Source of the DNA: Candidatus Bathyarchaeota archaeon
Lineage (GTDB): Archaea; Thermoproteota; Bathyarchaeia; Bathyarchaeales; Bathycorpusculaceae
DNA length: 64,000 nucleotides
Reading direction: 5' to 3'
Assembly: GCA_963775465.1 (NCBI GenBank)
Contig: CAVZIW010000008.1
Location: 82,746 to 146,745 of the forward strand
Shown here one piece after another: positions 1-64,000 of the stretch; position 1 is the first letter of the stretch; the number at the start of each line of letters is the position of its first letter. The position numbers and the translations under genes are program-made. Below the pieces are notes generated by a model. It saw only the letters and a program-made list of their open reading frames with translations, had not been told where the DNA came from and ran no database searches.

Positions 1-1263
1 CCAATTCTCAACCGATATTGGTGTAACGATTTCAGTTGCTTCAATATTGCCTTTGAAGCCTGGAAACCGCTTCTCCAATCGCTCAGCAATTAATTGGGCA
101 ACCTCTTGTTTTTCAGCACGGTACATCTCCTTGTTAGCGGAAAGCGCTTTCCAGTAATCATAATCAGATTCTAATACCACTTTGACGACTGTTTTGCCTT
201 CAGGCGCCAAAGAAGGATCAAAGTTGAAAATTTCAACATCTAACCTGTCTCTTGCTTTGCCTTCCACCCTTAACGGTTGGTCTTGAAAGAGTACTAACGC
301 GTGCGGTTCACCAGGAAATTCTTTGGCAACACCGTACCAAACTTCTAGCCCAAACGGCTGAACTTTCGGATAAGCCTTGTAATAGGCGTCGATAGTTGGA
401 TTCACGTATTTGCCTTCCAACATGTTGTAGATTGTACTGTAACCGTCCGCGGCAGAAACAACGATATCTGCAAAATGCTCAGAGTCATCTCCAAGTTGCA
501 CACCCACTGCAACTCCATCTTTGACGATAATACTCTTCACTTTTGAATGGTAAGCTATTTGACCTCCAAGTCCCAAATAACGTTGCTCAATATTTTTCGA
601 CAAAGCCATTGAACCGCCGATTGGCCAGCCGCCATCACCCTGATTCAAAGTAGCTAAGAAAATCAAGGCAATCACCGTTGGGACTTCTGGGATGTCATAT
701 TGTATAGTTGCAAAAGCTTTACGCATGAACGGGTCAGTGAATTTATCTGCAAAATCTCTGAGTGTCATCTTACTATATTTCATCAAAGCACTCATCAACG
801 GGAGCATCTTTAGTTTTGTCGCAGCGCCCCCTGACATGGCGGCAAACAAGTCATAACCGCTAAATTTGCGCACAGCCTTCACAAATTCCTCTATGACTTT
901 CTGGTCGGCAGGTGCAAGTTCTTTCATATGCGTTTCAAGTTTTTTTAAGTCAGCGAAAACCGTGAAAGCCTTGCCGTTTGTATCCTCAACCTGAGTGAAC
1001 TCCTCAAAAGCATGAACTTGCAATTCGTGTAATGCACCCAGTTCTTGCCACATATGGTTGTTAACCGAGTTCGGAGTAACACCAAATACGTTATGGACAG
1101 CATAATCAAAAAGATACCCCTTTCGCAGCCACGAAACGCAGACGCCGCCAGGCTTTTCTTGCATTTCGAAAATCTTTGTATTGTAACCATTCATCTGTCC
1201 GTAACAGCCAGTAGCTAAACCTGCAAGACCAGCTCCGATTATCATGAGCGACTTATTTACCAT
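1..1263 (-). CDS. NAD(P)/FAD-dependent oxidoreductase, phytoene desaturase (CrtI-like) family; 3' end runs off the window
   Basis: Manual translation from ATG at 1263: MVNKSLMIIGAGLAGLATGCYGQMNGYNTKIFEMQEKPGGVCVSWLRKGYLFD (GxGxxG Rossmann plus GG motif). Absent from the ORF track, presumably because no stop lies in the window. Confidence 0.85.
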   Translation of the reverse strand, partial: MVNKSLMIIGAGLAGLATGCYGQMNGYNTKIFEMQEKPGGVCVSWLRKGYLFDYAVHNVFGVTPNSVNNHMWQELGALHELQVHAFEEFTQVEDTNGKAFTVFADLKKLETHMKELAPADQKVIEEFVKAVRKFSGYDLFAAMSGGAATKLKMLPLMSALMKYSKMTLRDFADKFTDPFMRKAFATIQYDIPEVPTVIALIFLATLNQGDGGWPIGGSMALSKNIEQRYLGLGGQIAYHSKVKSIIVKDGVAVGVQLGDDSEHFADIVVSAADGYSTIYNMLEGKYVNPTIDAYYKAYPKVQPFGLEVWYGVAKEFPGEPHALVLFQDQPLRVEGKARDRLDVEIFNFDPSLAPEGKTVVKVVLESDYDYWKALSANKEMYRAEKQEVAQLIAERLEKRFPGFKGNIEATEIVTPISVENW

Positions 1264-1371
1264 CGAATACCCAACCTGATTTCTAAATTAGAATTATATA
1301 TCTTTTCGCTCGTCTTGAAAAAAATCCACTGCAAACAATATTTAGGTCAAAACAGAGTATGTTGATGAAAA

Positions 1372-2235
1372 ATGTCACGAACTAACTTAATACTTGAGCA
1401 AGCAGTTCTTTTTGACAAAAATGATTCAGTGAAACATGAAGTCGAAATTGCATTGGGCGCCCTCAAAGAGTTTAATCAAAAATATCCCTTTGCCGAAAAT
1501 CTTCAAACAATAGAGTGGCTAGATCCCGATAAACTCTTTAAACTAAATCCTGATGAAGTCGGAGAATTCTTCCTTTTTCTACAAAGCTATCTTAAACCAT
1601 TCACTAACACAACTCTAAGTAAATCTAACATCTACCGCAACGCACGCCTCCAAATAAAAGAATTCAAAAACCTACTTCGAATAACAGTAGACAACCGAAA
1701 ATCTTTAGCTCAAAAAATAGATGCTCCCTGGGACAGAATCGGCGGATTTGGACAAGACAAGCAACTTGCTAAAAAAATCATATACTGCCTCAACTACAAA
1801 AACCCAACGATCCTCCCTATTTTTAGCAACCAACACCTGAGATTTTTTGTTAACCGAGTGGTCGATTCGCCAAATCTGCAACCAAAGTACCTCTCGCCAG
1901 GACAAGAATATGAAAATTATACTGCAGACATTTTAAATGCTAAAAATAGTCTGCCTCTAACTCGAGCATGGAACAATATGTACTTCACACGGTTCCTATA
2001 CAAAACTTTTCCACCGCCAGACAGCGAATCCTCCTCATTACCTGAACAAAGAAAAACAACAATCATCACAGAAGAACAACTAGATCTTCAAGGTTTCATG
2101 AAACTGCTCGGTGAACTCCAAACACAGCAAAAAATCACAGGGGAACAATTCCGAGAAAACCGTACCTTATGGATGAAACAACCCACCGAACGCGAAGCAT
2201 TAACTAAACGCCTAAAGCAAAAACTTCAAACATAG
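1372..2235 (+). CDS. Hypothetical protein (287 aa)
   Basis: Long ORF; contains GFGQDKQLAKKI and LPIFSNQHL segments; no confident family. Confidence 0.7.
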   Translation: MSRTNLILEQAVLFDKNDSVKHEVEIALGALKEFNQKYPFAENLQTIEWLDPDKLFKLNPDEVGEFFLFLQSYLKPFTNTTLSKSNIYRNARLQIKEFKNLLRITVDNRKSLAQKIDAPWDRIGGFGQDKQLAKKIIYCLNYKNPTILPIFSNQHLRFFVNRVVDSPNLQPKYLSPGQEYENYTADILNAKNSLPLTRAWNNMYFTRFLYKTFPPPDSESSSLPEQRKTTIITEEQLDLQGFMKLLGELQTQQKITGEQFRENRTLWMKQPTEREALTKRLKQKLQT

Positions 2236-2243
2236 CTTGAAAT

Positions 2244-2321
2244 TGGCGGGCCCGACGGGAATTGAACCCGCGACCTACGGATTAAGAGTCCGCCGCTCTG
2301 GCCTGACTGAGCTACGGGCCC
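2244..2321 (-). tRNA. tRNA-Lys(CTT), intronless, CCA encoded
   Basis: Reverse complement GGGCCCGTAGCTCAGTCAGGCCAGAGCGGCGGACTCTTAATCCGTAGGTCGCGGGTTCAATTCCCGTCGGGCCCGCCA folds as a cloverleaf; anticodon loop CT-CTT-AA; T-loop GTTCAATT. Confidence 0.97.
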
Positions 2322-2442
2322 GCTGATGTCACTTTTGAAAAAGGTTTCATTGAGCAATATAGATTTTGTGGTTTTGTTGTAGCAGCTTGATGCAGCGAAG
2401 CCTAATAACAAAGGTGGATAATTGGTTCTTGGAGAAGTTTTA

Positions 2443-3354
2443 ATGGTCGATTCTCTGGGTGAAGTTTTTCTTCTGAAAACAACAAATCGAGCGGTTGGAA
2501 TCCCTGAATTAATCAATCGGATCAGCTTGTCTGATTATTCTAAAAAACAAATAGCAATTAAAGCAAATTTTAACAGCGCTGACCCATTTCCTGCCTCGAC
2601 TCATTTGGACACTTTACGAGCGATTATTGGATCATTAAAGAATGCAGAAGTAGGTACAATAACTTTGGCGGAACGCAGCGGCATGGGCAACACTGAGCAC
2701 GTACTGGAGCAAATGGGCGTTTTCGCTTTATCCAAAGAACTGGGTTTTGAAACACTTATTCTAGATAATATAGACAAAGACGGCTGGGTAAAATTCAACC
2801 GAGACAAAACCCATTGGCTGCACGGCTTCTACATAGCCAAAGTCTTCCATGACGCAGACAAAATCGTCCAAACCTGCTGCCTAAAAACCCATCGATTCGG
2901 CGGGCACTTCACTTTATCCCTGAAAAACTCTGTGGGGATGGTTGCAAAGAAAGTTCCAGGAGGAATTTACGACTACATGTGGGAGCTGCATGGATCCCCC
3001 TTTCAGCGTCAGATGATTGCGGAAATAAACAACAATTACAACTTGGACTTTGTTGTGATGGACGGCATAAAAGCATTCATCAGTGAAGGACCAGAAAAAG
3101 GAACAGTGGTTGAACCAAATCTATTATTGGCAAGCAGAGATCGAGTAGCTATCGATGCGGTCGGAGTGGCGATTCTAAAATTGTACGGAGCTAAAGGCAA
3201 GATTGGTGAAGAAGAAATTTTTAAACAAGACCAACTCGAAAGAGCAGCAGACTTGAGCTTCGGAGTCAAATCAGCAGACGAAATAAAACTAACAGCACTC
3301 AACGATGAAACCATTGATAATGTTGAGCGAATAGAGCAGATTCTCAAAACATAA
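2443..3354 (+). CDS. DUF362 domain protein (LarA-like/Fe-S associated)
   Basis: IKANFN, CCLKTHRFGGHFTLSLKN and DRVAIDA motifs. Confidence 0.8.
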   Translation: MVDSLGEVFLLKTTNRAVGIPELINRISLSDYSKKQIAIKANFNSADPFPASTHLDTLRAIIGSLKNAEVGTITLAERSGMGNTEHVLEQMGVFALSKELGFETLILDNIDKDGWVKFNRDKTHWLHGFYIAKVFHDADKIVQTCCLKTHRFGGHFTLSLKNSVGMVAKKVPGGIYDYMWELHGSPFQRQMIAEINNNYNLDFVVMDGIKAFISEGPEKGTVVEPNLLLASRDRVAIDAVGVAILKLYGAKGKIGEEEIFKQDQLERAADLSFGVKSADEIKLTALNDETIDNVERIEQILKT

Positions 3355-3489
3355 TTTACGCTCATATGTAAAATTTCACCATTTTCAGATAAATTACAAC
3401 TATTAATTTTTAAAAAACTAGAAAATTGTTGGAACAAAAAAGAATCCTTATTATGATTTTACACTCTTCAATCTTGAGGAGGTTTACTC

Positions 3490-3987
3490 ATGTTTAATGA
3501 AAAAATTATTTTAACCCCAATTGGCTATATCAAAACTGATGCGAAGGGTGATGAAGTTAGAGAAAAATTGCATCATTCAAAAATCATAGTTAACAGAAAT
3601 TTGGATGCTGCTTTAGATGGGATTTCTGGTTTTTCGCATCTATTTGTGATGTTTTGGTTAAACCAGATAAAAGAAGAGCAACGTTTAATGTTGAAGGTTC
3701 ATCCGAGAGGGAGAACCGATTTACCTTTAACAGGTGTTTTCGCTGTAAGAACTATGCTTCGTCCAAACCCCATCGGGCTAACTTTGGTGGAGTTAATTGT
3801 AGTCGAAGACAATGTTTTGACAATTAAAGGACTAGATGCTTACGATGGTACTCCAGTATTAGATATTAAGCCTTATGACCCATGGGATACAGCTGAAAAT
3901 CCAAGGGTTCCGGATTGGTGGCTAAACTTAGAAAAAGACAAAAAATACGCTAAAGCAAATCGCCAACCCCGTATTTGCCGTCAATAG
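3490..3987 (+). CDS. trmO: tRNA (t6A37-N6)-methyltransferase TrmO/TsaA family
   Basis: GVFAVRTMLRPNPIGLT and GLDAYDGTPVLDIKPY motifs; GAGGAGG RBS. Confidence 0.9.
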   Translation: MFNEKIILTPIGYIKTDAKGDEVREKLHHSKIIVNRNLDAALDGISGFSHLFVMFWLNQIKEEQRLMLKVHPRGRTDLPLTGVFAVRTMLRPNPIGLTLVELIVVEDNVLTIKGLDAYDGTPVLDIKPYDPWDTAENPRVPDWWLNLEKDKKYAKANRQPRICRQ

Positions 3988-4450
3988 CTTTCAACATAGC
4001 TTTTCTAAGGGGTTCGCCTTTCATTTCCTCGGTTTTCAGTTTTCCAACTGTTTTAGCCAGCTCTGGATCCTTTAGAGCATCACGCAACCAACTCTCAAAA
4101 TCGCCTCTGTACAGATGGAATTCTATGGAATCAGTTGTAACCTGCTTTATTTGTCTATAGAACTCTATCAATGAACTTGCAGAGAAACCTAAGGGTTTAT
4201 CGACACTTACGTAGAAATTAAAGCTCATTTCACTTGAAATATGTGTGGATATTTTAAGGGCGTTTTTGCCTTTTTCTGTTAAGCCGTAACCACCGCCGAC
4301 CTTGCGTAGAAAGCCTTCCGCGGCAAGTTCTTGAACTTGCTCTATGGCTTGGGTTGGTTCTAGGTTTACCGCTTGTGCAAACATATGTATGTCCATTCGG
4401 TTGGTGGCTTCGTTCATCGTTTTTAGAATTTTGATTTGTTCTTCCTTCAA
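3950..4450 (-). CDS. Winged-helix plus DUF5752-like domain protein
   Basis: N-terminal wHTH-like segment (GYGLTEKG); C-terminal FNFY...SIEFHLYRGDFESW pattern; TTG start with GAGGCG RBS. Confidence 0.65.
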   Translation of the reverse strand: MKEEQIKILKTMNEATNRMDIHMFAQAVNLEPTQAIEQVQELAAEGFLRKVGGGYGLTEKGKNALKISTHISSEMSFNFYVSVDKPLGFSASSLIEFYRQIKQVTTDSIEFHLYRGDFESWLRDALKDPELAKTVGKLKTEEMKGEPLRKAMLKAIDGKYGVGDLL

Positions 4451-4576
4451 GAAGTTTCGCCTCTTAGTACATTTATTATCTATTATTAGAGAAATTTAAA
4501 TGTGTTAATGTCATTTCAACAAAAATGAATAGGAATTCTTTTACTTTCAAAAACCAATATGGGACGGGGTCAATCT

Positions 4577-4897
4577 ATGAGTACTCGTTACGTTTTGGTT
4601 TTGGTTACCACAAAAGATAAAATAGAAGCTGAAAAAATCGCGCAGAAACTTTTGAAAGAAAAACTTGTCGCATGTGCAAATATAATTGATCCTGTTACTT
4701 CACATTTCCATTGGTCGGGGAAAATCGACGAATCCAAAGAGTGTTTAATAATCATGAAATCTCGAATAGATCTTTTTTCTGAGCTAGCTGGGATTGTAAA
4801 GGATTTGCATAGTTACAAGGTTCCCGAAATTCTAGCCATCCCGATTGTAGTTGGTTCGGATGATTACCTAACTTGGATTAATGAAACTCTCAAATAA
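4577..4897 (+). CDS. cutA: Divalent-cation tolerance protein CutA
   Basis: LVACANI, HWSGKI and HSYKVPEILAIP motifs. Confidence 0.92.
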   Translation: MSTRYVLVLVTTKDKIEAEKIAQKLLKEKLVACANIIDPVTSHFHWSGKIDESKECLIIMKSRIDLFSELAGIVKDLHSYKVPEILAIPIVVGSDDYLTWINETLK

Positions 4898-4951
4898 CGT
4901 ACACATGTACAAAAATGTGCAAATAAGCCTTAAATAGTACAGTTCTGTATT
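4898..4951 (+). promoter_or_regulatory. trp operon promoter (TTAAATA 4930-4936) flanked by TRP-box pairs
   Basis: TGTACA-N4-TGTGCA (4906-4921), AGTACA-N4-TGTATT (4936-4951) and CGTACA at 4898; resembles the TrpY TRP box TGTACA. Confidence 0.7.
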
Positions 4952-4975
4952 GATGTGAACTAACACGGAGATCGA

Positions 4976-6377
4976 CTGCAATGGGGAATCGTCTTTGGCA
5001 CAACCAAACCAAAAAACAAACTACATATTAAAAAAATCAACCTAAGCCAAACCCCACTAGAAATATTCTCAAAACTCCAAAAAAAATACCCAACAGTCTA
5101 CCTCCTCGAGTCTATCGAAGGACCACAAAAACTAGCCCAATACTCCTTCATCGGATTTAATCCAAAGACCACAATTCAAATTACTAAAGGCAAAGCAAAA
5201 ATAACCGACACCCAAACCCAAAAAACCACAACTGAACAGACAAACGATCCTCTAAAGCTGATCCAAAAACTACTCGAAAAAAATTCTCTTCAACACACTC
5301 AACTAAGATTTGTTGGAGGCGCAGTAGGCTACATTTCTTATGACGCTATTCGCTACTGGGAAAATCTACCTCATAAAAACAAGAATTGTGATTTTCCAGA
5401 CATAGAGTTTGGAATTTTCGAGGACGGCCTAATAATAAACCATATCGAAAATCAGGCTCTATATTATCATCGAAATGAAAATAGGCTTGCAGAAGTTGAA
5501 GATCTACTAAAAAAGCCTTATGAGCCCAACTTGCTATCTTGCACTCACCCAAAAGTTGAAACCACTAAAGAAAAATATGAAAAAGCAGTTGAAAAGGCCA
5601 AAGAATACATCAATGCAGGAGACATCTTCCAAGTTGTCCTCTCCAAACGTTTTCAATTTAAACTGCAGGGAAGCCTAATTCCCTTCTATGAAGCGCTTAG
5701 AACAATCAACCCTTCCCCATACATGTATTACCTCAAGTTTGGTAAACATCAAATCGTTGGCTCTAGTCCTGAAATGCTTATCCGCGTCGACAATCGCATG
5801 GTCGAAACTTTTCCAATTGCTGGCACTAAACCCATTGCCAAGACACATGCAGAAAACTCCAAATTAGCTACTGAATTACTCGCTGATCCAAAAGAGTGTG
5901 CAGAACATGTTATGCTTGTGGATCTTGCTCGAAATGATCTTGGTCGAATTTCAAAATACGGCACAGTTAGCGTACCAGAGTTTATGAAGGTTCACCAATA
6001 CAGTCACGTTCAGCATATCGTCTCACAAGTTGTTGGAGAACTAAAAGACGAGCTGCAAAGTTATGATGCAGTTAGAGCAGTGTTTCCCGCAGGAACCGTT
6101 TCAGGGGCACCGAAGGTTCGCGCTATGGAAATCATCGATGAACTTGAAACATCTGCCTAGAGGACCCTACGCCGGAGCGGTCGGGTACTTCTCCTACAAT
6201 GGCAATGCCGATTTTGCCATAACGATTCGCACATTATTTGCCGACGAAAACAAAGGCTACCTTCAAGCAGGGGCAGGCATCGTTGCAGACTCTGTCCCAG
6301 AACGAGAATGGTTTGAAACAGACTACAAGGCAAAAGCGCTTATAAGCGCTCTTGAAATAGCTGGGGGCAAAAAACCA
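4976..6377 (+). CDS. trpE: Anthranilate synthase component I; start uncertain (CTG 4976), +1 frameshift at ~6156
   Basis: Open frame from 4964 gives YLLESIEG..AQYSFIG, GGAVGYISYD, GDIFQVVLS, NPSPYM, EHVMLVDLARNDLGR, FPAGTVSGAPKVRAMEII; continues in the next frame as RGPYAGAVGY...AGAGIVADS. Confidence 0.9.
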
Positions 6378-6962
6378 CTGAAGGTTCTTGTCATTGATAA
6401 TTATGATTCTTTTGTCTATAACCTTGTACAATACATTGGTGAACTGGGCGCACAAACAATCGTTTTTCGAAATAACCAAATAAGCCTCGTAGACGCAGCC
6501 AAGCTAAAGCCTGACAGAATCGTTATTTCACCAGGTCCAGGAAACCCTGAAGACGAAAAATACTTCGGCGTTTGTACCCAAATCCTCCAAACCCTCAGTC
6601 CAGTCATCCCCACATTGGGCGTCTGCTTAGGGCACCAAGGAATAATTCACGCTTACGGCGGAAAAATAATTCACGCCAAAAAACTCATGCATGGAAAGAC
6701 CTGCACCATAAAACACAGTCAAAAAGACATATTTGCCGGAGTTCGCAATCCCTTCAACGCAACAAGATACCACTCCCTCGCGGGCTCAAGAGACTCAATC
6801 CCCGACTGTCTTGAAATCACCGCCGAAGCAATTGACGACAACGAAATCATGGCAATAAAACACGTCAAATACCCCATTTACGGAGTTCAATTCCACCCAG
6901 AATCAATCCTATGCGAAGACGGCAAGCTTATAATCAAAAATTTCTTGGAGCGAAAACTATGA
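6378..6962 (+). CDS. trpG: Anthranilate synthase component II (glutamine amidotransferase), in frame with the TrpE C-terminus
   Basis: VIDNYDSF, SPGPG, LGVCLGHQ, RYHSL and GVQFHPES motifs. Confidence 0.93.
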   Translation: MKVLVIDNYDSFVYNLVQYIGELGAQTIVFRNNQISLVDAAKLKPDRIVISPGPGNPEDEKYFGVCTQILQTLSPVIPTLGVCLGHQGIIHAYGGKIIHAKKLMHGKTCTIKHSQKDIFAGVRNPFNATRYHSLAGSRDSIPDCLEITAEAIDDNEIMAIKHVKYPIYGVQFHPESILCEDGKLIIKNFLERKL

Positions 6963-8017
6963 TGATTCGTGAAGGAATACAAAAAATCGTCGACGGCAAC
7001 AACCTAAACTCGGATCAATCAAAACAAATAATGAATGAAATCATGACAGGAAAATCGACCAACGCACAAACAGCTGCCTTTCTAACCTCCCTTCGCATGA
7101 AAGGAGAATCAACAGATGAACTAATCGCTTTCGCGTCAATTATGAGAACTAACTGCTGCACGATACACCCCAAAGTTCAAGGAAGACTAATTGACACATG
7201 CGGAACAGGCGGAGATAAAATCAAGACCTTTAACGTCAGTACAACAGCCGCATTCGTTATCGCAGGTGCAGGAATCGCAGTAGCCAAACATGGAAATCGA
7301 GCAGTTACAAGCAAAAGCGGTAGCGCTGACGTTCTAGAAAAACTAGGCTTAAATCTAAAAATGGAGCCAAAACAAATCGAAAGAGTAATCGAAAAAGTCG
7401 GCGTTGGATTCATGTTTGCCCCTCTTTTTCACCCAGCCATGAAATATGCAGCTGAAGCCAGAAGAGACATCGGTATCCGAACAGTCTTTAACGTTCTCGG
7501 ACCGATGACAAACCCAGCATGCGCCGACGCTCAGCTATTGGGCGTTTATGACCACAAAATGGTTGCAACAATCGCTTATGCGTTACAGCAACTTGGAAGC
7601 AAAGAAGCAATGGTCGTTTATGGTCTCGATGGACTGGATGAGATTTCGACAATAGGAAAATCACTCATTGCCCACTTGAAAAACGGAAAAGTTACAGAAT
7701 CAGAATTCACCCCAGAAGACTTTGGAATCAAAAAAGCAAACATTGCCGATTTGCAGGCATCCACACATGAAGAAAACGCAGAAATTATAGTTAAAATCTT
7801 GAAGGGAGATTCGACAGTAAAAACAAAAACTGACATAGTATTGGTGAACAGCGCCGCCGGAATTATAGTAGGCGGGAAGGCAGATAACTTCAAGGAAGCC
7901 ATCCAAATGGCAAAAGAATCGATTCAAAACGGATGCGCATATGCTAAACTCAAGGAATTGGTTGAAATAACTGGCGGAAACCCCCAAATGCTTGAGGAGA
8001 TGGAAAGAGAAGGATGA
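6959..8017 (+). CDS. trpD: Anthranilate phosphoribosyltransferase
   Basis: DTCGTGGD, FNVST, KHGNRAVTSKSGSAD and GLDEIS motifs; ATGA overlap with trpG. Confidence 0.97.
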   Translation: MMIREGIQKIVDGNNLNSDQSKQIMNEIMTGKSTNAQTAAFLTSLRMKGESTDELIAFASIMRTNCCTIHPKVQGRLIDTCGTGGDKIKTFNVSTTAAFVIAGAGIAVAKHGNRAVTSKSGSADVLEKLGLNLKMEPKQIERVIEKVGVGFMFAPLFHPAMKYAAEARRDIGIRTVFNVLGPMTNPACADAQLLGVYDHKMVATIAYALQQLGSKEAMVVYGLDGLDEISTIGKSLIAHLKNGKVTESEFTPEDFGIKKANIADLQASTHEENAEIIVKILKGDSTVKTKTDIVLVNSAAGIIVGGKADNFKEAIQMAKESIQNGCAYAKLKELVEITGGNPQMLEEMEREG

Positions 8018-8790
8018 CCGACTTCCTGGATACCCTTGCAATGGATGCAACTAAGACTGTTGACAGTGGATACTACAAAACCGATTCAAAGAAAAAACAG
8101 CCAAAAACAAGCCTTAGACAATCAATTCTCAACTGCAAACATAATTCAATCATTTCCGAAATCAAAGCTGTCTCTCCATCAATAGGAACTATACGAAACA
8201 AAATCGATACACCCCAAATCGCTCAAGCAATGGAAAGAGCAGGTTCAGCTGGAATCTCAGTTCTAACAGAGCCTAAACACTTCAAAGGCTCCTTAACCGC
8301 ACTCAAACAAGCAAGAGAAACCACGAAGCTACCAATACTCATGAAAGACATAATAATCGTTACCGACCAAATCGAAGTTGGGGCACAAATCGGAGCCAAC
8401 GCCGTATTGCTAATCCAAGCTCTTTTCGACAGAGACTGCTGTGAAATGAGTGTCGAAAAAACAATCTCTTTTGCGCACTCAAAAAGTCTTGAAGTATTGC
8501 TTGAAACCCACAGCGAATCAGAATTCCAAAAAGCTCTTGAAACAGACGCCGACCTTATTGGAATCAACAACCGCAACCTCGCGACCCTAAAAATTGACCT
8601 GAACACCACAAGACTAATTCTAGAAAAACATAAAGCACCCAATAAGCTGGTCGTAAGCGAAAGCGGAATAAAGACCCCCCTTGACCTTCAGTTTCTGCGA
8701 AGTTGCGGCGCAAACGCTTTCCTCATAGGTTCAAGCATCATGCTCACCGAGAACATAGAAGAGAAAGTTACGGAGTTTGTATTGGCATGA
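8014..8790 (+). CDS. trpC: Indole-3-glycerol phosphate synthase
   Basis: [29 protein letters not shown] and VSESGI motifs. Confidence 0.96.
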
Positions 8791-9983
8791 AACTAAGTAA
8801 CTATCCAGTGGAAGGAAAATTCGGCAAGTTCGGCGGGCGCTTCGTTCCGGAGATCCTGATGGAAGCCATTACCGAACTCGAGAAAACTTATGGAAAAGTC
8901 AAGAAAGATCCAGCGTTCAAAAAAGAACTCAATTACTATTTGGCGGAATTCGTGGGCAGACCTACACCTCTATACTTTGCTGAGAACCTAACCAAAACTT
9001 TGGGCGGAGCAAAAATCTACCTTAAACGAGAAGACCTCGCCCATGGCGGTGCCCACAAAATTAACAACACAATAGGTCAAACGCTTCTAGCTAAACGCAT
9101 GGGTAAAACCCGCGTCATCGCAGAAACGGGAGCGGGGCAACATGGCGTAGCAACCGCCATCGCATGCGCAGCTTTAGGTCTAAAAGCAGAAGTTTATATG
9201 GGAACCGAAGACTGCGAACGGCAACGCCTAAACGTATTTCGAATGAAACTGTTGGGCGCCAAAGTTCACCCTGTAGATTCAGGCTCCAAAACACTTAAAG
9301 ACTCCATTAACGAAGCATTTCGCGACTGGGTAACCAACATCGAAACAACCTATTACCTGATCGGCTCAGTGGTAGGTCCACATCCTTATCCTTTGATCGT
9401 CCGAGACTTCCAAAGTGTAATAGGCAACGAGCTCAAAGCTCAATTTAAACAAAAAGAAGGCAAACTACCAGATGCGCTAGTAGCCTGTGTAGGCGGCGGA
9501 AGCAACGCGATTGGAACCTTCTATTCCTTCGAAGACCACAAACAAGTCGCACTTCACGGAGTGGAAGCAGCAGGAGCAGGCATCAAAACCGGAAAACACG
9601 CAGCATCACTAGGCGCAGGTTCAGAAGGCGTCTTCCACGGAATGCTAACCTATGTACTGCAAGACAAAAACGGCCAAATCGCAAGCACCCACAGCGTTTC
9701 CGCAGGCTTAGACTACCCTGGCGTCGGACCCGAGCACAGCTTCCTAAAGATCTCAAAAAGAGCGCAATATGCATCAATCACTGACAAGGAAGCGGTAGAT
9801 GCGTTTTTAACATTGTCCAAGCAAGAAGGAATTTTGCCCGCCTTGGAATCATCACATGCAATTGCTTATGCTATGAAGCTAGCGCCAAAAATGAAAAAAA
9901 CCCAAACTATAGTCGTTACACTATCCGGACGAGGCGACAAAGACGTAGAAACAATCGCAAAATTCATCGGTGAAAAAATATGA
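8787..9983 (+). CDS. trpB: Tryptophan synthase beta subunit (TrpB1 type)
   Basis: [43 protein letters not shown] and LSGRGDKD motifs. Confidence 0.98.
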
Positions 9984-10792
9984 ACGCCATAGCCAGAACA
10001 TTCCAAAAACAAAACCAGCAAGGTAACGCTGTCCTAATCGGCTACATCATGGCAGGAGACCAAACACCGCAGCAAACACCAGAAATAGCTGATGCCCTTA
10101 TCCGAGGAGGCGTAGACATTTTAGAATTAGGACTGCCCTTTTCTGACCCAATCGCTGACGGACCAACAATCCAAGCCGCAAGCATACGCGCTTTAACTTC
10201 AAATACAACCCCGCTGAACGTTTTAATAATTGCCAAACAAATAAAACAGAAACACAACGACGTTCCGATCGTGATCATGACTTACTTCAATCCAGTTTTC
10301 AAAATAGGTCTCAACCTTTTCTGCCAAACAGCCAAAGAAAGCCAAGTTGACGGCTTTATTATTCCTGATTTGCCCGTTGAAGAAGCAGACGAATACAAGA
10401 AAACCGCAGAAACCTACAACATAGACACAATATTTCTAGCTGCCCCATCAACTTCAAACGAAAGATTATCCAAAATCGTTGCAGCATGTTCAGGCTTTCT
10501 GTACCTTATCTCCCATTTTGGCGTGACAGGAACCAAGTCGAACGTTGAAGACTCCACAATTCAACTCATTAAACGGGTTAAACCTTTTACCAACGGAAAA
10601 GTCCCCTTGGCTGTAGGATTTGGAATATCAAAACCCGAACACATCAGACGAATCGTAGCAGCAGGAGCTGATGCAACTATCGTCGGAAGTTCCTTCGTAA
10701 AAATCATCCAAGAAAATACTAAGACTATGCTTAAAGACCTGCAATCAGCCGCCCGCGAATTTAAGGATGCCACTAAGATCATAGATTCTTAA
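9980..10792 (+). CDS. trpA: Tryptophan synthase alpha subunit
   Basis: [21 protein letters not shown] and VGFGIS motifs. Confidence 0.97.
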
Positions 10793-10840
10793 AGTCCCTT
10801 TCAGGGAAAGTATTAATGTCTCCTTAAACCAATAAGTTGC

Positions 10841-11160
10841 GGCGATGGATCTTAAGCGGTGGGTTAGGGGTCCATTGTATCCGTAAATCCTCTACATGAC
10901 GGGCTGACATCTGCGGATGAGGCGTCAAAGGCCGTTTGGATCTTCATTTCCGAAACGTTGAGTATCCGTCCTTTGAGGCTGGCGGTCAACGGGTGGTTTC
11001 CGTAGGGAAACTGCTTCGTTGTTTAGCAGGCGAAACCGGCTAGGCTCGGGAGAGAGCAACCTAAGTTTGGACGTTATGCGCTCAAGGGGGTGCGGGTATG
11101 AGTGTAGGGTTTGGGGTTTCCAGGCGGAGTCTAGGCGTCAAACCGCAGCGGTCCATCGCT
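10841..11160 (+). ncRNA. ffs: Archaeal signal recognition particle (7S) RNA
   Basis: Terminal helix GGCGATGGAT/GTCCATCGCT; helix 6 GGTTTCC-GTAG-GGAAACT; helix 8 TAGG-CTC-GGGA-GAG-AGCA with GNRA loop; ~320 nt GC-rich intergenic segment. Confidence 0.93.
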
Positions 11161-11333
11161 ACTCCAACTCCACACAAAAGCAAAGGTAAAAATGCTATTC
11201 TCGCTGGCAAAACAAAACAGTATTATTCTCGGGAAACACTCTGCAACAGTGAGCACTTAAAACTGCATTTTACATCATGGAAGGGTTGGTAGAACAACAA
11301 CAAGAATTTTTAGGTGTTGTTGTTCTAGCAGAC

Positions 11334-11882
11334 TCACTCTTTTCTATTAGACTCATCAGAAGCCTTTCTATAAAACGCCTTTTCGACTACTCGAACATCC
11401 AAATTATGCTTAGCTGCAGTCTTCCTCAACGCAACAAGAAAACGCACATAGTTCTGAGGTGTATACAACCCCGGCGGTGCATTACCTAACACAGGCTTCC
11501 ACACAGACTTATCAAAGACCCCGTACTGCTTAGGATCAAAGAATGCCAAGATAACGCTAGCAAGCACGGGACTTATGCCCTCAAGCGTCGTCAAACAATT
11601 AATACGGTACATATCATCAGCGCCAGGTAAACTCAAAATCTGACTTGTTATCCGCATAACCTTCTCCTCCGAATTGCGACCAACCAACTCCAAACCACGC
11701 GCCAACTTTTCAGAATCACCTTTAAACTTCCACTCAACAACACCAACCAAATCCTTACAACTAAGAAACTGGTTCTTACGAAACCTTGCACCCAACTCAC
11801 GTTCACGCTGCGCCTGCCAACCAAACGCCTTGTCATACTTGCGGCTCCAAACTAAATAGTCTGATTTATCCACACAATTCAC
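11334..11882 (-). CDS. Hypothetical protein with HhH-GPD glycosylase-like segment
   Basis: LEGISPVLASVILAFFDPKQYGVFD resembles a helix-hairpin-helix followed by an Asp. Confidence 0.6.
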   Translation of the reverse strand: MNCVDKSDYLVWSRKYDKAFGWQAQRERELGARFRKNQFLSCKDLVGVVEWKFKGDSEKLARGLELVGRNSEEKVMRITSQILSLPGADDMYRINCLTTLEGISPVLASVILAFFDPKQYGVFDKSVWKPVLGNAPPGLYTPQNYVRFLVALRKTAAKHNLDVRVVEKAFYRKASDESNRKE

Positions 11883-11960
11883 CCTTAAACCAATACAAAG
11901 TAGACGCTGCAGAATTTCACTATTTCTCTAAAAATACAAAATAAGAAAAGGAAGATGAAG

Positions 11961-12086
11961 TTAGTTTTGATCAACTAAGTGTGCAGTTCCATCTGGGCAG
12001 TAAACTTTTTCGTTTCTTGCCACTCGTCTGTACCGTTCGCTGCACATGTGCAGTAATTCGCATCCGTCGCAATCTCTACTCAGCAT
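11961..12086 (-). CDS. Small Cys-rich putative metal-binding protein (41 aa), below the ORF-track cutoff
   Basis: MLSRDCDGCELLHMCSERYRRVARNEKVYCPDGTAHLVDQN; AAGGAGGCG RBS; upstream TATA-like (TTATAA) and downstream T-tract. Confidence 0.75.
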   Translation of the reverse strand: MLSRDCDGCELLHMCSERYRRVARNEKVYCPDGTAHLVDQN

Positions 12087-12265
12087 TTATTCGCCTCCTT
12101 AGGGCTTTTTACAGAGGTTAGTTTTTATTTATAAGGCTATGTAACATGGATGAATATACATTTTTTCTCCTTTTGAATGTAGAGCATTTTTTATAAGCAG
12201 AGCAGTCAGATGAGCAGGGGGTGGCTGTTTTGGTTTGGCAATCTAATATTGTGTTGCTGTGCGTG

Positions 12266-12403
12266 CTATATCACCTTGTCAGCTGCAGTTTTTAACGCGT
12301 GGCTAACGCGTGAACGGACGTACCCCCTGAATATGATGGGCAGGGTGAGTAGCCCCAGCGCCAATATTGTTGTTGCTAAATCCATTATGCAATTTTCCAC
12401 CAT
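12266..12403 (-). CDS. Possible small single-TM protein (45 aa)
   Basis: MVENCIMDLATTILALGLLTLPIIFRGYVRSRVSHALKTAADKVI: hydrophobic helix followed by basic residues. Confidence 0.35.
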   Translation of the reverse strand: MVENCIMDLATTILALGLLTLPIIFRGYVRSRVSHALKTAADKVI

Positions 12404-12544
12404 GTTTTTTTTGCTCTGAAAGGGGAATGCTATTCGATGGATATAAACGAATTTGAGAAATGTTCATGACAATTAAGAAAAATCAATCAAATATGACGAA
12501 ACAATGAAATTACATCCACCTTCGTAGGTATATTCAGTTAAAAG

Positions 12545-12932
12545 ATGGATAAACATCCAAAAAATCTGCTCGTGCAATCCTTAAATCATAAAGCCACCAT
12601 AAACCTAATCGACAACTATGGGCGATCAAACCAAAAAATTCCATTTCCAAGAAATCAACAAAATCCTCCAATTCCCTGCCGAAGGCAATCAAGGCAAATA
12701 CCTTGGATACAAAATCCAAATCAAAAATCCCCCAACCGAAAACCAACCCGTACAAGACGTAAGCCTTTGCCAATTTCTCGAATCCACTGAAGTTGAACAA
12801 AACTACCCTCACACCGTCGGTTACTACAAAGAATCAAGCGAAGGCGCCAACTTCAACCCCCAATATCTCGAGATACGAAAAATCGCGAATATTGAAGAGT
12901 TCTGGTTATTTCTCAATACCTGCAACCTTTAA
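12545..12932 (+). CDS. Hypothetical protein, probably one gene split by a +1 frameshift at ~12620
   Basis: Removing one G in TATGGGCGA joins MDKHPK..IDNY to GDQTKKFHF..LNTCNL. Confidence 0.55.
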
Positions 12933-13010
12933 AAAGACCCGTTTAAAAAAATGCAGAACAAAAATCTGCACTATCCAATTTTGTTATTCTATCCTTATCA
13001 ACAGTTCAAG

Positions 13011-13328
13011 CTATATCATTGGAGACCTATGAACAATTAAGCTTTCGATAGTTCGAAGCAGTTGATACCCGAAAAGAATCGCTGCGAAGTAGGTCGGCCA
13101 TAAAATCACTGGCCAGTTGCCCGGAGTATAGTTCCATAACCCCGTGGAAACAGCAAAGAATTCCATGAGCGCCAACGATATCATTCCACCTAAAGCCAAC
13201 ATCACTTGCTCTTTTACCTCATGTTTAGCTTTCCAGTTGCGACGCATAACCATTAAAATTGCCCATGCTCCAAGGAATGCAAACAGAAGTATATACCAGC
13301 TTGAATTAAAATCAAAGAATACGTTCAT
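13011..13328 (-). CDS. Small membrane protein (about 3 TM)
   Basis: Hydrophobic ORF; GGTGA RBS; directly downstream of 13344-13994. Confidence 0.7.
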   Translation of the reverse strand: MNVFFDFNSSWYILLFAFLGAWAILMVMRRNWKAKHEVKEQVMLALGGMISLALMEFFAVSTGLWNYTPGNWPVILWPTYFAAILFGYQLLRTIESLIVHRSPMI

Positions 13329-13343
13329 TTTTTCTCACCAAAT

Positions 13344-13994
13344 TTAATGTTTTACTGCTCTTCCTCTACGAGGTCTATGGTTGCCCCAGCATTTTTTGCA
13401 GTAGACAGGTTTATCTGCTTTGGGCTGAAAGGGAACTTCACAGTTCGTACCACATTCACTGCACATAGCGTTGAAAGTTGGAAGTGTGTGGAATTGCTTG
13501 AAGAGTTGGTAATTTTTCAGTCGCGGCCAGCCAGTCTTCGCATACTTGAGCATCTCAGGTTTGTCTTTTAGCCAACGCATCATATGAAAGAAGCTTTTGC
13601 CTCTTTTTTCATCGCGTTCAGCTAGTGGCTCATACCCCAAATTGCGGATCTCATCCAAATAAGCAATTTCTACTAGCTTCTGCGCCTCGCCGTCAACGTG
13701 GACACGCTTAACGCGGGCTTCACCGTAAGTTTTTTGGAGTTCCTCTGCTGCAACATCAAAGATGCAGCCTTGACAAATGTGGATTTCCTCTTTGGGAGTC
13801 AACTTGAACCGTGATACGAGTTTTGACACTACACGGGATGATTCCTGAAGATACTCTTTTTCCCGGAAAATTTCCTGATAAAACCTAACGTCAATAAGGT
13901 CATACTTGAATTCGCCTGTGGGCTCGTGGTAGGCACCGACTACAACTCCGAAAAGCAAATCGCCGCTACCAGCATCGTCAACAATAAGAGTCAC
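13344..13994 (-). CDS. RNase HII-like fold protein fused to a C-terminal CxxC-x17-CxxC zinc ribbon
   Basis: N-terminal IVDDAGSG (cf. RNase HII DEAGRG); C-terminal CSECGTNCEVPFQPKADKPVYCKKC. Confidence 0.65.
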   Translation of the reverse strand: MTLIVDDAGSGDLLFGVVVGAYHEPTGEFKYDLIDVRFYQEIFREKEYLQESSRVVSKLVSRFKLTPKEEIHICQGCIFDVAAEELQKTYGEARVKRVHVDGEAQKLVEIAYLDEIRNLGYEPLAERDEKRGKSFFHMMRWLKDKPEMLKYAKTGWPRLKNYQLFKQFHTLPTFNAMCSECGTNCEVPFQPKADKPVYCKKCWGNHRPRRGRAVKH

Positions 13995-14271
13995 TCAGAT
14001 AGTTCCCTCTCTATTCTCCAACCCAATATTACAGTCAACTATAAAAATCGATTTCTCAAAAAAAGAAAAAACAGGTTAGCAAAAACGAATCCGAAGCTCT
14101 TATTTCAGCCAAATTAATTTCCCTGGGCAGAATTATCTATTGAATTCATCAGTTTTTCAAACTTTCAAATCGGCTGGCATAGAAACAATTGAATCTAAAG
14201 AAGACATTTTATGGATTTGATAATAACCTTGTTTTGAAGTAACGAGAATCTGGTGCATCTGCAAAAATTAG

Positions 14272-14919
14272 TTATCTTATTGAAGCGGTTGCAACTTGTT
14301 TAACAGCTTTAGCGTCGAGCACATTCAAGATTCCATTCTTGCCAAGACGCAGCTGTTTTTCACCTCGGAAAACGCAAACTTGACCATTCCGCAACTCGAT
14401 ATTATCACCAACTGCGATAGATCCAATTTGCCCCTCCCAAAGACACAATTTCATTTTTCCCGTTTCATCCCCAACTACAGCATTAACAACCATAACATTA
14501 TTACCAAATTGTGTGTGAACCTGTGCTGGTTTTGGTACTTCAAGAACCTCAGCTTTCAAATTTACTTTTTTCATGCCTGCTCTTAGGTCCCGAATCACCG
14601 AATAGATTGATTCATTGTTTTGTTTGGCAATTTTCTTCTTTATTTTATCGGTGCTCATCCAGCTTTCAAACGGATTATCTTTCCTTAAAAGGAACTCGTC
14701 ATCTACACGGAATTGAGCGACTACATCACTATTCTTCGTAATTAGAAAAATGGTTTCGCCCTTAATTTGTCCACGAAATTCAACGGTGAGGTTGCCACAT
14801 ACGGCTTTCTCATTTTTCCTTGCAGCAACTAACGCTTGGAACATTTCGTTAGGGTAAATACTGTATTTGACTGAAAGCAAAGCTAAATGTTCGCCTAAAG
14901 TTGATTTTTTCTGTCGCAA
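14272..14919 (-). CDS. OB-fold single-stranded nucleic-acid binding protein (SSB/RPA-like) with N-terminal extra domain
   Basis: IRDLRAGMKKVNLKAEVLE...GDETGKMKLCLW...GEKQLRLGK, typical of archaeal SSB OB folds. Confidence 0.8.
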   Translation of the reverse strand: MRQKKSTLGEHLALLSVKYSIYPNEMFQALVAARKNEKAVCGNLTVEFRGQIKGETIFLITKNSDVVAQFRVDDEFLLRKDNPFESWMSTDKIKKKIAKQNNESIYSVIRDLRAGMKKVNLKAEVLEVPKPAQVHTQFGNNVMVVNAVVGDETGKMKLCLWEGQIGSIAVGDNIELRNGQVCVFRGEKQLRLGKNGILNVLDAKAVKQVATASIR

Positions 14920-15191
14920 ATTCCTCTCTCTATCCTTTAAAGTTGCCGAGAAAAAGCAAAACCTGACTTGCTAATTTTCTCAATCGGTTCAACTATGTCT
15001 GGCTACCTATATTAGTTTGACTATGGATCTTTTGAAGTTAATATCCCCTTCGTAAATTCATAAATCGAAGTTTACATGTTTGTTTGTCACCTTGCGAGCA
15101 TTCAATTTATAAGTATGTATGATGTGATAGGTGTAATGTGTAAAAAGCAACTTTTTTACACATCCAATATAGTAGGAGTTGAAAATAGAAA

Positions 15192-15335
15192 ATGTCATAC
15201 GGTAACAGAGAGATGCACAAGGCAACCTGCGCTGACTGCGGAAAAGAATGTGATGTTCCTTTCAAGCCAGACGGCACAAGGCCAGTTTACTGCCGAGAAT
15301 GCTACTCTAAACGAAGACCACCAAGAAGATACTAA
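15192..15335 (+). CDS. Small CxxC-x17-CxxC zinc-ribbon protein (47 aa), missed by the ORF track
   Basis: MSYGNREMHKATCADCGKECDVPFKPDGTRPVYCRECYSKRRPPRRY; AGGAG upstream; T-tract downstream. Confidence 0.9.
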   Translation: MSYGNREMHKATCADCGKECDVPFKPDGTRPVYCRECYSKRRPPRRY

Positions 15336-15369
15336 GCTAGCAGCTAAGCATCTTTCTAACTAGTCTAAA

Positions 15370-15388
15370 ATTTTCTTTTTTATTTTTA
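15370..15388 (+). terminator. Oligo-T archaeal terminator after the small zinc-ribbon gene
   Basis: TTTTCTTTTTTATTTTT tract about 35 nt after the stop. Confidence 0.55.
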
Positions 15389-15498
15389 TAATTTTCATCC
15401 ACCCAACAATTTGTTTAAGTCGCTTTCATTTGACCCCCTCATAGCAACTATAAATTCTTATAATCCGCAAAACAAATAACTGAGCGGAGCCTTCAAAA

Positions 15499-16275
15499 TT
15501 GAAGCAATTTCTGATAACACCCGCAGCGGGTAAACGTTTAATCGCCAAGACAATCGCAAACCACCCATCCATCCGGAAAGCCATCAGAAACAACAGCGTT
15601 GTGATCGTGGCTGGAACAACAAACGGTTATGTGGCAGAAGAAATTTTAAAAACATACAAAATAGCAGACGACTTTTCAAGAAAACATTTCTTCCGCGGAT
15701 TAACTATGCCATCTACGCTGAAAGTTTCTGCTGAAGGCAGATTAAAAGATGAAAGCCAGTTTCCAGGTGACGTTGTCATTGTTAAGGGCGTTTGGGAAAG
15801 AGACAAATCGATAAATGATGTAATCGATGTTCTCAAGGAAGGAGACATCATTCTAAAAGGTGCAAACGCTTTAAACTTGGCTCGTCGCCAGGCTGCAATT
15901 TTGATAGGTCACCCAAAAGCTGGAACTATCGGCCTAGCTCTGCCTGCAGTTGTAGGACGTCGCGTCAGGCTTATTTTGCCTGTTGGGTTGGAAAAACGGG
16001 TAGATTGCGATTTAAATGCTTTAGCTACTAAACTTAATATTCCCGGAGAGGGAGGATACCGTTTGCTACCTGTGCCCGGTGAAATTTTCACCGAGATTGA
16101 CGCTTTGACAGCGCTAACAGCTGCACACGTCGAGTTAATTGCAGCAGGCGGAGTCTGTGGAGCGGAAGGCGGCTGTTGGATTGCTGTTACAGGTGAGCCT
16201 GAACAGGAAGCTTTCGCCGAGCAAGTTCTTATCTCCTTAGCGGATGAACCTCCCTTTACCGAAGAATACCTTTAA
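15499..16275 (+). CDS. Conserved hypothetical protein (alpha/beta fold)
   Basis: 258-aa ORF with [29 protein letters not shown] and [10 protein letters not shown] segments; TTG start with GGAG RBS. Confidence 0.8.
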
Positions 16276-16556
16276 GCTATTTCTAGATAAGCTGCTCCTC
16301 AAGACTGCAAATCTTCTAATTTCCTCTCTCCTCCATTCGGGACTTTTGCCAAAAAAGCTGCATAAAAACGCGGTCAAACTCGACGTCGCCTAAAATTTCC
16401 TTTTGAAGTTATTATCACCTGTTTCCATAAATCTAATTCCTCAAAGTCAAATAAAAAAGATCTAATAAGCAATCTATGGATCAATTTTCTATCGTTTCAA
16501 ACCTTAAATGGATAAGAGAACACACCAGCAGGTCCTAAAAAATTTAAAATCAATGC

Positions 16557-16603
16557 TTAGTCAAGAAACTTTGACTTAAGTTAGTCAAGAAAACTTGACA
16601 AAA
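16557..16603. promoter_or_regulatory. Tandem palindromic operator, two copies of TTAGTCAAG-N4-(C/T)TTGAC with 24-bp period
   Basis: TTAGTCAAGAAACTTTGACTTAA-G-TTAGTCAAGAAAACTTGACAAAA, immediately upstream of BRE/TATA-like AAACCCTTAAT. Confidence 0.75.
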
Positions 16604-16638
16604 ACCCTTAATTTGAAAGAATCAACCCATCTTTAAAC

Positions 16639-16788
16639 ATGACAAAAACTGCAAATGGTTTGATACTGCGTATTGCTATTTTGTTGGTTTCAAGTTTCAG
16701 TTCAATAGCTATTGTCTCGTGTATTTTCGTAAGCTTTATAAGATTTTGGTTGGATAATCCATCCATTAAATGGACTGAAAGAATATGA
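16639..16788 (+). CDS. Possible 49-aa hydrophobic leader ORF overlapping the btuF start (ATGA)
   Basis: MTKTANGLILRIAILLVSSFSSIAIVSCIFVSFIRFWLDNPSIKWTERI*; ATG about 30 nt after a TATA-like box. Confidence 0.4.
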   Translation: MTKTANGLILRIAILLVSSFSSIAIVSCIFVSFIRFWLDNPSIKWTERI

Positions 16789-17756
16789 AAAAAAGTTTGC
16801 TATCAATAATAGCGATAATAGTAATAGCAACCATCCTGATAGCTGCCTTTATATACCTCAACTATACCTCCCCAAACAGTTCAAACAATACCAATCTCTC
16901 AGTTGTCGACGATGAAGGATATACTACCACTTTCTCCTCGATTCCGCAAAGAATTATTTCTCTTGCCCCAAGCAACACCCAAATCCTCTTTGCCATAGGC
17001 TTAGATGACAAAGTTGTGGGAATAACCGATTATGACCATTATCCTTACAACTTTACTGCTTGGATAGAAGCTGGAAACATTACCAGTATCGGGGGTTTCT
17101 CTACACCTAACAAAGAAACCATCGCCTCGTTAAAACCAGATTTGATTTTGGCTACGCCTATTAATGATCCGGATGTTGTGACTTTGCGGGATTTAGGTTA
17201 CAAGGTTTTGGTTTTGAACCCTAATGATGTTGATGGTGTGTTAGGTGATATTTCTATGGTGGGTAAAGCTGCTGGTGTGGATCAGAATGCAGCAACGCTT
17301 GTGGATTCTTTAACTAGCCAGATTGACGCTATTGAAGCAAAAATTGCTTCTGCTGATTTGCCTAAGCCTAAGGTTTACTATGAGGTGTGGACTCCTCCTT
17401 TGATGTCTGCTGGTAATGGCTCGTTTATTAATGATGTGATTTTGAAGGCTGGTGGGGTTAACATTTTTGGCGGTGAAAGTCAGCAGTATCCTGCGGTTAG
17501 TTCTGAAACGGTGGTGCAGAGTGATCCTGATGTTATTATGTTGCCTTCTGAGATGGCTAATACTGGGGAGGCGCCTTTCTATGGGAGTGTGGCTGATGTT
17601 AAGGCTAGGCCGGGTTGGAGTTCGATTAGTGCGGTGGAGAATGATCGGGTGATAGTTGTTAGTGGGGATTTGTTTGCTGAGGCAGGGCCAAGAATTGCGG
17701 AGCAGATTGCGGTGGCAGCTGAAGCGTTTTACCCAGAACTCTTTAATTCAACCTAA
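16785..17756 (+). CDS. btuF: Cobalamin/corrinoid ABC transporter substrate-binding protein
   Basis: N-terminal TM anchor; PQRIISLAPSNTQILFAIG, YYEVWTPPLMSAG and AGGVNIF motifs. Confidence 0.85.
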   Translation: MKKSLLSIIAIIVIATILIAAFIYLNYTSPNSSNNTNLSVVDDEGYTTTFSSIPQRIISLAPSNTQILFAIGLDDKVVGITDYDHYPYNFTAWIEAGNITSIGGFSTPNKETIASLKPDLILATPINDPDVVTLRDLGYKVLVLNPNDVDGVLGDISMVGKAAGVDQNAATLVDSLTSQIDAIEAKIASADLPKPKVYYEVWTPPLMSAGNGSFINDVILKAGGVNIFGGESQQYPAVSSETVVQSDPDVIMLPSEMANTGEAPFYGSVADVKARPGWSSISAVENDRVIVVSGDLFAEAGPRIAEQIAVAAEAFYPELFNST

Positions 17757-17776
17757 CCCTTTTTTTGTGTTTACAA

Positions 17777-18859
17777 ATGTCAGTTGATGAAGTCCAAAAA
17801 AAATATTCAAAACGACCGTATAGATGGAAACTCATACTACTAACCTTAGTAGCCGCATTAGTCCTTTTTATTATACTTTGTTTGAACGTTGGGTTTGCTC
17901 CCATTAGTTTCTCAGACATAATGACTATTATAGGCAAACAAGTGCCCTTTCTCAATCAATACATAAACCCATCATCTGTTTCCGTTGTTAATGAAGCCAT
18001 AATCCTGCAAATACGATTGCCACGTATTTTAGCGGGAGCAATAGTCGGCGCAGGATTAGCCGCAGCAGGAGTAATGTATCAAGGTATATTTAGAAACCCA
18101 ATGGCCGACTCTTACCTGCTTGGTGCGTCAGCAGGCGCCTCTTTTGGCTACACGTTAGCTGTCTTATACGGTGGAACTCTAGCCGCTAACATTTTAGGGA
18201 TGGGACTATTCCAAATAGTTGCTTTTTTGGGAGCGGTACTTACCGTATTTCTTGTTTACTTCATGTCACGAGTTGGAAACAAAGTTCCCATAACAACGCT
18301 CTTGCTTTCAGGCATAGTTGTTAACATTTTCATCTTGTCTCTACAAACAGTATTCGAGCTACGTTCTGGACAAGCATTAATGGGAATTGTAGCTTGGATC
18401 GCCGGAGGATTTACCAACATAACTTGGACTAGCATATACACGGTTTTCCCAGTTGTATTGATTGGGACGGTTCTTGCATATTTCTTCACCAAAGACCTCA
18501 ACTTGCTATCGATGGGCGACGACACTGCCCAACATCTAGGAGTGAATACAGAAAGAGTGCGCCAGATTCTTCTGCTGCTGAGTTCTTTAGTTACCGCCGC
18601 AGTAGTGTCAATTAGCGGGATAATAGGGTTTGTAGGACTTATCATTCCTCACATGACTCGGCTTATTATAGGACCAGACCATCGCATTCTTCTACCCACA
18701 TCTGCAATCGTCGGAGCTATATTTTTAATACTATGTGACTCTTTAGCAAGGGTTGCTACAGGAGCCTCTGAGCTTCCAGTGGGCGTTATAACAGCTTTGG
18801 CGGGAACACCCTTCTTCATCTACCTGCTTAGAAAACGAAAAACTAGCTATTCATTATAA
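17777..18859 (+). CDS. btuC: FecCD/BtuC family ABC permease
   Basis: IRLPRILAG, QGIFRNPMAD, IGFVGLIIPH and ELPVGVITALAG motifs. Confidence 0.9.
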   Translation: MSVDEVQKKYSKRPYRWKLILLTLVAALVLFIILCLNVGFAPISFSDIMTIIGKQVPFLNQYINPSSVSVVNEAIILQIRLPRILAGAIVGAGLAAAGVMYQGIFRNPMADSYLLGASAGASFGYTLAVLYGGTLAANILGMGLFQIVAFLGAVLTVFLVYFMSRVGNKVPITTLLLSGIVVNIFILSLQTVFELRSGQALMGIVAWIAGGFTNITWTSIYTVFPVVLIGTVLAYFFTKDLNLLSMGDDTAQHLGVNTERVRQILLLLSSLVTAAVVSISGIIGFVGLIIPHMTRLIIGPDHRILLPTSAIVGAIFLILCDSLARVATGASELPVGVITALAGTPFFIYLLRKRKTSYSL

Positions 18860-18872
18860 TGGAGAAAAAAAC

Positions 18873-20222
18873 ATGGTAATACTGTCAGTCGATGGAGTAG
18901 AATGCCGTTACGGCTCGATTAAGATTCTAGAGAACGTTAGCTTAACTTTCAAGGAAGGAGATTTTGTCGGAATTCTGGGACCCAATGGTTCAGGAAAGAG
19001 TACACTTCTCAAAAGCATCAGTCGAACCCTCAAACCAACCAAAGGGACTGTGCTCCTCGACAAAACTGACATTTACGATATGAAAAGTGTTGATTTAGCT
19101 AAGCATATGGCCATAGTGCCCCAGGAAAGTAACATCGGCTTTAGCTTCACAGCTCTTGACATAGTTCTTATGGGACGTAACCCCCACATGAAACGGTTTC
19201 AGATGGAATCTGAAAAGGATATGGTGATTGTCCGTAAAGCTATGAAACAAACCAACACTTGGCAATTGGCAGACCGACCAATAAATGAACTGAGCGGAGG
19301 TGAAAAACAGCGGGTGGTAATCGCCCGTGCACTTGCACAAGAACCAAGAGTCCTGTTACTCGATGAACCACTAACCCATTTGGATCTAATTAACCAATTA
19401 GAGATCATGGATCTGGTTCAGGGCTTGAGTGCAAGGGATCACTTGATTGTTTTGGCAGTAATTCACGACTTAAACATAGTAGGTCGCTACTGCACCTCAG
19501 CTATTCTGCTTAAGGATTCATGTATTTACGCAGCAGGTCCACTTGATCAAGTCTTGACAAGTGCGAATATTAAAAACGTTTTTCATGTTGACGCCATCGT
19601 CAAAAAGAGTCCAGTCACGAATTCACCCTACGTTATTCCGCTCTCACCTCAAAAGACCTCGCTTGAACGCAAATGCGCTATCCACATAATATGTGGCGCC
19701 GGAACAGGTACTCTGATAATGAAAGCATTAGTGGATGAGGGCTATGTAGTGACAACGGGTGTTCTTAACACGTTAGACACTGATTATGAGACTGCTGAAC
19801 TCCTGAGAATTCCAACAGTAAGCGAGGCGCCATTTTCACCTATAACAAAAGAAACGAAGTTAGCAAACTTGGACATGATAAATCAAGCAGCTATCGTTGT
19901 TGTTACATCAGTTCCATTCGGGTTCGGCAACCTCTCTAACCTCGAAGCTGCACTGCAAGCACTGAAACAAGGCACTCGAACATACGTTATCGACGAGATT
20001 CCAATCGAGGTGCGAGATTTTACTAATGGTCGAGCAGTAACAATTTTTGCTGAACTGCGAAAACAGGGAGCGATATTCATAAAACATCCTTCTGAACTAC
20101 CCACTCTTGTAAATGCTACTCACAAATCGATTGAATTGTGTAAACTTGGACAAACTGAAATTCCAGGTCACTTAAAAGACGCAGTTAAAGTAATGCATTC
20201 AAAGAGAAAGGACGCAAAATAA
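18873..20222 (+). CDS. btuD: BtuD-type ABC ATPase with ~190-aa C-terminal Rossmann-like extension
   Basis: GPNGSGKST, LSGGEKQR, LLLDEP; extension IHIICGAGTG..VTTGVLNTLDTD. Confidence 0.88.
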   Translation: MVILSVDGVECRYGSIKILENVSLTFKEGDFVGILGPNGSGKSTLLKSISRTLKPTKGTVLLDKTDIYDMKSVDLAKHMAIVPQESNIGFSFTALDIVLMGRNPHMKRFQMESEKDMVIVRKAMKQTNTWQLADRPINELSGGEKQRVVIARALAQEPRVLLLDEPLTHLDLINQLEIMDLVQGLSARDHLIVLAVIHDLNIVGRYCTSAILLKDSCIYAAGPLDQVLTSANIKNVFHVDAIVKKSPVTNSPYVIPLSPQKTSLERKCAIHIICGAGTGTLIMKALVDEGYVVTTGVLNTLDTDYETAELLRIPTVSEAPFSPITKETKLANLDMINQAAIVVVTSVPFGFGNLSNLEAALQALKQGTRTYVIDEIPIEVRDFTNGRAVTIFAELRKQGAIFIKHPSELPTLVNATHKSIELCKLGQTEIPGHLKDAVKVMHSKRKDAK

Positions 20223-21322
20223 TGCAAAAAGCTGGGACCCCGATTCCATTTGGTGCAGAAAAACACAACAGAAAACTAAATCACTTCATCTGGTCTTGCA
20301 CCCGTGCTTACCCGGTTAAACATGTGTTTTCCCTTGGCGATGGCAAGCCTTTGCCAAATGAACTCAATACCGTTGAAGCTAAATCAATGCTCAAGAAAGT
20401 AGCTGATTTCGGGGTCGATAACTTGTTCATTTCGGGCGCAGGTTGGACAGGTGAACCGTTGATGCGCAAAGACTTCTCAGAACTTATCCGTTATGCATCT
20501 GAGCTTAAGTTGTCGCCTTACGTGAAAGTTACTGGTTGGCACTTTGACCAAAAGGTAGCTAACGAGTTAAAGGCAGCTGACTGTAAAGCCATCATTTGTT
20601 TTGCGGGACTTAAGGAAACTGACACCAAGCTCCGCGGCGAGGGCGCTTTTGAAGGAAGTACAAACGCCGCGCAACTATGCAAAGAAAACGGCATTCCATT
20701 CGCGGTAAGCGTAATCAATACAAAATACATCGCCAACCAAGTTACTGCTTTAGTCGAATTTGCGATAGGCTTAGAAGCACAAAGCTTCCACTTGGCATCC
20801 CTGATTCCGCAGCCCATAGATGTTGAAAATCAACTCGAGATTTTAGCTCCACTAGAACCAACTCCTCAACAAAGGGAAGACCAACTAGAAGAAGTTTACC
20901 ACTTAAACAAGAAGAAGCATGGTATAATTTCGATTGTACCTTACGAAATGTTCAACAACCGTCTACTCAAGACGAAAGATCCAGCCATTGAACTTAGAAG
21001 CACCTGCAGTATGTGTGATAACTTGCACAAGAACGAGTGGCTGGAAATCTTGGAAGATGGAAAAGCCTACGCATGTGCGCCTCTTAATCTAAAATTTGGC
21101 GATATAAGAGTTGACAGCATTGAGCAAATCATGGCTCGGATGAGAACCTCTGAGCGCCTGAAGTGGCTTGCTGACCGTAGTAACCTTAAGGGTAAATGCG
21201 GCATCTGTGATTATCAATCGATCTGTGGTGGTTGTAGAGCTCGAGCCTATATTTACACTAAAGACTATCAAAATCAGGATCCTGCATGTGTCTACATACC
21301 GAAAAAGGTCGAGAGAACATGA
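20222..21322 (+). CDS. Radical SAM/SPASM (NirJ/Ahb-like) homolog lacking the CxxxCxxC motif
   Basis: WSCTRA-YPVKHVFS in place of TRA-CxxxCxxC; ELNT, GEPLMRKD and RGEGAF motifs; SPASM CGICDYQSICGGCRARAY..DPAC. Confidence 0.85.
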   Translation: MQKAGTPIPFGAEKHNRKLNHFIWSCTRAYPVKHVFSLGDGKPLPNELNTVEAKSMLKKVADFGVDNLFISGAGWTGEPLMRKDFSELIRYASELKLSPYVKVTGWHFDQKVANELKAADCKAIICFAGLKETDTKLRGEGAFEGSTNAAQLCKENGIPFAVSVINTKYIANQVTALVEFAIGLEAQSFHLASLIPQPIDVENQLEILAPLEPTPQQREDQLEEVYHLNKKKHGIISIVPYEMFNNRLLKTKDPAIELRSTCSMCDNLHKNEWLEILEDGKAYACAPLNLKFGDIRVDSIEQIMARMRTSERLKWLADRSNLKGKCGICDYQSICGGCRARAYIYTKDYQNQDPACVYIPKKVERT

Positions 21323-21942
21323 CAAAAAATTATACATTTGATTCCCTAAAGAAAAAAGCCGCAGAGTTAGGTGCTGTTTCTGCAAAGATAATTTCAACAA
21401 AGAGTATCGTAATAGAAGACAGGGTTGTCTTAAAATGTAAACTTGGATGCGAAAAATACGGAAAAACATTGGCTTGCCCGCCGTATGCTCCAACTCCAGA
21501 TCAATTCCGAAAAATCGCAAATGAATACCATTATGCTATGTTTTTGAAGTTTAAGACAACAGCCCAAGCAAACTCCCAATTGATACCTCACCTAACAAGA
21601 ACAAACGATCCAACCCTTCCACCAGAGATAAAAAAGAAGGTGGATGCTTTCTGGTCTAGTTGGAAGATCAATACGCAAAAACTGCTAAGAGCCGTTTTAA
21701 CACTCGAAAAGGCAGCTGTTAAAGAAGGATACCTTCTGGCTGTTGGCTTTGTTTCGGGTTCTTGTCAACTTTGTGAAAATTGCAACTTAGAAAAAGGAGT
21801 GTGCATTCATCCTGAGACTAGACGCTACTCAGAGGAGGGGGTTGGAGTAAACGTTAAATCTACAGCGGAGAAAGCTGGAGTAGAATTTACTTTGCCTTTT
21901 GAGAAGACCCCGGAAACGTTTGCTCTGCTTTTAATTGATTAG
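21319..21942 (+). CDS. DUF2284 predicted metal-binding protein
   Basis: KCKLGCEKYGKTLACPP, GSCQLCENC..CIHP..RYSEEGVGVNV motifs; ATGA overlap with the upstream gene. Confidence 0.85.
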   Translation: MTKNYTFDSLKKKAAELGAVSAKIISTKSIVIEDRVVLKCKLGCEKYGKTLACPPYAPTPDQFRKIANEYHYAMFLKFKTTAQANSQLIPHLTRTNDPTLPPEIKKKVDAFWSSWKINTQKLLRAVLTLEKAAVKEGYLLAVGFVSGSCQLCENCNLEKGVCIHPETRRYSEEGVGVNVKSTAEKAGVEFTLPFEKTPETFALLLID

Positions 21943-22093
21943 ATACTTTGAATGTGAAAAGACTATTCTTTATTATTGGACGGATCTCGAAATCATTATC
22001 ATCAATGAACGCAATTAAAATAGAAATGTAATCTAAACCTTAAATAACAAAGACTCCAAACAAACAACCAGACTTAGCATTGCAGGGGTCAAA

Positions 22094-23179
22094 ATGAGCA
22101 TTAACCCAAAAATCAAAGGTATACAAGCTCAAGTCAAAGGAAGTGTACTTGTTATTCAATCCAAAACTCCTTTGAGGATTCTTAGTTCAGCTATTTTTAA
22201 CGGAGGTTTAAAATATGCAAACGCTTTGCTCAACATTCAGGTTCCAGAAGGCTTGGGCAGCGATAAAGACGATGTGCACTGGAGCCCTGAAGGTTTCTTA
22301 AACGAACAAGTGCAAATGCTAAATCTCGAAAAAGATAAAACAGTTGCACTTATGACAGCTGCCAAAATGCAAAACCTCGCAATCTGTCGTGACAAATGCA
22401 ATGAAACGGTATTGACTGTTTTTGCTACCGCCGGCAAAACAGTCGCCGTTACAGCAGGTGAACCTGCAGCTTCGAAAAACGGTTACAGAATTGGGACTAT
22501 AAATATTATTTTGCTCGTTGACGGAAACTTGACAGAGGGCTGTATGGTTGAAATCATTAAAACCATGACTGAGGCAAAAACGGTTGCCCTGCGCGAATTG
22601 GATCTTAGAAGCCAATTTTCTGGCGATTTGGCGACTGGAACGTTAACTGATAGTGTTTTGGTTGGATGCACAAACAGAGGTGAGTTGATCCAATTTGCTG
22701 GAACCTTTACCCTTTTAGGAGAATTGATAGGGAAATGTGTGCGGCAAGCAGTTAAATTAGCTCTCCAAAAACAGGAGAAACTTATCTCCGCAAGGCCGTT
22801 AATGGAGAGATTGGTTGAACGAGGCATATCACATCAGGTCATCATGTCGTTGAAGCCGGATCTAAAAAACAAAAATGTTAAGTTGATTCAAAAACAACTG
22901 GAGCTTCTTTTTATGGATAAAAATGTTGTTTCTCTTATTCTAGCGAGTCTTAGAATAGATGAAGATTATAGAAAGGGTTTAATCCCGGAAGGTGCAACCA
23001 GAAAAATCGATAAATCAACCTTCGAAGAGATCGCCTTTGCATCTTTAAGATGTCAGTTAAACGATGACACTTTCCTAGATGTCAAGAGTAAAATGGCAAC
23101 CGAACCAATGTTTCCGGGTCCCTTCACAAAGTGCCTTTTACTATCTATTCTAGAAAAAGCTGACTTAGCTGCTGCTTAA
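22094..23179 (+). CDS. cbiZ: Adenosylcobinamide amidohydrolase CbiZ with C-terminal CobZ-like (CbiS-type) extension
   Basis: LSSAIFNGG, LMTAA, GTINIIL, TEAKT and ATGTLTD motifs; tail ERLVERGI..DKNVVSLILAS. Confidence 0.85.
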   Translation: MSINPKIKGIQAQVKGSVLVIQSKTPLRILSSAIFNGGLKYANALLNIQVPEGLGSDKDDVHWSPEGFLNEQVQMLNLEKDKTVALMTAAKMQNLAICRDKCNETVLTVFATAGKTVAVTAGEPAASKNGYRIGTINIILLVDGNLTEGCMVEIIKTMTEAKTVALRELDLRSQFSGDLATGTLTDSVLVGCTNRGELIQFAGTFTLLGELIGKCVRQAVKLALQKQEKLISARPLMERLVERGISHQVIMSLKPDLKNKNVKLIQKQLELLFMDKNVVSLILASLRIDEDYRKGLIPEGATRKIDKSTFEEIAFASLRCQLNDDTFLDVKSKMATEPMFPGPFTKCLLLSILEKADLAAA

Positions 23180-23257
23180 GCCCTTCGCTAAACAGCCCGC
23201 TAAAGAAAAACATTACTATTCATACGGAAAAATAACATTCATTGGCTGGTGAATAGC

Positions 23258-23958
23258 CTGGGACCCTTCGATAATCTTTATCCTCTTAACCGGATTAGCG
23301 TTAGGTATAGTTCACTCTTTTGACCCTAACCATCTTATTGCTGTTTCAGCCTTGCTAATGCAATAATAAAAGCCTTCACAAATCAGTTGTCTCAGCCAAT
23401 GTGTGGGGAATCGGTCATTCCTTTATGCTTTTTTTGTGGGTTTGTTTATATTAATTTTCAAAGTGGCAATTCCAGATGCTATTGTTAACATTTTTGCACT
23501 TGCTGCTGGCATTCTGTTAATAATTTTAGGTGCCTTTATGCTTGGACCTATAATTGCCCAAAGACTTGGTCTAATCCACACAAAGAAACAAACTGATTAC
23601 CCATTATTGCTTGAAAATCAAATTGATTCAACCAAAGCGGTCAACATTCACTCTTTCACAAATCAGCCTTCACAGGCGCTTAGCAGGGGCTTGGCGGCAG
23701 TGCATAATTGATGTTAGTTACATTGGCAACTGTAAGTTCAGCTCAGTAGAGATAGGCTTGATTTTTATTATCTTATTTGGGTTAGGCTTAATATTTGGTA
23801 TGGTTTGCATCTCCTGTTTGTTGGGATCTATTATTGCATATGCAGCAAACAACTTGTCTAAAATTCACTTAATAATTATAGTTGTCACGGGTTCAGTGAG
23901 TAGCGGATTTGGCTTATTTATATGCTTGAACATTTTAATATTGAATAGCGATCTATGA
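23258..23958 (+). pseudogene. Decayed UreH/NiCoT-like nickel/cobalt permease
   Basis: Fragments in different frames: GLALGIVHSFDPNHLIAVS, WGIGHS, QGLGGSA*LMLV, GLIFIILFGLG; several frameshifts and an in-frame TAA. Confidence 0.7.
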
Positions 23959-24053
23959 TAATAACAACTTTTGAACGTTTAATAGTGATTCGCAATTCAA
24001 TCGGATTAAAAAAAATGAGAAAGATGTTGGAAGACAACCAACATTTGCGGCTT

Positions 24054-24584
24054 TTAGGTTTCGTTGAAAGTTGAGGCTGAAATTGTTGGGTTTATAACAA
24101 TATCGGAGACCACTGCGGATCCGATTGTTGTATCGTCGATTGAGTATGTAGCGTCTTCTCCGTTCCAATGTGTAAGGTTGTCTAGATAGTCTTGCCATGT
24201 TGCGCCCCAAGCAAGCCAATCGTCAGCAAAAACGCCTGCAGTCCATGTGGCTCCACTGTCCGTGCTTTCCCAAGCTGTTTGAGTGCCAGCGTTTAATATG
24301 TATGCATAGCCTCCTTCGAGGTCAACTCTGAATGTAACCATGTCGGAATGAATATCTTTGCCTTGCCACATGTACGTTGTTGTTGTTCCACCGCTTGTTA
24401 CGTCAGCGCTAAAAGATACGGTTGTTGCATCTGCTATCCCTGAAGGACCAGGCGTTGGAGTTGGTGTGGCTTCAGTATTGCCACTATTTCCGTAGTAGTA
24501 CCATGCTGCAACTCCTGCAATGACGATAATGATAATTACGACCGCAACAATAGCATAAGTTGATGTTTTACTCATAGTTTTCAC
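24054..24584 (-). CDS. Membrane-anchored surface protein with Thr/Pro linker
   Basis: N-terminal TM helix, ATPTPTP linker, acidic Thr/Trp-rich beta domain. Confidence 0.8.
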   Translation of the reverse strand: MKTMSKTSTYAIVAVVIIIIVIAGVAAWYYYGNSGNTEATPTPTPGPSGIADATTVSFSADVTSGGTTTTYMWQGKDIHSDMVTFRVDLEGGYAYILNAGTQTAWESTDSGATWTAGVFADDWLAWGATWQDYLDNLTHWNGEDATYSIDDTTIGSAVVSDIVINPTISASTFNET

Positions 24585-24771
24585 CGAATTTTTTCCTGAT
24601 CATCTGTTTTAGCGCTAACTTAATATAAGCTTTTCCAAAGGTTCAAAATATGCCCCTAAGACAGAAAATTCTTGCAGAATATTTAATCCTGGTAAATACA
24701 TGGAAACTAAAGAGTTGAAGGGTGCGTGAGAAATATCAATATTTTTTCGGAGAGCAGAGATGTATAATTGT

Positions 24772-26862
24772 TTATTTTTCGATTGAAATCTTGCTAACTC
24801 CAGCGTCTTTGTCGAGGGTAATTACGTGGTCAGCTTTGGCTGCGAAGGCTTCGCTGTGGGTTACTGCAATTATTTGTTCTATGGCTTTAAAACGGCTAAT
24901 AGCCTCTGCTAAGCGTTCAATACTGCCATCTTCACTTCCCAAGTTCTCAGTAGGTTCATCAAGCATAAGCATGCTAAGCCCATGTCCTGTCCTCGATAGC
25001 ATAATAAGTTGACCTAAACCTAACCGATATGCAAACGCCAGTAATGTGCGTTCTCCACCCGAGAGGTTACTTACTTCGCGTTCAAAGCCCCTTTCGCTTT
25101 TTACATAAGGTGTGTAAGTCTCATCGATAAGTACATTTAGAATTGGGGATTCGTCGCCCACCAAGCCGTCAAGCACTTGTTGAACAAAATTGCGTAGAAC
25201 CTTCACAAACTCACTTCGCAATTTAGGTTGAATGCTACGGTAAGCATCACGCATAGCTCCCAAAATTTCGGTGGTTTTACGGATTTTCTCTATTCGCTCC
25301 ATCTTTTCCTGTGCTAGGTTGATGCGTTCTTTAACGTCATTTAGGCATCTGGCGAGATCTCTTTTACGGTTTTCTTTTGTTCGCAAATCAGCCTCTAACA
25401 TGTAGTATTGACGAAAAGCTTGCTCTCGGTGATTTTTTGCCGCTTCAACATCGGAAAGATTAAATCTGCTGATTTCAAACTGTAACTCATGCAATTCTGA
25501 ATGTAAGTCGTTCTCAAGTTTTTGTTTTTCTTCATATTCTCTAAAGAGATTAGTAAGGTTTTGATCTTCTTCAGCCATTCGCACTTTTAAGTCAGTAACT
25601 CGAGTAACGTATTGACTCAAGGTTGAATGTGTCTCTGAGGCAACGTTTTTAGTTTTTTGGAGGTCTGCTATTTGAAGCCTTAGTTGGTTAATGGTTTTTT
25701 CTCGTTCGATATTTTCTTGGTTAATTCTACTCATCAAGTCTGTTTTGTATTTGCCTGTTAGAGGTTGGATACAAAGTGGACATTTGTCTTCGTTTCCTAA
25801 GGAGACTGCTCTTTTTTGATCCTGTTGCATGCTTCGTGAGGTTGCTTCTTGCTCGGCCTTTAGGGTGCTTATTTTGTCATCGAAGCCTAATAGAATATTG
25901 CGTAATTCTTCGATGGATTGATGAGAAGATACTCCTGTTTGCTGGAGCTTTTCATAGCATGTTCTTATTTGGGTTTCCAGTGAGGTTTGACGTTGGTGCA
26001 AGTTGTCAACGATGGTTTTTTTGCCTTCAATTCGTTGGGCAAGTGACACTAGAGTGGTTGACATGTTTTGGATGTTGGCGTTGCATCGAGCTTCTTTACG
26101 CTTTAGTTCTTCTACTGAGAATTTTTTCTCTTCCAACTGCTTCAGATTTGTGTTAGCTTCATCGAGAGTTTTTCTAGAAATCGTCAGTTTTTGGGTTGAA
26201 TTCTCCAAATCCATTTCTATTAATGTAAACTCTTCTGTAGCACGATTATATTCGTTGCTAAGTTTTTCCATACTATTAACATCTGGATCTTTCTCGTAAA
26301 GCCTTTTTTCGGTTTCATAATCTCTTTGATATTGAGCAATATTGCTCCAAGCAACTTCATAATCTGAAAGTCCAAATAATTCATCCAACCGTCTTTGTCT
26401 ATCTCTGGGTGAGGAATCAAGTAGTTCTTTGAGATGTTCTTGTCTGAACCAGACGATCTCACGGTAGAGTTCTTTGTCTAACCCCGTTATGGCTTTGATT
26501 TGTTCGGCTATAGCGTCATTTTTCATGCTAGCGACTAGTTTGTCATCTTCGTATAGTTTGAGTTGTTCATTATCTTGAGTGATGTTTTTTCCTTTGCGTT
26601 TTAAACCACGTGTAAGCTTGTAGGTTTTGCCATTTTGAGAGAATACCATCGTAACTCTGCACCAATCAGCGTCTTCCCGTATTAAATAATCAAAGCTTCT
26701 ACTTCCAATTGTGTCGCCAAACAAGGAAAAATCAACTGCGTAGAGTACACTTGATTTGCCCCGTCCGACACCTCCAACGAGGCAGTTGAATCCTCGTGTA
26801 AAAGGCACGGTTGATTTGATGTGGCTGCGGATGTTTTCGAGTTGGACGATTTCTATTTTCAA
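24772..26862 (-). CDS. rad50: DNA double-strand break repair ATPase Rad50 (696 aa)
   Basis: Walker A GGVGRGKSS, coiled coil, zinc hook CPLC, signature LSGGE, LDEPT; downstream of mre11. Confidence 0.9.
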   Translation of the reverse strand: MKIEIVQLENIRSHIKSTVPFTRGFNCLVGGVGRGKSSVLYAVDFSLFGDTIGSRSFDYLIREDADWCRVTMVFSQNGKTYKLTRGLKRKGKNITQDNEQLKLYEDDKLVASMKNDAIAEQIKAITGLDKELYREIVWFRQEHLKELLDSSPRDRQRRLDELFGLSDYEVAWSNIAQYQRDYETEKRLYEKDPDVNSMEKLSNEYNRATEEFTLIEMDLENSTQKLTISRKTLDEANTNLKQLEEKKFSVEELKRKEARCNANIQNMSTTLVSLAQRIEGKKTIVDNLHQRQTSLETQIRTCYEKLQQTGVSSHQSIEELRNILLGFDDKISTLKAEQEATSRSMQQDQKRAVSLGNEDKCPLCIQPLTGKYKTDLMSRINQENIEREKTINQLRLQIADLQKTKNVASETHSTLSQYVTRVTDLKVRMAEEDQNLTNLFREYEEKQKLENDLHSELHELQFEISRFNLSDVEAAKNHREQAFRQYYMLEADLRTKENRKRDLARCLNDVKERINLAQEKMERIEKIRKTTEILGAMRDAYRSIQPKLRSEFVKVLRNFVQQVLDGLVGDESPILNVLIDETYTPYVKSERGFEREVSNLSGGERTLLAFAYRLGLGQLIMLSRTGHGLSMLMLDEPTENLGSEDGSIERLAEAISRFKAIEQIIAVTHSEAFAAKADHVITLDKDAGVSKISIEK

Positions 26863-28065
26863 TTCGCCAACTCCTCGATAGCCTGTTTTATTTTTTCATC
26901 CTGTCTCTTTGCCAATGGTTCAACGAGATTAATTGCTGTATTAGCAATTTTTTTTGCGTCTTCTTTTCCAAATCTTTCGTTAAAAATTTGCTCAAAATAC
27001 TCAAATGCTTTAGTCTTTAGGTCTTTAAATCCGCCCTCAAAGATTGACCTAACGGTTTCTTCTGAAACAGCCGTTTCTTTAAGTAATACAATTGGGTGGA
27101 CGATAAGAGCCTTTTTGGCGGCTGCCCGAATTTTTCCTAAATCAATTTCTGTGCGACTCGCTTCCGCAGGCAAAGTACCTTTCAATACGGGTACTACAAC
27201 CGCATCTTGGCAATCAGCTTCTTTTACCATTTGAGTGGCTATCTCGGTAATTCTTGTTGATGGCATACCCGTGAAGTCATGTTCCAATATAACGAATCTT
27301 CTGGGGGAAGTTAATTCTATCACTTCAGGCTGGATTTGGCCTTTTTCATCAACTTTAACGTGGTAAAAGCCCTTGATTACTGTGGCTTCGTTATAACTAA
27401 CAGTTTCTGTGCATCCGCTATAAGCTATGATAACCTTCTTTGAATTTAGCCAAGAATCGTTCGTGTACATGTCCCGCTGCATAGTAGCAGAAGCCACTGG
27501 GCAGTTGTTCGGGTGAAATTTCTGCCTCAATATAGGGTGGCTTTACATTTGGTAGATCCACTGCTCCGTGCAAGACAAAGATGTTAGCGATGTCGGCTTC
27601 TGGAGTTGGAATGTTTTCAGCCATAAACTTTGGGAGTTCTTGTTGTGTTTTGTGTCGGTTGTGATAGTTTGGGATGCCGTAAACATAGCAGGATTCGGTC
27701 TTTCTCCAACATGCGCCTTGGTGTCTTGGCAGATGAATGATAAGTCCTGCGCTGTCTAACGGATATAGAATGGTGCTGGTGATGGTATTTGGAGCTGAAT
27801 CATGTGATCCATCTACAGTTAGAACTGGAATATCTGCATCTTTTAGTAGCTTAAAGCTTCGTATAGTGTTTTCTAATGTAACATTGGTTGGACGTGCTTG
27901 ATGGAATATGTCGCCTGCAATAATCATGAAGTCAGGTTTTAACTCGATTGTTTTCTCTACAAGCTCTCTGAATGCGTTATCAAAGTCTTGCCTTCTAGCC
28001 TCTAAGCCATACTGTGAATAGCCTAAATGCAAATCTGATGCGTGAACAAACCTGAACGGTTTCAA
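26859..28065 (-). CDS. mre11: Mre11 nuclease, split by a +1 frameshift at ~27435
   Basis: DLHLG, AGDIFH, GSHD and AGHVH phosphoesterase motifs; removing one T joins KFKEG to IIAYSGCTE. Confidence 0.9.
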
Positions 28066-28219
28066 GCTGGCGACTCCCTGATGTTTCGCTTTTCTTGTTG
28101 ATTAGTGTCTACTTGTTTTAAAGCGTTTATGCAAGTTTTGGTTTATGGATTTTTACGTTTTGAAGGGGAAAAATATAAACCATCATTCATATTTTTAATG
28201 GGAAAGGCGCCAAATAGTC

Positions 28220-29050
28220 ATGAACTGCCAAGTATGTCAACAACAAACCCTTCTTCCGTTTCGCTGTCCCTTCTGCGGTGGACAATACTGCAGTGCACAT
28301 CGTCTTCCGGAGAACCATAATTGTGTAGGAATCAGTTCAGCTCGGGCGCAACGTAAAGAACAAGTTATGACCTCTCAAAGCCATGGATCCTATAATTATA
28401 GCTACGTTTACGGTCAAGACCCATACAAACGCAGACATTCTATCAGGTTTAGCCAAAAAGAACTCAAACATATATCCATTGCAGCTGTGCTAGTAATTGG
28501 TATCGGTGTTTCTATAGCGTTGTATGGTTTTAATTGGAGCTGGGCTGTTATCGGTGTCTTTGCTGGTATAATGACTGTTTCATTTCTCGTTCATGAGTTA
28601 GCTCATAAAGTGGTTGCACAAAAGAAAGGTATGTGGGCGGAATTTCGTCTAACCACGTGGGGGGCTGTTTTAACTTTTGCTTCAGTGTTTTTGCCTTTCA
28701 AGATGATTGCACCTGGTGCAATGATGATAGGTGGATCAGTTCCAACCGGAAAAGATATCGTTCGGATTTCTCTAGCAGGACCAATAACCAATATAATTCT
28801 TTCATCTACGCTATTTGGGGTAGCGTTTGGATTAGCATTTACTTTGAATCAAATTATGTTTTCGGGGATGCTGATTTTCGCAGCCTATATCAATGCTTTC
28901 ATGGCAGTATTTAATTTGATTCCGTTCGGAATTCTAGATGGCTACAAAATTTATAGTTTTAACAAGAAACTTTGGGCAATAACATTTGTGCCAAGTGCAG
29001 TTCTGACCGTGACTTCTTATTTGATTATTACTGGAACAATACCCATTTAG
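28220..29050 (+). CDS. AN1-type zinc finger fused to an M50 (site-2) intramembrane metalloprotease
   Basis: CQVC..LPFRCPFCGGQYCSAHRLPENHNC; HELAH, AGP and FNLIPFGILDG motifs. Confidence 0.88.
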   Translation: MNCQVCQQQTLLPFRCPFCGGQYCSAHRLPENHNCVGISSARAQRKEQVMTSQSHGSYNYSYVYGQDPYKRRHSIRFSQKELKHISIAAVLVIGIGVSIALYGFNWSWAVIGVFAGIMTVSFLVHELAHKVVAQKKGMWAEFRLTTWGAVLTFASVFLPFKMIAPGAMMIGGSVPTGKDIVRISLAGPITNIILSSTLFGVAFGLAFTLNQIMFSGMLIFAAYINAFMAVFNLIPFGILDGYKIYSFNKKLWAITFVPSAVLTVTSYLIITGTIPI

Positions 29051-29388
29051 TTTTCATTGTTCCCGTTGGTTAAAGAATTTGACAAAATGTCTGTATTTAG
29101 TTCGAGTTGTTTCAGCCAACATTTTTGCTTCGTTTTGGCGTAATTTTTTTTCTTTGAGGATGGGTTATTGTTGAGTGTTCCCATCCAATCTTTTGGTGGC
29201 GGGGAGGTTTGCTTTTTTGGTTCTGAATGTTTTTCAGTTGTTGTTGGGATGGGCGGCGTGTTTTTTTGTTTGTAATCTATGTTGGGTTGGGTCGGATGGG
29301 ATGAGGACGGGGAAGCCTGTCGTATTTCTATGAAGGGTGAACTATATTTAGAAACATCGGTAAAACTAACCATTAAAGCTAAATACAC
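29047..29388 (-). CDS. Possible low-complexity hypothetical protein
   Basis: Pro/Thr/Lys-rich ORF in a strongly skewed segment; may be spurious. Confidence 0.3.
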   Translation of the reverse strand: MYLALMVSFTDVSKYSSPFIEIRQASPSSSHPTQPNIDYKQKNTPPIPTTTEKHSEPKKQTSPPPKDWMGTLNNNPSSKKKNYAKTKQKCWLKQLELNTDILSNSLTNGNNEN

Positions 29389-29427
29389 ACACTAGAAAAT
29401 GAAATTAAATAAGAAACTAAAAAACAC

Positions 29428-29736
29428 TTAGATGAGTTCGATTGTTACATGTACTTCTTCTGGTACACGGATACGCATTATTCGACGCATGACCCGTTCC
29501 TCAGAGTCGATGTCGATTAAACGTTTGTGTATGCGCATTTCCCATCGGTCCCATGAGGCTGTGCCTTCGCCTGAAGGACCTTTAAGGACGGGGACACGTA
29601 AGCGTTTGGTTGGTAAGGGTACAGGGCCGTTCATTTTCACGCCTGTCTTTTGGGCAATGCTTCTGAGTTCTCCACATACCTCTTCTAGTTTCTCATAATC
29701 GGTGCTTGTGAGGCGTATTCGTGCTTTTCTTACCAT
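29428..29736 (-). CDS. rpsJ: 30S ribosomal protein uS10
   Basis: [18 protein letters not shown] and [15 protein letters not shown] motifs. Confidence 0.98.
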
Positions 29737-29977
29737 GCTTTGAAGTCAAATCCCGTTTATTGCAAACCATAGACACAATAGCCCAACATAAAAAGCTTTT
29801 GACCCGCAAAAATAAAGGCAATAGCAGAAACCAGCTGTCACATCAAAGAACATTGCTTAAGACTGTAACTCTTGACTTAGATTCAGAAAAAGCGAAGAAT
29901 TCATAAATAGCTGGTTCTTTTGGTTGGTCTCCTCTTACTTGTATAGAGAAAATTGATAGCGGTTTGTTAACGAGAAA

Positions 29978-30220
29978 TTATCTTGTTTTTGCTGAATTTC
30001 CGAGTCTTTTTTCGATATCTTCAAGCTGTTTGGCAGTAAACTGTTCTTCTCTGCAAGTTGGACAACGGAGAGCTTCTACGTCGTGTAGAATTATCCCGTC
30101 TACTTCGAAGTCAAACTTTATTTTTATGTATTCGACGCAGCAGGAAGGGCAAAGGAACGCGTTTGCTTTTGTGCCTTTATTGAGTGAATTTTTTTCCAAG
30201 CTGCTCTGCCCATGCCTCAA
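29978..30220 (-). CDS. Small YgiT/MqsA-type zinc-ribbon protein (start uncertain)
   Basis: CPSC...GIILHDVEALRCPTCREEQFT pattern. Confidence 0.55.
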   Translation of the reverse strand: MRHGQSSLEKNSLNKGTKANAFLCPSCCVEYIKIKFDFEVDGIILHDVEALRCPTCREEQFTAKQLEDIEKRLGNSAKTR

Positions 30221-30653
30221 CTTTAGTTAAATCCGTGTTGTCTATCATAGTTTTCCTAAAATATCTTATGCGTCCACCAAAGGCTTCTGTGCTAACTGTA
30301 TTGTTCAGGTTGCATTTGGTTAAGGTGTTTTCTACAAATTTCGTTTTAGCGCTTTGGTAACTTTCAGGAGTAGGCGTGCCTGCCCAAGAGGAACAAACAA
30401 AAAAAGCTACTTTCTTTTCGCCAAAATCATTTTTTAGAAATTTAACGGCTTTACCGTAAACTCTGCCTACCCTAACCCCTCCACCGACAATTACGTTGCT
30501 GTACTGTTTTAAATCAGGCATTTCTTGCTTTTTGAGGTTAACTATATCCACTTCTAAATTAAATTTGGAACGTAAAACTTCGGCAATTTTTCGTGCTGCT
30601 TCACCCGTGGCGCCACCCCTTGTTTCATAGGCGATGAGGGTTTTGTCAGGCAA
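30177..30653 (-). CDS. Flavodoxin-domain protein (HemG/Flavodoxin_5-like)
   Basis: LIAYETRGGATGEAA, VIVGGGV, VAFFVC and AFGGR motifs. Confidence 0.85.
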   Translation of the reverse strand: MPDKTLIAYETRGGATGEAARKIAEVLRSKFNLEVDIVNLKKQEMPDLKQYSNVIVGGGVRVGRVYGKAVKFLKNDFGEKKVAFFVCSSWAGTPTPESYQSAKTKFVENTLTKCNLNNTVSTEAFGGRIRYFRKTMIDNTDLTKVEAWAEQLGKKFTQ

Positions 30654-30654
30654 A

Positions 30655-31023
30655 TTAGTCTCTTTCCCGAGTTTCAGATTGGGTTATCCGGCTTCCGCAG
30701 TTGTTGCAGAAAATTGACCCAGAAAAATTTTTGGTTCCGCATTTAGGGCAGGTTATTGTGCTTTGTGATGAAGCGTTTGGGGCAGTTTTTTCCTGTAGGC
30801 CCTCTTTCACCTTCTTAAAGGCAGCATGTGTTTCTTTTGCAGCTATGGTGAATGCTTTTTCAAGTTCAAGTCCCGCTTGGTAAAATGCATCCCTTATCTC
30901 ATCTGCTGGATAATTTGCTTTGGCAGCTTTGCCTTTGAGAGTTTTTGTGCCACATTTTGGGCAAAAGAAGGCATCTTCATCGATTTTTGAGCCGCAGCTA
31001 GAGCAGTAAACCAATATTTTCAC
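30655..31023 (-). CDS. Double zinc-ribbon protein
   Basis: CSSCG..FCPKCG and CPKCG..FCNNCG at the two ends. Confidence 0.85.
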   Translation of the reverse strand: MKILVYCSSCGSKIDEDAFFCPKCGTKTLKGKAAKANYPADEIRDAFYQAGLELEKAFTIAAKETHAAFKKVKEGLQEKTAPNASSQSTITCPKCGTKNFSGSIFCNNCGSRITQSETRERD

Positions 31024-31313
31024 CAGTAATTATGCTGATTGGTTGCGGCTTTTAAGTCTTTAGGGGTATTCAAAATTAGTTGTATTATTTGTTTTGCATT
31101 TTTTTGTCTGCTAAAACAACAACACCTAAAAATTCTTGTTGTTCTTCCAACCCTCGATGGGCAGAGGGGCAGTGAGCTATTGTTTTGTTGACGAAAAAAT
31201 ACAGCTTCATAGGTTTCCATGAAGATTAAAAGGCGCTAATTAGATTTAAAATTATGCACACTTCTAAGTCTTTATTAAAATTGGAATCGAAAAAAGAAAA
31301 AGTGAGGGCGTTT

Positions 31314-32675
31314 TCATTCGACGAGTTTTTTCCTTGCGTCTTCAATGAGTTTAACTGTCTGTAAGCGCCAAGGCTCAAACTCGTTAGGTGAGGTTGGGTA
31401 TGTGTTGTAGTGTGCGCTTAAGCCCCTCATCATAGTAACAGTTAAACGTAGTCTGTTGAGGAAACCTACTCGTCTTAAGCCTCTGAAGACTCGTTTAGCG
31501 GTTTCGGTGATGTTTAGGTGGAAGTCGTCGCCCATGCCTGCTTTAAGGACGTCATCTTCGGTCATGAGTTTTTCATTCATGCCATAATTTAGGTCTTCGT
31601 CACTGCAGGATAGCAGGAACATTTTGAAAATGTCAAGGGTACCTTGCTTCTTGCCATATGTGTCGATGTATCTCTTGTTGTATCCCCAAAGTGCCTCTTT
31701 TGTCGGTTCACCTTTGCTGAGGGCTTCAACTATTTGTTGCCCAGCGAAGTAGCCGCTAAGCATTGATGGTCCGATACCGCCGCCGTGAATCGGATTTACT
31801 AGTGAAGCCGCATCGCCAACTAACATGATGCCGTTTGAAACCATGTTGTCGAGTGGTCTGCGGACAGGGTCAAACCATGAGCCTGCAGTCAAGATTAATG
31901 AGTCATCAAAGATTGGTTTTTTGAAGGCTGTATTGTATAACTGCTCTTTAGGGTTAGGGTAGTTGCCTCGCATGCATATGCCTAATCCAACGTTTACGCG
32001 TGCGCCGCCTTTGGGGAAAATCCAAATGTAGCCGCCAGGGGATGCTTTTTGGTTAAGGAAGATTTCGCAGTATCTGGTGTTTTCAGTTTCTTGTTTGAGC
32101 TGGCGAATTTCTCTGTAGCATGCTTCAACGTCTTGATTAGCAATTTCGCGGTCTATGCCCATTTCCCCGGGGAGTTGTTTACGGACCATGCCGAAGTATC
32201 CAGTTGCATCAACAACAACTTTGCTGCGCATCTCTGTAACTTTGCTAGATTTCATGTTTTTGGCTGATATTCCTACGACTGTGTTTTTTTCAATGATAGG
32301 TGAGCGAAAGTTCATGTTGTCCTGAAGAATTGCGCCTTTGTCGGTGGCTTTCTTGAGAATCCACTGTCCGAATAAGCGTCTGTTGAGAAGATAGCCGATA
32401 AAGTCTTTGTCGGCAATTGTGAAGATGGTGTTTTCGTCTGGGGAGTAGATTTTTATGCCGTCTATTTTTGCTTCAAGTTCGCCGCCTGTGGGTTTTTCTA
32501 AACCTAAAAATTTTAGGTGATGCTCGCCTAGGGCGTCTCCGCAGACTTTTTCTCCGATCTCTTCGGTTGGTTTCTTTTCTATTAAGCAGACTTTTAGGCC
32601 TTTTTCAGCGATGGTTTTTGCTGCAAGGCAGCCTGCTGTTCCTGCGCCAACAACTATGGCATCATATTTTTCCAT
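31314..32675 (-). CDS. Geranylgeranyl reductase family (digeranylgeranylglycerophospholipid reductase-like)
   Basis: VVGAGTAG, KVCGDA, PGGYIWIFPK and LVGDAASLVNPIHGGGI motifs. Confidence 0.9.
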   Translation of the reverse strand: MEKYDAIVVGAGTAGCLAAKTIAEKGLKVCLIEKKPTEEIGEKVCGDALGEHHLKFLGLEKPTGGELEAKIDGIKIYSPDENTIFTIADKDFIGYLLNRRLFGQWILKKATDKGAILQDNMNFRSPIIEKNTVVGISAKNMKSSKVTEMRSKVVVDATGYFGMVRKQLPGEMGIDREIANQDVEACYREIRQLKQETENTRYCEIFLNQKASPGGYIWIFPKGGARVNVGLGICMRGNYPNPKEQLYNTAFKKPIFDDSLILTAGSWFDPVRRPLDNMVSNGIMLVGDAASLVNPIHGGGIGPSMLSGYFAGQQIVEALSKGEPTKEALWGYNKRYIDTYGKKQGTLDIFKMFLLSCSDEDLNYGMNEKLMTEDDVLKAGMGDDFHLNITETAKRVFRGLRRVGFLNRLRLTVTMMRGLSAHYNTYPTSPNEFEPWRLQTVKLIEDARKKLVE

Positions 32676-32747
32676 GAACGTGTTCTCCTAGTTTGTTACT
32701 TTACTTTGTATACCTTGTTGTATATGTAAAGCTTAATAAATTATGAA

Positions 32748-33206
32748 GTGAGCAAAAGCACACTGAGTGTATATCACATGGGTGTCCCGCTGACTTTGAG
32801 CGCTGAATTTCGCAAGATTGTTGAAGCTCGAATGGATCAGGTGCTTCATGGTGTTGAAGAAGTTTTCAATGAAATTATCGAAAAACAAAAAATTACCCCC
32901 GCCGAGCTCAAAGTCGAATTGGAGAGCCTTCAAGAGAGTTTTAACCTTTTATTCCAGAAATGGAGTCTTGAAATTCTCTACACTCTACTTTTAAAAGATA
33001 CTTTAGGTTTTGGCGGCGTAAAAAAAATCTTGGGTGTAAACTCCCGAACGCTTTCAGATAAGCTAAAAATGTTACAAACCCGCGGCTACATTACTCGAAA
33101 TGTTATCAAAGGTCCTCCCCTGCGAGTTGATTACTCATTAACCTCTAAGGGAAAAAACACTGTGTTGTTGGCTTTGCCATTGTTATATTATTCCAGTTCA
33201 ACATAA
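32748..33206 (+). CDS. HxlR-family winged-helix transcription regulator
   Basis: KWSLEIL..SRTLSDKLK..PPLRVDYSLTSKG. Confidence 0.88.
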   Translation: MSKSTLSVYHMGVPLTLSAEFRKIVEARMDQVLHGVEEVFNEIIEKQKITPAELKVELESLQESFNLLFQKWSLEILYTLLLKDTLGFGGVKKILGVNSRTLSDKLKMLQTRGYITRNVIKGPPLRVDYSLTSKGKNTVLLALPLLYYSSST

Positions 33207-33208
33207 AC

Positions 33209-33712
33209 TTAGGTAGTTGGGTTTTTTCTAATTATTTTAGGCATGCTAGTTGTTTCCTTAACTGTTTCAAAAACCATGCAAGTTAGCGTTTTGTCTAAGC
33301 CATTAATTAACCGTAATTTATCCACTACAAACTTTCCAATAGCTTCCACATTCTCAGCGCGCAACTTTACAAGCAAATCCCAGTCTCCGGTAATGATGTG
33401 AACTTCTTGAACTTCCGGAAAGTGTGCGATTTCTTCTGCGACATCTCTTTGCGATATCGGGTGGTCGTTGTTTTTGGTCCCATAGGAGACTGAGGCTAAG
33501 ATGAAGGCAGCAGTGCCTAAGTCGAGTTTTTCTGGGTTGAGGATGGCACGGTATTGTTTTATTATGCCCATTTCTTCCATACGTTTGGTTTTTGCAAATA
33601 CGGTGGTTAGTGGGGTGTTGATTTTTTTGGCGATTTGGTTGGCTGTGAGTTTGCTGTTTTCTTGGATGAGGGTGAGGATGGCTATGTCTTTTTCGTCTAG
33701 TTTTACGTTCAT
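33209..33712 (-). CDS. Lrp/AsnC family transcription regulator
   Basis: LDEKDIAIL HTH, GIIKQY, VHIITGDWDLLVKL RAM domain. Confidence 0.93.
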   Translation of the reverse strand: MNVKLDEKDIAILTLIQENSKLTANQIAKKINTPLTTVFAKTKRMEEMGIIKQYRAILNPEKLDLGTAAFILASVSYGTKNNDHPISQRDVAEEIAHFPEVQEVHIITGDWDLLVKLRAENVEAIGKFVVDKLRLINGLDKTLTCMVFETVKETTSMPKIIRKNPTT

Positions 33713-33713
33713 A

Positions 33714-33767
33714 TGTAAAAATTACAGGATTCAGCTATAAAAACATGTAGTATTTGTAAATTATCCA
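33714..33767. promoter_or_regulatory. FFRP/Lrp-type 5-3-5 operator sites in the lrp/asnA divergent promoter
   Basis: Perfect TGTAA-AAA-TTACA (33714-33726) and degenerate TGTAA-ATT-ATCCA (33755-33767). Confidence 0.6.
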
Positions 33768-33829
33768 GGTTTTATTATAAAAAATTTATTACCTGCAAAG
33801 TACATTGTACCCAACATACAAACTATCCA

Positions 33830-34804
33830 GTGGTTAAATTGACAAAACAAGAATTAATAGAAATTCCAAAAGCGTTAGAGCAACTAACGGAAACTGAAAT
33901 TCAAAGAAAAGCCTGCATAGGCAAAATAATGACTTACACCCTCAAAAGCCTCACAAACACCTTCGTTAACAAAGGCTTCCAATGGCTCCTTCCCGTTGCA
34001 TTGAGCCAAAGTACCGATCCCCTCTGGCCAGACCCCGGGGCATCAATCGAAAAACGCATCGAGGTCGACATTTACGGCAAACCTGTTCGCACAACTGCAA
34101 GCATGATTATCCATAAACTTGTCGCCTCCTCAACTGCATATCCTAAACTCTTCATCCTCTCACCTAACATCAGAATTGAAAAGGCAGAACGTGCCAAAAC
34201 AGGAAAACACATCTACGAATTTACACAATTAGACTTCGAAGTTCGAAACGCCAGCAGTAAAGAAATCTTCGAGATGGTTGAAGAAGCAATCGTTACTTTA
34301 GTTAAGGATTTAAAGAAAGATATGAAAAGTGAATTAACCACTCTCTGTCGTTGCGATACCCTCAAAGTTCCCAAAACACCATTTAAAATTTATAACCGCA
34401 TAGATTTAGAAGCCAAATATGGCACAGATTGGGAAGCAGGGATAGCCAAAGAAACAACCGAGCCCGTTTGGGTGATTAACATCCCGCGAGAATTTTACGA
34501 CTTTGAAGACTTCAAAACAGGTAATTGGGACAACTATGACTTGTTCTTGCCCCAATTCGGTGAAGTCCTATCAGGCGCTAAACGTGAATATGAATACGAA
34601 AAAATCCTGACAAAGATTGAACGAGACCAGGTCAAAAAAGAAAACTATGCACTTGTGCTTAAAATGGCAAAAGAAGGTAAACTAAAGCCGACAGCCGGCG
34701 GAGGCATAGGAATGGAACGTTTAGTTGGCTGGCTTGCAGGAGTCAAGCACATCGCAGAATGTCAACCATTTCCACGTGTACCCGGAACCGTTAACGAACT
34801 TTAA
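33830..34804 (+). CDS. asnA: Archaeal ammonia-dependent asparagine synthetase (AS-AR, AsnRS-related)
   Basis: STDPLWPD, SMIIHK, SPNIRIE, HIYEFTQLDFE, GEVLSG and GGGIGMERL motifs; no anticodon-binding domain. Confidence 0.92.
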   Translation: MVKLTKQELIEIPKALEQLTETEIQRKACIGKIMTYTLKSLTNTFVNKGFQWLLPVALSQSTDPLWPDPGASIEKRIEVDIYGKPVRTTASMIIHKLVASSTAYPKLFILSPNIRIEKAERAKTGKHIYEFTQLDFEVRNASSKEIFEMVEEAIVTLVKDLKKDMKSELTTLCRCDTLKVPKTPFKIYNRIDLEAKYGTDWEAGIAKETTEPVWVINIPREFYDFEDFKTGNWDNYDLFLPQFGEVLSGAKREYEYEKILTKIERDQVKKENYALVLKMAKEGKLKPTAGGGIGMERLVGWLAGVKHIAECQPFPRVPGTVNEL

Positions 34805-34817
34805 ACGCGTGATAACA

Positions 34818-36713
34818 ATGAATCCTTATCTTGAAGCATTACACCCCAAACTGTCTGCAGCTGACTTTAAAAAACTCAGCGCGATTGACAATCCAAATGT
34901 CCATGAATTCATCGCAAAAGAAAGCGACCTATGTCACCCCGAAAAAATCTTCATTTGTAGCGATAGCGCAGAAGATCTAGCCCGTGTTCGTAAACAAGCT
35001 ATAGCTACAGGCGAAGAACAAGCCATCTTAACCATAACAGGACATACTGTTCACTTCGACGGTGAACACGATCAAGGGCGTGACCGTCAAGCAACCAAAT
35101 ATCTTGTTCCCAAAGGAATTACTTTAAGCAAAGCTCTAAACCAGATGGATCGACAAGAAGGGTTGGCTGAAGTACGTGGTTTGCTCAGGGACACAATGAT
35201 GGGCAAAACAATGATTGTGCGTTTTATTGCTCTTGGGCCTCCAAACTCTATGTTTACAATTTTAGGTTTGCAAGCAACTGACTCCTGGTATGTTGCCCAC
35301 TCTGAATCTTTACTCTACCGACCTGGCTACGAACAATTCATTAAAGCAGGTCCAAAAAGCGATTTTCTACGTGTTATTCATTCTGCGGGACGATTAAACG
35401 GCGACATGGTCAGCGAAGATTACACTAAAAAACGAATTTACATTGATCAAATGGACAACACTATCTACAGCGTCAATACCCAATACGCGGGTAACTCAGT
35501 AGGATTTAAAAAACTGGCTTTTCGCTTAGCCATAAGGAAAGCAAGCAGTGAAGGCTGGTTAGCAGAACATATGCTCCTTATGGGTGTTTTTGGTCCTGGC
35601 GGACGTAAGACCTACTTTGCTGGTGCCTTCCCAAGTGCATGTGGAAAAACTTCAACTGCTATGTTGCCTGGAGAAACTATCCTGGGTGATGATATTGCAT
35701 ACATCCGAGATGTCGATTCAGCTGCTCGTGCAGTAAACGTTGAATCGGGCATATTTGGAATCATTCAAGATGTTAATCCTAAAGATGATGCTTTAATCTG
35801 GAGAGTTTTGACTCATCCAGGTGAAATAATCTTCTCAAACATTTTGGTGAAGGATGGCAAACCTTATTGGCTTGGTATGGGACAGGAACTGCCCAAAGAT
35901 GGCTGTAACTTCAGTGGAACATGGTTTGAGGGCAAGAAAGATGAAGTTGGCAATGAAGTTCAGGCAGCACATAAAAACGCTCGTTATGCAGTAGCTCTTA
36001 AAGCACTGGAGAATTGTGATCCCGAACTTAATAACCCGAATGGGGTGGAACTTGGAGGCATTATGTATGGCGGACGAGACGCGAAAGCTTACGTGCCTGT
36101 TCAGCAAAGTTTCAGTTGGGAACATGGCATAATTGCTTATGGTGCGTCTTTGGAAACAGAAACAACGTTCGCAACAATCGGCAAAGAAGGTGTACCTGAG
36201 ATTAACATGATGAGTATTCAAGACTTCATAAGCATCCCTCTGGGCAAAAACGTTCAAAACAATCTTGACTTTGGAAGCAAACTAAAAAAGCAACCTATAG
36301 TGTTCGGCGTTAACTATTTTCTCAAAGAAGTTGAAAACGGCAAATACCTAAACAGTCCCCAAGACAAGCATGTTTGGATAAAATGGATGGAGCTTCGAGT
36401 CCACGGCGAAGTTGAGGCGGTTAAAACACCTACAGGGTATATTCCAAAATATGAAGATCTGCGTAAAATCTTCAAGCAAGTGCTTAACAAAAACTATACC
36501 AGTGAAGAATACATCAAACAATTTACTATAAGGATTCCAGAAAACATAGCTAAGATTGACCGAGTATCAAGGTTTTATCAAGAAAATGTATCCGACACTC
36601 CGCTGGAGCTCTTTGGTATGCTCTATATGCAGCGCCAACGCTTACTGGAAGCCCAAGCAAAATATGGCGATTATATTTCCCCTGAAAATTTTGAAAAAGA
36701 AGCAGGACCCTAA
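34818..36713 (+). CDS. pckG: Phosphoenolpyruvate carboxykinase (GTP)
   Basis: YAGNSVGFKK, WLAEHM, FPSACGKTS, GDDIAY and VNVESGIFG motifs. Confidence 0.95.
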   Translation: MNPYLEALHPKLSAADFKKLSAIDNPNVHEFIAKESDLCHPEKIFICSDSAEDLARVRKQAIATGEEQAILTITGHTVHFDGEHDQGRDRQATKYLVPKGITLSKALNQMDRQEGLAEVRGLLRDTMMGKTMIVRFIALGPPNSMFTILGLQATDSWYVAHSESLLYRPGYEQFIKAGPKSDFLRVIHSAGRLNGDMVSEDYTKKRIYIDQMDNTIYSVNTQYAGNSVGFKKLAFRLAIRKASSEGWLAEHMLLMGVFGPGGRKTYFAGAFPSACGKTSTAMLPGETILGDDIAYIRDVDSAARAVNVESGIFGIIQDVNPKDDALIWRVLTHPGEIIFSNILVKDGKPYWLGMGQELPKDGCNFSGTWFEGKKDEVGNEVQAAHKNARYAVALKALENCDPELNNPNGVELGGIMYGGRDAKAYVPVQQSFSWEHGIIAYGASLETETTFATIGKEGVPEINMMSIQDFISIPLGKNVQNNLDFGSKLKKQPIVFGVNYFLKEVENGKYLNSPQDKHVWIKWMELRVHGEVEAVKTPTGYIPKYEDLRKIFKQVLNKNYTSEEYIKQFTIRIPENIAKIDRVSRFYQENVSDTPLELFGMLYMQRQRLLEAQAKYGDYISPENFEKEAGP

Positions 36714-36735
36714 ACGGGGAAACTGAAAACAATAC

Positions 36736-36752
36736 TTTCTTTTTTCCTTTTT
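36736..36752 (+). terminator. Oligo-T terminator after pckG
   Basis: TTTCTTTTTTCCTTTTT tract about 25 nt after the stop. Confidence 0.5.
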
Positions 36753-36851
36753 TAGGTGAAATTCTTAAATGTAACCTGCATACAGATTGCTAATTCACAA
36801 TTGTTAAGTAACAACTCAGCCAAATTGGAAATCAAAATGTAGTGAAGAAAA

Positions 36852-37091
36852 ATGATGATGAAAACTATGAAGAAACTGGACAAGAAATGTCCGGAATACT
36901 CCTTGAACCTTGATACCATTGCTGATGACGGTTCGTTCAAATGCCCCAAATGTGGCATGCCAATTTCACCTGACGACGAATCAGAAGAAAACTACAAAAT
37001 CTTGGACACAAAAGTACTTAATAACGAGCTCTCCGAACTTGTTATTTCATGCAATAAATGCTGCAGCATCATCAAACTAAACATGCTCTAA
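36852..37091 (+). CDS. Small zinc-ribbon protein
   Basis: DGSFKCPKCG..ISPDDE..CNKC. Confidence 0.75.
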   Translation: MMMKTMKKLDKKCPEYSLNLDTIADDGSFKCPKCGMPISPDDESEENYKILDTKVLNNELSELVISCNKCCSIIKLNML

Positions 37092-37196
37092 TAAGGCTCA
37101 GCAACAGTTGACTCTTGGCGTCTTACTTTAACTTCAGTTTTTTTAAGCCTGATGAATAGGACAAACCTTTATTCTTCTAATAACACATTTTTCTTG

Positions 37197-37823
37197 ATGA
37201 TGCAAATGTTGGTTGAAACCTTCACTGTTGGAATGTTATCTACCAATTGTTATGTTGCGAGTTGCCCCCAAACCAAAGATGCGATTATAATTGACCCCGG
37301 TTTGGAGTTGCCCGTTGAAGCTCAACCAATTGTTGATTACATATCTGAAGCTGAGCTAAACATGAAATTCATTGTTAATACCCATGGTCATTCTGACCAC
37401 GTTAAGGGCAACGTCTATTTCCAGCAGAAATACAAGGTTCCACTTTGTATTCATCCTCTTGACGCTCACTTTATAGCGGAATTTACGACAAACAACTACC
37501 TCCCAAACAAAATGCTTGAAGAAGGCAACATCCTAAGCTATGGTCAAGAATTGCTCAAAGTTTTGCATACACCGGGACATACTCCAGGTAGCATTTGTCT
37601 TGTAGGAGAAAAACTCATTTTCTCAGGTGACACCTTGTTTGCAGGCAGCATAGGACGAACCGATTTTCCCGGCGGCTCAAATAGTGACATGCAACTTTCT
37701 CTACAAAAAATAGTTACGTTACCCGACTGTTTGCTGGTTTATCCGGGGCATGGTGAGACCACAATGATTGGGGAAGAAAAAAGAATCAACCCTTTCATTA
37801 GAAACAAAGGTATTCTGTTTTAG
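37197..37823 (+). CDS. MBL-fold metallo-hydrolase (glyoxalase II-like)
   Basis: THGHSDH, TPGHTPG, SGDTLF and PGHG motifs. Confidence 0.93.
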   Translation: MMQMLVETFTVGMLSTNCYVASCPQTKDAIIIDPGLELPVEAQPIVDYISEAELNMKFIVNTHGHSDHVKGNVYFQQKYKVPLCIHPLDAHFIAEFTTNNYLPNKMLEEGNILSYGQELLKVLHTPGHTPGSICLVGEKLIFSGDTLFAGSIGRTDFPGGSNSDMQLSLQKIVTLPDCLLVYPGHGETTMIGEEKRINPFIRNKGILF

Positions 37824-38813
37824 TTAGTAGTAACTTGGTTGTTCACTGATTTCTTTTAATGCTCGTAGTCGTTTGATAATGTTCGGGTGGGTAGAAAAGA
37901 TTTCTACAAGTTTATCACTTGAAGTAGGCTGCTTTGATAGTGTATCTCGTAGCAAATCTTCTTTATTTGCAACGTGATTGGCGTGTAATTCTGCGGAGTC
38001 TGCGGTTGCGCGTTCTGGGTCAGCAATGAAGAGTGCTTTGTAGGCTGTTTTACTGTTTCTTTCCTCTTTTTTGGTCTTGCCCATTTGATGTTTGCTTTCT
38101 TCAACTATTGTGACTAAGCCTGTGGAGAGTTTTTGGGCTCCGTTTTCAACGATTTGGGCACTGTGTCTGTCCGCGTAGTATTCACGCAATCTGCTTAGGT
38201 ATAATGTGAATAGGGTTAGTATCCATGAGAAGGCCATGAAGGCTATTCCAAAGAGCGCGTTGTTTCCTCCTTCATTTCTGCGTCCTCCTCCAAAAATCCC
38301 TGACAACATAAGTGAGTAACCAATGTAATAGAAGAGTGCGGGAAGGAAAGAGACAACCATCATGACTTGGACATCTCTGTGTTTTAGATGACCAAGCTCG
38401 TGTCCTATTACTGCTTCAACTTCGCCCTCATCCAGATTCTTGAGTAGTCCTTCGGTTACCGCAACGCGGCTACCTGAAAGGGGTGAACCATAAGCGAAAG
38501 CGTTAGGTAGTTGAATTTGAGATAACATCAGTTTTGGAGTGGATATTTTACTTTTCTTGCTCAGTTCAGAAACCATTTGGTGCAATTTCGGATTCTCGTC
38601 AGATTTCATTTCTTTTACTTTATAGATGGCGCCAACTAAGTATGGGGCTAATAGCCATTGAACCACATTAAGAGCGACAACGAGAATACCGATAGTTAAG
38701 ATGCTTAAACCTATTCCAGCCCAAAACAGAACTGCTGTAAATACAAGTGTTGTTAAACCAAAGATTGCAGCTAAAGTTGCAGCCATAGAAAGACGTAGTT
38801 TCCAAGTGTTCAT
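37824..38813 (-). CDS. htpX: M48 zinc metalloprotease HtpX
   Basis: PNAFA, HELGH, SRLREYYAD and STHP motifs. Confidence 0.93.
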   Translation of the reverse strand: MNTWKLRLSMAATLAAIFGLTTLVFTAVLFWAGIGLSILTIGILVVALNVVQWLLAPYLVGAIYKVKEMKSDENPKLHQMVSELSKKSKISTPKLMLSQIQLPNAFAYGSPLSGSRVAVTEGLLKNLDEGEVEAVIGHELGHLKHRDVQVMMVVSFLPALFYYIGYSLMLSGIFGGGRRNEGGNNALFGIAFMAFSWILTLFTLYLSRLREYYADRHSAQIVENGAQKLSTGLVTIVEESKHQMGKTKKEERNSKTAYKALFIADPERATADSAELHANHVANKEDLLRDTLSKQPTSSDKLVEIFSTHPNIIKRLRALKEISEQPSYY

Positions 38814-38913
38814 GCTCTCTCACTATCTATTTCTCATGTTTCTTTACGGGCGCTTATAACTTTTATGCGGTAAATCTAACCAAACACAAATGAAAGACAA
38901 TGAGATGAATTTT

Positions 38914-39633
38914 TTACTTTGCATGAGCGACAATGATGAGTCTGTCAGCCTTAGCGGTGAACATTTGTTCTTCATAACCGCCAAAAACCTGTTTTACTTC
39001 AAAATCTGCCTCCTCCATAATCTTCTTTAAGTGTTTTAATTCATACAATCGTACGATATGTGAATACGAATATTTTTTCCCGTTTGTTTTATCGTGAACC
39101 GTCCATGAGTCGTAAAGCCACTCTCCATCGAAGCTTACTGTTCTTTTTTGATCGAGAAAGAAATCGGGGTATTCGATCCGTTTGCTCTTTTCACTTCTAT
39201 ACTTTCTGATTATTTGGTCTTTATTGAATAAATCCAAAACAACTTTTGAATTATCTTTAACCACTTTTCTAAGCTCTATCAAGACCTTTTTATCATCCTC
39301 TTTCGTAGGTAGATACCCCAAACTTGTATCCATGCTGATTGCCGCAAAAAAAGCGGTGATTTTGAATGGCAAAAAACGGATGTCGGCTCGGATGAGGTGG
39401 ATTTGTCTATTTTGTTGTTTGGCCACTTGGAGGAGTTTCATGGAAATATCCAACCCTGCCATTTCAAATCCTAATCTGCTTAGGGCAATCATGTGTCGTC
39501 CAGTTCCACAAGCTAGGTCCAAGACGAAACCTTGAGGCTTTAGATGATTTTTTATAAAGCTGATTTGGCGCTCCGTCTGGTTTTCTTCTGCGATTTCAGC
39601 CCAATATTTTCCCATTTCATCAAATACATTCAT
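38914..39633 (-). CDS. Class I SAM-dependent methyltransferase
   Basis: VLDLACGTGRH and GLDIS motifs. Confidence 0.9.
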   Translation of the reverse strand: MNVFDEMGKYWAEIAEENQTERQISFIKNHLKPQGFVLDLACGTGRHMIALSRLGFEMAGLDISMKLLQVAKQQNRQIHLIRADIRFLPFKITAFFAAISMDTSLGYLPTKEDDKKVLIELRKVVKDNSKVVLDLFNKDQIIRKYRSEKSKRIEYPDFFLDQKRTVSFDGEWLYDSWTVHDKTNGKKYSYSHIVRLYELKHLKKIMEEADFEVKQVFGGYEEQMFTAKADRLIIVAHAK

Positions 39634-39858
39634 TTGTATGTCGTCTATATCTTGTCATCTAATGTTCAATAATTATATTATTGTGACGTAGATAGCGATT
39701 TAGTTTTGAGAGCTTCTAATTTAAAGGGAAATAGCAGAATTAGTAGTTCTCGCGATTTTGTAATGAGGTTTTAGAGTTATCTAAAGGTATGAAATCTGTG
39801 AGACTTCGAGTCGCTTAAATATTTACGATGCTATTTTTCTTCCAATGGAGAAGAAGTA

Positions 39859-40548
39859 TTGACGGAAAAGCAACAGTGGCAGCACCTTTACATGCTCCTA
39901 AAACTTGCCGAAATGGGTGCCTATAAGCGAATTGCGAAAATCTCAACCGATTACTTAGCTAGAAAACTTGGGATTTCCCAGCAAACCGCTTCACGACATT
40001 TGATTGAGCTTGAACGTGAAGGCTGGATTCAACGTAATATAACTCCAGAAGGCAGCTTGATAATAATCGAAGAGCAAGGTGCTAAAGAACTTCAGAAATT
40101 GCGTTCGAGTTTAAATGTATTAATTGAGAAATCTTATCCTCCATCTGTTACATTGGAAGGAACAGTTTTTACGGGTCTAGGTGAAGGCGCTTACTATATT
40201 TGCAAAGAGCATTATCGCAAGCAAATTATGGAGAAACTGGGTTTTGAACCATTTCCAGGTACTCTAAACATTAGGCTTTCCATGGATTATGATATAAAAA
40301 CTCGTATGGAACTTGACACTTTCCCTGCCATAGAGCTCAAGGGCTTCAGAAATGAGGATCGTACATTTGGTTTGGTGAAATGTTATCCTGCGGTTATAGG
40401 AGGGACAATTAAAGGTGCATTGATAACTGCTCTTCGAAGCCACTATGATGCTTCGGTTTTAGAGATAATTGCACCTGTTTGTCTGCGGAGTCATCTAGGG
40501 CTTAAAGACGGCAACAAAGTCAAAGTCGAAGTCTACACTATGCCGTGA
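39859..40548 (+). CDS. ribK: CTP-dependent riboflavin kinase with N-terminal HTH (RbkR type)
   Basis: SQQTASRHL HTH; GLGEGAYY, PFPGTLN and LEIIAP motifs. Confidence 0.93.
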   Translation: MTEKQQWQHLYMLLKLAEMGAYKRIAKISTDYLARKLGISQQTASRHLIELEREGWIQRNITPEGSLIIIEEQGAKELQKLRSSLNVLIEKSYPPSVTLEGTVFTGLGEGAYYICKEHYRKQIMEKLGFEPFPGTLNIRLSMDYDIKTRMELDTFPAIELKGFRNEDRTFGLVKCYPAVIGGTIKGALITALRSHYDASVLEIIAPVCLRSHLGLKDGNKVKVEVYTMP

Positions 40549-40550
40549 CT

Positions 40551-41159
40551 CTAAAAAGGTGAAGTCCTGTACTTGAATTGTTTATGCTCAGTTGTGGGTT
40601 TTCGTCTTGAAGCAATTAAGTAACCAACGAGTAAGCCGAAAACTAATCCACCTAAATGCGCCAAAATATTTACTCCTTCCCCGCTGTTAATAAAGAACAA
40701 AAAGAATGCGAAAACTAATCCTCCTAAAATCGATTGCCTGACAGAGCGCCTGTCATAAATCACGCATGCACCAAAAAGCGAGAAGATTGCACCTGAAGCT
40801 CCTACTCCTGCAACATATAGGGGGCCAAACTGCAAGTAAAGAAGGTTACCTGCTAGTCCGCCTAGAATGTAGATTCCCAAAAATTCAGGTAACGAGAACA
40901 TTTCTTCGCCACGCAATCCAAAGATTAACAGGAAAAGCAAGTTACCCACTAAATGGAATATTGAGGCATGGATGAACATAGATGTGAGCAGTTGCCAATA
41001 AGCTCCTTCATATAAAACTAAACCGTTTACTTGCCCCCAAGTTACGTAGACTTCTGGGCTTGTTTGTAGTGCGTTTCCTCCCACTATCGCGCCTGCAATG
41101 TAGATGGCCACGTTTATGCCGATTAGAATGTATGTTGGCTTGTACTTTTCGCATCCCAT
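40551..41159 (-). CDS. Rhomboid family intramembrane serine protease
   Basis: WQLLTSMFIH..HLVGN, GASGA and AHLGG motifs. Confidence 0.93.
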   Translation of the reverse strand: MGCEKYKPTYILIGINVAIYIAGAIVGGNALQTSPEVYVTWGQVNGLVLYEGAYWQLLTSMFIHASIFHLVGNLLFLLIFGLRGEEMFSLPEFLGIYILGGLAGNLLYLQFGPLYVAGVGASGAIFSLFGACVIYDRRSVRQSILGGLVFAFFLFFINSGEGVNILAHLGGLVFGLLVGYLIASRRKPTTEHKQFKYRTSPF

Positions 41160-41172
41160 AATTGTGCAACCA

Positions 41173-41634
41173 TTATTTGGCGAATTTATCAATTATTTTC
41201 TGTCTAATCTTAGATGAACTATCTAAAGCATTCTCCCCAAACTTACCTATCCTAACCACAACAATAGGAAGACAATTAGCTTCGATGTACGTTTTAACTT
41301 CATCTTCCATTCCTGATTGATCATAGCCCAAAGCGATGATATCCGGCTTTGTTTTTTCGATAACTTCACCTATATGAAAACGCTCATAGCCAAGGACAAC
41401 ATCATCAACAACCTTCAACGACTTGACCAAAGCGCACCGTTGGTCTTCGGACATTATTGGTTTTCTGCCCTTAGTTTTTTCCACAGTTGTATCCCGCGCA
41501 ACGATGACGACTAACTTCGCTTTTTCTCCACCTGATTTCTTGGCTTCCTCCAGAAACCTTACGTGACCTAAGTGCAACAGGTCAAAAACACCTGAAGCTA
41601 AAACTACTTTTCTTTTATTTGATTTGTTGGCCAT
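41173..41634 (-). CDS. ribL: FAD synthase (cytidyltransferase fold)
   Basis: GVFDLLHLGH, VARD, PDIIALGYDQ and SSSKI motifs. Confidence 0.9.
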   Translation of the reverse strand: MANKSNKRKVVLASGVFDLLHLGHVRFLEEAKKSGGEKAKLVVIVARDTTVEKTKGRKPIMSEDQRCALVKSLKVVDDVVLGYERFHIGEVIEKTKPDIIALGYDQSGMEDEVKTYIEANCLPIVVVRIGKFGENALDSSSKIRQKIIDKFAK

Positions 41635-41885
41635 TCGAATTCCACAGCGCCCATTAATCTTAACGCGTCAAGTATGCCTTCACAGTAAACGACGCTAGCT
41701 AAACTGGTTTCAAGCTTTCCTTGAGTTTTATAATATTTTGCATCTTTTAAATAATCAGTTGCCCAATGCAGAATTTCCGTTATCTTCTCCTCATTTAGGT
41801 TGATAGGCGTTGGGTTAAGAATTATTTTGTTAAGTACTTTTTCAGCCATTGAAATGTATTTAGTTGCTAGCGTTTCCAAGCTCAT
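41604..41885 (-). CDS. DUF357 domain protein
   Basis: YLKDAKYY..SLASVVYCEGILDALR; usual neighbour of dph5. Confidence 0.88.
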   Translation of the reverse strand: MSLETLATKYISMAEKVLNKIILNPTPINLNEEKITEILHWATDYLKDAKYYKTQGKLETSLASVVYCEGILDALRLMGAVEFEWPTNQIKEK

Positions 41886-42679
41886 TGGGCAGGCCTCTTT
41901 AGGGTTGCTGGTGCATCTGCAAAAGCTATCAGAGCTTCAATTTCCATAAAATGCAATTCCCCTGGAATGATGAGGCTAAAGGGTGGTTCTCCGAAATCAA
42001 AGTCGCTTAAATTCCGAACATAATCAGCCTTCAACTTTGGGCTGATATTTCCTGCTCTCGCAATTCCTACTGCAACTGTGTCCGGCGTTATAATGTTCAT
42101 TTTCTTCCTTTGTTCAATTTCGAGCAACATTTTGATTGCTTGGTTGATTGATAAGTATTCGTTGGAGGTTGCCTTAAGGTCTAGAAGGCAAAGGGTATGC
42201 AACTGTGTGCTCTTATTTTGAGCGATTACATTATAGGGTGTTTCAGAAAAATTCTCTGGGAAGGGTACGGTTACAGTTTTTCCAAACTTGTAATTATGCA
42301 AACCTGATAGACTTATAATTGCAGATATTATTGAGATGCCATGAACTATTCGAGTTTTTATTCGCTGTTTTTTTGCTTCAATTCGTAACGTGATATGGGT
42401 AGTTGCTATGAAGGGGTCTCCGGGAACTAAAAAAACTGTTTTGCCCATTTTGGCGGCTTGCAGGATGACTTTGCCGTTTTCTTCTTCAAGTGTTTGGCGA
42501 TCAACTAATTGCACTTTTTTTCCTACTGATAACTCAAACCGTTTTAAACTGAAGTCGGGCATTCGGCTTGTGTAGTTTTCCATGAAAACGTGGTTTGCAG
42601 TTTTTGTTTCTTCTAAACCTTTGACAGTGATGCCTTTTTCGTCATTTAATCCTAAGCCTACGAATACTATTTCATTCAA
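41882..42679 (-). CDS. dph5: Diphthine synthase
   Basis: FVGLGL, ENYTS, GDPFIATTH, YKFGKTVT and HTLCLLD motifs. Confidence 0.95.
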   Translation of the reverse strand: MNEIVFVGLGLNDEKGITVKGLEETKTANHVFMENYTSRMPDFSLKRFELSVGKKVQLVDRQTLEEENGKVILQAAKMGKTVFLVPGDPFIATTHITLRIEAKKQRIKTRIVHGISIISAIISLSGLHNYKFGKTVTVPFPENFSETPYNVIAQNKSTQLHTLCLLDLKATSNEYLSINQAIKMLLEIEQRKKMNIITPDTVAVGIARAGNISPKLKADYVRNLSDFDFGEPPFSLIIPGELHFMEIEALIAFADAPATLKRPAQ

Positions 42680-42714
42680 AGCCAGCCCTTCCTGAATATT
42701 AGGTTTAATGCTTA

Positions 42715-42900
42715 TTATTTTTCCTTAATTTTGTTTTCATTAGCTAAAATATTATAGTAGGATCGGCAGGTTTCTGGTGAAAGTGAGTGACGTTCGCAGA
42801 ATATAGTTAATACTTTCTCGATTGGTGTTTTTGGGTCTTTTTCTTTAATCATTTCTCTTAGTTCTTCGATATGGTGTTCATCATCTTTTCTGTCGCTCAT
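42715..42900 (-). CDS. Small hypothetical protein
   Basis: MSDRKDDEHH..FCERHSLSPETCRSYY; purine-rich RBS. Confidence 0.6.
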   Translation of the reverse strand: MSDRKDDEHHIEELREMIKEKDPKTPIEKVLTIFCERHSLSPETCRSYYNILANENKIKEK

Positions 42901-43051
42901 GCCATTTTCCTTTTCCTTGTTTATTATCATTCTTTTGCCTGTTCAAAAACCCTTTCACTAATGATTCCTTTGTGATGAAACATCCAACCAAACGTTTATA
43001 TGATTTACGTTTGCTGAAACTTCTCGCTTAGCGGCAAATGAAGGTTAACAC

Positions 43052-44183
43052 ATGAAGTCCATCGAGAGCCTAATTAAAGATAGCGTTAGAAACCTTAAAC
43101 CATGTATTCATGGTGCAGAGTTATTGGGTGCCGCTGAACAAAGTGGGATTCAACCAGAAGCAATTAGTGATTTTAGTTCTAGCGTCAATCCACTTGGTCC
43201 ATCGAAAAAAGCTTTAGAAAGCGCCAAAGAAGCCTTTAGCCAAATCGCGGCTTATCCTGATTCAAACTCAAACCAGCTTCGTCGAGTCATAGCCACCCAC
43301 TTCGGGATAGACAAAGCTCAAATCGTGGTTGGGAATGGCTCCACGGAACTCATGTACTTATTCGCTGATGTTTTTCTAAATCAAGGAGACAAAGTGGTTA
43401 TGCCAGCGCCGACATTTGGAGAGTATGAAAGTGCCGTTTGCAAAACTGGCGAAACCCCAATATTCGTTAAACTAAACGATAAATTTGGTATCGATATTCA
43501 CGCCTTTAAACATGAGATGACTGGTGCAAAAATGGTTTTCCTTTGCAACCCGAACAACCCTACAAGCATGCTTATCCCCAAAGAAGCTTTAACTGAAATC
43601 GTTGAGACTGGCTTTGGCGCAAAATACATTAGTGTTTCTTGATGAGGATTTCTTGGAGTTTGTTGAAGGGGAGCGATCTCTCTCGATGATTAGCCAGATC
43701 AATAAATTCTCGAACCTGTTTATTTTGCGGTCGTTTACAAAAATTTTTGGTTTAACAGGTTTGCGCGTTGGATATGGGATAGCCAACAAGGATATTATTG
43801 ACATGCTTACGAGGGCCAAGATTCCTTGGAATGTTAATTGTATTGGTCAAGCTGCTGCAGTTGCTGCTTTGAATGATGACGAGCATCTTCGAGTTACACT
43901 TGAAGTCATTAATAAGGAAAAAATTTGGTTAGCAAAAGAACTTTGCAGCCTTACGGGTTTCAGTTTTTCAATGCCAGATGCCAACTTTTTCTTCATTGAT
44001 GTTCATAAGTCAGGTTTCACGGCCAAAGAATTGAAAAACGGTATGTTAAAGCAGGGGTTGTTAATTCGTGATTGTACCTCCTTTAAAGGTTTAGATGAAT
44101 ATTACATTCGAGTTGCGGTTAAAACCCACGACGAAAACCTTCGTCTTATTGAGGCATTTAAACGAATAATTAAACCGGTTTGA
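43052..44183 (+). CDS. cobD: L-threonine-O-3-phosphate decarboxylase (class I/II PLP enzyme), +1 frameshift at ~43611
   Basis: HG..DFSSSVNPLG, YPD, GNGSTE, CNPNNPT / SFTKIFGLTGLRVGY, LIRDC; adjacent to cbiB. HisC cannot be excluded from sequence alone. Confidence 0.8.
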
Positions 44184-44190
44184 GCCACCT

Positions 44191-45168
44191 ATGCTTTGGT
44201 TTGATGTTTCATGGTTTGTCGATTCCGCGATTATCTTTGCGTTAGCTTTTTTGATTGATTTGGTTTTTGGCGAGTACCCTGACAAGATTCATCCAACGAT
44301 CGGTATAGGAAAACTCATCTCTTACTTAAAATGTAGAATTAGGAATTCAAATCCGAAAGTGGAGAAGTTAAATGGCGCCCTAATGGCTTTAGCAATCATT
44401 CTGGTTTTTGCGTTTCCTGTGTTCTTGTTGCTCTTCTGGCTAAGAGGATTGTTATACCCATTTGGCGAAATCTTCTACATACTTGTTGGTGCCATCCTAT
44501 TCAAATCAACATTTGCTATTAGTGGAATGGGACAATATACCGCGCCTATCGCGAAAGCTCTAAAACAAAACGATTTAGCTGGCACCCGCAAATGGTTGCC
44601 CTATATTGTGCGCCGTGACCCAAATACTCTAAATGAGCGTCAAATTATTTCGGCTGCGGTAGAATCCATTGCTGAGAGCACAACTGATGGCATAACAGGG
44701 CCTTTCTTTTTTTTTGGTCTTTTTGGGGTTCCAGGCGCTTTTGCATACCGTGTTGTCAATACTTTGGATTCGATGGTTGGCTACAAAAACTTGGAAAATC
44801 GGAACATCGGATGGTTCTCAGCAAAATTGGATACATTGGCTAATTATGTGCCTGCACGTGCGACGGCTTATTTGATGATTGTCGCTGCCTTCTTCCTCAA
44901 GGAAGATTGGCGTGAATCATGGCGTATCCTTCAACGTGACAAACACAAGACTGCAAGTCCAAACGCGGGATATACCATTAGCGCGATGGCAGGAGCCTTA
45001 AACATACAATTGGAAAAGAAAGGTTGCTACACTTTAGGCGACGATCATGGTATTTTAGCTGATCACATTCCGAGAGCGTTGAAGATGATGACTTTCACCG
45101 CTGCGTTGTTCGGTTTAGCTGTTGTTTTGCCTATTTTGGTTTTACGTATCTATGTTGTTGGGGTTTAG
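44191..45168 (+). CDS. cbiB: Adenosylcobinamide-phosphate synthase
   Basis: GEYP..HP, VRRD, ESIAESTTDG, YRVVNTLDSMVGY and SPNAG motifs. Confidence 0.95.
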   Translation: MLWFDVSWFVDSAIIFALAFLIDLVFGEYPDKIHPTIGIGKLISYLKCRIRNSNPKVEKLNGALMALAIILVFAFPVFLLLFWLRGLLYPFGEIFYILVGAILFKSTFAISGMGQYTAPIAKALKQNDLAGTRKWLPYIVRRDPNTLNERQIISAAVESIAESTTDGITGPFFFFGLFGVPGAFAYRVVNTLDSMVGYKNLENRNIGWFSAKLDTLANYVPARATAYLMIVAAFFLKEDWRESWRILQRDKHKTASPNAGYTISAMAGALNIQLEKKGCYTLGDDHGILADHIPRALKMMTFTAALFGLAVVLPILVLRIYVVGV

Positions 45169-45399
45169 CTCTCTTTAGTCTGGTTTTGGGGCTGTTAGCT
45201 TTTCCTATAACTTGGTGGCAATTGGGTTTAGGCTTATGAAGGAAGAAAAATCTCTTCTAAAAACTTGCCCAATTATATTGATATACATCAAAAAGACCCG
45301 TTTCCGCTTTATCCCGTTTGGCTTGTAAAAAGGTATGGTTTCTAATGGTTTTTATTTGGGGGCGGCATCAATGTATAGATATTAGAGAGGCAAAATCGT

Positions 45400-46575
45400 T
45401 TGAAAGGGAAACCACTTGTCAGCATAGTAAGCGCTGGAATGTCCAAGTTCGGAAAACATGATGGTTTACTCGCACGGGAGATTTTTAGCCAAGCTGCCAG
45501 TGAAGCTTACAGTCGCTGTCCTAAACTTGAGCCAAAAAGCGACATTAAAGCCATGTTTATTGGACACATGGGCGAAGCATATGAACATCAAGGTCACACT
45601 GGCAGTGCTGTTGCGGATTGGGCTGGTCTTGTTGGTATACCTGCAACTCGAACTGAAGCTGCTTGTGGTTCTTCAGGTGTTGCCTTGCGTTCAGGTATTT
45701 ATGCGGTTCTATCTGGGTTAGCAGATGTAGTTATTGTAGGTGGTGTGGAGAAGATGACGCATAGGACTACCGCGGAGGTTACCGAGTATCTTGCTATGGC
45801 ATCTGATTATCCTTTTGAACAGTGGCATGGTATAACCTTTCCCGGTTTATTCGCGTTGATGGCAACAGCTCATATGCATGCTTACGGAACCACACAGGAG
45901 CAGATGGCTCAAGTTGCGGTTAAGAATCATTATCACGGTAGCCTTAACCCTAAAGCGCACATGCAAAAAGAAATCACACTCGAGACAGTTATGACCTCAA
46001 GGTGTGTAGCATGGCCCCTAAAACTTTACGACTGTTCACTAATAACAGACGGTGCAAGTTGCATAATTTTAGCCAAACCTGAGCTTGCAGCCAAATACAC
46101 TGATCAACCTGTCCAGGTTGTCGGTAGCGGGCAAGCAAGTGACACTATTGGTCTTTATGAACGCAAAAGTCTCACGTCACTAAGCGCCACAAAACTTGCA
46201 GCGAAAACAGCGTATGAAATGGCTGATGTGAGACCCGAACAGATTAGCTTGGCGGAAGTACATGATTGCTTTACGTTTGCAGAATTAATGGCTTATGAAG
46301 ACCTTGGTTTCTGCAAGACAGGTGAGGGGGGCAAGCTTGTGGAAAGCGGACAAACACGTCTTGGTGGACTTACTCCCATTAATACAAGTGGAGGTCTAAA
46401 AGCTAAAGGTCACCCAGTTGGTGCTACAGGAACAGCACAAGCATACGAAGTCTATCTACAACTTACAAATCAAGCGGGTAAACGCCAAGTAAAAGATGCT
46501 AAAATTGGTTTAACTCATAATGTGGGCGGCTCTGGTGCGACGGCAGCAGTTCACATTTATAGGAGTAGCTCTTGA
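45400..46575 (+). CDS. Thiolase domain protein (archaeal acetyl-CoA acetyltransferase type)
   Basis: EAACGSS, GGVEKM, EVHDCF and GGLKAKGHPVGATG motifs. Confidence 0.92.
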   Translation: MKGKPLVSIVSAGMSKFGKHDGLLAREIFSQAASEAYSRCPKLEPKSDIKAMFIGHMGEAYEHQGHTGSAVADWAGLVGIPATRTEAACGSSGVALRSGIYAVLSGLADVVIVGGVEKMTHRTTAEVTEYLAMASDYPFEQWHGITFPGLFALMATAHMHAYGTTQEQMAQVAVKNHYHGSLNPKAHMQKEITLETVMTSRCVAWPLKLYDCSLITDGASCIILAKPELAAKYTDQPVQVVGSGQASDTIGLYERKSLTSLSATKLAAKTAYEMADVRPEQISLAEVHDCFTFAELMAYEDLGFCKTGEGGKLVESGQTRLGGLTPINTSGGLKAKGHPVGATGTAQAYEVYLQLTNQAGKRQVKDAKIGLTHNVGGSGATAAVHIYRSSS

Positions 46576-46976
46576 TGAGTGAGAATGAACCTTTTACGAT
46601 TGAACAATTCTACAAGTTTCTCCAGCAAGGTAAATTGCTGGCGGGAAAATGCGTAAAATGTGGAAAAATCCATTTGCCACCTCGACCTTTGTGCGATAAC
46701 TGCTATTCAAAAGAGTTTCAATGGGTTACTGTTTCAGGGAAAGGCACGCTTGTTACTTACACAGTGATCAACATTGCTCCTCAACAATTCCAAGACTTAA
46801 CTCCATATGCCGTCGGAATTGTCCAATTGGAAAATGGATTGAAAATTCCGGGAATGATACAAGGGATACCCCAGGAGAAGCTAAAAATTGGTATGCCGTT
46901 ATTGCTTGACTTCGGTTCATGCAGCACCCCGCAACAATGGCCGAAGTGGCCACGATATTGCTTTAAGCCTTCATAA
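46572..46976 (+). CDS. DUF35 zinc-ribbon/OB-fold protein
   Basis: KCVKCG..PPRPLCDNC..GTLVTYT; overlaps the thiolase stop. Confidence 0.92.
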   Translation: MMSENEPFTIEQFYKFLQQGKLLAGKCVKCGKIHLPPRPLCDNCYSKEFQWVTVSGKGTLVTYTVINIAPQQFQDLTPYAVGIVQLENGLKIPGMIQGIPQEKLKIGMPLLLDFGSCSTPQQWPKWPRYCFKPS

Positions 46977-47138
46977 ATCTCTTAATACTGTATTTCTTCT
47001 TTTTTACTCCATGGAGAGGAAAAAAGCCTGCTGTAAAGTGAATAGAAATCAAGGTTGTGGCAAAAAACATATTCGAAATCGAAAAATTTTGATAGGAAAA
47101 CAAATAAGCTTGCCAACTTTATTTGCGGTAGGGATTAA

Positions 47139-47483
47139 ATGACTATCTGGTTTTGCGTTAAAACAGCCCAAACCCCAAACATGGTGGCTGAAGTTGTTTG
47201 TGAATTCAATACATTTGATGAAGAAACATCCAATGGTAAATGTGTTTGGATAGTTGAGAAAGGTGAAGGTGCAGAAGAATATTGGCAAATCCTTTCCAAA
47301 TACGAGCGCCAAAAAGATGTTTCATGTGTGGCTCTGGTCTATCAAGAAGGCGACACCGTGGTTTTGGGCGAGGTTGCGGATGAAGTGCTACCAAATTTCT
47401 TGGCGCCCCTGCTGGCAAAGTACGGGTTTGATAATGTGAAATGGATTGTTGCCAACCCTCAACGGATAGAAGCGCTTGCTTAG
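47139..47483 (+). CDS. Hypothetical protein
   Basis: 114-aa ORF with protein-like composition, convergent with the ABC permease. Confidence 0.65.
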   Translation: MTIWFCVKTAQTPNMVAEVVCEFNTFDEETSNGKCVWIVEKGEGAEEYWQILSKYERQKDVSCVALVYQEGDTVVLGEVADEVLPNFLAPLLAKYGFDNVKWIVANPQRIEALA

Positions 47484-47491
47484 GTAGCAAT

Positions 47492-48343
47492 TTAGATCAT
47501 TTTGGCTCTCTTGATAGCTCTCATGGCTATCAAGTACATAGCAATTGTGAAAATTGAAATGACCGCCAAAGAAACCAACATGTCGATTGTTCCAAATTCA
47601 TAGTAGGTTCCCATTGAATAGAATTTTTGCCCAATAGAAAAATATCGTATGCCATTTATGAAATATGAAAGAGGATTAAGACTGCTTGCTATTTGAATGG
47701 CTACTGGCAGAGAATTCATTTGGTAAAGAGCATTGCTGGCGAAGAAAAGCGGTAGAGTAAGCAGAGTAATTACGCTCTGAATTGAATCGTGACCCTCTAT
47801 AGTTATTCCAAGAGTCAGGGCAAGAAACATGAGGCCCATACTAAACAAAACAACGAATAAGAATATCCCCAAAACAGAAAACAGCATATTCAATATTGTA
47901 AAACCAACAAAATATTTTACTCCCAAGATTAGACCAAAACCTAAAATTATTACTGTTTGAATTAGCGCTTTTGTTAATCCACTTAAACTTAACCCAAATA
48001 GTATGTGTGAGCGTTTTATTGGAGATGCAACCATCTCTTTCATTAAACCAAACTGCATGTCAAATTGGACATAGGTCCCTGAGTACAAACAAGTAAAAAG
48101 AATAGTCAAAGAAACTACTCCCGCAGCCATGAATGTTAAATAATCAACGGAGACAAAACCTGGTCTCAAAGAAGTTCCCGCGTTAATCAAATCGAAACTG
48201 CCTGACATCGACAGACCATAAATTGCTAGCCAGAGTGCCGGTTGAATTAGAGATGTGATTAAGACATATTTGGAGCGAAAAAACTTTTTCATATCTCTCC
48301 AGTAGACAGTTATAAAATCAGTTCTCACTTCCGACGCCTCCAA
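47492..48343 (-). CDS. ABC-2 type exporter permease
   Basis: Six-TM pattern; GLMKEMVASP, FFASNALY and NPLSY motifs. Confidence 0.9.
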   Translation of the reverse strand: MEASEVRTDFITVYWRDMKKFFRSKYVLITSLIQPALWLAIYGLSMSGSFDLINAGTSLRPGFVSVDYLTFMAAGVVSLTILFTCLYSGTYVQFDMQFGLMKEMVASPIKRSHILFGLSLSGLTKALIQTVIILGFGLILGVKYFVGFTILNMLFSVLGIFLFVVLFSMGLMFLALTLGITIEGHDSIQSVITLLTLPLFFASNALYQMNSLPVAIQIASSLNPLSYFINGIRYFSIGQKFYSMGTYYEFGTIDMLVSLAVISIFTIAMYLIAMRAIKRAKMI

Positions 48344-49306
48344 TCAATTTGATACGATTCCGCCATTTTCTTCTTTAAGACCCCGTCCTGTAAAGTATAT
48401 GAAAACGTCGTCTAATGTGGGTTTTTTAAGGTTGATGCCAGATACGTCGATTTTCTCGTTTCGAATTGTCTCCATTATTTTAGGTATGAAGTGAGCGCCT
48501 TCTGCTTTGAGATCAACTAGTAAACCTTTGGAGAAAAATCGAACATTAGTCACTTCAGGCAGTTTTTTGATTAGTCTTATTGATTTCTCATCGTTGGCGG
48601 TTTCCAGATAGACCATGTCTCTGCCTAAAGAATTCTTCAATTGTTCGGATGTTCCGTTTGTGATTATTTTTCCTTTATCCATAATGCATATTTCGTCGCT
48701 TAGTTGATCTGCCTCTTCCATGTAATGTGTCGTAAGAAAAATTGTGACACCTTCTTCGTTTACTTTTTTTATATAATGCCAAATCTTCATCCGTGAGTGA
48801 GGGTCAAGACCAATTGTGGGTTCATCTAGAAAGAGAATGTTTGGTCGAGTCATTAGTCCTCTGGCAATTTCTAAGCGACGTTTCATGCCGCCGCTCAGGT
48901 TCTTTACAAATTCATTTCTCTTGTCGGTTAACTCAACTATCTGCAATAATTCATCGATACGTGCTTTGCGTGGGTTTTTTGGAATAGAGTATAATCTCCC
49001 ATGAAACTCGAGTGTTTCCCATACTTTGAGGTTCCAGTCAAGGGTTTCTCTTTGGAATACTATGCCCAAGCAACGTCTGACTTCATCTGGCTGCTGTTTA
49101 ATGTCAAAACCTGATATTGTAATCTTTCCAATTTGAACTGGCAGCAGAGTTGTTAGTATGTTAATTGTAGTTGTTTTTCCCGCACCGTTAGGTCCAAGAA
49201 ATGAGAAAATCTGCCCCTTCTTAACACTAAAACTGATATTGTCAACTGCGTTGAGTTTACCATAATTGTAACAGAGTCCTTCAACTGTTATAATCGGTTC
49301 TGCCAT
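48344..49306 (-). CDS. ABC exporter ATPase (DrrA-like)
   Basis: GPNGAGKTT, LSGGMKRRLEIAR, LDEPTIGLDP, TTHYMEEA and PTLDDVF motifs. Confidence 0.93.
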   Translation of the reverse strand: MAEPIITVEGLCYNYGKLNAVDNISFSVKKGQIFSFLGPNGAGKTTTINILTTLLPVQIGKITISGFDIKQQPDEVRRCLGIVFQRETLDWNLKVWETLEFHGRLYSIPKNPRKARIDELLQIVELTDKRNEFVKNLSGGMKRRLEIARGLMTRPNILFLDEPTIGLDPHSRMKIWHYIKKVNEEGVTIFLTTHYMEEADQLSDEICIMDKGKIITNGTSEQLKNSLGRDMVYLETANDEKSIRLIKKLPEVTNVRFFSKGLLVDLKAEGAHFIPKIMETIRNEKIDVSGINLKKPTLDDVFIYFTGRGLKEENGGIVSN

Positions 49307-49353
49307 TCTCAATCGATATTCCAGTTTTTTCTGAGTCTTATTTATTCAAATAC

Positions 49354-50613
49354 TTACTCAAAAAACTCCCACGCAATATTAAATCTCCATGGGTCACCTT
49401 TTTCAGTTAGTTCGATTTTACCTTCTTCCACTTTGATTAATCCATTGCGTTTGAGTTTATCAATAGCTTCTGGAAACGCTTCTTCTGGAAACTTTCCGAA
49501 CTGAGCTTTGAATTCCTCCCGATCTACTGGAACGCGCACATAAATCAGCATCATAGCTGTCCTCATTTCGTCTTCCCGAGTTAGCTTTGTAAGCTTAGAA
49601 ATTGGTATCCCTCCAATCTCAACCTTTGCGATATATTCATTAACGTTTTCAATATCCGAGTAAAGGTATGGTCCTAACCTTCCCATAAAGAAACCTGCAC
49701 CCGTTCCAATGACTTCTGAGGAAGGTTTGTTAAAATCTTCTTTAAGTCTCGAAAATCTATTATGGCATGTTGGAGCGTAACCGTTTTCCTTGAAGAAACG
49801 GTAAGCTTCAAGATACATTTCAAGCTCTTTTTCATCACCATTTGCTGGAGCAAGTTCTCCTGTGGCAATTTTTTTTGCTAATGGCGTGCCGGGATACAAT
49901 TCTAAAGGATAGCAATCAACACTTTCTAGATCTAACTCAATCGCTTGCTCTAAGTCCTGTTTCCATTGTTCCGTAGATTGCCCTGGCAGATTGTAAAGCA
50001 AGTCAATGCTAACGTGTAGCCCATTGTTTTTGATTTCTTTTAGTTTCTGCTTTGCGTTTACTCCGCTATCACGAAGCTTGAGAATTTTGCGAAAAGTTTC
50101 ATCAAAAGTTTGTATACCTATGTCTAGTTGATCAACCGAATTTGAGGAAAATAGTTTAATCTTTTCTTGGGTAAGATTATTAGTGCATGCGGTAAACTTT
50201 GTAGTCGCATCGGATGCAAAGCTGAACGCTTTTCTACAAAATCCAAGAATTTCTTTAATTTGTTCTTTAGAAAGAACCGATGGGCTTCCTCCACCTACGT
50301 AAAACTCACTGAAAGTGCTTGACTTAACATACGTACTTTTTGCGTAAAAGCTCAATGCTTTTTTTAGAGCTTCAATATATAAACCTGAATTTTGCTTGTC
50401 GCAGTTTACAGGAAAATAACAAAAAGTGCATCTACCGTCGCAGAATGGAATCCAGGGCTGCAATTCCATGTTATGTTTGGATTTATTTTCTGTTTCAAGA
50501 AAGCCAACAAAGTCCTTATTCGCCTCAGAGTCGACGTTTAAGCGGTCTCTATATGTCATTGGAGGCCAATGTTCGAGTTTATCATATCCGTTATTGTGGC
50601 TTTCAAGCTGCAT
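49354..50613 (-). CDS. HemN/class C radical SAM family protein
   Basis: IPFCDGRCTFCYF, YVGGGSPS, IGIQTF and IDLLYNLPGQ motifs; C-terminal LTEKG. Confidence 0.88.
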   Translation of the reverse strand: MQLESHNNGYDKLEHWPPMTYRDRLNVDSEANKDFVGFLETENKSKHNMELQPWIPFCDGRCTFCYFPVNCDKQNSGLYIEALKKALSFYAKSTYVKSSTFSEFYVGGGSPSVLSKEQIKEILGFCRKAFSFASDATTKFTACTNNLTQEKIKLFSSNSVDQLDIGIQTFDETFRKILKLRDSGVNAKQKLKEIKNNGLHVSIDLLYNLPGQSTEQWKQDLEQAIELDLESVDCYPLELYPGTPLAKKIATGELAPANGDEKELEMYLEAYRFFKENGYAPTCHNRFSRLKEDFNKPSSEVIGTGAGFFMGRLGPYLYSDIENVNEYIAKVEIGGIPISKLTKLTREDEMRTAMMLIYVRVPVDREEFKAQFGKFPEEAFPEAIDKLKRNGLIKVEEGKIELTEKGDPWRFNIAWEFFE

Positions 50614-51144
50614 GGATGGTCAACTGCTAAGAACGGGTTTCAATCCTTTTAAAGTTAACCTATTTCTCGATTTTTTTCTCATAATTATCATGTGTGTGTT
50701 GCTCACAAAAGGCTTTTTTAATTATTCTGATTTATAAAAACAGAATTTGTCCAAACAATTAGTGATGATAAAAAGCTAATCGTAATTATATTCGGGTGGG
50801 TCTATTATGGTTTCCCAAAACTTCAAATGAATTCGCTCTCTCTGACATTTAAATCGTTTCCCACAACCCCCGCAATCCCATGTTTAGGCTTCTGTAACTT
50901 TTTGAACCCTCTCTCCTTATTTCCGAGGTCTCCAAAAAGCAAATTAAAACGTCTGGGAAGTTCTGGTTATTTTCATGAGAGCTCTAGACTTTTTAATAAT
51001 AAGAGTGAGCTTTTTTTCTAATATTTTCAAGCTTCAACAGACCTGCATACCTTCAAAAAGCTAGAAGTTCTCACATTTTTCGACAACTTTGTTTATTCTC
51101 CATTAGAATTTAGCCATTTGATTCACTTTCTCCTAGGGAAAACC

Positions 51145-51158
51145 TGTCAATATTGACA
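51145..51158. promoter_or_regulatory. Perfect 14-bp palindrome TGTCAATATTGACA (putative operator)
   Basis: Self-complementary, intergenic, just upstream of an RBS/ATG remnant on the minus strand. Confidence 0.45.
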
Positions 51159-51221
51159 TCCAAACTCCAAAACTCTTGACCTGAATCAAATGTAGATCTA
51201 TCTGTGCCTATACTCTTGTCT

Positions 51222-52304
51222 TTAAAGGTGTCTCTGCAAAATCCATTTCTTTTTTCTAAAATAAAATAGCATCCCAACCGTTATTATAACCATAGATAGC
51301 AAGACTAGTGGATACCCCCAAGTAAACTTGAGTTCCGGCATGTATGAAAAGTTCATCCCATATATTCCTGCAATTAACGTCAAAGGTATGAATATTGTAG
51401 CGATTATAGTTAGCACTTTCATTACTTCATTCATTCTGTTGCTAACGCTAGACAGGTAAATGTCTAACATACCTGATAGTGTATCGCGAAATGTTTCTAT
51501 TGAATCAATTACTTGAATTGTGTGGTCATATACATCTCTCAGATAAATGTCCATGTTTTCTTTGATTAGTCCTGACTCACATCTCTCTAAACTATTAACC
51601 AGTTCTCTTAAGGGCCAAACAGACTTCCTTAGGGATATACTCTGCCGCTTTAAGTTATGTATAGTCTGTACAGTCACAGGTTGAGGATTAGCAATTAGTT
51701 GATCCTCAATTTCTTCGATTTTTTCCCCCATCTTCTCAAGAAGCGCAAAATAGTTGTCGACCACTGCATCAATTAAAGTGTAAACCAAATAATCAGCGCC
51801 CATTTTTCTGATTTTTCCTTTATCGTTTCTTAACCTTTCTCTAATGTGGTCAAAAACATCCCCCTCTTTTTCCTGGAATGATATTACCCAGTTTGAACCT
51901 AAAATTAGACTGAGTTGTTCGGAAACTATTTCGTTTTCCTGTTGATTATATTGAAGCATTCTTAACACAATATAGATGTAATTCTCAAAGTCTTCCATTT
52001 TTGGGCGCTGTTCGGTGTTAGCAATATCTTCCAGGGTTAGCGGGTGAAGATTGAACTGTTTTCCGATTTTTTCAATGATATCTACTCTCTGGAGTCCATC
52101 GATATTTATCCATGTAATGCCCGGTTTATTCGTGAAGCTGAGTATTTCTTCAATCTCTTTAGGTTCTTTTTCTTCAAAATGTGACTCGTTATACTTGGTT
52201 ATTCTGAGTCTTGTTTTTTCTGTTTTCTGTTTTCCAACGTAGACAATAGTTCCCGGAGGCAGACCAGCTTTCTTAGCACCGCCTCTAGGTATGTGAAGAT
52301 TCAT
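51222..52304 (-). CDS. corA: Magnesium/cobalt transporter CorA
   Basis: GLPPGT, HPLTLEDI, QRPK and YGMNF..MPEL motifs. Confidence 0.96.
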   Translation of the reverse strand: MNLHIPRGGAKKAGLPPGTIVYVGKQKTEKTRLRITKYNESHFEEKEPKEIEEILSFTNKPGITWINIDGLQRVDIIEKIGKQFNLHPLTLEDIANTEQRPKMEDFENYIYIVLRMLQYNQQENEIVSEQLSLILGSNWVISFQEKEGDVFDHIRERLRNDKGKIRKMGADYLVYTLIDAVVDNYFALLEKMGEKIEEIEDQLIANPQPVTVQTIHNLKRQSISLRKSVWPLRELVNSLERCESGLIKENMDIYLRDVYDHTIQVIDSIETFRDTLSGMLDIYLSSVSNRMNEVMKVLTIIATIFIPLTLIAGIYGMNFSYMPELKFTWGYPLVLLSMVIITVGMLFYFRKKKWILQRHL

Positions 52305-52411
52305 GTTCCTTTTAATTCGAAGCAAGACTCATATAAGGTTTCCATTGAGTCATTGCTTTGCAATAATCTTTATTTTCGCTGACTACTCAGAATTATTTGT
52401 GCTGATAGAAG

Positions 52412-53032
52412 ATGAATGAAGAAAGTAAGTTGTGTCTTGTTTCCTGCAGTGTGTTGAGAGAAGAGCTTGAAAAATTGGTCAAAGAGGGTGGCTTGGATGC
52501 TGAATTGGTTTTTGTCAGCAAATTCTTTCATGTTGATTATGCTGAGTTAGAAAAGAATTTGCGCAGAGTTTTAGGACATACCCTCAAACGTTTCAGTGGT
52601 CAAGTAATCCTTGTGTATGGTGATTTATGTCTCGGGCAAGATAACGAGATAAAAAAACTAGCCCAGGAATACGGAGTGGCAAAAGTTGATGCCCTCAACT
52701 GCATTGATTGTCAGCTTGGAGGAAAAGGAAAATTCTTGGAAGCTGACAAAGAGCATAATTTGATGTTTATGGGTCCTGGTATGATTGGATTCTTTAAAGG
52801 TATGAAAGAAAAAATGATCAAAGACGGTGTTGATGAGGAAACGTTCGCAAACATGTTCAGTGGCATCAAAGGTTTTGTGCTCTTAGACACATGTGGAGAC
52901 GGCGACAAATGGCGAGTGGAGCTTGAAAAGTTAGGAATTGGCTTAGAGGTAATTGAAACAAGAAAAATAGGATTAGAGAATATTAAACAAGTTGTTTTGG
53001 ATGCACTTGAACATTCGCATCGAATCAACTGA
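52412..53032 (+). CDS. DUF1638 domain protein
   Basis: LVSCSVLREE, FHV, LVYGDLC and NCIDCQLG motifs. Confidence 0.8.
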   Translation: MNEESKLCLVSCSVLREELEKLVKEGGLDAELVFVSKFFHVDYAELEKNLRRVLGHTLKRFSGQVILVYGDLCLGQDNEIKKLAQEYGVAKVDALNCIDCQLGGKGKFLEADKEHNLMFMGPGMIGFFKGMKEKMIKDGVDEETFANMFSGIKGFVLLDTCGDGDKWRVELEKLGIGLEVIETRKIGLENIKQVVLDALEHSHRIN

Positions 53033-53150
53033 CTCTTTTTGTATCTGAAACTTGACGGTTTGATTTTTTATGCCCTTTTAAAATAACCATAAATGTTAAT
53101 GAGCCACCCACACCATACTGCTTACCATATCTTTGGTGGATGTGCACAAA

Positions 53151-56100
53151 ATGACCCAACCCTTTGCCTCAACACCTATGAAACGTGTCGAAGATTGGAA
53201 AGCTCGACTTATTGACCTTTCAAGAAAAAACAACCTTTTGTACTTCCACAAATCTAAACGCGGAAACCTCACTATAACCCAGCCTGAACCGCAAAAAATC
53301 TTCAATGTTCTTGTCTTAAAGAAAAAACACCTTGAATTCTGGTTACCCCCACAAGAAGTAAATTTAGGCGAGTCAGAGAAACCCAAAGCCGAAAGCAAAA
53401 CCAACGCAGAAATTGACAGGATAGAGTTCAGATCGACGAGAATTGACAGTAAACTCGGGGTAACCGAGAAACCGAAACTTCCCTTACCTAACCAGCTTGT
53501 CAGCGAAAAACTAACCCGTATTGAACTCGAACGTAATCTTAAATGCTTAGAACGTCGTTCGCTGCTTGATTACCGTGAACGCGGCGTCCGTATTCTTCAT
53601 GCAGCTTTTGGCACCCTCAAATGGGTTGATCCTGAAACCAATGAAAACGTTCAATCCCCTCTGATTCTCGTACCTTTAGAATTAGGAAGGGAAACAATAC
53701 GTGCACCTTACCGTATTGCTATGCCGCCCGTTGAGGATGAAGTTGTTTTAAATCCTGCATTACAAGTCAAATTAAAAGCCGATTTTAAAGTTGATTTACC
53801 TGCTTTGCCTGAAGAGTGGGAAGAACAAAAACTCGTTGATTATTTCAATCTTGTAAACCAGCATGTAGAGAAGATGGGGTGGAAGGTTGAAGCATCGGTT
53901 GATTTGGGGCTTTTTTCCTTCCAAAAACTTGTAATCTACAAGGACTTAGAGACCAACGCTGAAATGGTAACTCAGCATCCCATAATTCGCGCAATTTCAG
54001 GTATCAAGGAAAATGACCTCCTTCTAAGTGAATTGCCAGACGAAAAGGATGTGGACAAAATTGAGGTGCCGGAAAAAACATTTCAAGTTCTCGATGCCGA
54101 TAGCAGTCAGCGCGTAAGCATTGAATACGCTCTTCGTGGGCAAAGTTTTGTCATGAAAGGGCCACCTGGTACGGGAAAAAGCCAAACGATTGCAAATATT
54201 ATCGCCGAAAGCATAGCTAACGGTAAAAGCGTACTTTTTGTAAGCGATAAAATGGCGGCGCTAGAGATCGTTTATAAGCGTTTGAACGAGGTTGGGTTGG
54301 CGCATTTCTGTCTTGAACTCCACAGCAGCAAAGCAAATAAACAGCAGGTGGTAGCGGAACTTAAACGTAGCTTAGATGAGAATCTTGTTCCACGTAGATT
54401 GCCCTCTGAGCATGATTTTGAATGCATGACTGAGTATCGTGAGGCGCTAAACGGCTACGTTACCGCGCTTCATGAAAAGCGTCCATTTTTGAAAAGAAGT
54501 GCTTACGAAGTTTTAAGTATCGTATCCAGCCTTGAACATGTTCCTTTCATACCAGTCGGATTAGTAGAGCTATCTACTCTCACACCTCAAAAAATGCGTG
54601 AGCTAGAAGAACTCATTTCTCAATTAAGTAAGGTTTGGCAAGTTATCGAGGAACCCGATTTTCCATGGTTTGGCTTCAAAGGCGAGAAGTATAACCTTGA
54701 AATTCGAAGTGAACTTCTTACTGCTCTCGAAAACATCGACAAAATCCTCTCTGACTTAGAGTCGGAATCAGAATCTTTTTCAGCCAAACTAGGCATTTCT
54801 ACACCAAAAACTTTTGCAAAAATTAATTGGTTACTTGATATTAGCAAACTACTTGATGAGAGTTCGAAACCAGAAGTACACTGGTTATTGTCCTCTGGCA
54901 TAGAAAAATTGCTAACTGAAGCTCAAACTTACGACGAAGACAGTAACTGGATTAAAACTACGCGCATAAATCTAATGGAACGCTACAACCCAACGTTATT
55001 CAACTTGGCATTAAATAAATCAACTGAAATCCAACAATTAATTACGTTACTTTGCAAGACGCTTCCCGCAGTTAATTTAGAAGAAAGCGATTTTCTCTGC
55101 AAATCTTGAAAAATTTCAATTATTCGCTAAAAATACGCAGATTTTTGCAAAGAAATGGCGTGAAAACTCTCAGGCACTTGCAACACTACTTGGCTTAGAT
55201 TATAGTGAAATCACAATTATGCAATTAAAACAGCTTTCCAGAATGGCAATGTTGATTTTTGCTGAAGATAAGCCTGAGCCTCAATGGTTTGACTCTAAAT
55301 ACTTAAAGCAGGTTCAAGAAACGGTTGAAAATGCAAAGCAGCTGTACCAGGACTATAACCTGCTAAAAAGTCGATTAGATGAAACCTACAGCGAAGAAAT
55401 CTACGAACTAAACCTTGAAGAACTCACAGCAAATTACAGCGGACCGTACAAGAGCAGCTTGAAGATCTTCAATTCCAACTACCGCAACGACCAAAAGAAA
55501 ATTGCCCAACTTACTTTAGACGGCAAAGTCCCACGTACCGTACTCCAAGATTTAATCGATGCCAAAAAAGTTAAAAAACTCCAGGATAGAATCGAAAAGA
55601 ACGCCGAAACTGTGCAAGTACTACTTGGTCATTATTACAGTAAAACTCGAACTGACTTCCAAGGCGCTGAAAAAGCAATCGCTTTAGCCATAGAAATCAA
55701 AAAATTATTGTGGGCGACAACTATTCCTGAGGTTCTCATAAAACTTCTCACAACCTCCACAAGCCCTTCACCCATGATTAAAAACTTAGGATTAGAACTT
55801 CAAGACTCTATCGGAAAGTGGGAGCAGTTAAGCAAAGAAGTAGAACAGCTCTTGCCGGGAAAAATTCCCAAATCTGAAGAACCTATAACTCAAACTACAT
55901 TGCAAGATCTAGAGGATTGGGCTAACGAAGTCGAAAAATATCTTAACTCTATATGCAACCAAACAAAAGAAGTCCTAGCAACCAGCAAAATGGAACCCCA
56001 AAATTACAGGCAGTTACTGCAGGATCTCAAAAGCGCTGAAGACATCCGCAAAAAGGAGGCTCACATTGTAGGTGAAAAAGTCCAGCTTCAAGAAAAATTT

Positions 56101-58821
56101 GGCAGTCGCTTCAAAGAGTTAGAAACTGATTGGCAAGACATTGTTTTCGTGTTGCAATGGTGTAAAAAAGTGAAAGCTGAGTTCAACGATCTGCCCATGC
56201 CGCAAGTCTTCGCAGATATCGCAGCTAAAGGACCGACCGCTGCACCAGCCAAAATAGAAATAGTCCAAAAAAATGAAGCTGCTTTGAAATCCTTAGAAGA
56301 CTTTGAGTACCGTTTCGACGGAAAATTAGAGTATAAGAACACGCTGCTCAAAGACTTTGAAATCCAAATAATCAAGGAACGCATACGCGATCTTCGCCAG
56401 CGAGTTGACGAATTACAAATTTGGATAGATTTTAAGGATATCAAAAATCTCTTCGCTCTCCGAGGTTTAGATGATTTCTTCAATCGTATTGTTGAACAAA
56501 AGCTTTCAGCGAAAGATTTGTTGTCTATTTTCAGACATGGAGTCTACCAAGAATGGCTAAACAACCTCTACAATGAAGACGAAAAACTCGGCAGATTCAG
56601 AAGAGAAAACCATGAACAGCTAATCTCTGATTTCCGAAAACTTGACCGCGATTTAATCCAGCTTACCTCGAGTATGGTTATCGAAGCAGCAAACAGTAGA
56701 AAACCCCAGGATATTCTTATTCAAGCCGCTGATACGGAAGCGGGTATTCTTTCAAAGGAAGCTGCCAAAAAACGGCATCTAATGCCTATTCGAGTGCTTT
56801 TTCAAAAGATTCCTAACTTGCTATTGAAGCTTAAACCTTGCTTACTAATGAGTCCTATTTCAGTGAGCCAGTTTTTGCCGTCGGATGCCAAATTCGATTT
56901 GGTTCTTTTCGATGAGGCTTCGCAGATTGTTCCAGAAGACGCTATTGGAGCAATTTACCGCGGAAAAACTTCAGTGGTCGCAGGCGACAATAAACAGTTG
57001 CCCCCAACCTCTTTCTTCCAGAAAAGCTTGCTTGACGATTTCGATTGGGATGATTTAAACGATAATGATATTGAAGTCTTCGATAGTATCTTAGATGAGT
57101 GCCTAGGTATTGGGCTTCCCGTCAAAACGTTGCGATGGCATTATCGTAGCAGACATGAAGACCTAATCGCTTTCTCCAACCATCGTTTCTATGATGACAC
57201 TTTGATAACTTTCCCCTCTGCCAAATGCCAAACAGATAGCTTGGGGGTAAAACTAGTTCATGTTCCAGAAGGTGTCTACGATCGGGGAGGCACTAGAAGC
57301 AACCTTAGAGAAGCAGAAAAAGTAGCCGATTTAGTTTTTGAGCACTTTAAGAGATATCCAAAAAAAACCCTTGGCATAGTTACTTTTAGCGTCGCACAAA
57401 TGGAAACTATTGCAGATGCAATTGATCGCCGCCTTAAAGAGCGACCTGAATTTGACCATTTTTTCAAAGAAGATCGTTTGGGCGGTTTCTTCATTAAGAA
57501 TCTTGAAAATGTTCAAGGTGACGAACGCGACGTCATTTTCTTTAGCGTGGGGTACGGATTTGATCATCATGGACAGATAACGATGCATTTTGGGCCTCTC
57601 AACAAACCAGGAGGCGAACGACGTCTAAACGTGGCTGTTACGCGTGCTCGAGAAAAAGTGGTGCTTATCACCTCCATTAAATCTTCTGACATTGATCCCG
57701 ATACCAAGGCTTCAGGGATTCAAACATTACGTGCCTACCTTTATTATGCAGAGAATGAACCAGAAGCTATGCAACCTTATTCTTCAGTTGACGAATTCGA
57801 TTCAGCAATAGATAAAGACGTTTCAGATGAAATCAAGAAACTCGGATATCAGATTGTTCCACAAGTTGGCTGTAGCGGTTTCAAAATTGACATCGGTGTA
57901 GTTGATCCCGTTAATCAAGGATGCTTCCTACTGGGAGTAGAGTGCGACGGTACAACTTATAAATCTAGCAGCAGTGCCCGAGACCGTGACCGCCTCCGTG
58001 AACAAGTTCTACGAGAACTGGGTTGGACTATTCACCGTATTTGGTCACCAACCTGGGTGGCAAGACGCGACAGCGAAATCCGACGCCTCAAAGAAGCGCT
58101 TGAGCAAGCCCAAAAACAGCAGATAGAGCAGGAAATCCAGCAACCTCAAATTTATTGCGAAGATGAGTCAACAACAGAAATGGATGTACATAAAAACAAT
58201 TTTGCCGGCATTGAAAAAATAGGGGTGCCCTACAAAATCCACCCCCTTAAAGCAACTTATAATCCTTACATTAAAGCAATCACAACAGAAAGCACCAATG
58301 AAACAAAAGTAAAAAACGCGTTTTATTTTCCAGAAAACCGAGAAAACCAAACCAAATTACTTGCTGAACTAGTCCAAAACGAAGGACCAGTACATATTGA
58401 CTACGCTGTTAAACGCTTAGCAAAATCATGGGGAATAAAACAGGTCAATCCAAAAATCTCACATGCAGTCAAAGAAGCCTTAAACAACCTGATCAGAGAA
58501 CAAAAAGTAGTTATCAAAGGTAGCTTTCTGTGGCCACCTGAACTAGGCGAAACACCCGTTCGAGTTCCGCAAAAAGGTGTTCCAGAATCCAAACGCAAAC
58601 CCCAATACATCGCTCCTGAAGAAGTTGAATCTGCCATGAGAATCATCGCTCAACATGCCTTTGGCATTAGTAAGGACTCACTGGTTTCAGAAACTGCTCG
58701 AGTGTTTGGCATAACCTATAGGGGTAAAGATGCAAAACAAATATTCACAGAAGTGCTAGACCGGCTGATTAGGGAACGAAAACTCGTTTGCAAAAACAAC
58801 GGTACAGTTAACGTCGCTTAG
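53151..58821 (+). CDS. DUF4011 - SF1 (Upf1/DNA2-like) helicase - Vsr-like nuclease - DUF3320 protein (Hhe-like), frameshift at ~55095
   Basis: WKARLIDLSRKNNLL; DADSSQ; GPPGTGKSQTIAN; FDEASQ; GDNKQLPP; LRWHYRS; VQGDERD; RRLNVAVTRA; FKIDIGV..GVECDG..RDRLREQVLRELGWTIHRIWS; EGPVH. The frame from 55105 is open into the 55219 ORF. Confidence 0.88.
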
Positions 58822-59498
58822 TTCGCATTTATTTTTTTTATTAGTATTGGTAGATCTGTCAGAGCTGTTATGATGTAATTTGCGCCGCTAGAAGAGAGTT
58901 GTTCTTTTGTTGAGATACCGTTTGGTAGTCCTACGGCGATTGCTTTAAGATCTTTTGAGCTTTGCATATCCACCACACTATCACCCACAATTACAGTATT
59001 TTCTGGAAGTGCATCTAGAGCTTTGAGTGCTAATTCACATTGTTCGGTATTGGGTTTAACGTATTTGACTTTGTCCCGTGAAACTATTACTCCGAAAGAT
59101 TCCTCAATTTTGAAGCGGTGAAGAATATATTTTGTTGCTTTTTCTCCGCTTGTCGTGCACAATCCTATTTTTAGTTTCATTCTTTTGAGTTCCTGTAATG
59201 TTTCGATAGCGCCAGTTAATAGGCTTGTTGAGGCTGCAGCTTCTGTTTCATATTTTTCAGCGATGCTTAATGTTTGGGCTCGAACTTCTTTGAATGCTTC
59301 ATTTGACTTCGACTTGTTTTTAACATAGATTTCTGTCTTTTTTAGCATCTCAAAGATGTTTTCGTTAACGTCAAGTACTGATCCGGGAACTCCCGCTCGC
59401 ATTAGATAGCTTCTTACTTCTGCCCTCAACGATTTATAATCAAGGTTAAAATGGGCAAGCGTTCCGTCTAAATCGAATATTACAGCTTCAATGGGCAT
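58818..59498 (-). CDS. HAD-superfamily hydrolase (phosphoglycolate phosphatase-like)
   Basis: FDLDGTL, KP and VGDSVVD motifs. Confidence 0.92.
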   Translation of the reverse strand: MPIEAVIFDLDGTLAHFNLDYKSLRAEVRSYLMRAGVPGSVLDVNENIFEMLKKTEIYVKNKSKSNEAFKEVRAQTLSIAEKYETEAAASTSLLTGAIETLQELKRMKLKIGLCTTSGEKATKYILHRFKIEESFGVIVSRDKVKYVKPNTEQCELALKALDALPENTVIVGDSVVDMQSSKDLKAIAVGLPNGISTKEQLSSSGANYIITALTDLPILIKKINAN

Positions 59499-59582
59499 GG
59501 CTTTTAGCTCCGCTCTTCTCTTTGGCTGGGGTTAAAGCAGTCCTAACAGAAATATACTTTGCGGTAACCCAAAACTCAACTT

Positions 59583-60554
59583 TTACTCTGTTACAACCAC
59601 CTTTAGTGGCTTTTCGAGTGGATTGTCAGCGGTTTGAAGTGCTTTTTCAAAATCCTCAAGCTTAAACCTATGAGATATGAGTCCTTTTACATCGACAAGT
59701 CTTCGAGAAATTAACTCAACAGCCAAAGGATACTCCACAGGTGAAATGTACATAGTGAAAAAGGAAGCTTCGTCGGCATCCTCTAAGTTAAGGTATCCCT
59801 TAGATTCACCCACTAACGCCACCTTCCCAGTCTTCTTAACCAAATATGGTGTTTGTTCAACTGCAGCTGCAGTTCCCGCAGCTTCAACCACAAAATCAGA
59901 GCCACGTTTGGTTAGTTTTCGTACAGTTTTAACAACATCTTCTCTCTTTGCGTTTATAGTTACGTCAGCGCCATACTTCTTTGAAAGCTCAAGTCTATAA
60001 TCCATCAAATCCACCGATATCACACGGCAACCTTTCATTAACGCTATTTGCGTCATAAGCAAGCCAATTGCTCCCTGACCAACTACCGTAACCCAGTCGC
60101 CTACGTTTGGTTGCAGGTAATTTAGAACTCGAAGCGCCAAAGCAACTGGCTCTACCACTGCAGCCTCTTCATCATTAATGTTTGTTGGGATGGGAACTAA
60201 GCTTCGAGGAAGCATCGCTTTTGATTCAGCAAAAAAACCGTTTCTAGTTAAACCATAAAATTTTCCCCGGGTGCAATACGTCGGGTATCCTCTAAGGCAG
60301 AAGTCGCAGTGCCCACAATTGACAATGGGAACCATGACAACTCGTTCTCCCGTATCCTCTCGGATTCCGCAGGCATCGTGTCCTATGATTGTTCCTTTCT
60401 TCATCCATTTCCAGTTGCCTCGATAAAAGTGCAAATCGGTGCCACATATGCTTCCAGCTTTAAACTTTACCAGAACTCTGTTGCTCCTGACTTTCGGATC
60501 TGGAACATTTTCAATTTTAATCTGACGGGGTCCACGGTAAATGGCGGCTTTCAA
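59583..60554 (-). CDS. Zinc-dependent medium-chain alcohol dehydrogenase (Tdh/sorbitol DH-like)
   Basis: ICGTDLH, GHD, CGHCDFC..C and GQGAIG motifs. Confidence 0.92.
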   Translation of the reverse strand: MKAAIYRGPRQIKIENVPDPKVRSNRVLVKFKAGSICGTDLHFYRGNWKWMKKGTIIGHDACGIREDTGERVVMVPIVNCGHCDFCLRGYPTYCTRGKFYGLTRNGFFAESKAMLPRSLVPIPTNINDEEAAVVEPVALALRVLNYLQPNVGDWVTVVGQGAIGLLMTQIALMKGCRVISVDLMDYRLELSKKYGADVTINAKREDVVKTVRKLTKRGSDFVVEAAGTAAAVEQTPYLVKKTGKVALVGESKGYLNLEDADEASFFTMYISPVEYPLAVELISRRLVDVKGLISHRFKLEDFEKALQTADNPLEKPLKVVVTE

Positions 60555-60670
60555 AAACAGTCAACTCTGAATATAGTATGCATTCAAATGTGGTATTAAT
60601 CTTGCTGAATTTCTTTTTTTTTTGCGGTAGACTAATAACCTAAATGTTGTATCCTTTTGGTTGAGCGCCT

Positions 60671-60886
60671 ATGAATCTGGATCAATATTCTAAAGAACAG
60701 CTTTGGCAATTGCTCGTTGAATCTGTTCATGCTTCAGTTATGTATCCAACCCATAAGGCATACACCCGAGACAGCATCTTACCCAATCAACCAGATGTTT
60801 CAGCAACTGAGCTTTCAGAACGCTTAGGTATGCCGCTTGGGGCGGCAATAGTTATCTTAAACGAGTTGATTGAGGAAAAAAAATAG
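60671..60886 (+). CDS. Small hypothetical protein with HTH-like C-terminus
   Basis: ATELSERLGMPLGAAIVILNEL. Confidence 0.65.
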   Translation: MNLDQYSKEQLWQLLVESVHASVMYPTHKAYTRDSILPNQPDVSATELSERLGMPLGAAIVILNELIEEKK

Positions 60887-61045
60887 TTTAGCCATTTTTG
60901 CAGAAACCACTTTTTTCTTCTAGACAAACAATTCTTCTAAGCCATCTCAAGCATCCATGTAAAAAATTTTTAGAAATTAAATCGTCAACAAAAGAGCGTA
61001 TACTATTGATTTTATCCATATTAAAGGGTGAACGGAGTATCTACC

Positions 61046-62089
61046 CTAAAGAATCTGCACACTTGAAGCCTTAAATACGATACAGACATCGGCACCAATG
61101 TTGAGCGCAAGCTCATTAAAAGATCGTTTTGTTATCTGAACCAGAAAAACCCTGCCGACATCCACCTTAAGTTTTACAAGCGAGTCTAAGTCAATGATCT
61201 CTGCTATCTTTCCCTTAAGCACGTTTCTAGCGCTTGACTCGACAGCTTGTTGGCATAGGATAATGTCCTTTGGATTAACAAAAATAGATACTTTGCCCTC
61301 CTTTTGATCGGCAACTTCAACCTGTACATTATTACCCAAGTTGACGATTGTTGTGCCTTTTGATGTTATTTCAGCTTCACCAACGAATGTATTGTCAATT
61401 GCTGCAAAGCTGGCCAGATTCCTGGAGAGTTTACTGAAAACCTCTGCAGGTGCTCCTACTTCAGAAATCTTCCCTTCATCCATCAAAGCGATGCGGTGAG
61501 GAAACGTCTTAGCTTGAAACATGTTGTGAGTCGCCATCACTATAGTGACTTTGTTTTCACGATTAACCCTATCAATAACTTCTTCAAGTATCCCAGCGTT
61601 CTTAGGATCCAGGTTAGCTGTAGGCTCATCTAAGAGCAAGAGTTTTGTTTTGAGAACTAAAGCCCTCGCAATAGCGACTCTCTGCTGCTCGCCGCCCGAA
61701 AGCTTATTTGCATTACGCTTCTCAAACCCTTCCAGCTTGACAAGTTTAAGCGCTCTTTTTATCTCTTCATCACGTGTAGACTGCGGTACTTTTCTTACTT
61801 TCAACCCATAGGCAATGTTGTTATAAACTGAAGTGCTGAAAACGGTTGTCTTCTGAAACACAAGAGTGCTCTGCATTCTCTCTTTTTCAGTATTTTTGTA
61901 ATTGACCTTTTTACTTTGGAATACGACTTCGCCACTTGTTGGATTTTCAATAAAAGCAAGAATTTTTAGTATCGTTGATTTTCCAGAGCCATTAGGTCCC
62001 AGTAGCGCCAATATTTCGCCTTCATGTATCTGAAGGTTTACGGAGTTGACTACTGTCTTGTTATAATATGTCTTTGTAACGTTCTTCAA
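61046..62089 (-). CDS. tupC: Tungstate/molybdate ABC ATPase with TOBE domain
   Basis: GPNGSGKST, LSGGEQQR, DEPT; SSARN..FKASSV TOBE domain. Confidence 0.88.
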   Translation of the reverse strand: MKNVTKTYYNKTVVNSVNLQIHEGEILALLGPNGSGKSTILKILAFIENPTSGEVVFQSKKVNYKNTEKERMQSTLVFQKTTVFSTSVYNNIAYGLKVRKVPQSTRDEEIKRALKLVKLEGFEKRNANKLSGGEQQRVAIARALVLKTKLLLLDEPTANLDPKNAGILEEVIDRVNRENKVTIVMATHNMFQAKTFPHRIALMDEGKISEVGAPAEVFSKLSRNLASFAAIDNTFVGEAEITSKGTTIVNLGNNVQVEVADQKEGKVSIFVNPKDIILCQQAVESSARNVLKGKIAEIIDLDSLVKLKVDVGRVFLVQITKRSFNELALNIGADVCIVFKASSVQIL

Positions 62090-62100
62090 TTCTGCAGTGA

Positions 62101-62868
62101 TTATTGGTCTGCAAGCTCTCCTTTTCTTTTTCTTAACTTGGCAAAGGACCCCTTAGCCGTTTCAACTATTAAATTTGTTTTCCTTAGTACGATTATGGAG
62201 ATGTTTATGATGAAAAGTATGCTAACTAGTATTATTCCCAAAGCTATGGCTAGACCAAGTTCGCTGATTTGAACATCACGTGAGATGGCTGTTGTTAATA
62301 CGTCAGTTCTGTTGCCGCCGCCGGCGATGTTTCCACCTACTAGTAAAACTACTCCTAACTCTCCTATTGCTCGGTTAAAGCTGGCAATATCCGATAAGAT
62401 GATGCCGTTGGCTGCCTCTTTTAGAACTGCTATTTGTGCCTGAGATTCTGAGGCCCCGAGCGTTTTGGAGAGGTTCATTATTTCTGGATCGACTGATTCG
62501 ATGGAGGAGACGCCTATGCTTATCAAAATTGGTGTTATTAGTATTGCTTGACCCAGCATTATAGCGCCGGGAGTATAAAGTAATCCTAGAAATCCCAAGG
62601 GCCCTCCTCTTGAAAATATTAAGAAAAGAATCAAGCCCAAAACTACTGTGGGCAAACCTATTAGGGTGTTTAGGATTGCTTTGATTATTGTTTTTCCTCG
62701 AAATTCTTTGAGGGCAATTACTAATGCGAGCGGGGTTCCCCAAAGTATGGCTAAAATAACTGCTGTTCCGGAAAAAAAGAGGGAGCGGAGGACTATTCCT
62801 TCTATTTCTGGGTTGCCTGTGAATATTAGCTGGAAGGCCTGTATTACTTCGCCGAGTATATCAGCCAA
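62101..62868 (-). CDS. tupB: Tungstate ABC permease
   Basis: GLPTVVLGL, SRGGPLG, RAIGELG and TDVLTTAI motifs. Confidence 0.9.
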   Translation of the reverse strand: MADILGEVIQAFQLIFTGNPEIEGIVLRSLFFSGTAVILAILWGTPLALVIALKEFRGKTIIKAILNTLIGLPTVVLGLILFLIFSRGGPLGFLGLLYTPGAIMLGQAILITPILISIGVSSIESVDPEIMNLSKTLGASESQAQIAVLKEAANGIILSDIASFNRAIGELGVVLLVGGNIAGGGNRTDVLTTAISRDVQISELGLAIALGIILVSILFIINISIIVLRKTNLIVETAKGSFAKLRKRKGELADQ

Positions 62869-62879
62869 TTCACTGTCCT

Positions 62880-63892
62880 CTAATCGTAGAGCTGATAATC
62901 GTTAACCCTGTATTGTGGTGGGCATTCTGTTCCGTCGAGGAAGGCGTAATCTTTTATCCAACTGACTATTGGTTGGGGCGCGTCGTCTTTTAGTGGTTGC
63001 ACTGCTTCATGGAAGAGGGTCTCTCCGTAAGTGTCTAGCCCGTAATTGTTGATTATTTGTTGAGTCTCTGGGGAAATCAAGTATTGTATGAAATCCATTG
63101 CATCATTGAAATTAATGCTGTCATGAATGGTTTTGTTAGCTTGAACCGTTTGCGTATTCACAGCCATTACACTGTAAACGTTAAGTAGTGACTGTTCTTC
63201 AGTTATAAGCGCCTCAATTTCTATTGAACCATCTGCGTGGAATTTTAGATAAGTGCCGATGTCAGAGAGTGTGTATGCATCCTTTTGGTTAGTAACGGTT
63301 AGGGTTGCGCCCATACCTTGTCCTGTGCTTGCAAACCAGGGTTCAGTAGAGATTCTGTGTAATTGTAGCCAGCTTCAGTCCACAGGCTTTTCTCTTTTGA
63401 GTTTGTGCCTGAGTTGTCGCCTCGAGAAACCCAGATTTGGCTTGCTCCTGACTGGTCAGGCATGTTTTGTCCGTATTGTACTATGTTGAATAGTGCTTCA
63501 GCAGCTGTTTTTCCTTGGATTTGCGCTGGATCGTCTGCTGGTCCGACAATTGTGAAGAAATTATATGCTATGATTTTTCTGTTTACACCAAATCCCCCGT
63601 CTAGAAATTCTTGCTCTACTGAGGGCGCGTGAACCAGGACAATGTCAGCGTCTCCGTTTTCCGCTTGTTGTATAGCTATACCTGTACCTACTGCTACAAT
63701 GTTTAGGTCAACGTTGTGTGTTGCTTCATAGTCGCTTTCTATAGCGTTCAATAAACCTGTGTCGTATAAGCTAGTGGTTGTCGAGATGAAAACTCTTCGC
63801 TTAGAGAAGTTGTTAAAGTATACCAATGTACCCGCAATGACTATAATGGTTACGAGTGCAGCTACGATGATTAGTTTTTGCCACATTTGCAA
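62880..63892 (-). CDS. tupA: Tungstate-binding protein, split by a 1-nt deletion at ~63352
   Basis: STTTSLYDTGLL, VGTG, HAP, SRGDNSGT / GQGMG, YTLSDIGTY; adding one A restores YTE-ISTEPWF. Confidence 0.9.
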
Positions 63893-64000
63893 TGATAAAC
63901 ACCATCGTTATGTTTGGAAATACATATCATTATCCTTATAAAGCTTATCGTGACTAATTAAACTGGCTTGTTAAGCAATAAGAAACACACTCTCTCATGC

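Follow-up and report, generated by a model that had tools for sequence, protein, structure and literature searches.

What might a radical-SAM homolog do inside a B12 uptake operon once the cysteines of its SAM-cleaving cluster are gone? This question is raised by an ORF in a 64,000-nucleotide stretch (the window hereafter) of contig CAVZIW010000008.1 from a Candidatus Bathyarchaeota archaeon. Cobamide salvage governs the growth of many anaerobes, Bathyarchaeia and Dehalococcoidia included, and to our knowledge the steps from the importer to the first salvage enzyme (cobalt reduction, removal of a foreign upper ligand and hand-off) are poorly assigned outside model bacteria.

The ORF lies in a gene string whose order on the forward strand is a 258-aa ORF, btuF, btuC, btuD, the cysteine-less radical-SAM homolog, DUF2284 and cbiZ (Table 1). 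The homolog overlaps both of its neighbors: the btuD stop overlaps its start codon (TAATG, 20220-20224) and its own stop overlaps the start of DUF2284 (ATGA, 21319-21322), as the initial annotation had noted. The BtuD-like ATPase scores 329 bits against the corrinoid ABC ATPase model NCBIfam NF007082 (cut-off 537), which covers residues 2-348, and its C-terminal domain (around 19668-20219) shows 38 invariant columns among 12 sequences. In PDB searches by sequence, this domain has no relative and DUF2284 gave nothing significant. CbiZ carries a C-terminal extension that weakly resembles CobZ/CbiS (142 bits with the NCBIfam bifunctional CbiS model, cut-off 250; CobZ, E = 0.001). Orthologs of the upstream 258-aa ORF, with 69-80% identity, are found at the same position in many Bathyarchaeial loci of the family described below, and searches of this ORF in Pfam, NCBIfam and PDB by sequence gave no significant match. 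An Rfam search of region 14000-24500 with E up to 1 returned 0 riboswitch or other RNA matches.

Table 1. Features of the btu gene string in the window
Feature	Position	Strand	Basis or remark
Conserved 258-aa gene, no function assigned	15499..16275	+	upstream of btuF
Promoter-like TATA box TTTATAA (16735-16741), then palindrome TGGATAATCCA (16751-16761)	16735..16761	+	
BtuF-like substrate-binding protein	16785..17756	+	Pfam Peripla_BP_2, 2e-33
BtuC-like permease	17765..18859	+	Pfam FecCD, 5e-91
BtuD-like ATPase	18873..20222	+	ABC_tran 9.5e-36; C-terminal domain of ~185 aa without family
Cysteine-less radical-SAM/SPASM homolog, 366 aa	20222..21322	+	hhalign, AlphaFold, Foldseek, family alignment
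Former radical-SAM cluster loop, residues 24-43, WSCTRA-Y-PVK-H-VF-S-LGDGKP	20291..20350	+	alignment to cluster cysteines
GAGWTGEP, residues 72-79 (GGEP motif with 4-residue insert)	20435..20458	+	
SPASM region, 8 conserved cysteines	21005..21289	+	Pfam SPASM, TIGR04085
DUF2284 predicted metal-binding protein	21319..21942	+	Pfam PF10050, 2.2e-42
CbiZ (adenosylcobinamide amidohydrolase)	22094..23179	+	Pfam CbiZ, 1.9e-56

The palindrome TGGATAATCCA, placed 24 nt 5' of the btuF ATG, is a candidate operator of the btu operon. An alignment of 12 orthologous upstream regions shows it in all 12, and it occurs once in the window against an expectation of 0.02; the whole genome has only two such sites, the second one upstream of another BtuF-like gene. 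The conservation of this operator-like element suggests that regulation matters at this operon. The same palindrome is also present upstream in seven of the eight btu operons that bear a true AhbD-like radical-SAM gene, L065 being the exception.

The 366-residue product is read through with zero internal stops. Residues 24-37 are W-S-C-T-R-A-Y30-P-V-K-H34-V-F-S37, in which the in-frame codons TAC, CAT and TCC replace CxxxCxxC by Y-x3-H-x2-S, and ELNT follows this segment at residues 47-50. Both the hhalign alignment of the family with its true relatives and a column comparison place Y30, H34 and S37 at the three cluster cysteines, and Cys occupies all three columns in 62 of 62 Bathyarchaeial paralogs, in 8 of 8 proteins of the sister clade and in 7 of 7 proteins named 'heme b synthase'. 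GGEP has become GAGWTGEP, within SGAGWTGEP at residues 71-79; the insert columns 73-76 are gapped in all true relatives, P79 is invariant and E78 is found in 108 of the 112 family members. Among the columns of the true enzymes (at least 85% conserved in the 62 true Bathyarchaeial paralogs and at least 70% in the 7 AhbD-named proteins), those lost in the family include S126, D128, D135, T165, N170, Y218 and D227. The S126, D128, T165 and N170 columns, together with GGEP, may correspond to the named SAM-binding motifs (GGE, ribose and beta5/beta6). Across the 112 members, position 30 varies among Y, E, F and R and position 34 among H, Y, Q, C and F, and no conserved His, Cys or Asp was identified in the family as an obvious cobalt ligand.

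The SPASM cysteines are all present, as C262-S-M-C265, A-C285, C326-G-I-C329, C335-G-G-C338-RARA and DPA-C356. Seven of them (C262, C285, C326, C329, C335, C338 and C356) are found in 112 of 112 members and are common to all relatives in the column comparison, and C265 is an extra family cysteine (108/112). The region passes the cut-offs of PF13186 (SPASM; 22.6 bits, cut-off 21.5) and TIGR04085 (36.1 bits, cut-off 27). With the PF04055 profile the window protein scores 22.8 bits, under the gathering cut-off of 29.5, and some other family members pass with 33-51 bits. The initial annotation had described the three substitutions, the altered GGEP and a full-length ORF keeping CSMC, AC, CGIC, CGGCRARA and DPAC, all of which can be read directly in the product.

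Homology and fold are also evident. The family alignment matches the true relatives over 338 columns in hhalign (probability 100, E = 3.8e-89), and the best NCBIfam matches are NirJ2 (TIGR04055, 134.4 bits) and AhbD (TIGR04545, 131.9 bits), neither of which reaches the equivalog cut-off of 500. The AlphaFold model (mean pLDDT 83, pTM 0.85) has a beta1-beta6 barrel and the SPASM region; the barrel, a partial (beta/alpha)6 TIM barrel, is built of six strand-helix pairs whose pLDDT is in the 90s, and the former cluster loop is modeled as ordered (pLDDT 88-91). The top Foldseek matches are PqqE (E = 5e-16), SuiB, SkfB and anSME, with TM scores of 0.6-0.7. These results show that the partial-TIM-barrel and SPASM fold and the SPASM cysteines are retained whole, and that canonical binding of the SAM-cleaving [4Fe-4S] cluster is ruled out for this protein.

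The initial annotation had asked for clade-wide motif loss and purifying selection, and both were found. CxxxCxxC occurs in 0 of 112 full-length family members; the cysteine loss is a family trait and not the decay of one copy. In both trees (one of 92 rows, the other a quick mixture-model tree of 43 rows), a branch with SH-aLRT 99 separates the family from all other sequences, and thus a single motif loss suffices. The dN/dS ratio is 0.132 between the window and L001 and 0.031-0.080 in five more unsaturated pairs, with intact ORFs at all loci used, and 59 columns are invariant among members down to 50% identity from two domains of life. In 46 non-redundant sequences, the mean entropy is 0.81 bits at residues 19-50, which hold the former cluster loop, against 1.24 in the barrel and 1.00 in SPASM. 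These results show strong purifying selection, strongest on the former cluster loop. No fused form was found among proteins of 642-2000 aa at E <= 1e-30, which is weak evidence. We found no paper on this family in a literature search, although the supplements of PMC11697101 (Table S4 and Fig. S10) may list the gene, and found no curated family model that describes it. In the Protein Atlas the exact sequence was not found, and the homolog P0009 led only to generic 'radical SAM protein' clusters. Because the sources name the members 'radical SAM protein' or 'AdoMet-dependent heme synthase', the family is also relevant to annotation.

The initial annotation had further expected linkage to btu and cbiZ genes. 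The btu part is universal, btuF/C/D adjoining the family gene in 34 of 34 distinct contigs from Bathyarchaeia, Nitrososphaeria and Chloroflexota; the cbiZ part is frequent only (21/34). Further neighbors are CbiZ or DUF71-B12, CbiB, CobS, CobT, CobQ and CobA, and no link to heme or siroheme pathway genes was seen in the 34 contigs, where the neighbors are btuFCD, cbiZ and cobamide genes. With X as the family member, the order is BtuF-X-CbiZ-BtuC-BtuD-CbiB-CobD-CobT in the Dehalococcoidaceae locus L014, BtuF-X-small rSAM-BtuC-BtuD-CobQ-CobA in the Chloroflexota locus L016 and BtuFCD-X-DUF71(B12)-CobS-CobY-like in the Bathyarchaeial loci L178, L181 and L183; in the Nitrososphaerales loci L017, L018 and L185 it lies between BtuF and BtuC. 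The small activase-like radical-SAM protein, considered as an obligate partner, was rejected, as it was not found in 4 of the 5 family-bearing genomes searched (G000, G038 and those of L014 and L017). DUF2284 lies downstream of the family gene in 20 of 34 contigs; as a general corrinoid partner it was rejected, since in the phylum sample none of the 30 loci with DUF2284 is linked to btu. The family gene is an optional insert and is dispensable for the transporter: among same-genus btuD loci 8 of 20 carry it, cbiZ directly follows btuD in L113, L114 and L116, and DUF2284 alone follows it in L105. The family is rare: of 301 Bathyarchaeia genomes sampled, 3 gave a match above 500 bits, as did 1 of 251 sampled from the class Dehalococcoidia, the latter being the seed genome itself.

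Taken together, the cysteine loss, the kept Fe-S sites and the placement in a B12 gene cluster suggest that the protein is probably a helper, not described before, for handling imported B12-type cofactors. The motif loss, the purifying selection and the btu linkage give good support to the view of the initial annotation that an enzyme fold has been turned into a non-radical Fe-S protein connected with corrinoid import; this view needs tempering because the gene is optional. The specific role may be that of a chaperone, a cobalt reductase or an upper-ligand processing factor, as was also suggested there. We tentatively favor a functional non-radical Fe-S protein of AhbD/NirJ descent that would serve as an optional accessory of BtuFCD uptake and salvage, acting as a corrinoid escort or reductase. 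The old active-site pocket would accommodate the incoming corrinoid, either cobinamide or cobamide, on its exit from BtuCD, and one or two auxiliary [4Fe-4S] clusters would run an electron path opposite to that of AhbD, reducing the cobalt from Co(III) to Co(II)/Co(I). Cobalt reduction would free the upper ligand, and the reduced corrinoid would be made ready for the next salvage enzymes, i.e. CbiZ or DUF71-B12, an adenosyltransferase and CbiB. The reversed path is proposed by analogy with AhbD, for whose auxiliary cluster the available part of PMC10114771 proposes an electron-transfer role via the substrate iron, and the substrate of characterized CbiZ is adenosylcobinamide according to the available part of PMC3541065. 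In L016, the gene string with the family member also encodes the adenosyltransferase CobA. In the window's genus, a need for cobalt handling is suggested by the near absence of known adenosyltransferases (CobA in 1 of 31 genomes, PduO-type in 0 of 31). It is possible, although doubtful, that the family represents a new corrinoid-processing class, a radical-SAM fold without radical chemistry, in which the SPASM clusters form a low-potential wire that reduces the cobalt of an imported cobamide in the old active site and thereby link import through BtuCD with removal of the upper ligand and transfer to CbiZ or DUF71-B12. If so, some of the cobalt and upper-ligand chemistry would come from this family in lineages in which searches did not find adenosyltransferases of the CobA and PduO types.

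Other explanations have to be weighed against an escort or reductase. The protein could be a non-catalytic subunit, either a substrate scaffold or a SPASM electron conduit, working for a distinct, active radical-SAM enzyme whose substrate is the imported corrinoid. In accordance with this, orthologous small activase-like radical-SAM genes (36% identity, E = 7e-56) lie inside the operon in L016 and in L018 (Nitrososphaerales), true AhbD-like radical-SAM/SPASM genes occupy the slot after btuD in L025, L036, L053, L058, L060, L065, L066 and L073 (two copies in L036 and L066), the window's genome has many active radical-SAM paralogs (17 matches), and the available part of PMC10470005 proposes intermolecular electron transfer for radical-SAM auxiliary clusters. 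Only 2 of the 34 family contigs have the small radical-SAM gene, however, and no active radical-SAM gene adjoins the family gene in window-type operons, which makes such a subunit unlikely. A sensor of corrinoids or of redox state that adjusts the transporter or the operon, for example when docked on the C-terminal domain of BtuD, would be compatible with the translational coupling to btuD, with the conserved operator-like palindrome, with a conserved extra domain on BtuD at the archaeal loci, and with the optional nature of the family gene. We consider a sensor quite improbable, since BtuD of the Chloroflexota family loci is without the extra domain, the same domain is found in btuD genes without a cysteine-less neighbor, and eight conserved SPASM cysteines plus a highly conserved pocket loop exceed the needs of a simple docking module.

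It also seems very unlikely that the protein is still a radical enzyme with its SAM-cleaving cluster on non-canonical ligands (C26, C121, C153 and C/D200). C121 and C153 are indeed family-specific gains (V and L in true relatives), C26 is found in 99 of 112 members and position 200 is C in 50 and D in 39 of 112. In the secondary structure of the model, however, C26 and residue 200 are on the barrel top, where strands beta1 and beta6 have their C-terminal ends, whereas C121 is on the N-terminal side of beta4 and C153 at the end of helix alpha4, on the barrel bottom, so that a single cluster site is predicted to be unlikely; moreover, several other true-enzyme columns are lost and the window protein itself has D at position 200. 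Heme and siderophores are likewise cargo of Peripla_BP_2/FecCD-type transporters, the substrates of the relatives are intermediates of the heme pathway, and BtuD is under its corrinoid-specific NCBIfam cut-off, all of which would suit an operon that serves another tetrapyrrole (heme, siroheme-type or F430-type). Such a cargo is nonetheless highly improbable when CbiZ, CbiB, CobS, CobT, CobQ, CobA, CobD and DUF71-B12 occur in the same strings in three phyla. Finally, an inactive relic heading for loss could account for the absent catalytic cysteines and for the lack of the gene in many related operons, but it is scarcely credible and is already contradicted by the selection data: dN/dS of 0.03-0.13, the invariant columns, the intact ORFs and an old active-site loop that is the most conserved part.

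The family is a testable candidate for the gap between importer and salvage, being small, soluble, conserved and operon-bound in every case. The family is a rare, well-documented radical-SAM protein without its defining cluster yet under strong selection, and is thus useful for probing what SPASM clusters and a barrel pocket do alone.

Among known systems, AhbD, AhbC and NirJ, radical-SAM/SPASM enzymes that serve the alternative heme pathway and the formation of heme d1, have their fold in common with the family, together with the W-x-x-T, G-E-P, R-G-x-G and K-G-K-C-G blocks. The auxiliary-cluster motif CX2CX5CX2CX17C, which the available part of PMC10114771 gives for AhbD, is identical in the family. 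Compared with these enzymes, the family is without CxxxCxxC and several conserved barrel residues, and its context is corrinoid transport and salvage rather than heme synthesis. Its closest relatives are the Tectomicrobia-labeled radical SAM proteins of the sister clade (P0124 and P0272-P0279; 42-45% identity, SH-aLRT 99), which have many of the family-specific residues (Y100, K102, Q197 and W273-L-E275) and already are without D128, T165 and N170, but keep CNFHCLHC. In L101, the only sister-clade locus seen, there are zero btu genes and the neighbors are an epimerase, an alpha/beta hydrolase and a metallo-beta-lactamase-fold gene; because this clade is thus not btu-linked at its one locus, a tetrapyrrole substrate would be inherited only at the wider AhbD/NirJ level. 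A common clade of the cysteine-less family and the btu-linked true radical-SAM proteins, a group defined once the tree was known, was rejected (AU test, P = 8.6e-47), and with it a descent of the family from these proteins.

The NCBIfam 'pseudo-SAM/SPASM protein' of Halobacteria, TIGR04347, is similar by name, and the window protein scores 89.3 bits against its cut-off of 525. It was rejected as a precedent for its heme-type context and for its intact cysteines: CNLYCxHC is found in 12 of 12 inspected haloarchaeal genomic matches above the cut-off, of which 9 have a second radical-SAM/SPASM gene adjoining and 0 have btu genes within 1.5 kb. HVO_1121 of Haloferax is presumably a member. This gene is entered as ahbC (PMC8305020). 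HemW, a HemN-like heme chaperone, offers an analogy in that a tetrapyrrole-enzyme fold is reused for carriage (available part of PMC10114771), as may be the case for the family; unlike the family, it belongs to another radical-SAM subfamily, has no SPASM, keeps the three cysteines and the cluster and takes heme as cargo. The corrin reductase PduS has an unrelated flavoprotein fold and belongs to the pdu microcompartment, not to an uptake operon, but as an Fe-S protein whose reduction of cobalamin allows re-adenosylation (available part of PMC2982820) it would parallel the redox role proposed here. The btu-linked true AhbD-like radical-SAM/SPASM proteins of eight Bathyarchaeial loci occupy the same slot after the same long BtuD, in a salvage context with DUF71-B12 upstream in L025 and L066; they keep CxxxCxxC and show about 30% identity to the family. 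These same-slot enzymes of other btu operons suggest undescribed radical chemistry on salvaged corrinoids and, if the corrinoid-processing class proposed above is real, AhbD-like enzymes would have been recruited at least two times for salvaged corrinoids.

The initial annotation described the window protein as a radical-SAM (rSAM) homolog that lacks the cysteines of CxxxCxxC, the motif binding the SAM-cleaving cluster, and retains its SPASM cysteines inside a B12 uptake operon. Judging by how its nearest homologs and loci are named, the organism belongs to Bathyarchaeia. This observation is real: the codons TAC, CAT and TCC given for Y30, H34 and S37 are seen in the window sequence, in the loop W24-S-C-T-R-A-Y30-P-V-K-H34-V-F-S37-L-G-D-G-K-P, residues 72-79 read GAGWTGEP, and the cysteines lie at 262, 265, 285, 326, 329, 335, 338 and 356. 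The window protein is a full-length rSAM/SPASM homolog. Its Pfam Radical_SAM match is below threshold (22.8 bits, cut-off 29.5), its SPASM match is slightly above (22.6 bits, cut-off 21.5), and the top NCBIfam models, NirJ2 (134 bits) and AhbD (132 bits), stay under their cut-offs of 500 bits. In a profile-profile comparison of 22 family sequences with ten cysteine-bearing relatives (probability 100, E = 3.8e-89, 338 aligned columns), the Y-x3-H/Y-x2-S loop of the family aligns onto the C-x3-C-x2-C of the relatives. The AlphaFold2 model from the same family alignment (mean pLDDT 83, pTM 0.85) has six beta-alpha units (beta1 19-27 to beta6 188-192) with pLDDT in the 90s and an ordered former cluster loop (pLDDT 88-91), and is of low confidence solely at the SPASM loops 258-261 and 325-334, which would need clusters. 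The leading Foldseek matches are rSAM/SPASM enzymes, namely PqqE 6c8v (E = 5.4e-16), SuiB (TM 0.70), SkfB, anSME, BlsE and CteB, with no AhbD or NirJ structure among the PDB matches listed; by sequence, the nearest solved chains are SkfB, PqqE and anSME.

The cysteine loss characterizes the whole family and arose once. The best 120 of 534 homologs all lack CxxxCxxC, and the first homolog with the cysteines (P0124, labeled Tectomicrobia) is 42% identical. A set of 112 sequences comprised the window protein, P0123 and the listed homologs within P0001-P0121 that reach 320 aa; shorter fragments were left out. The motif is absent from the first 120 residues of every one. Y occupies position 30 in 93 sequences, position 34 carries H (65) or Y (28) in most, and S stands at position 37 in 102. 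When 1.84 billion representatives were searched exhaustively, just 15 clusters came up at E ≤ 1e-30. Metagenomic members of the family number roughly 500. A 92-row tree, built without near-duplicates and fragments (L001, L002, L008, L010, L012, L015, L019, L021 and L022) or the non-family hits L003-L005, places all 20 cysteine-less rows on a single side of one branch (SH-aLRT 99) and makes P0124 their sister (99). A 43-row mixture-model tree (quick search) agrees (99 for the cysteine-less clade, for the sister clade and for both together); its additional rows are AhbD-named proteins, haloarchaeal sequences and five members of the sister clade. The motif loss is clade-wide. When 20 family rows were compared by column with 8 sister rows, 62 true Bathyarchaeial rSAM paralogs and 7 AhbD-named proteins, the family proved to have lost S126, D128, D135, T165, N170, Y218, D227 and W304 beyond the three cysteines, to have kept the seven SPASM cysteines, and to have acquired C121, C153 and, within an insert of five residues, C265. 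Residues specific to the family include L38-G-D-G-K-P, Y100, K102, D134, Q197, W273-L-E275 and Y283. In the sister clade, D128, T165 and N170 are already gone and the cysteines are retained.

It is also evident that the family is under strong purifying selection, a point raised by the initial annotation. The Nei-Gojobori dN/dS between the window gene and its closest ortholog is 0.132, and that of five other pairs with unsaturated dS ranges from 0.031 to 0.080; eight saturated pairs gave no ratio. The family alignment, with identity down to 50% and both archaea and bacteria included, has 59 invariant columns. Mean entropy, computed on 46 sequences thinned to <80% identity, is lowest at residues 19-50, covering beta1 and the former cluster loop (0.81 bits), compared with 1.24 bits in the rest of the barrel and 1.00 bits in SPASM. 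Together, the low dN/dS, the invariant columns and the strong conservation of the former cluster loop show that the old active site has been re-purposed rather than abandoned.

The window gene belongs to a single same-strand string of six genes, btuF to cbiZ (window 16785-23179), with gaps of 8 nt and 13 nt, two overlapping junctions (TAATG and ATGA) and 151 nt before cbiZ. The encoded CbiZ carries a C-terminal extension of ~130 aa that weakly resembles the CobZ alpha-ribazole phosphatase (142 bits against the bifunctional CbiS model, cut-off 250; E = 0.001 against CobZ). The C-terminal ~185 aa of BtuD form a conserved extra domain with the motifs H-x3-G-x-G-T-G, D-T-D-x-E, A-P-F-S, F-G-x-G-N-L and R-D-F-T-x-G, for which neither a Pfam family nor, by sequence search, a PDB relative was found; it occurs in Bathyarchaeial and Nitrososphaerales BtuD and is missing from the Chloroflexota loci. 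A conserved 258-aa ORF 5' of btuF matched nothing in Pfam, NCBIfam or the sequences of the PDB, and its orthologs (69-80% identity) occupy the equivalent position in many family loci. Elsewhere in the window, the trp operon has a chorismate-binding domain split across two overlapping ORFs, the second of which fuses the last ~60 profile positions of the domain to a glutamine amidotransferase; either a frameshift or a natural fusion could explain this arrangement.

Features of the window and of related loci
Feature	Location	Remark
trp operon (trpE/G/D/C/B/A)	window 5.5-10.8 kb
Split chorismate-binding domain	window 5531-6962
Conserved 258-aa ORF	window 15499-16275
TATA box and palindrome TGGATAATCCA	window 16735-16761	directly 5' of btuF
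btuF	window 16785-17756
btuC	window 17765-18859
btuD	window 18873-20222
BtuD extra domain	window 19668-20219
Cysteine-less rSAM/SPASM gene	window 20222-21322
Codon of residue 200	window 20819-20821
DUF2284 gene	window 21319-21942
cbiZ	window 22094-23179
Rad50-like (SMC_N) and Mre11-like (Metallophos) pair	window 24772-28065	minus strand
Mre11 region	window 27418-28065 and 26859-27530	two overlapping ORFs
CbiB gene	window 44191-45168
HemN/HemW-like rSAM gene	window 49354-50613	with HemN_C domain
CorA transporter	window 51222-52325
Large DUF4011 / AAA_11-AAA_12 helicase	window 53133-58821	two adjacent ORFs; MTES_1575 endonuclease domain and DUF3320
Small (~250 aa) activase-like rSAM genes	L016:4814-5551; L018:4246-5007	between family member and btuC; also L018:2527-3411
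AhbD-like paralog island (L191, L192)	contig 3 of the window's genome, 176-216 kb	with four B12-binding rSAM genes, HemN-like gene, Rnf/FrhB-like fusion, PQQ-repeat proteins, CbiB, CobD-type aminotransferase, CobS and CobY-like gene

Linkage to corrinoid genes extends throughout the family. Three scans with one genome per species yielded 34 distinct family contigs (11 duplicate records not counted), labeled Bathyarchaeia/Bathyarchaeota (26), Nanoarchaeia (one MAG), Nitrososphaeria (3) and Chloroflexota/Dehalococcoidia (4). The association with btu and cbiZ noted in the window holds, with btuF, btuC or btuD adjoining the family gene in all 34 contigs, CbiZ present in 21 and DUF2284 in 20. Contigs with an incomplete btuF/C/D set stop near the family gene, except L190, which has btuF and a weak ABC-ATPase match only. 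Gene order varies: BtuF-family member-CbiZ-BtuC-BtuD-CbiB-CobD-CobT in L014, BtuF-family member-small rSAM-BtuC-BtuD-CobQ-CobA in L016, BtuF-family member-BtuC-BtuD-aminotransferase in L017, and BtuF-family member-small rSAM-CbiZ-small rSAM-BtuC-BtuD-aminotransferase in L018. A Bathyarchaeial subgroup (L178, L181 and L183) has BtuFCD-family member-DUF71-CobS-CobY-like, and DUF71 is predicted, in the available part of PMC3541065, to substitute for CbiZ in B12 salvage.

The family gene is an optional, patchy accessory. Matches of >500 bits occur in 3 of 301 sampled Bathyarchaeia genomes, the remaining matches (≤244 bits) being cysteine-bearing paralogs, and in the class of L014 the seed genome alone has the gene among 251 genomes. 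Within the window's genus, it follows btuD in 8 of the 20 btuD loci fetched; DUF2284 stands alone in 1, and neither gene lies within 1.5 kb in 11, among which cbiZ comes next in 3 and a B12-binding rSAM gene in 1. Residue 200 is D, N, G or E where DUF2284 lies downstream (Cys in 0 of 15 scored) and Cys in 6 of 8 loci without DUF2284, a pattern confounded by phylogeny that may hint at a shared metal site.

Just 5' of btuF, a TATA box is followed by a palindrome with the consensus TGGAT(A/T)ATCCA, which all 12 orthologous promoters in an alignment share. There are just two sites in the 2.4-Mb genome of the window, the second being on contig 12 (L195, about 1490-1530) in the same arrangement 5' of another BtuF-like gene. 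The palindrome is also present at L006-L013, L025, L036, L053, L058, L060, L066, L073 and others, among them loci where the btu operon includes a true rSAM; no cobalamin riboswitch was found with Rfam in window 14000-24500. The palindrome is a candidate for the operator of a Bathyarchaeial corrinoid-uptake regulon.

Moreover, in eight loci of other Bathyarchaeia (L025, L036, L053, L058, L060, L065, L066 and L073) the slot after btuD is filled by a true AhbD-like rSAM/SPASM gene with intact cysteines, with a second copy in L036 and L066 and DUF71-B12 upstream in L025 and L066. In the 92-row tree these genes belong to two subclades of a large Bathyarchaeial expansion, and a common clade with the cysteine-less family is rejected (AU P = 8.6e-47, the group having been chosen after the tree was seen). 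Their position outside the cysteine-less clade suggests that btu operons recruited AhbD-like proteins on more than one occasion. The small activase-like rSAMs of L016 (Chloroflexota) and L018 (Nitrososphaerales) are orthologs (36% identity, E = 7e-56).

Directly established are the fold, the missing canonical cluster site, the loss of further conserved barrel residues, the retained SPASM cysteines, the selection and the genomic context. Very probably, family members serve corrinoid salvage as functional, non-radical Fe-S accessory proteins. A more specific role as corrinoid escort or reductase is tentative and falls a little short of probable; we offer it as a well-framed hypothesis rather than a result. 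In such a role, the imported corrinoid would be bound in the pocket, and its cobalt would exchange electrons with the SPASM cluster(s). One reason for this proposal is that cobalt must be reduced prior to adenosylation in salvage. Another is that a CobA gene lies within the same gene string as the family member in L016, and a third that known adenosyltransferases are nearly missing from the window's genus, where the CobA type (PF02572) occurs in 1 and the PduO type (PF01923) in 0 of 31 genomes (22 of them at least 90% complete); neither was found in the 92%-complete genome of the window. That genome has CbiZ, two CbiB and two CobS, a search for CbiD found none, and its contig 3 is rich in class B (B12-binding) rSAM genes; from this gene content, the organism looks salvage-only for corrinoids, with no known enzyme assigned to the adenosylation step. 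The proposal also draws on the available parts of two papers, in which the relatives bind metallated tetrapyrroles, an electron is proposed to pass to the AhbD auxiliary cluster via the metal of the substrate (PMC10114771), and the characterized CbiZ substrate is adenosylcobinamide (PMC3541065).

Other roles can be envisaged. The family protein could assist an active rSAM, either as a partner that is itself non-catalytic or as a conduit for electrons, which the small activase-like genes of L016 and L018 suggest; no such gene was found in four other family-bearing genomes searched, and we regard this as unlikely. That the protein is a sensor or regulator of the transporter it adjoins seems quite unlikely. 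A cluster relocated onto C26, C121, C153 and C200 is very unlikely, as the secondary-structure map would place two of these residues at the top of the barrel and two at the bottom, which argues against a single cluster site. It is highly improbable that the substrate is a non-corrinoid tetrapyrrole, and that the protein is a relic is scarcely credible.

No family-specific model exists in Pfam or NCBIfam, and members carry public names such as "radical SAM protein with 4Fe4S-binding SPASM domain", "AdoMet-dependent heme synthase" and "SPASM domain-containing protein". In the GeoRSP system, a true rSAM/SPASM protein is said to be accompanied by a SPASM protein without the rSAM motif; the match of TIGR04304 is confined to the SPASM part of the window protein. 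TIGR04347, "pseudo-SAM/SPASM", was rejected as a precedent: 20 genomes scored above its cut-off in a 251-genome sample, and all 12 haloarchaeal loci read (L123-L134) have an intact CNLYCxHC, so that the name seems misleading. Nine of the 12 have another rSAM/SPASM gene as neighbor, and btu genes are absent within 1.5 kb in all of them; this pairing with intact cysteines agrees with the ahb-nirJ1/nirJ2 pair reported from haloarchaea (PMC3004389; PMC8305020). A Bathyarchaeia genome paper reports BtuFCD with CbiZ and many COG0535 radical-SAM genes, and its available part does not mention the window protein (PMC11697101). A literature search found no description of cysteine-less rSAM/SPASM proteins in btu operons and, as far as the libraries and literature searched show, the family is new. 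Going by the available parts of the sources, the motif that binds the auxiliary cluster of AhbD is the one kept by the family (PMC10114771), PduS may be likened to the family protein in its redox role, and HemW offers a likeness as a tetrapyrrole-enzyme fold turned carrier (PMC10114771).
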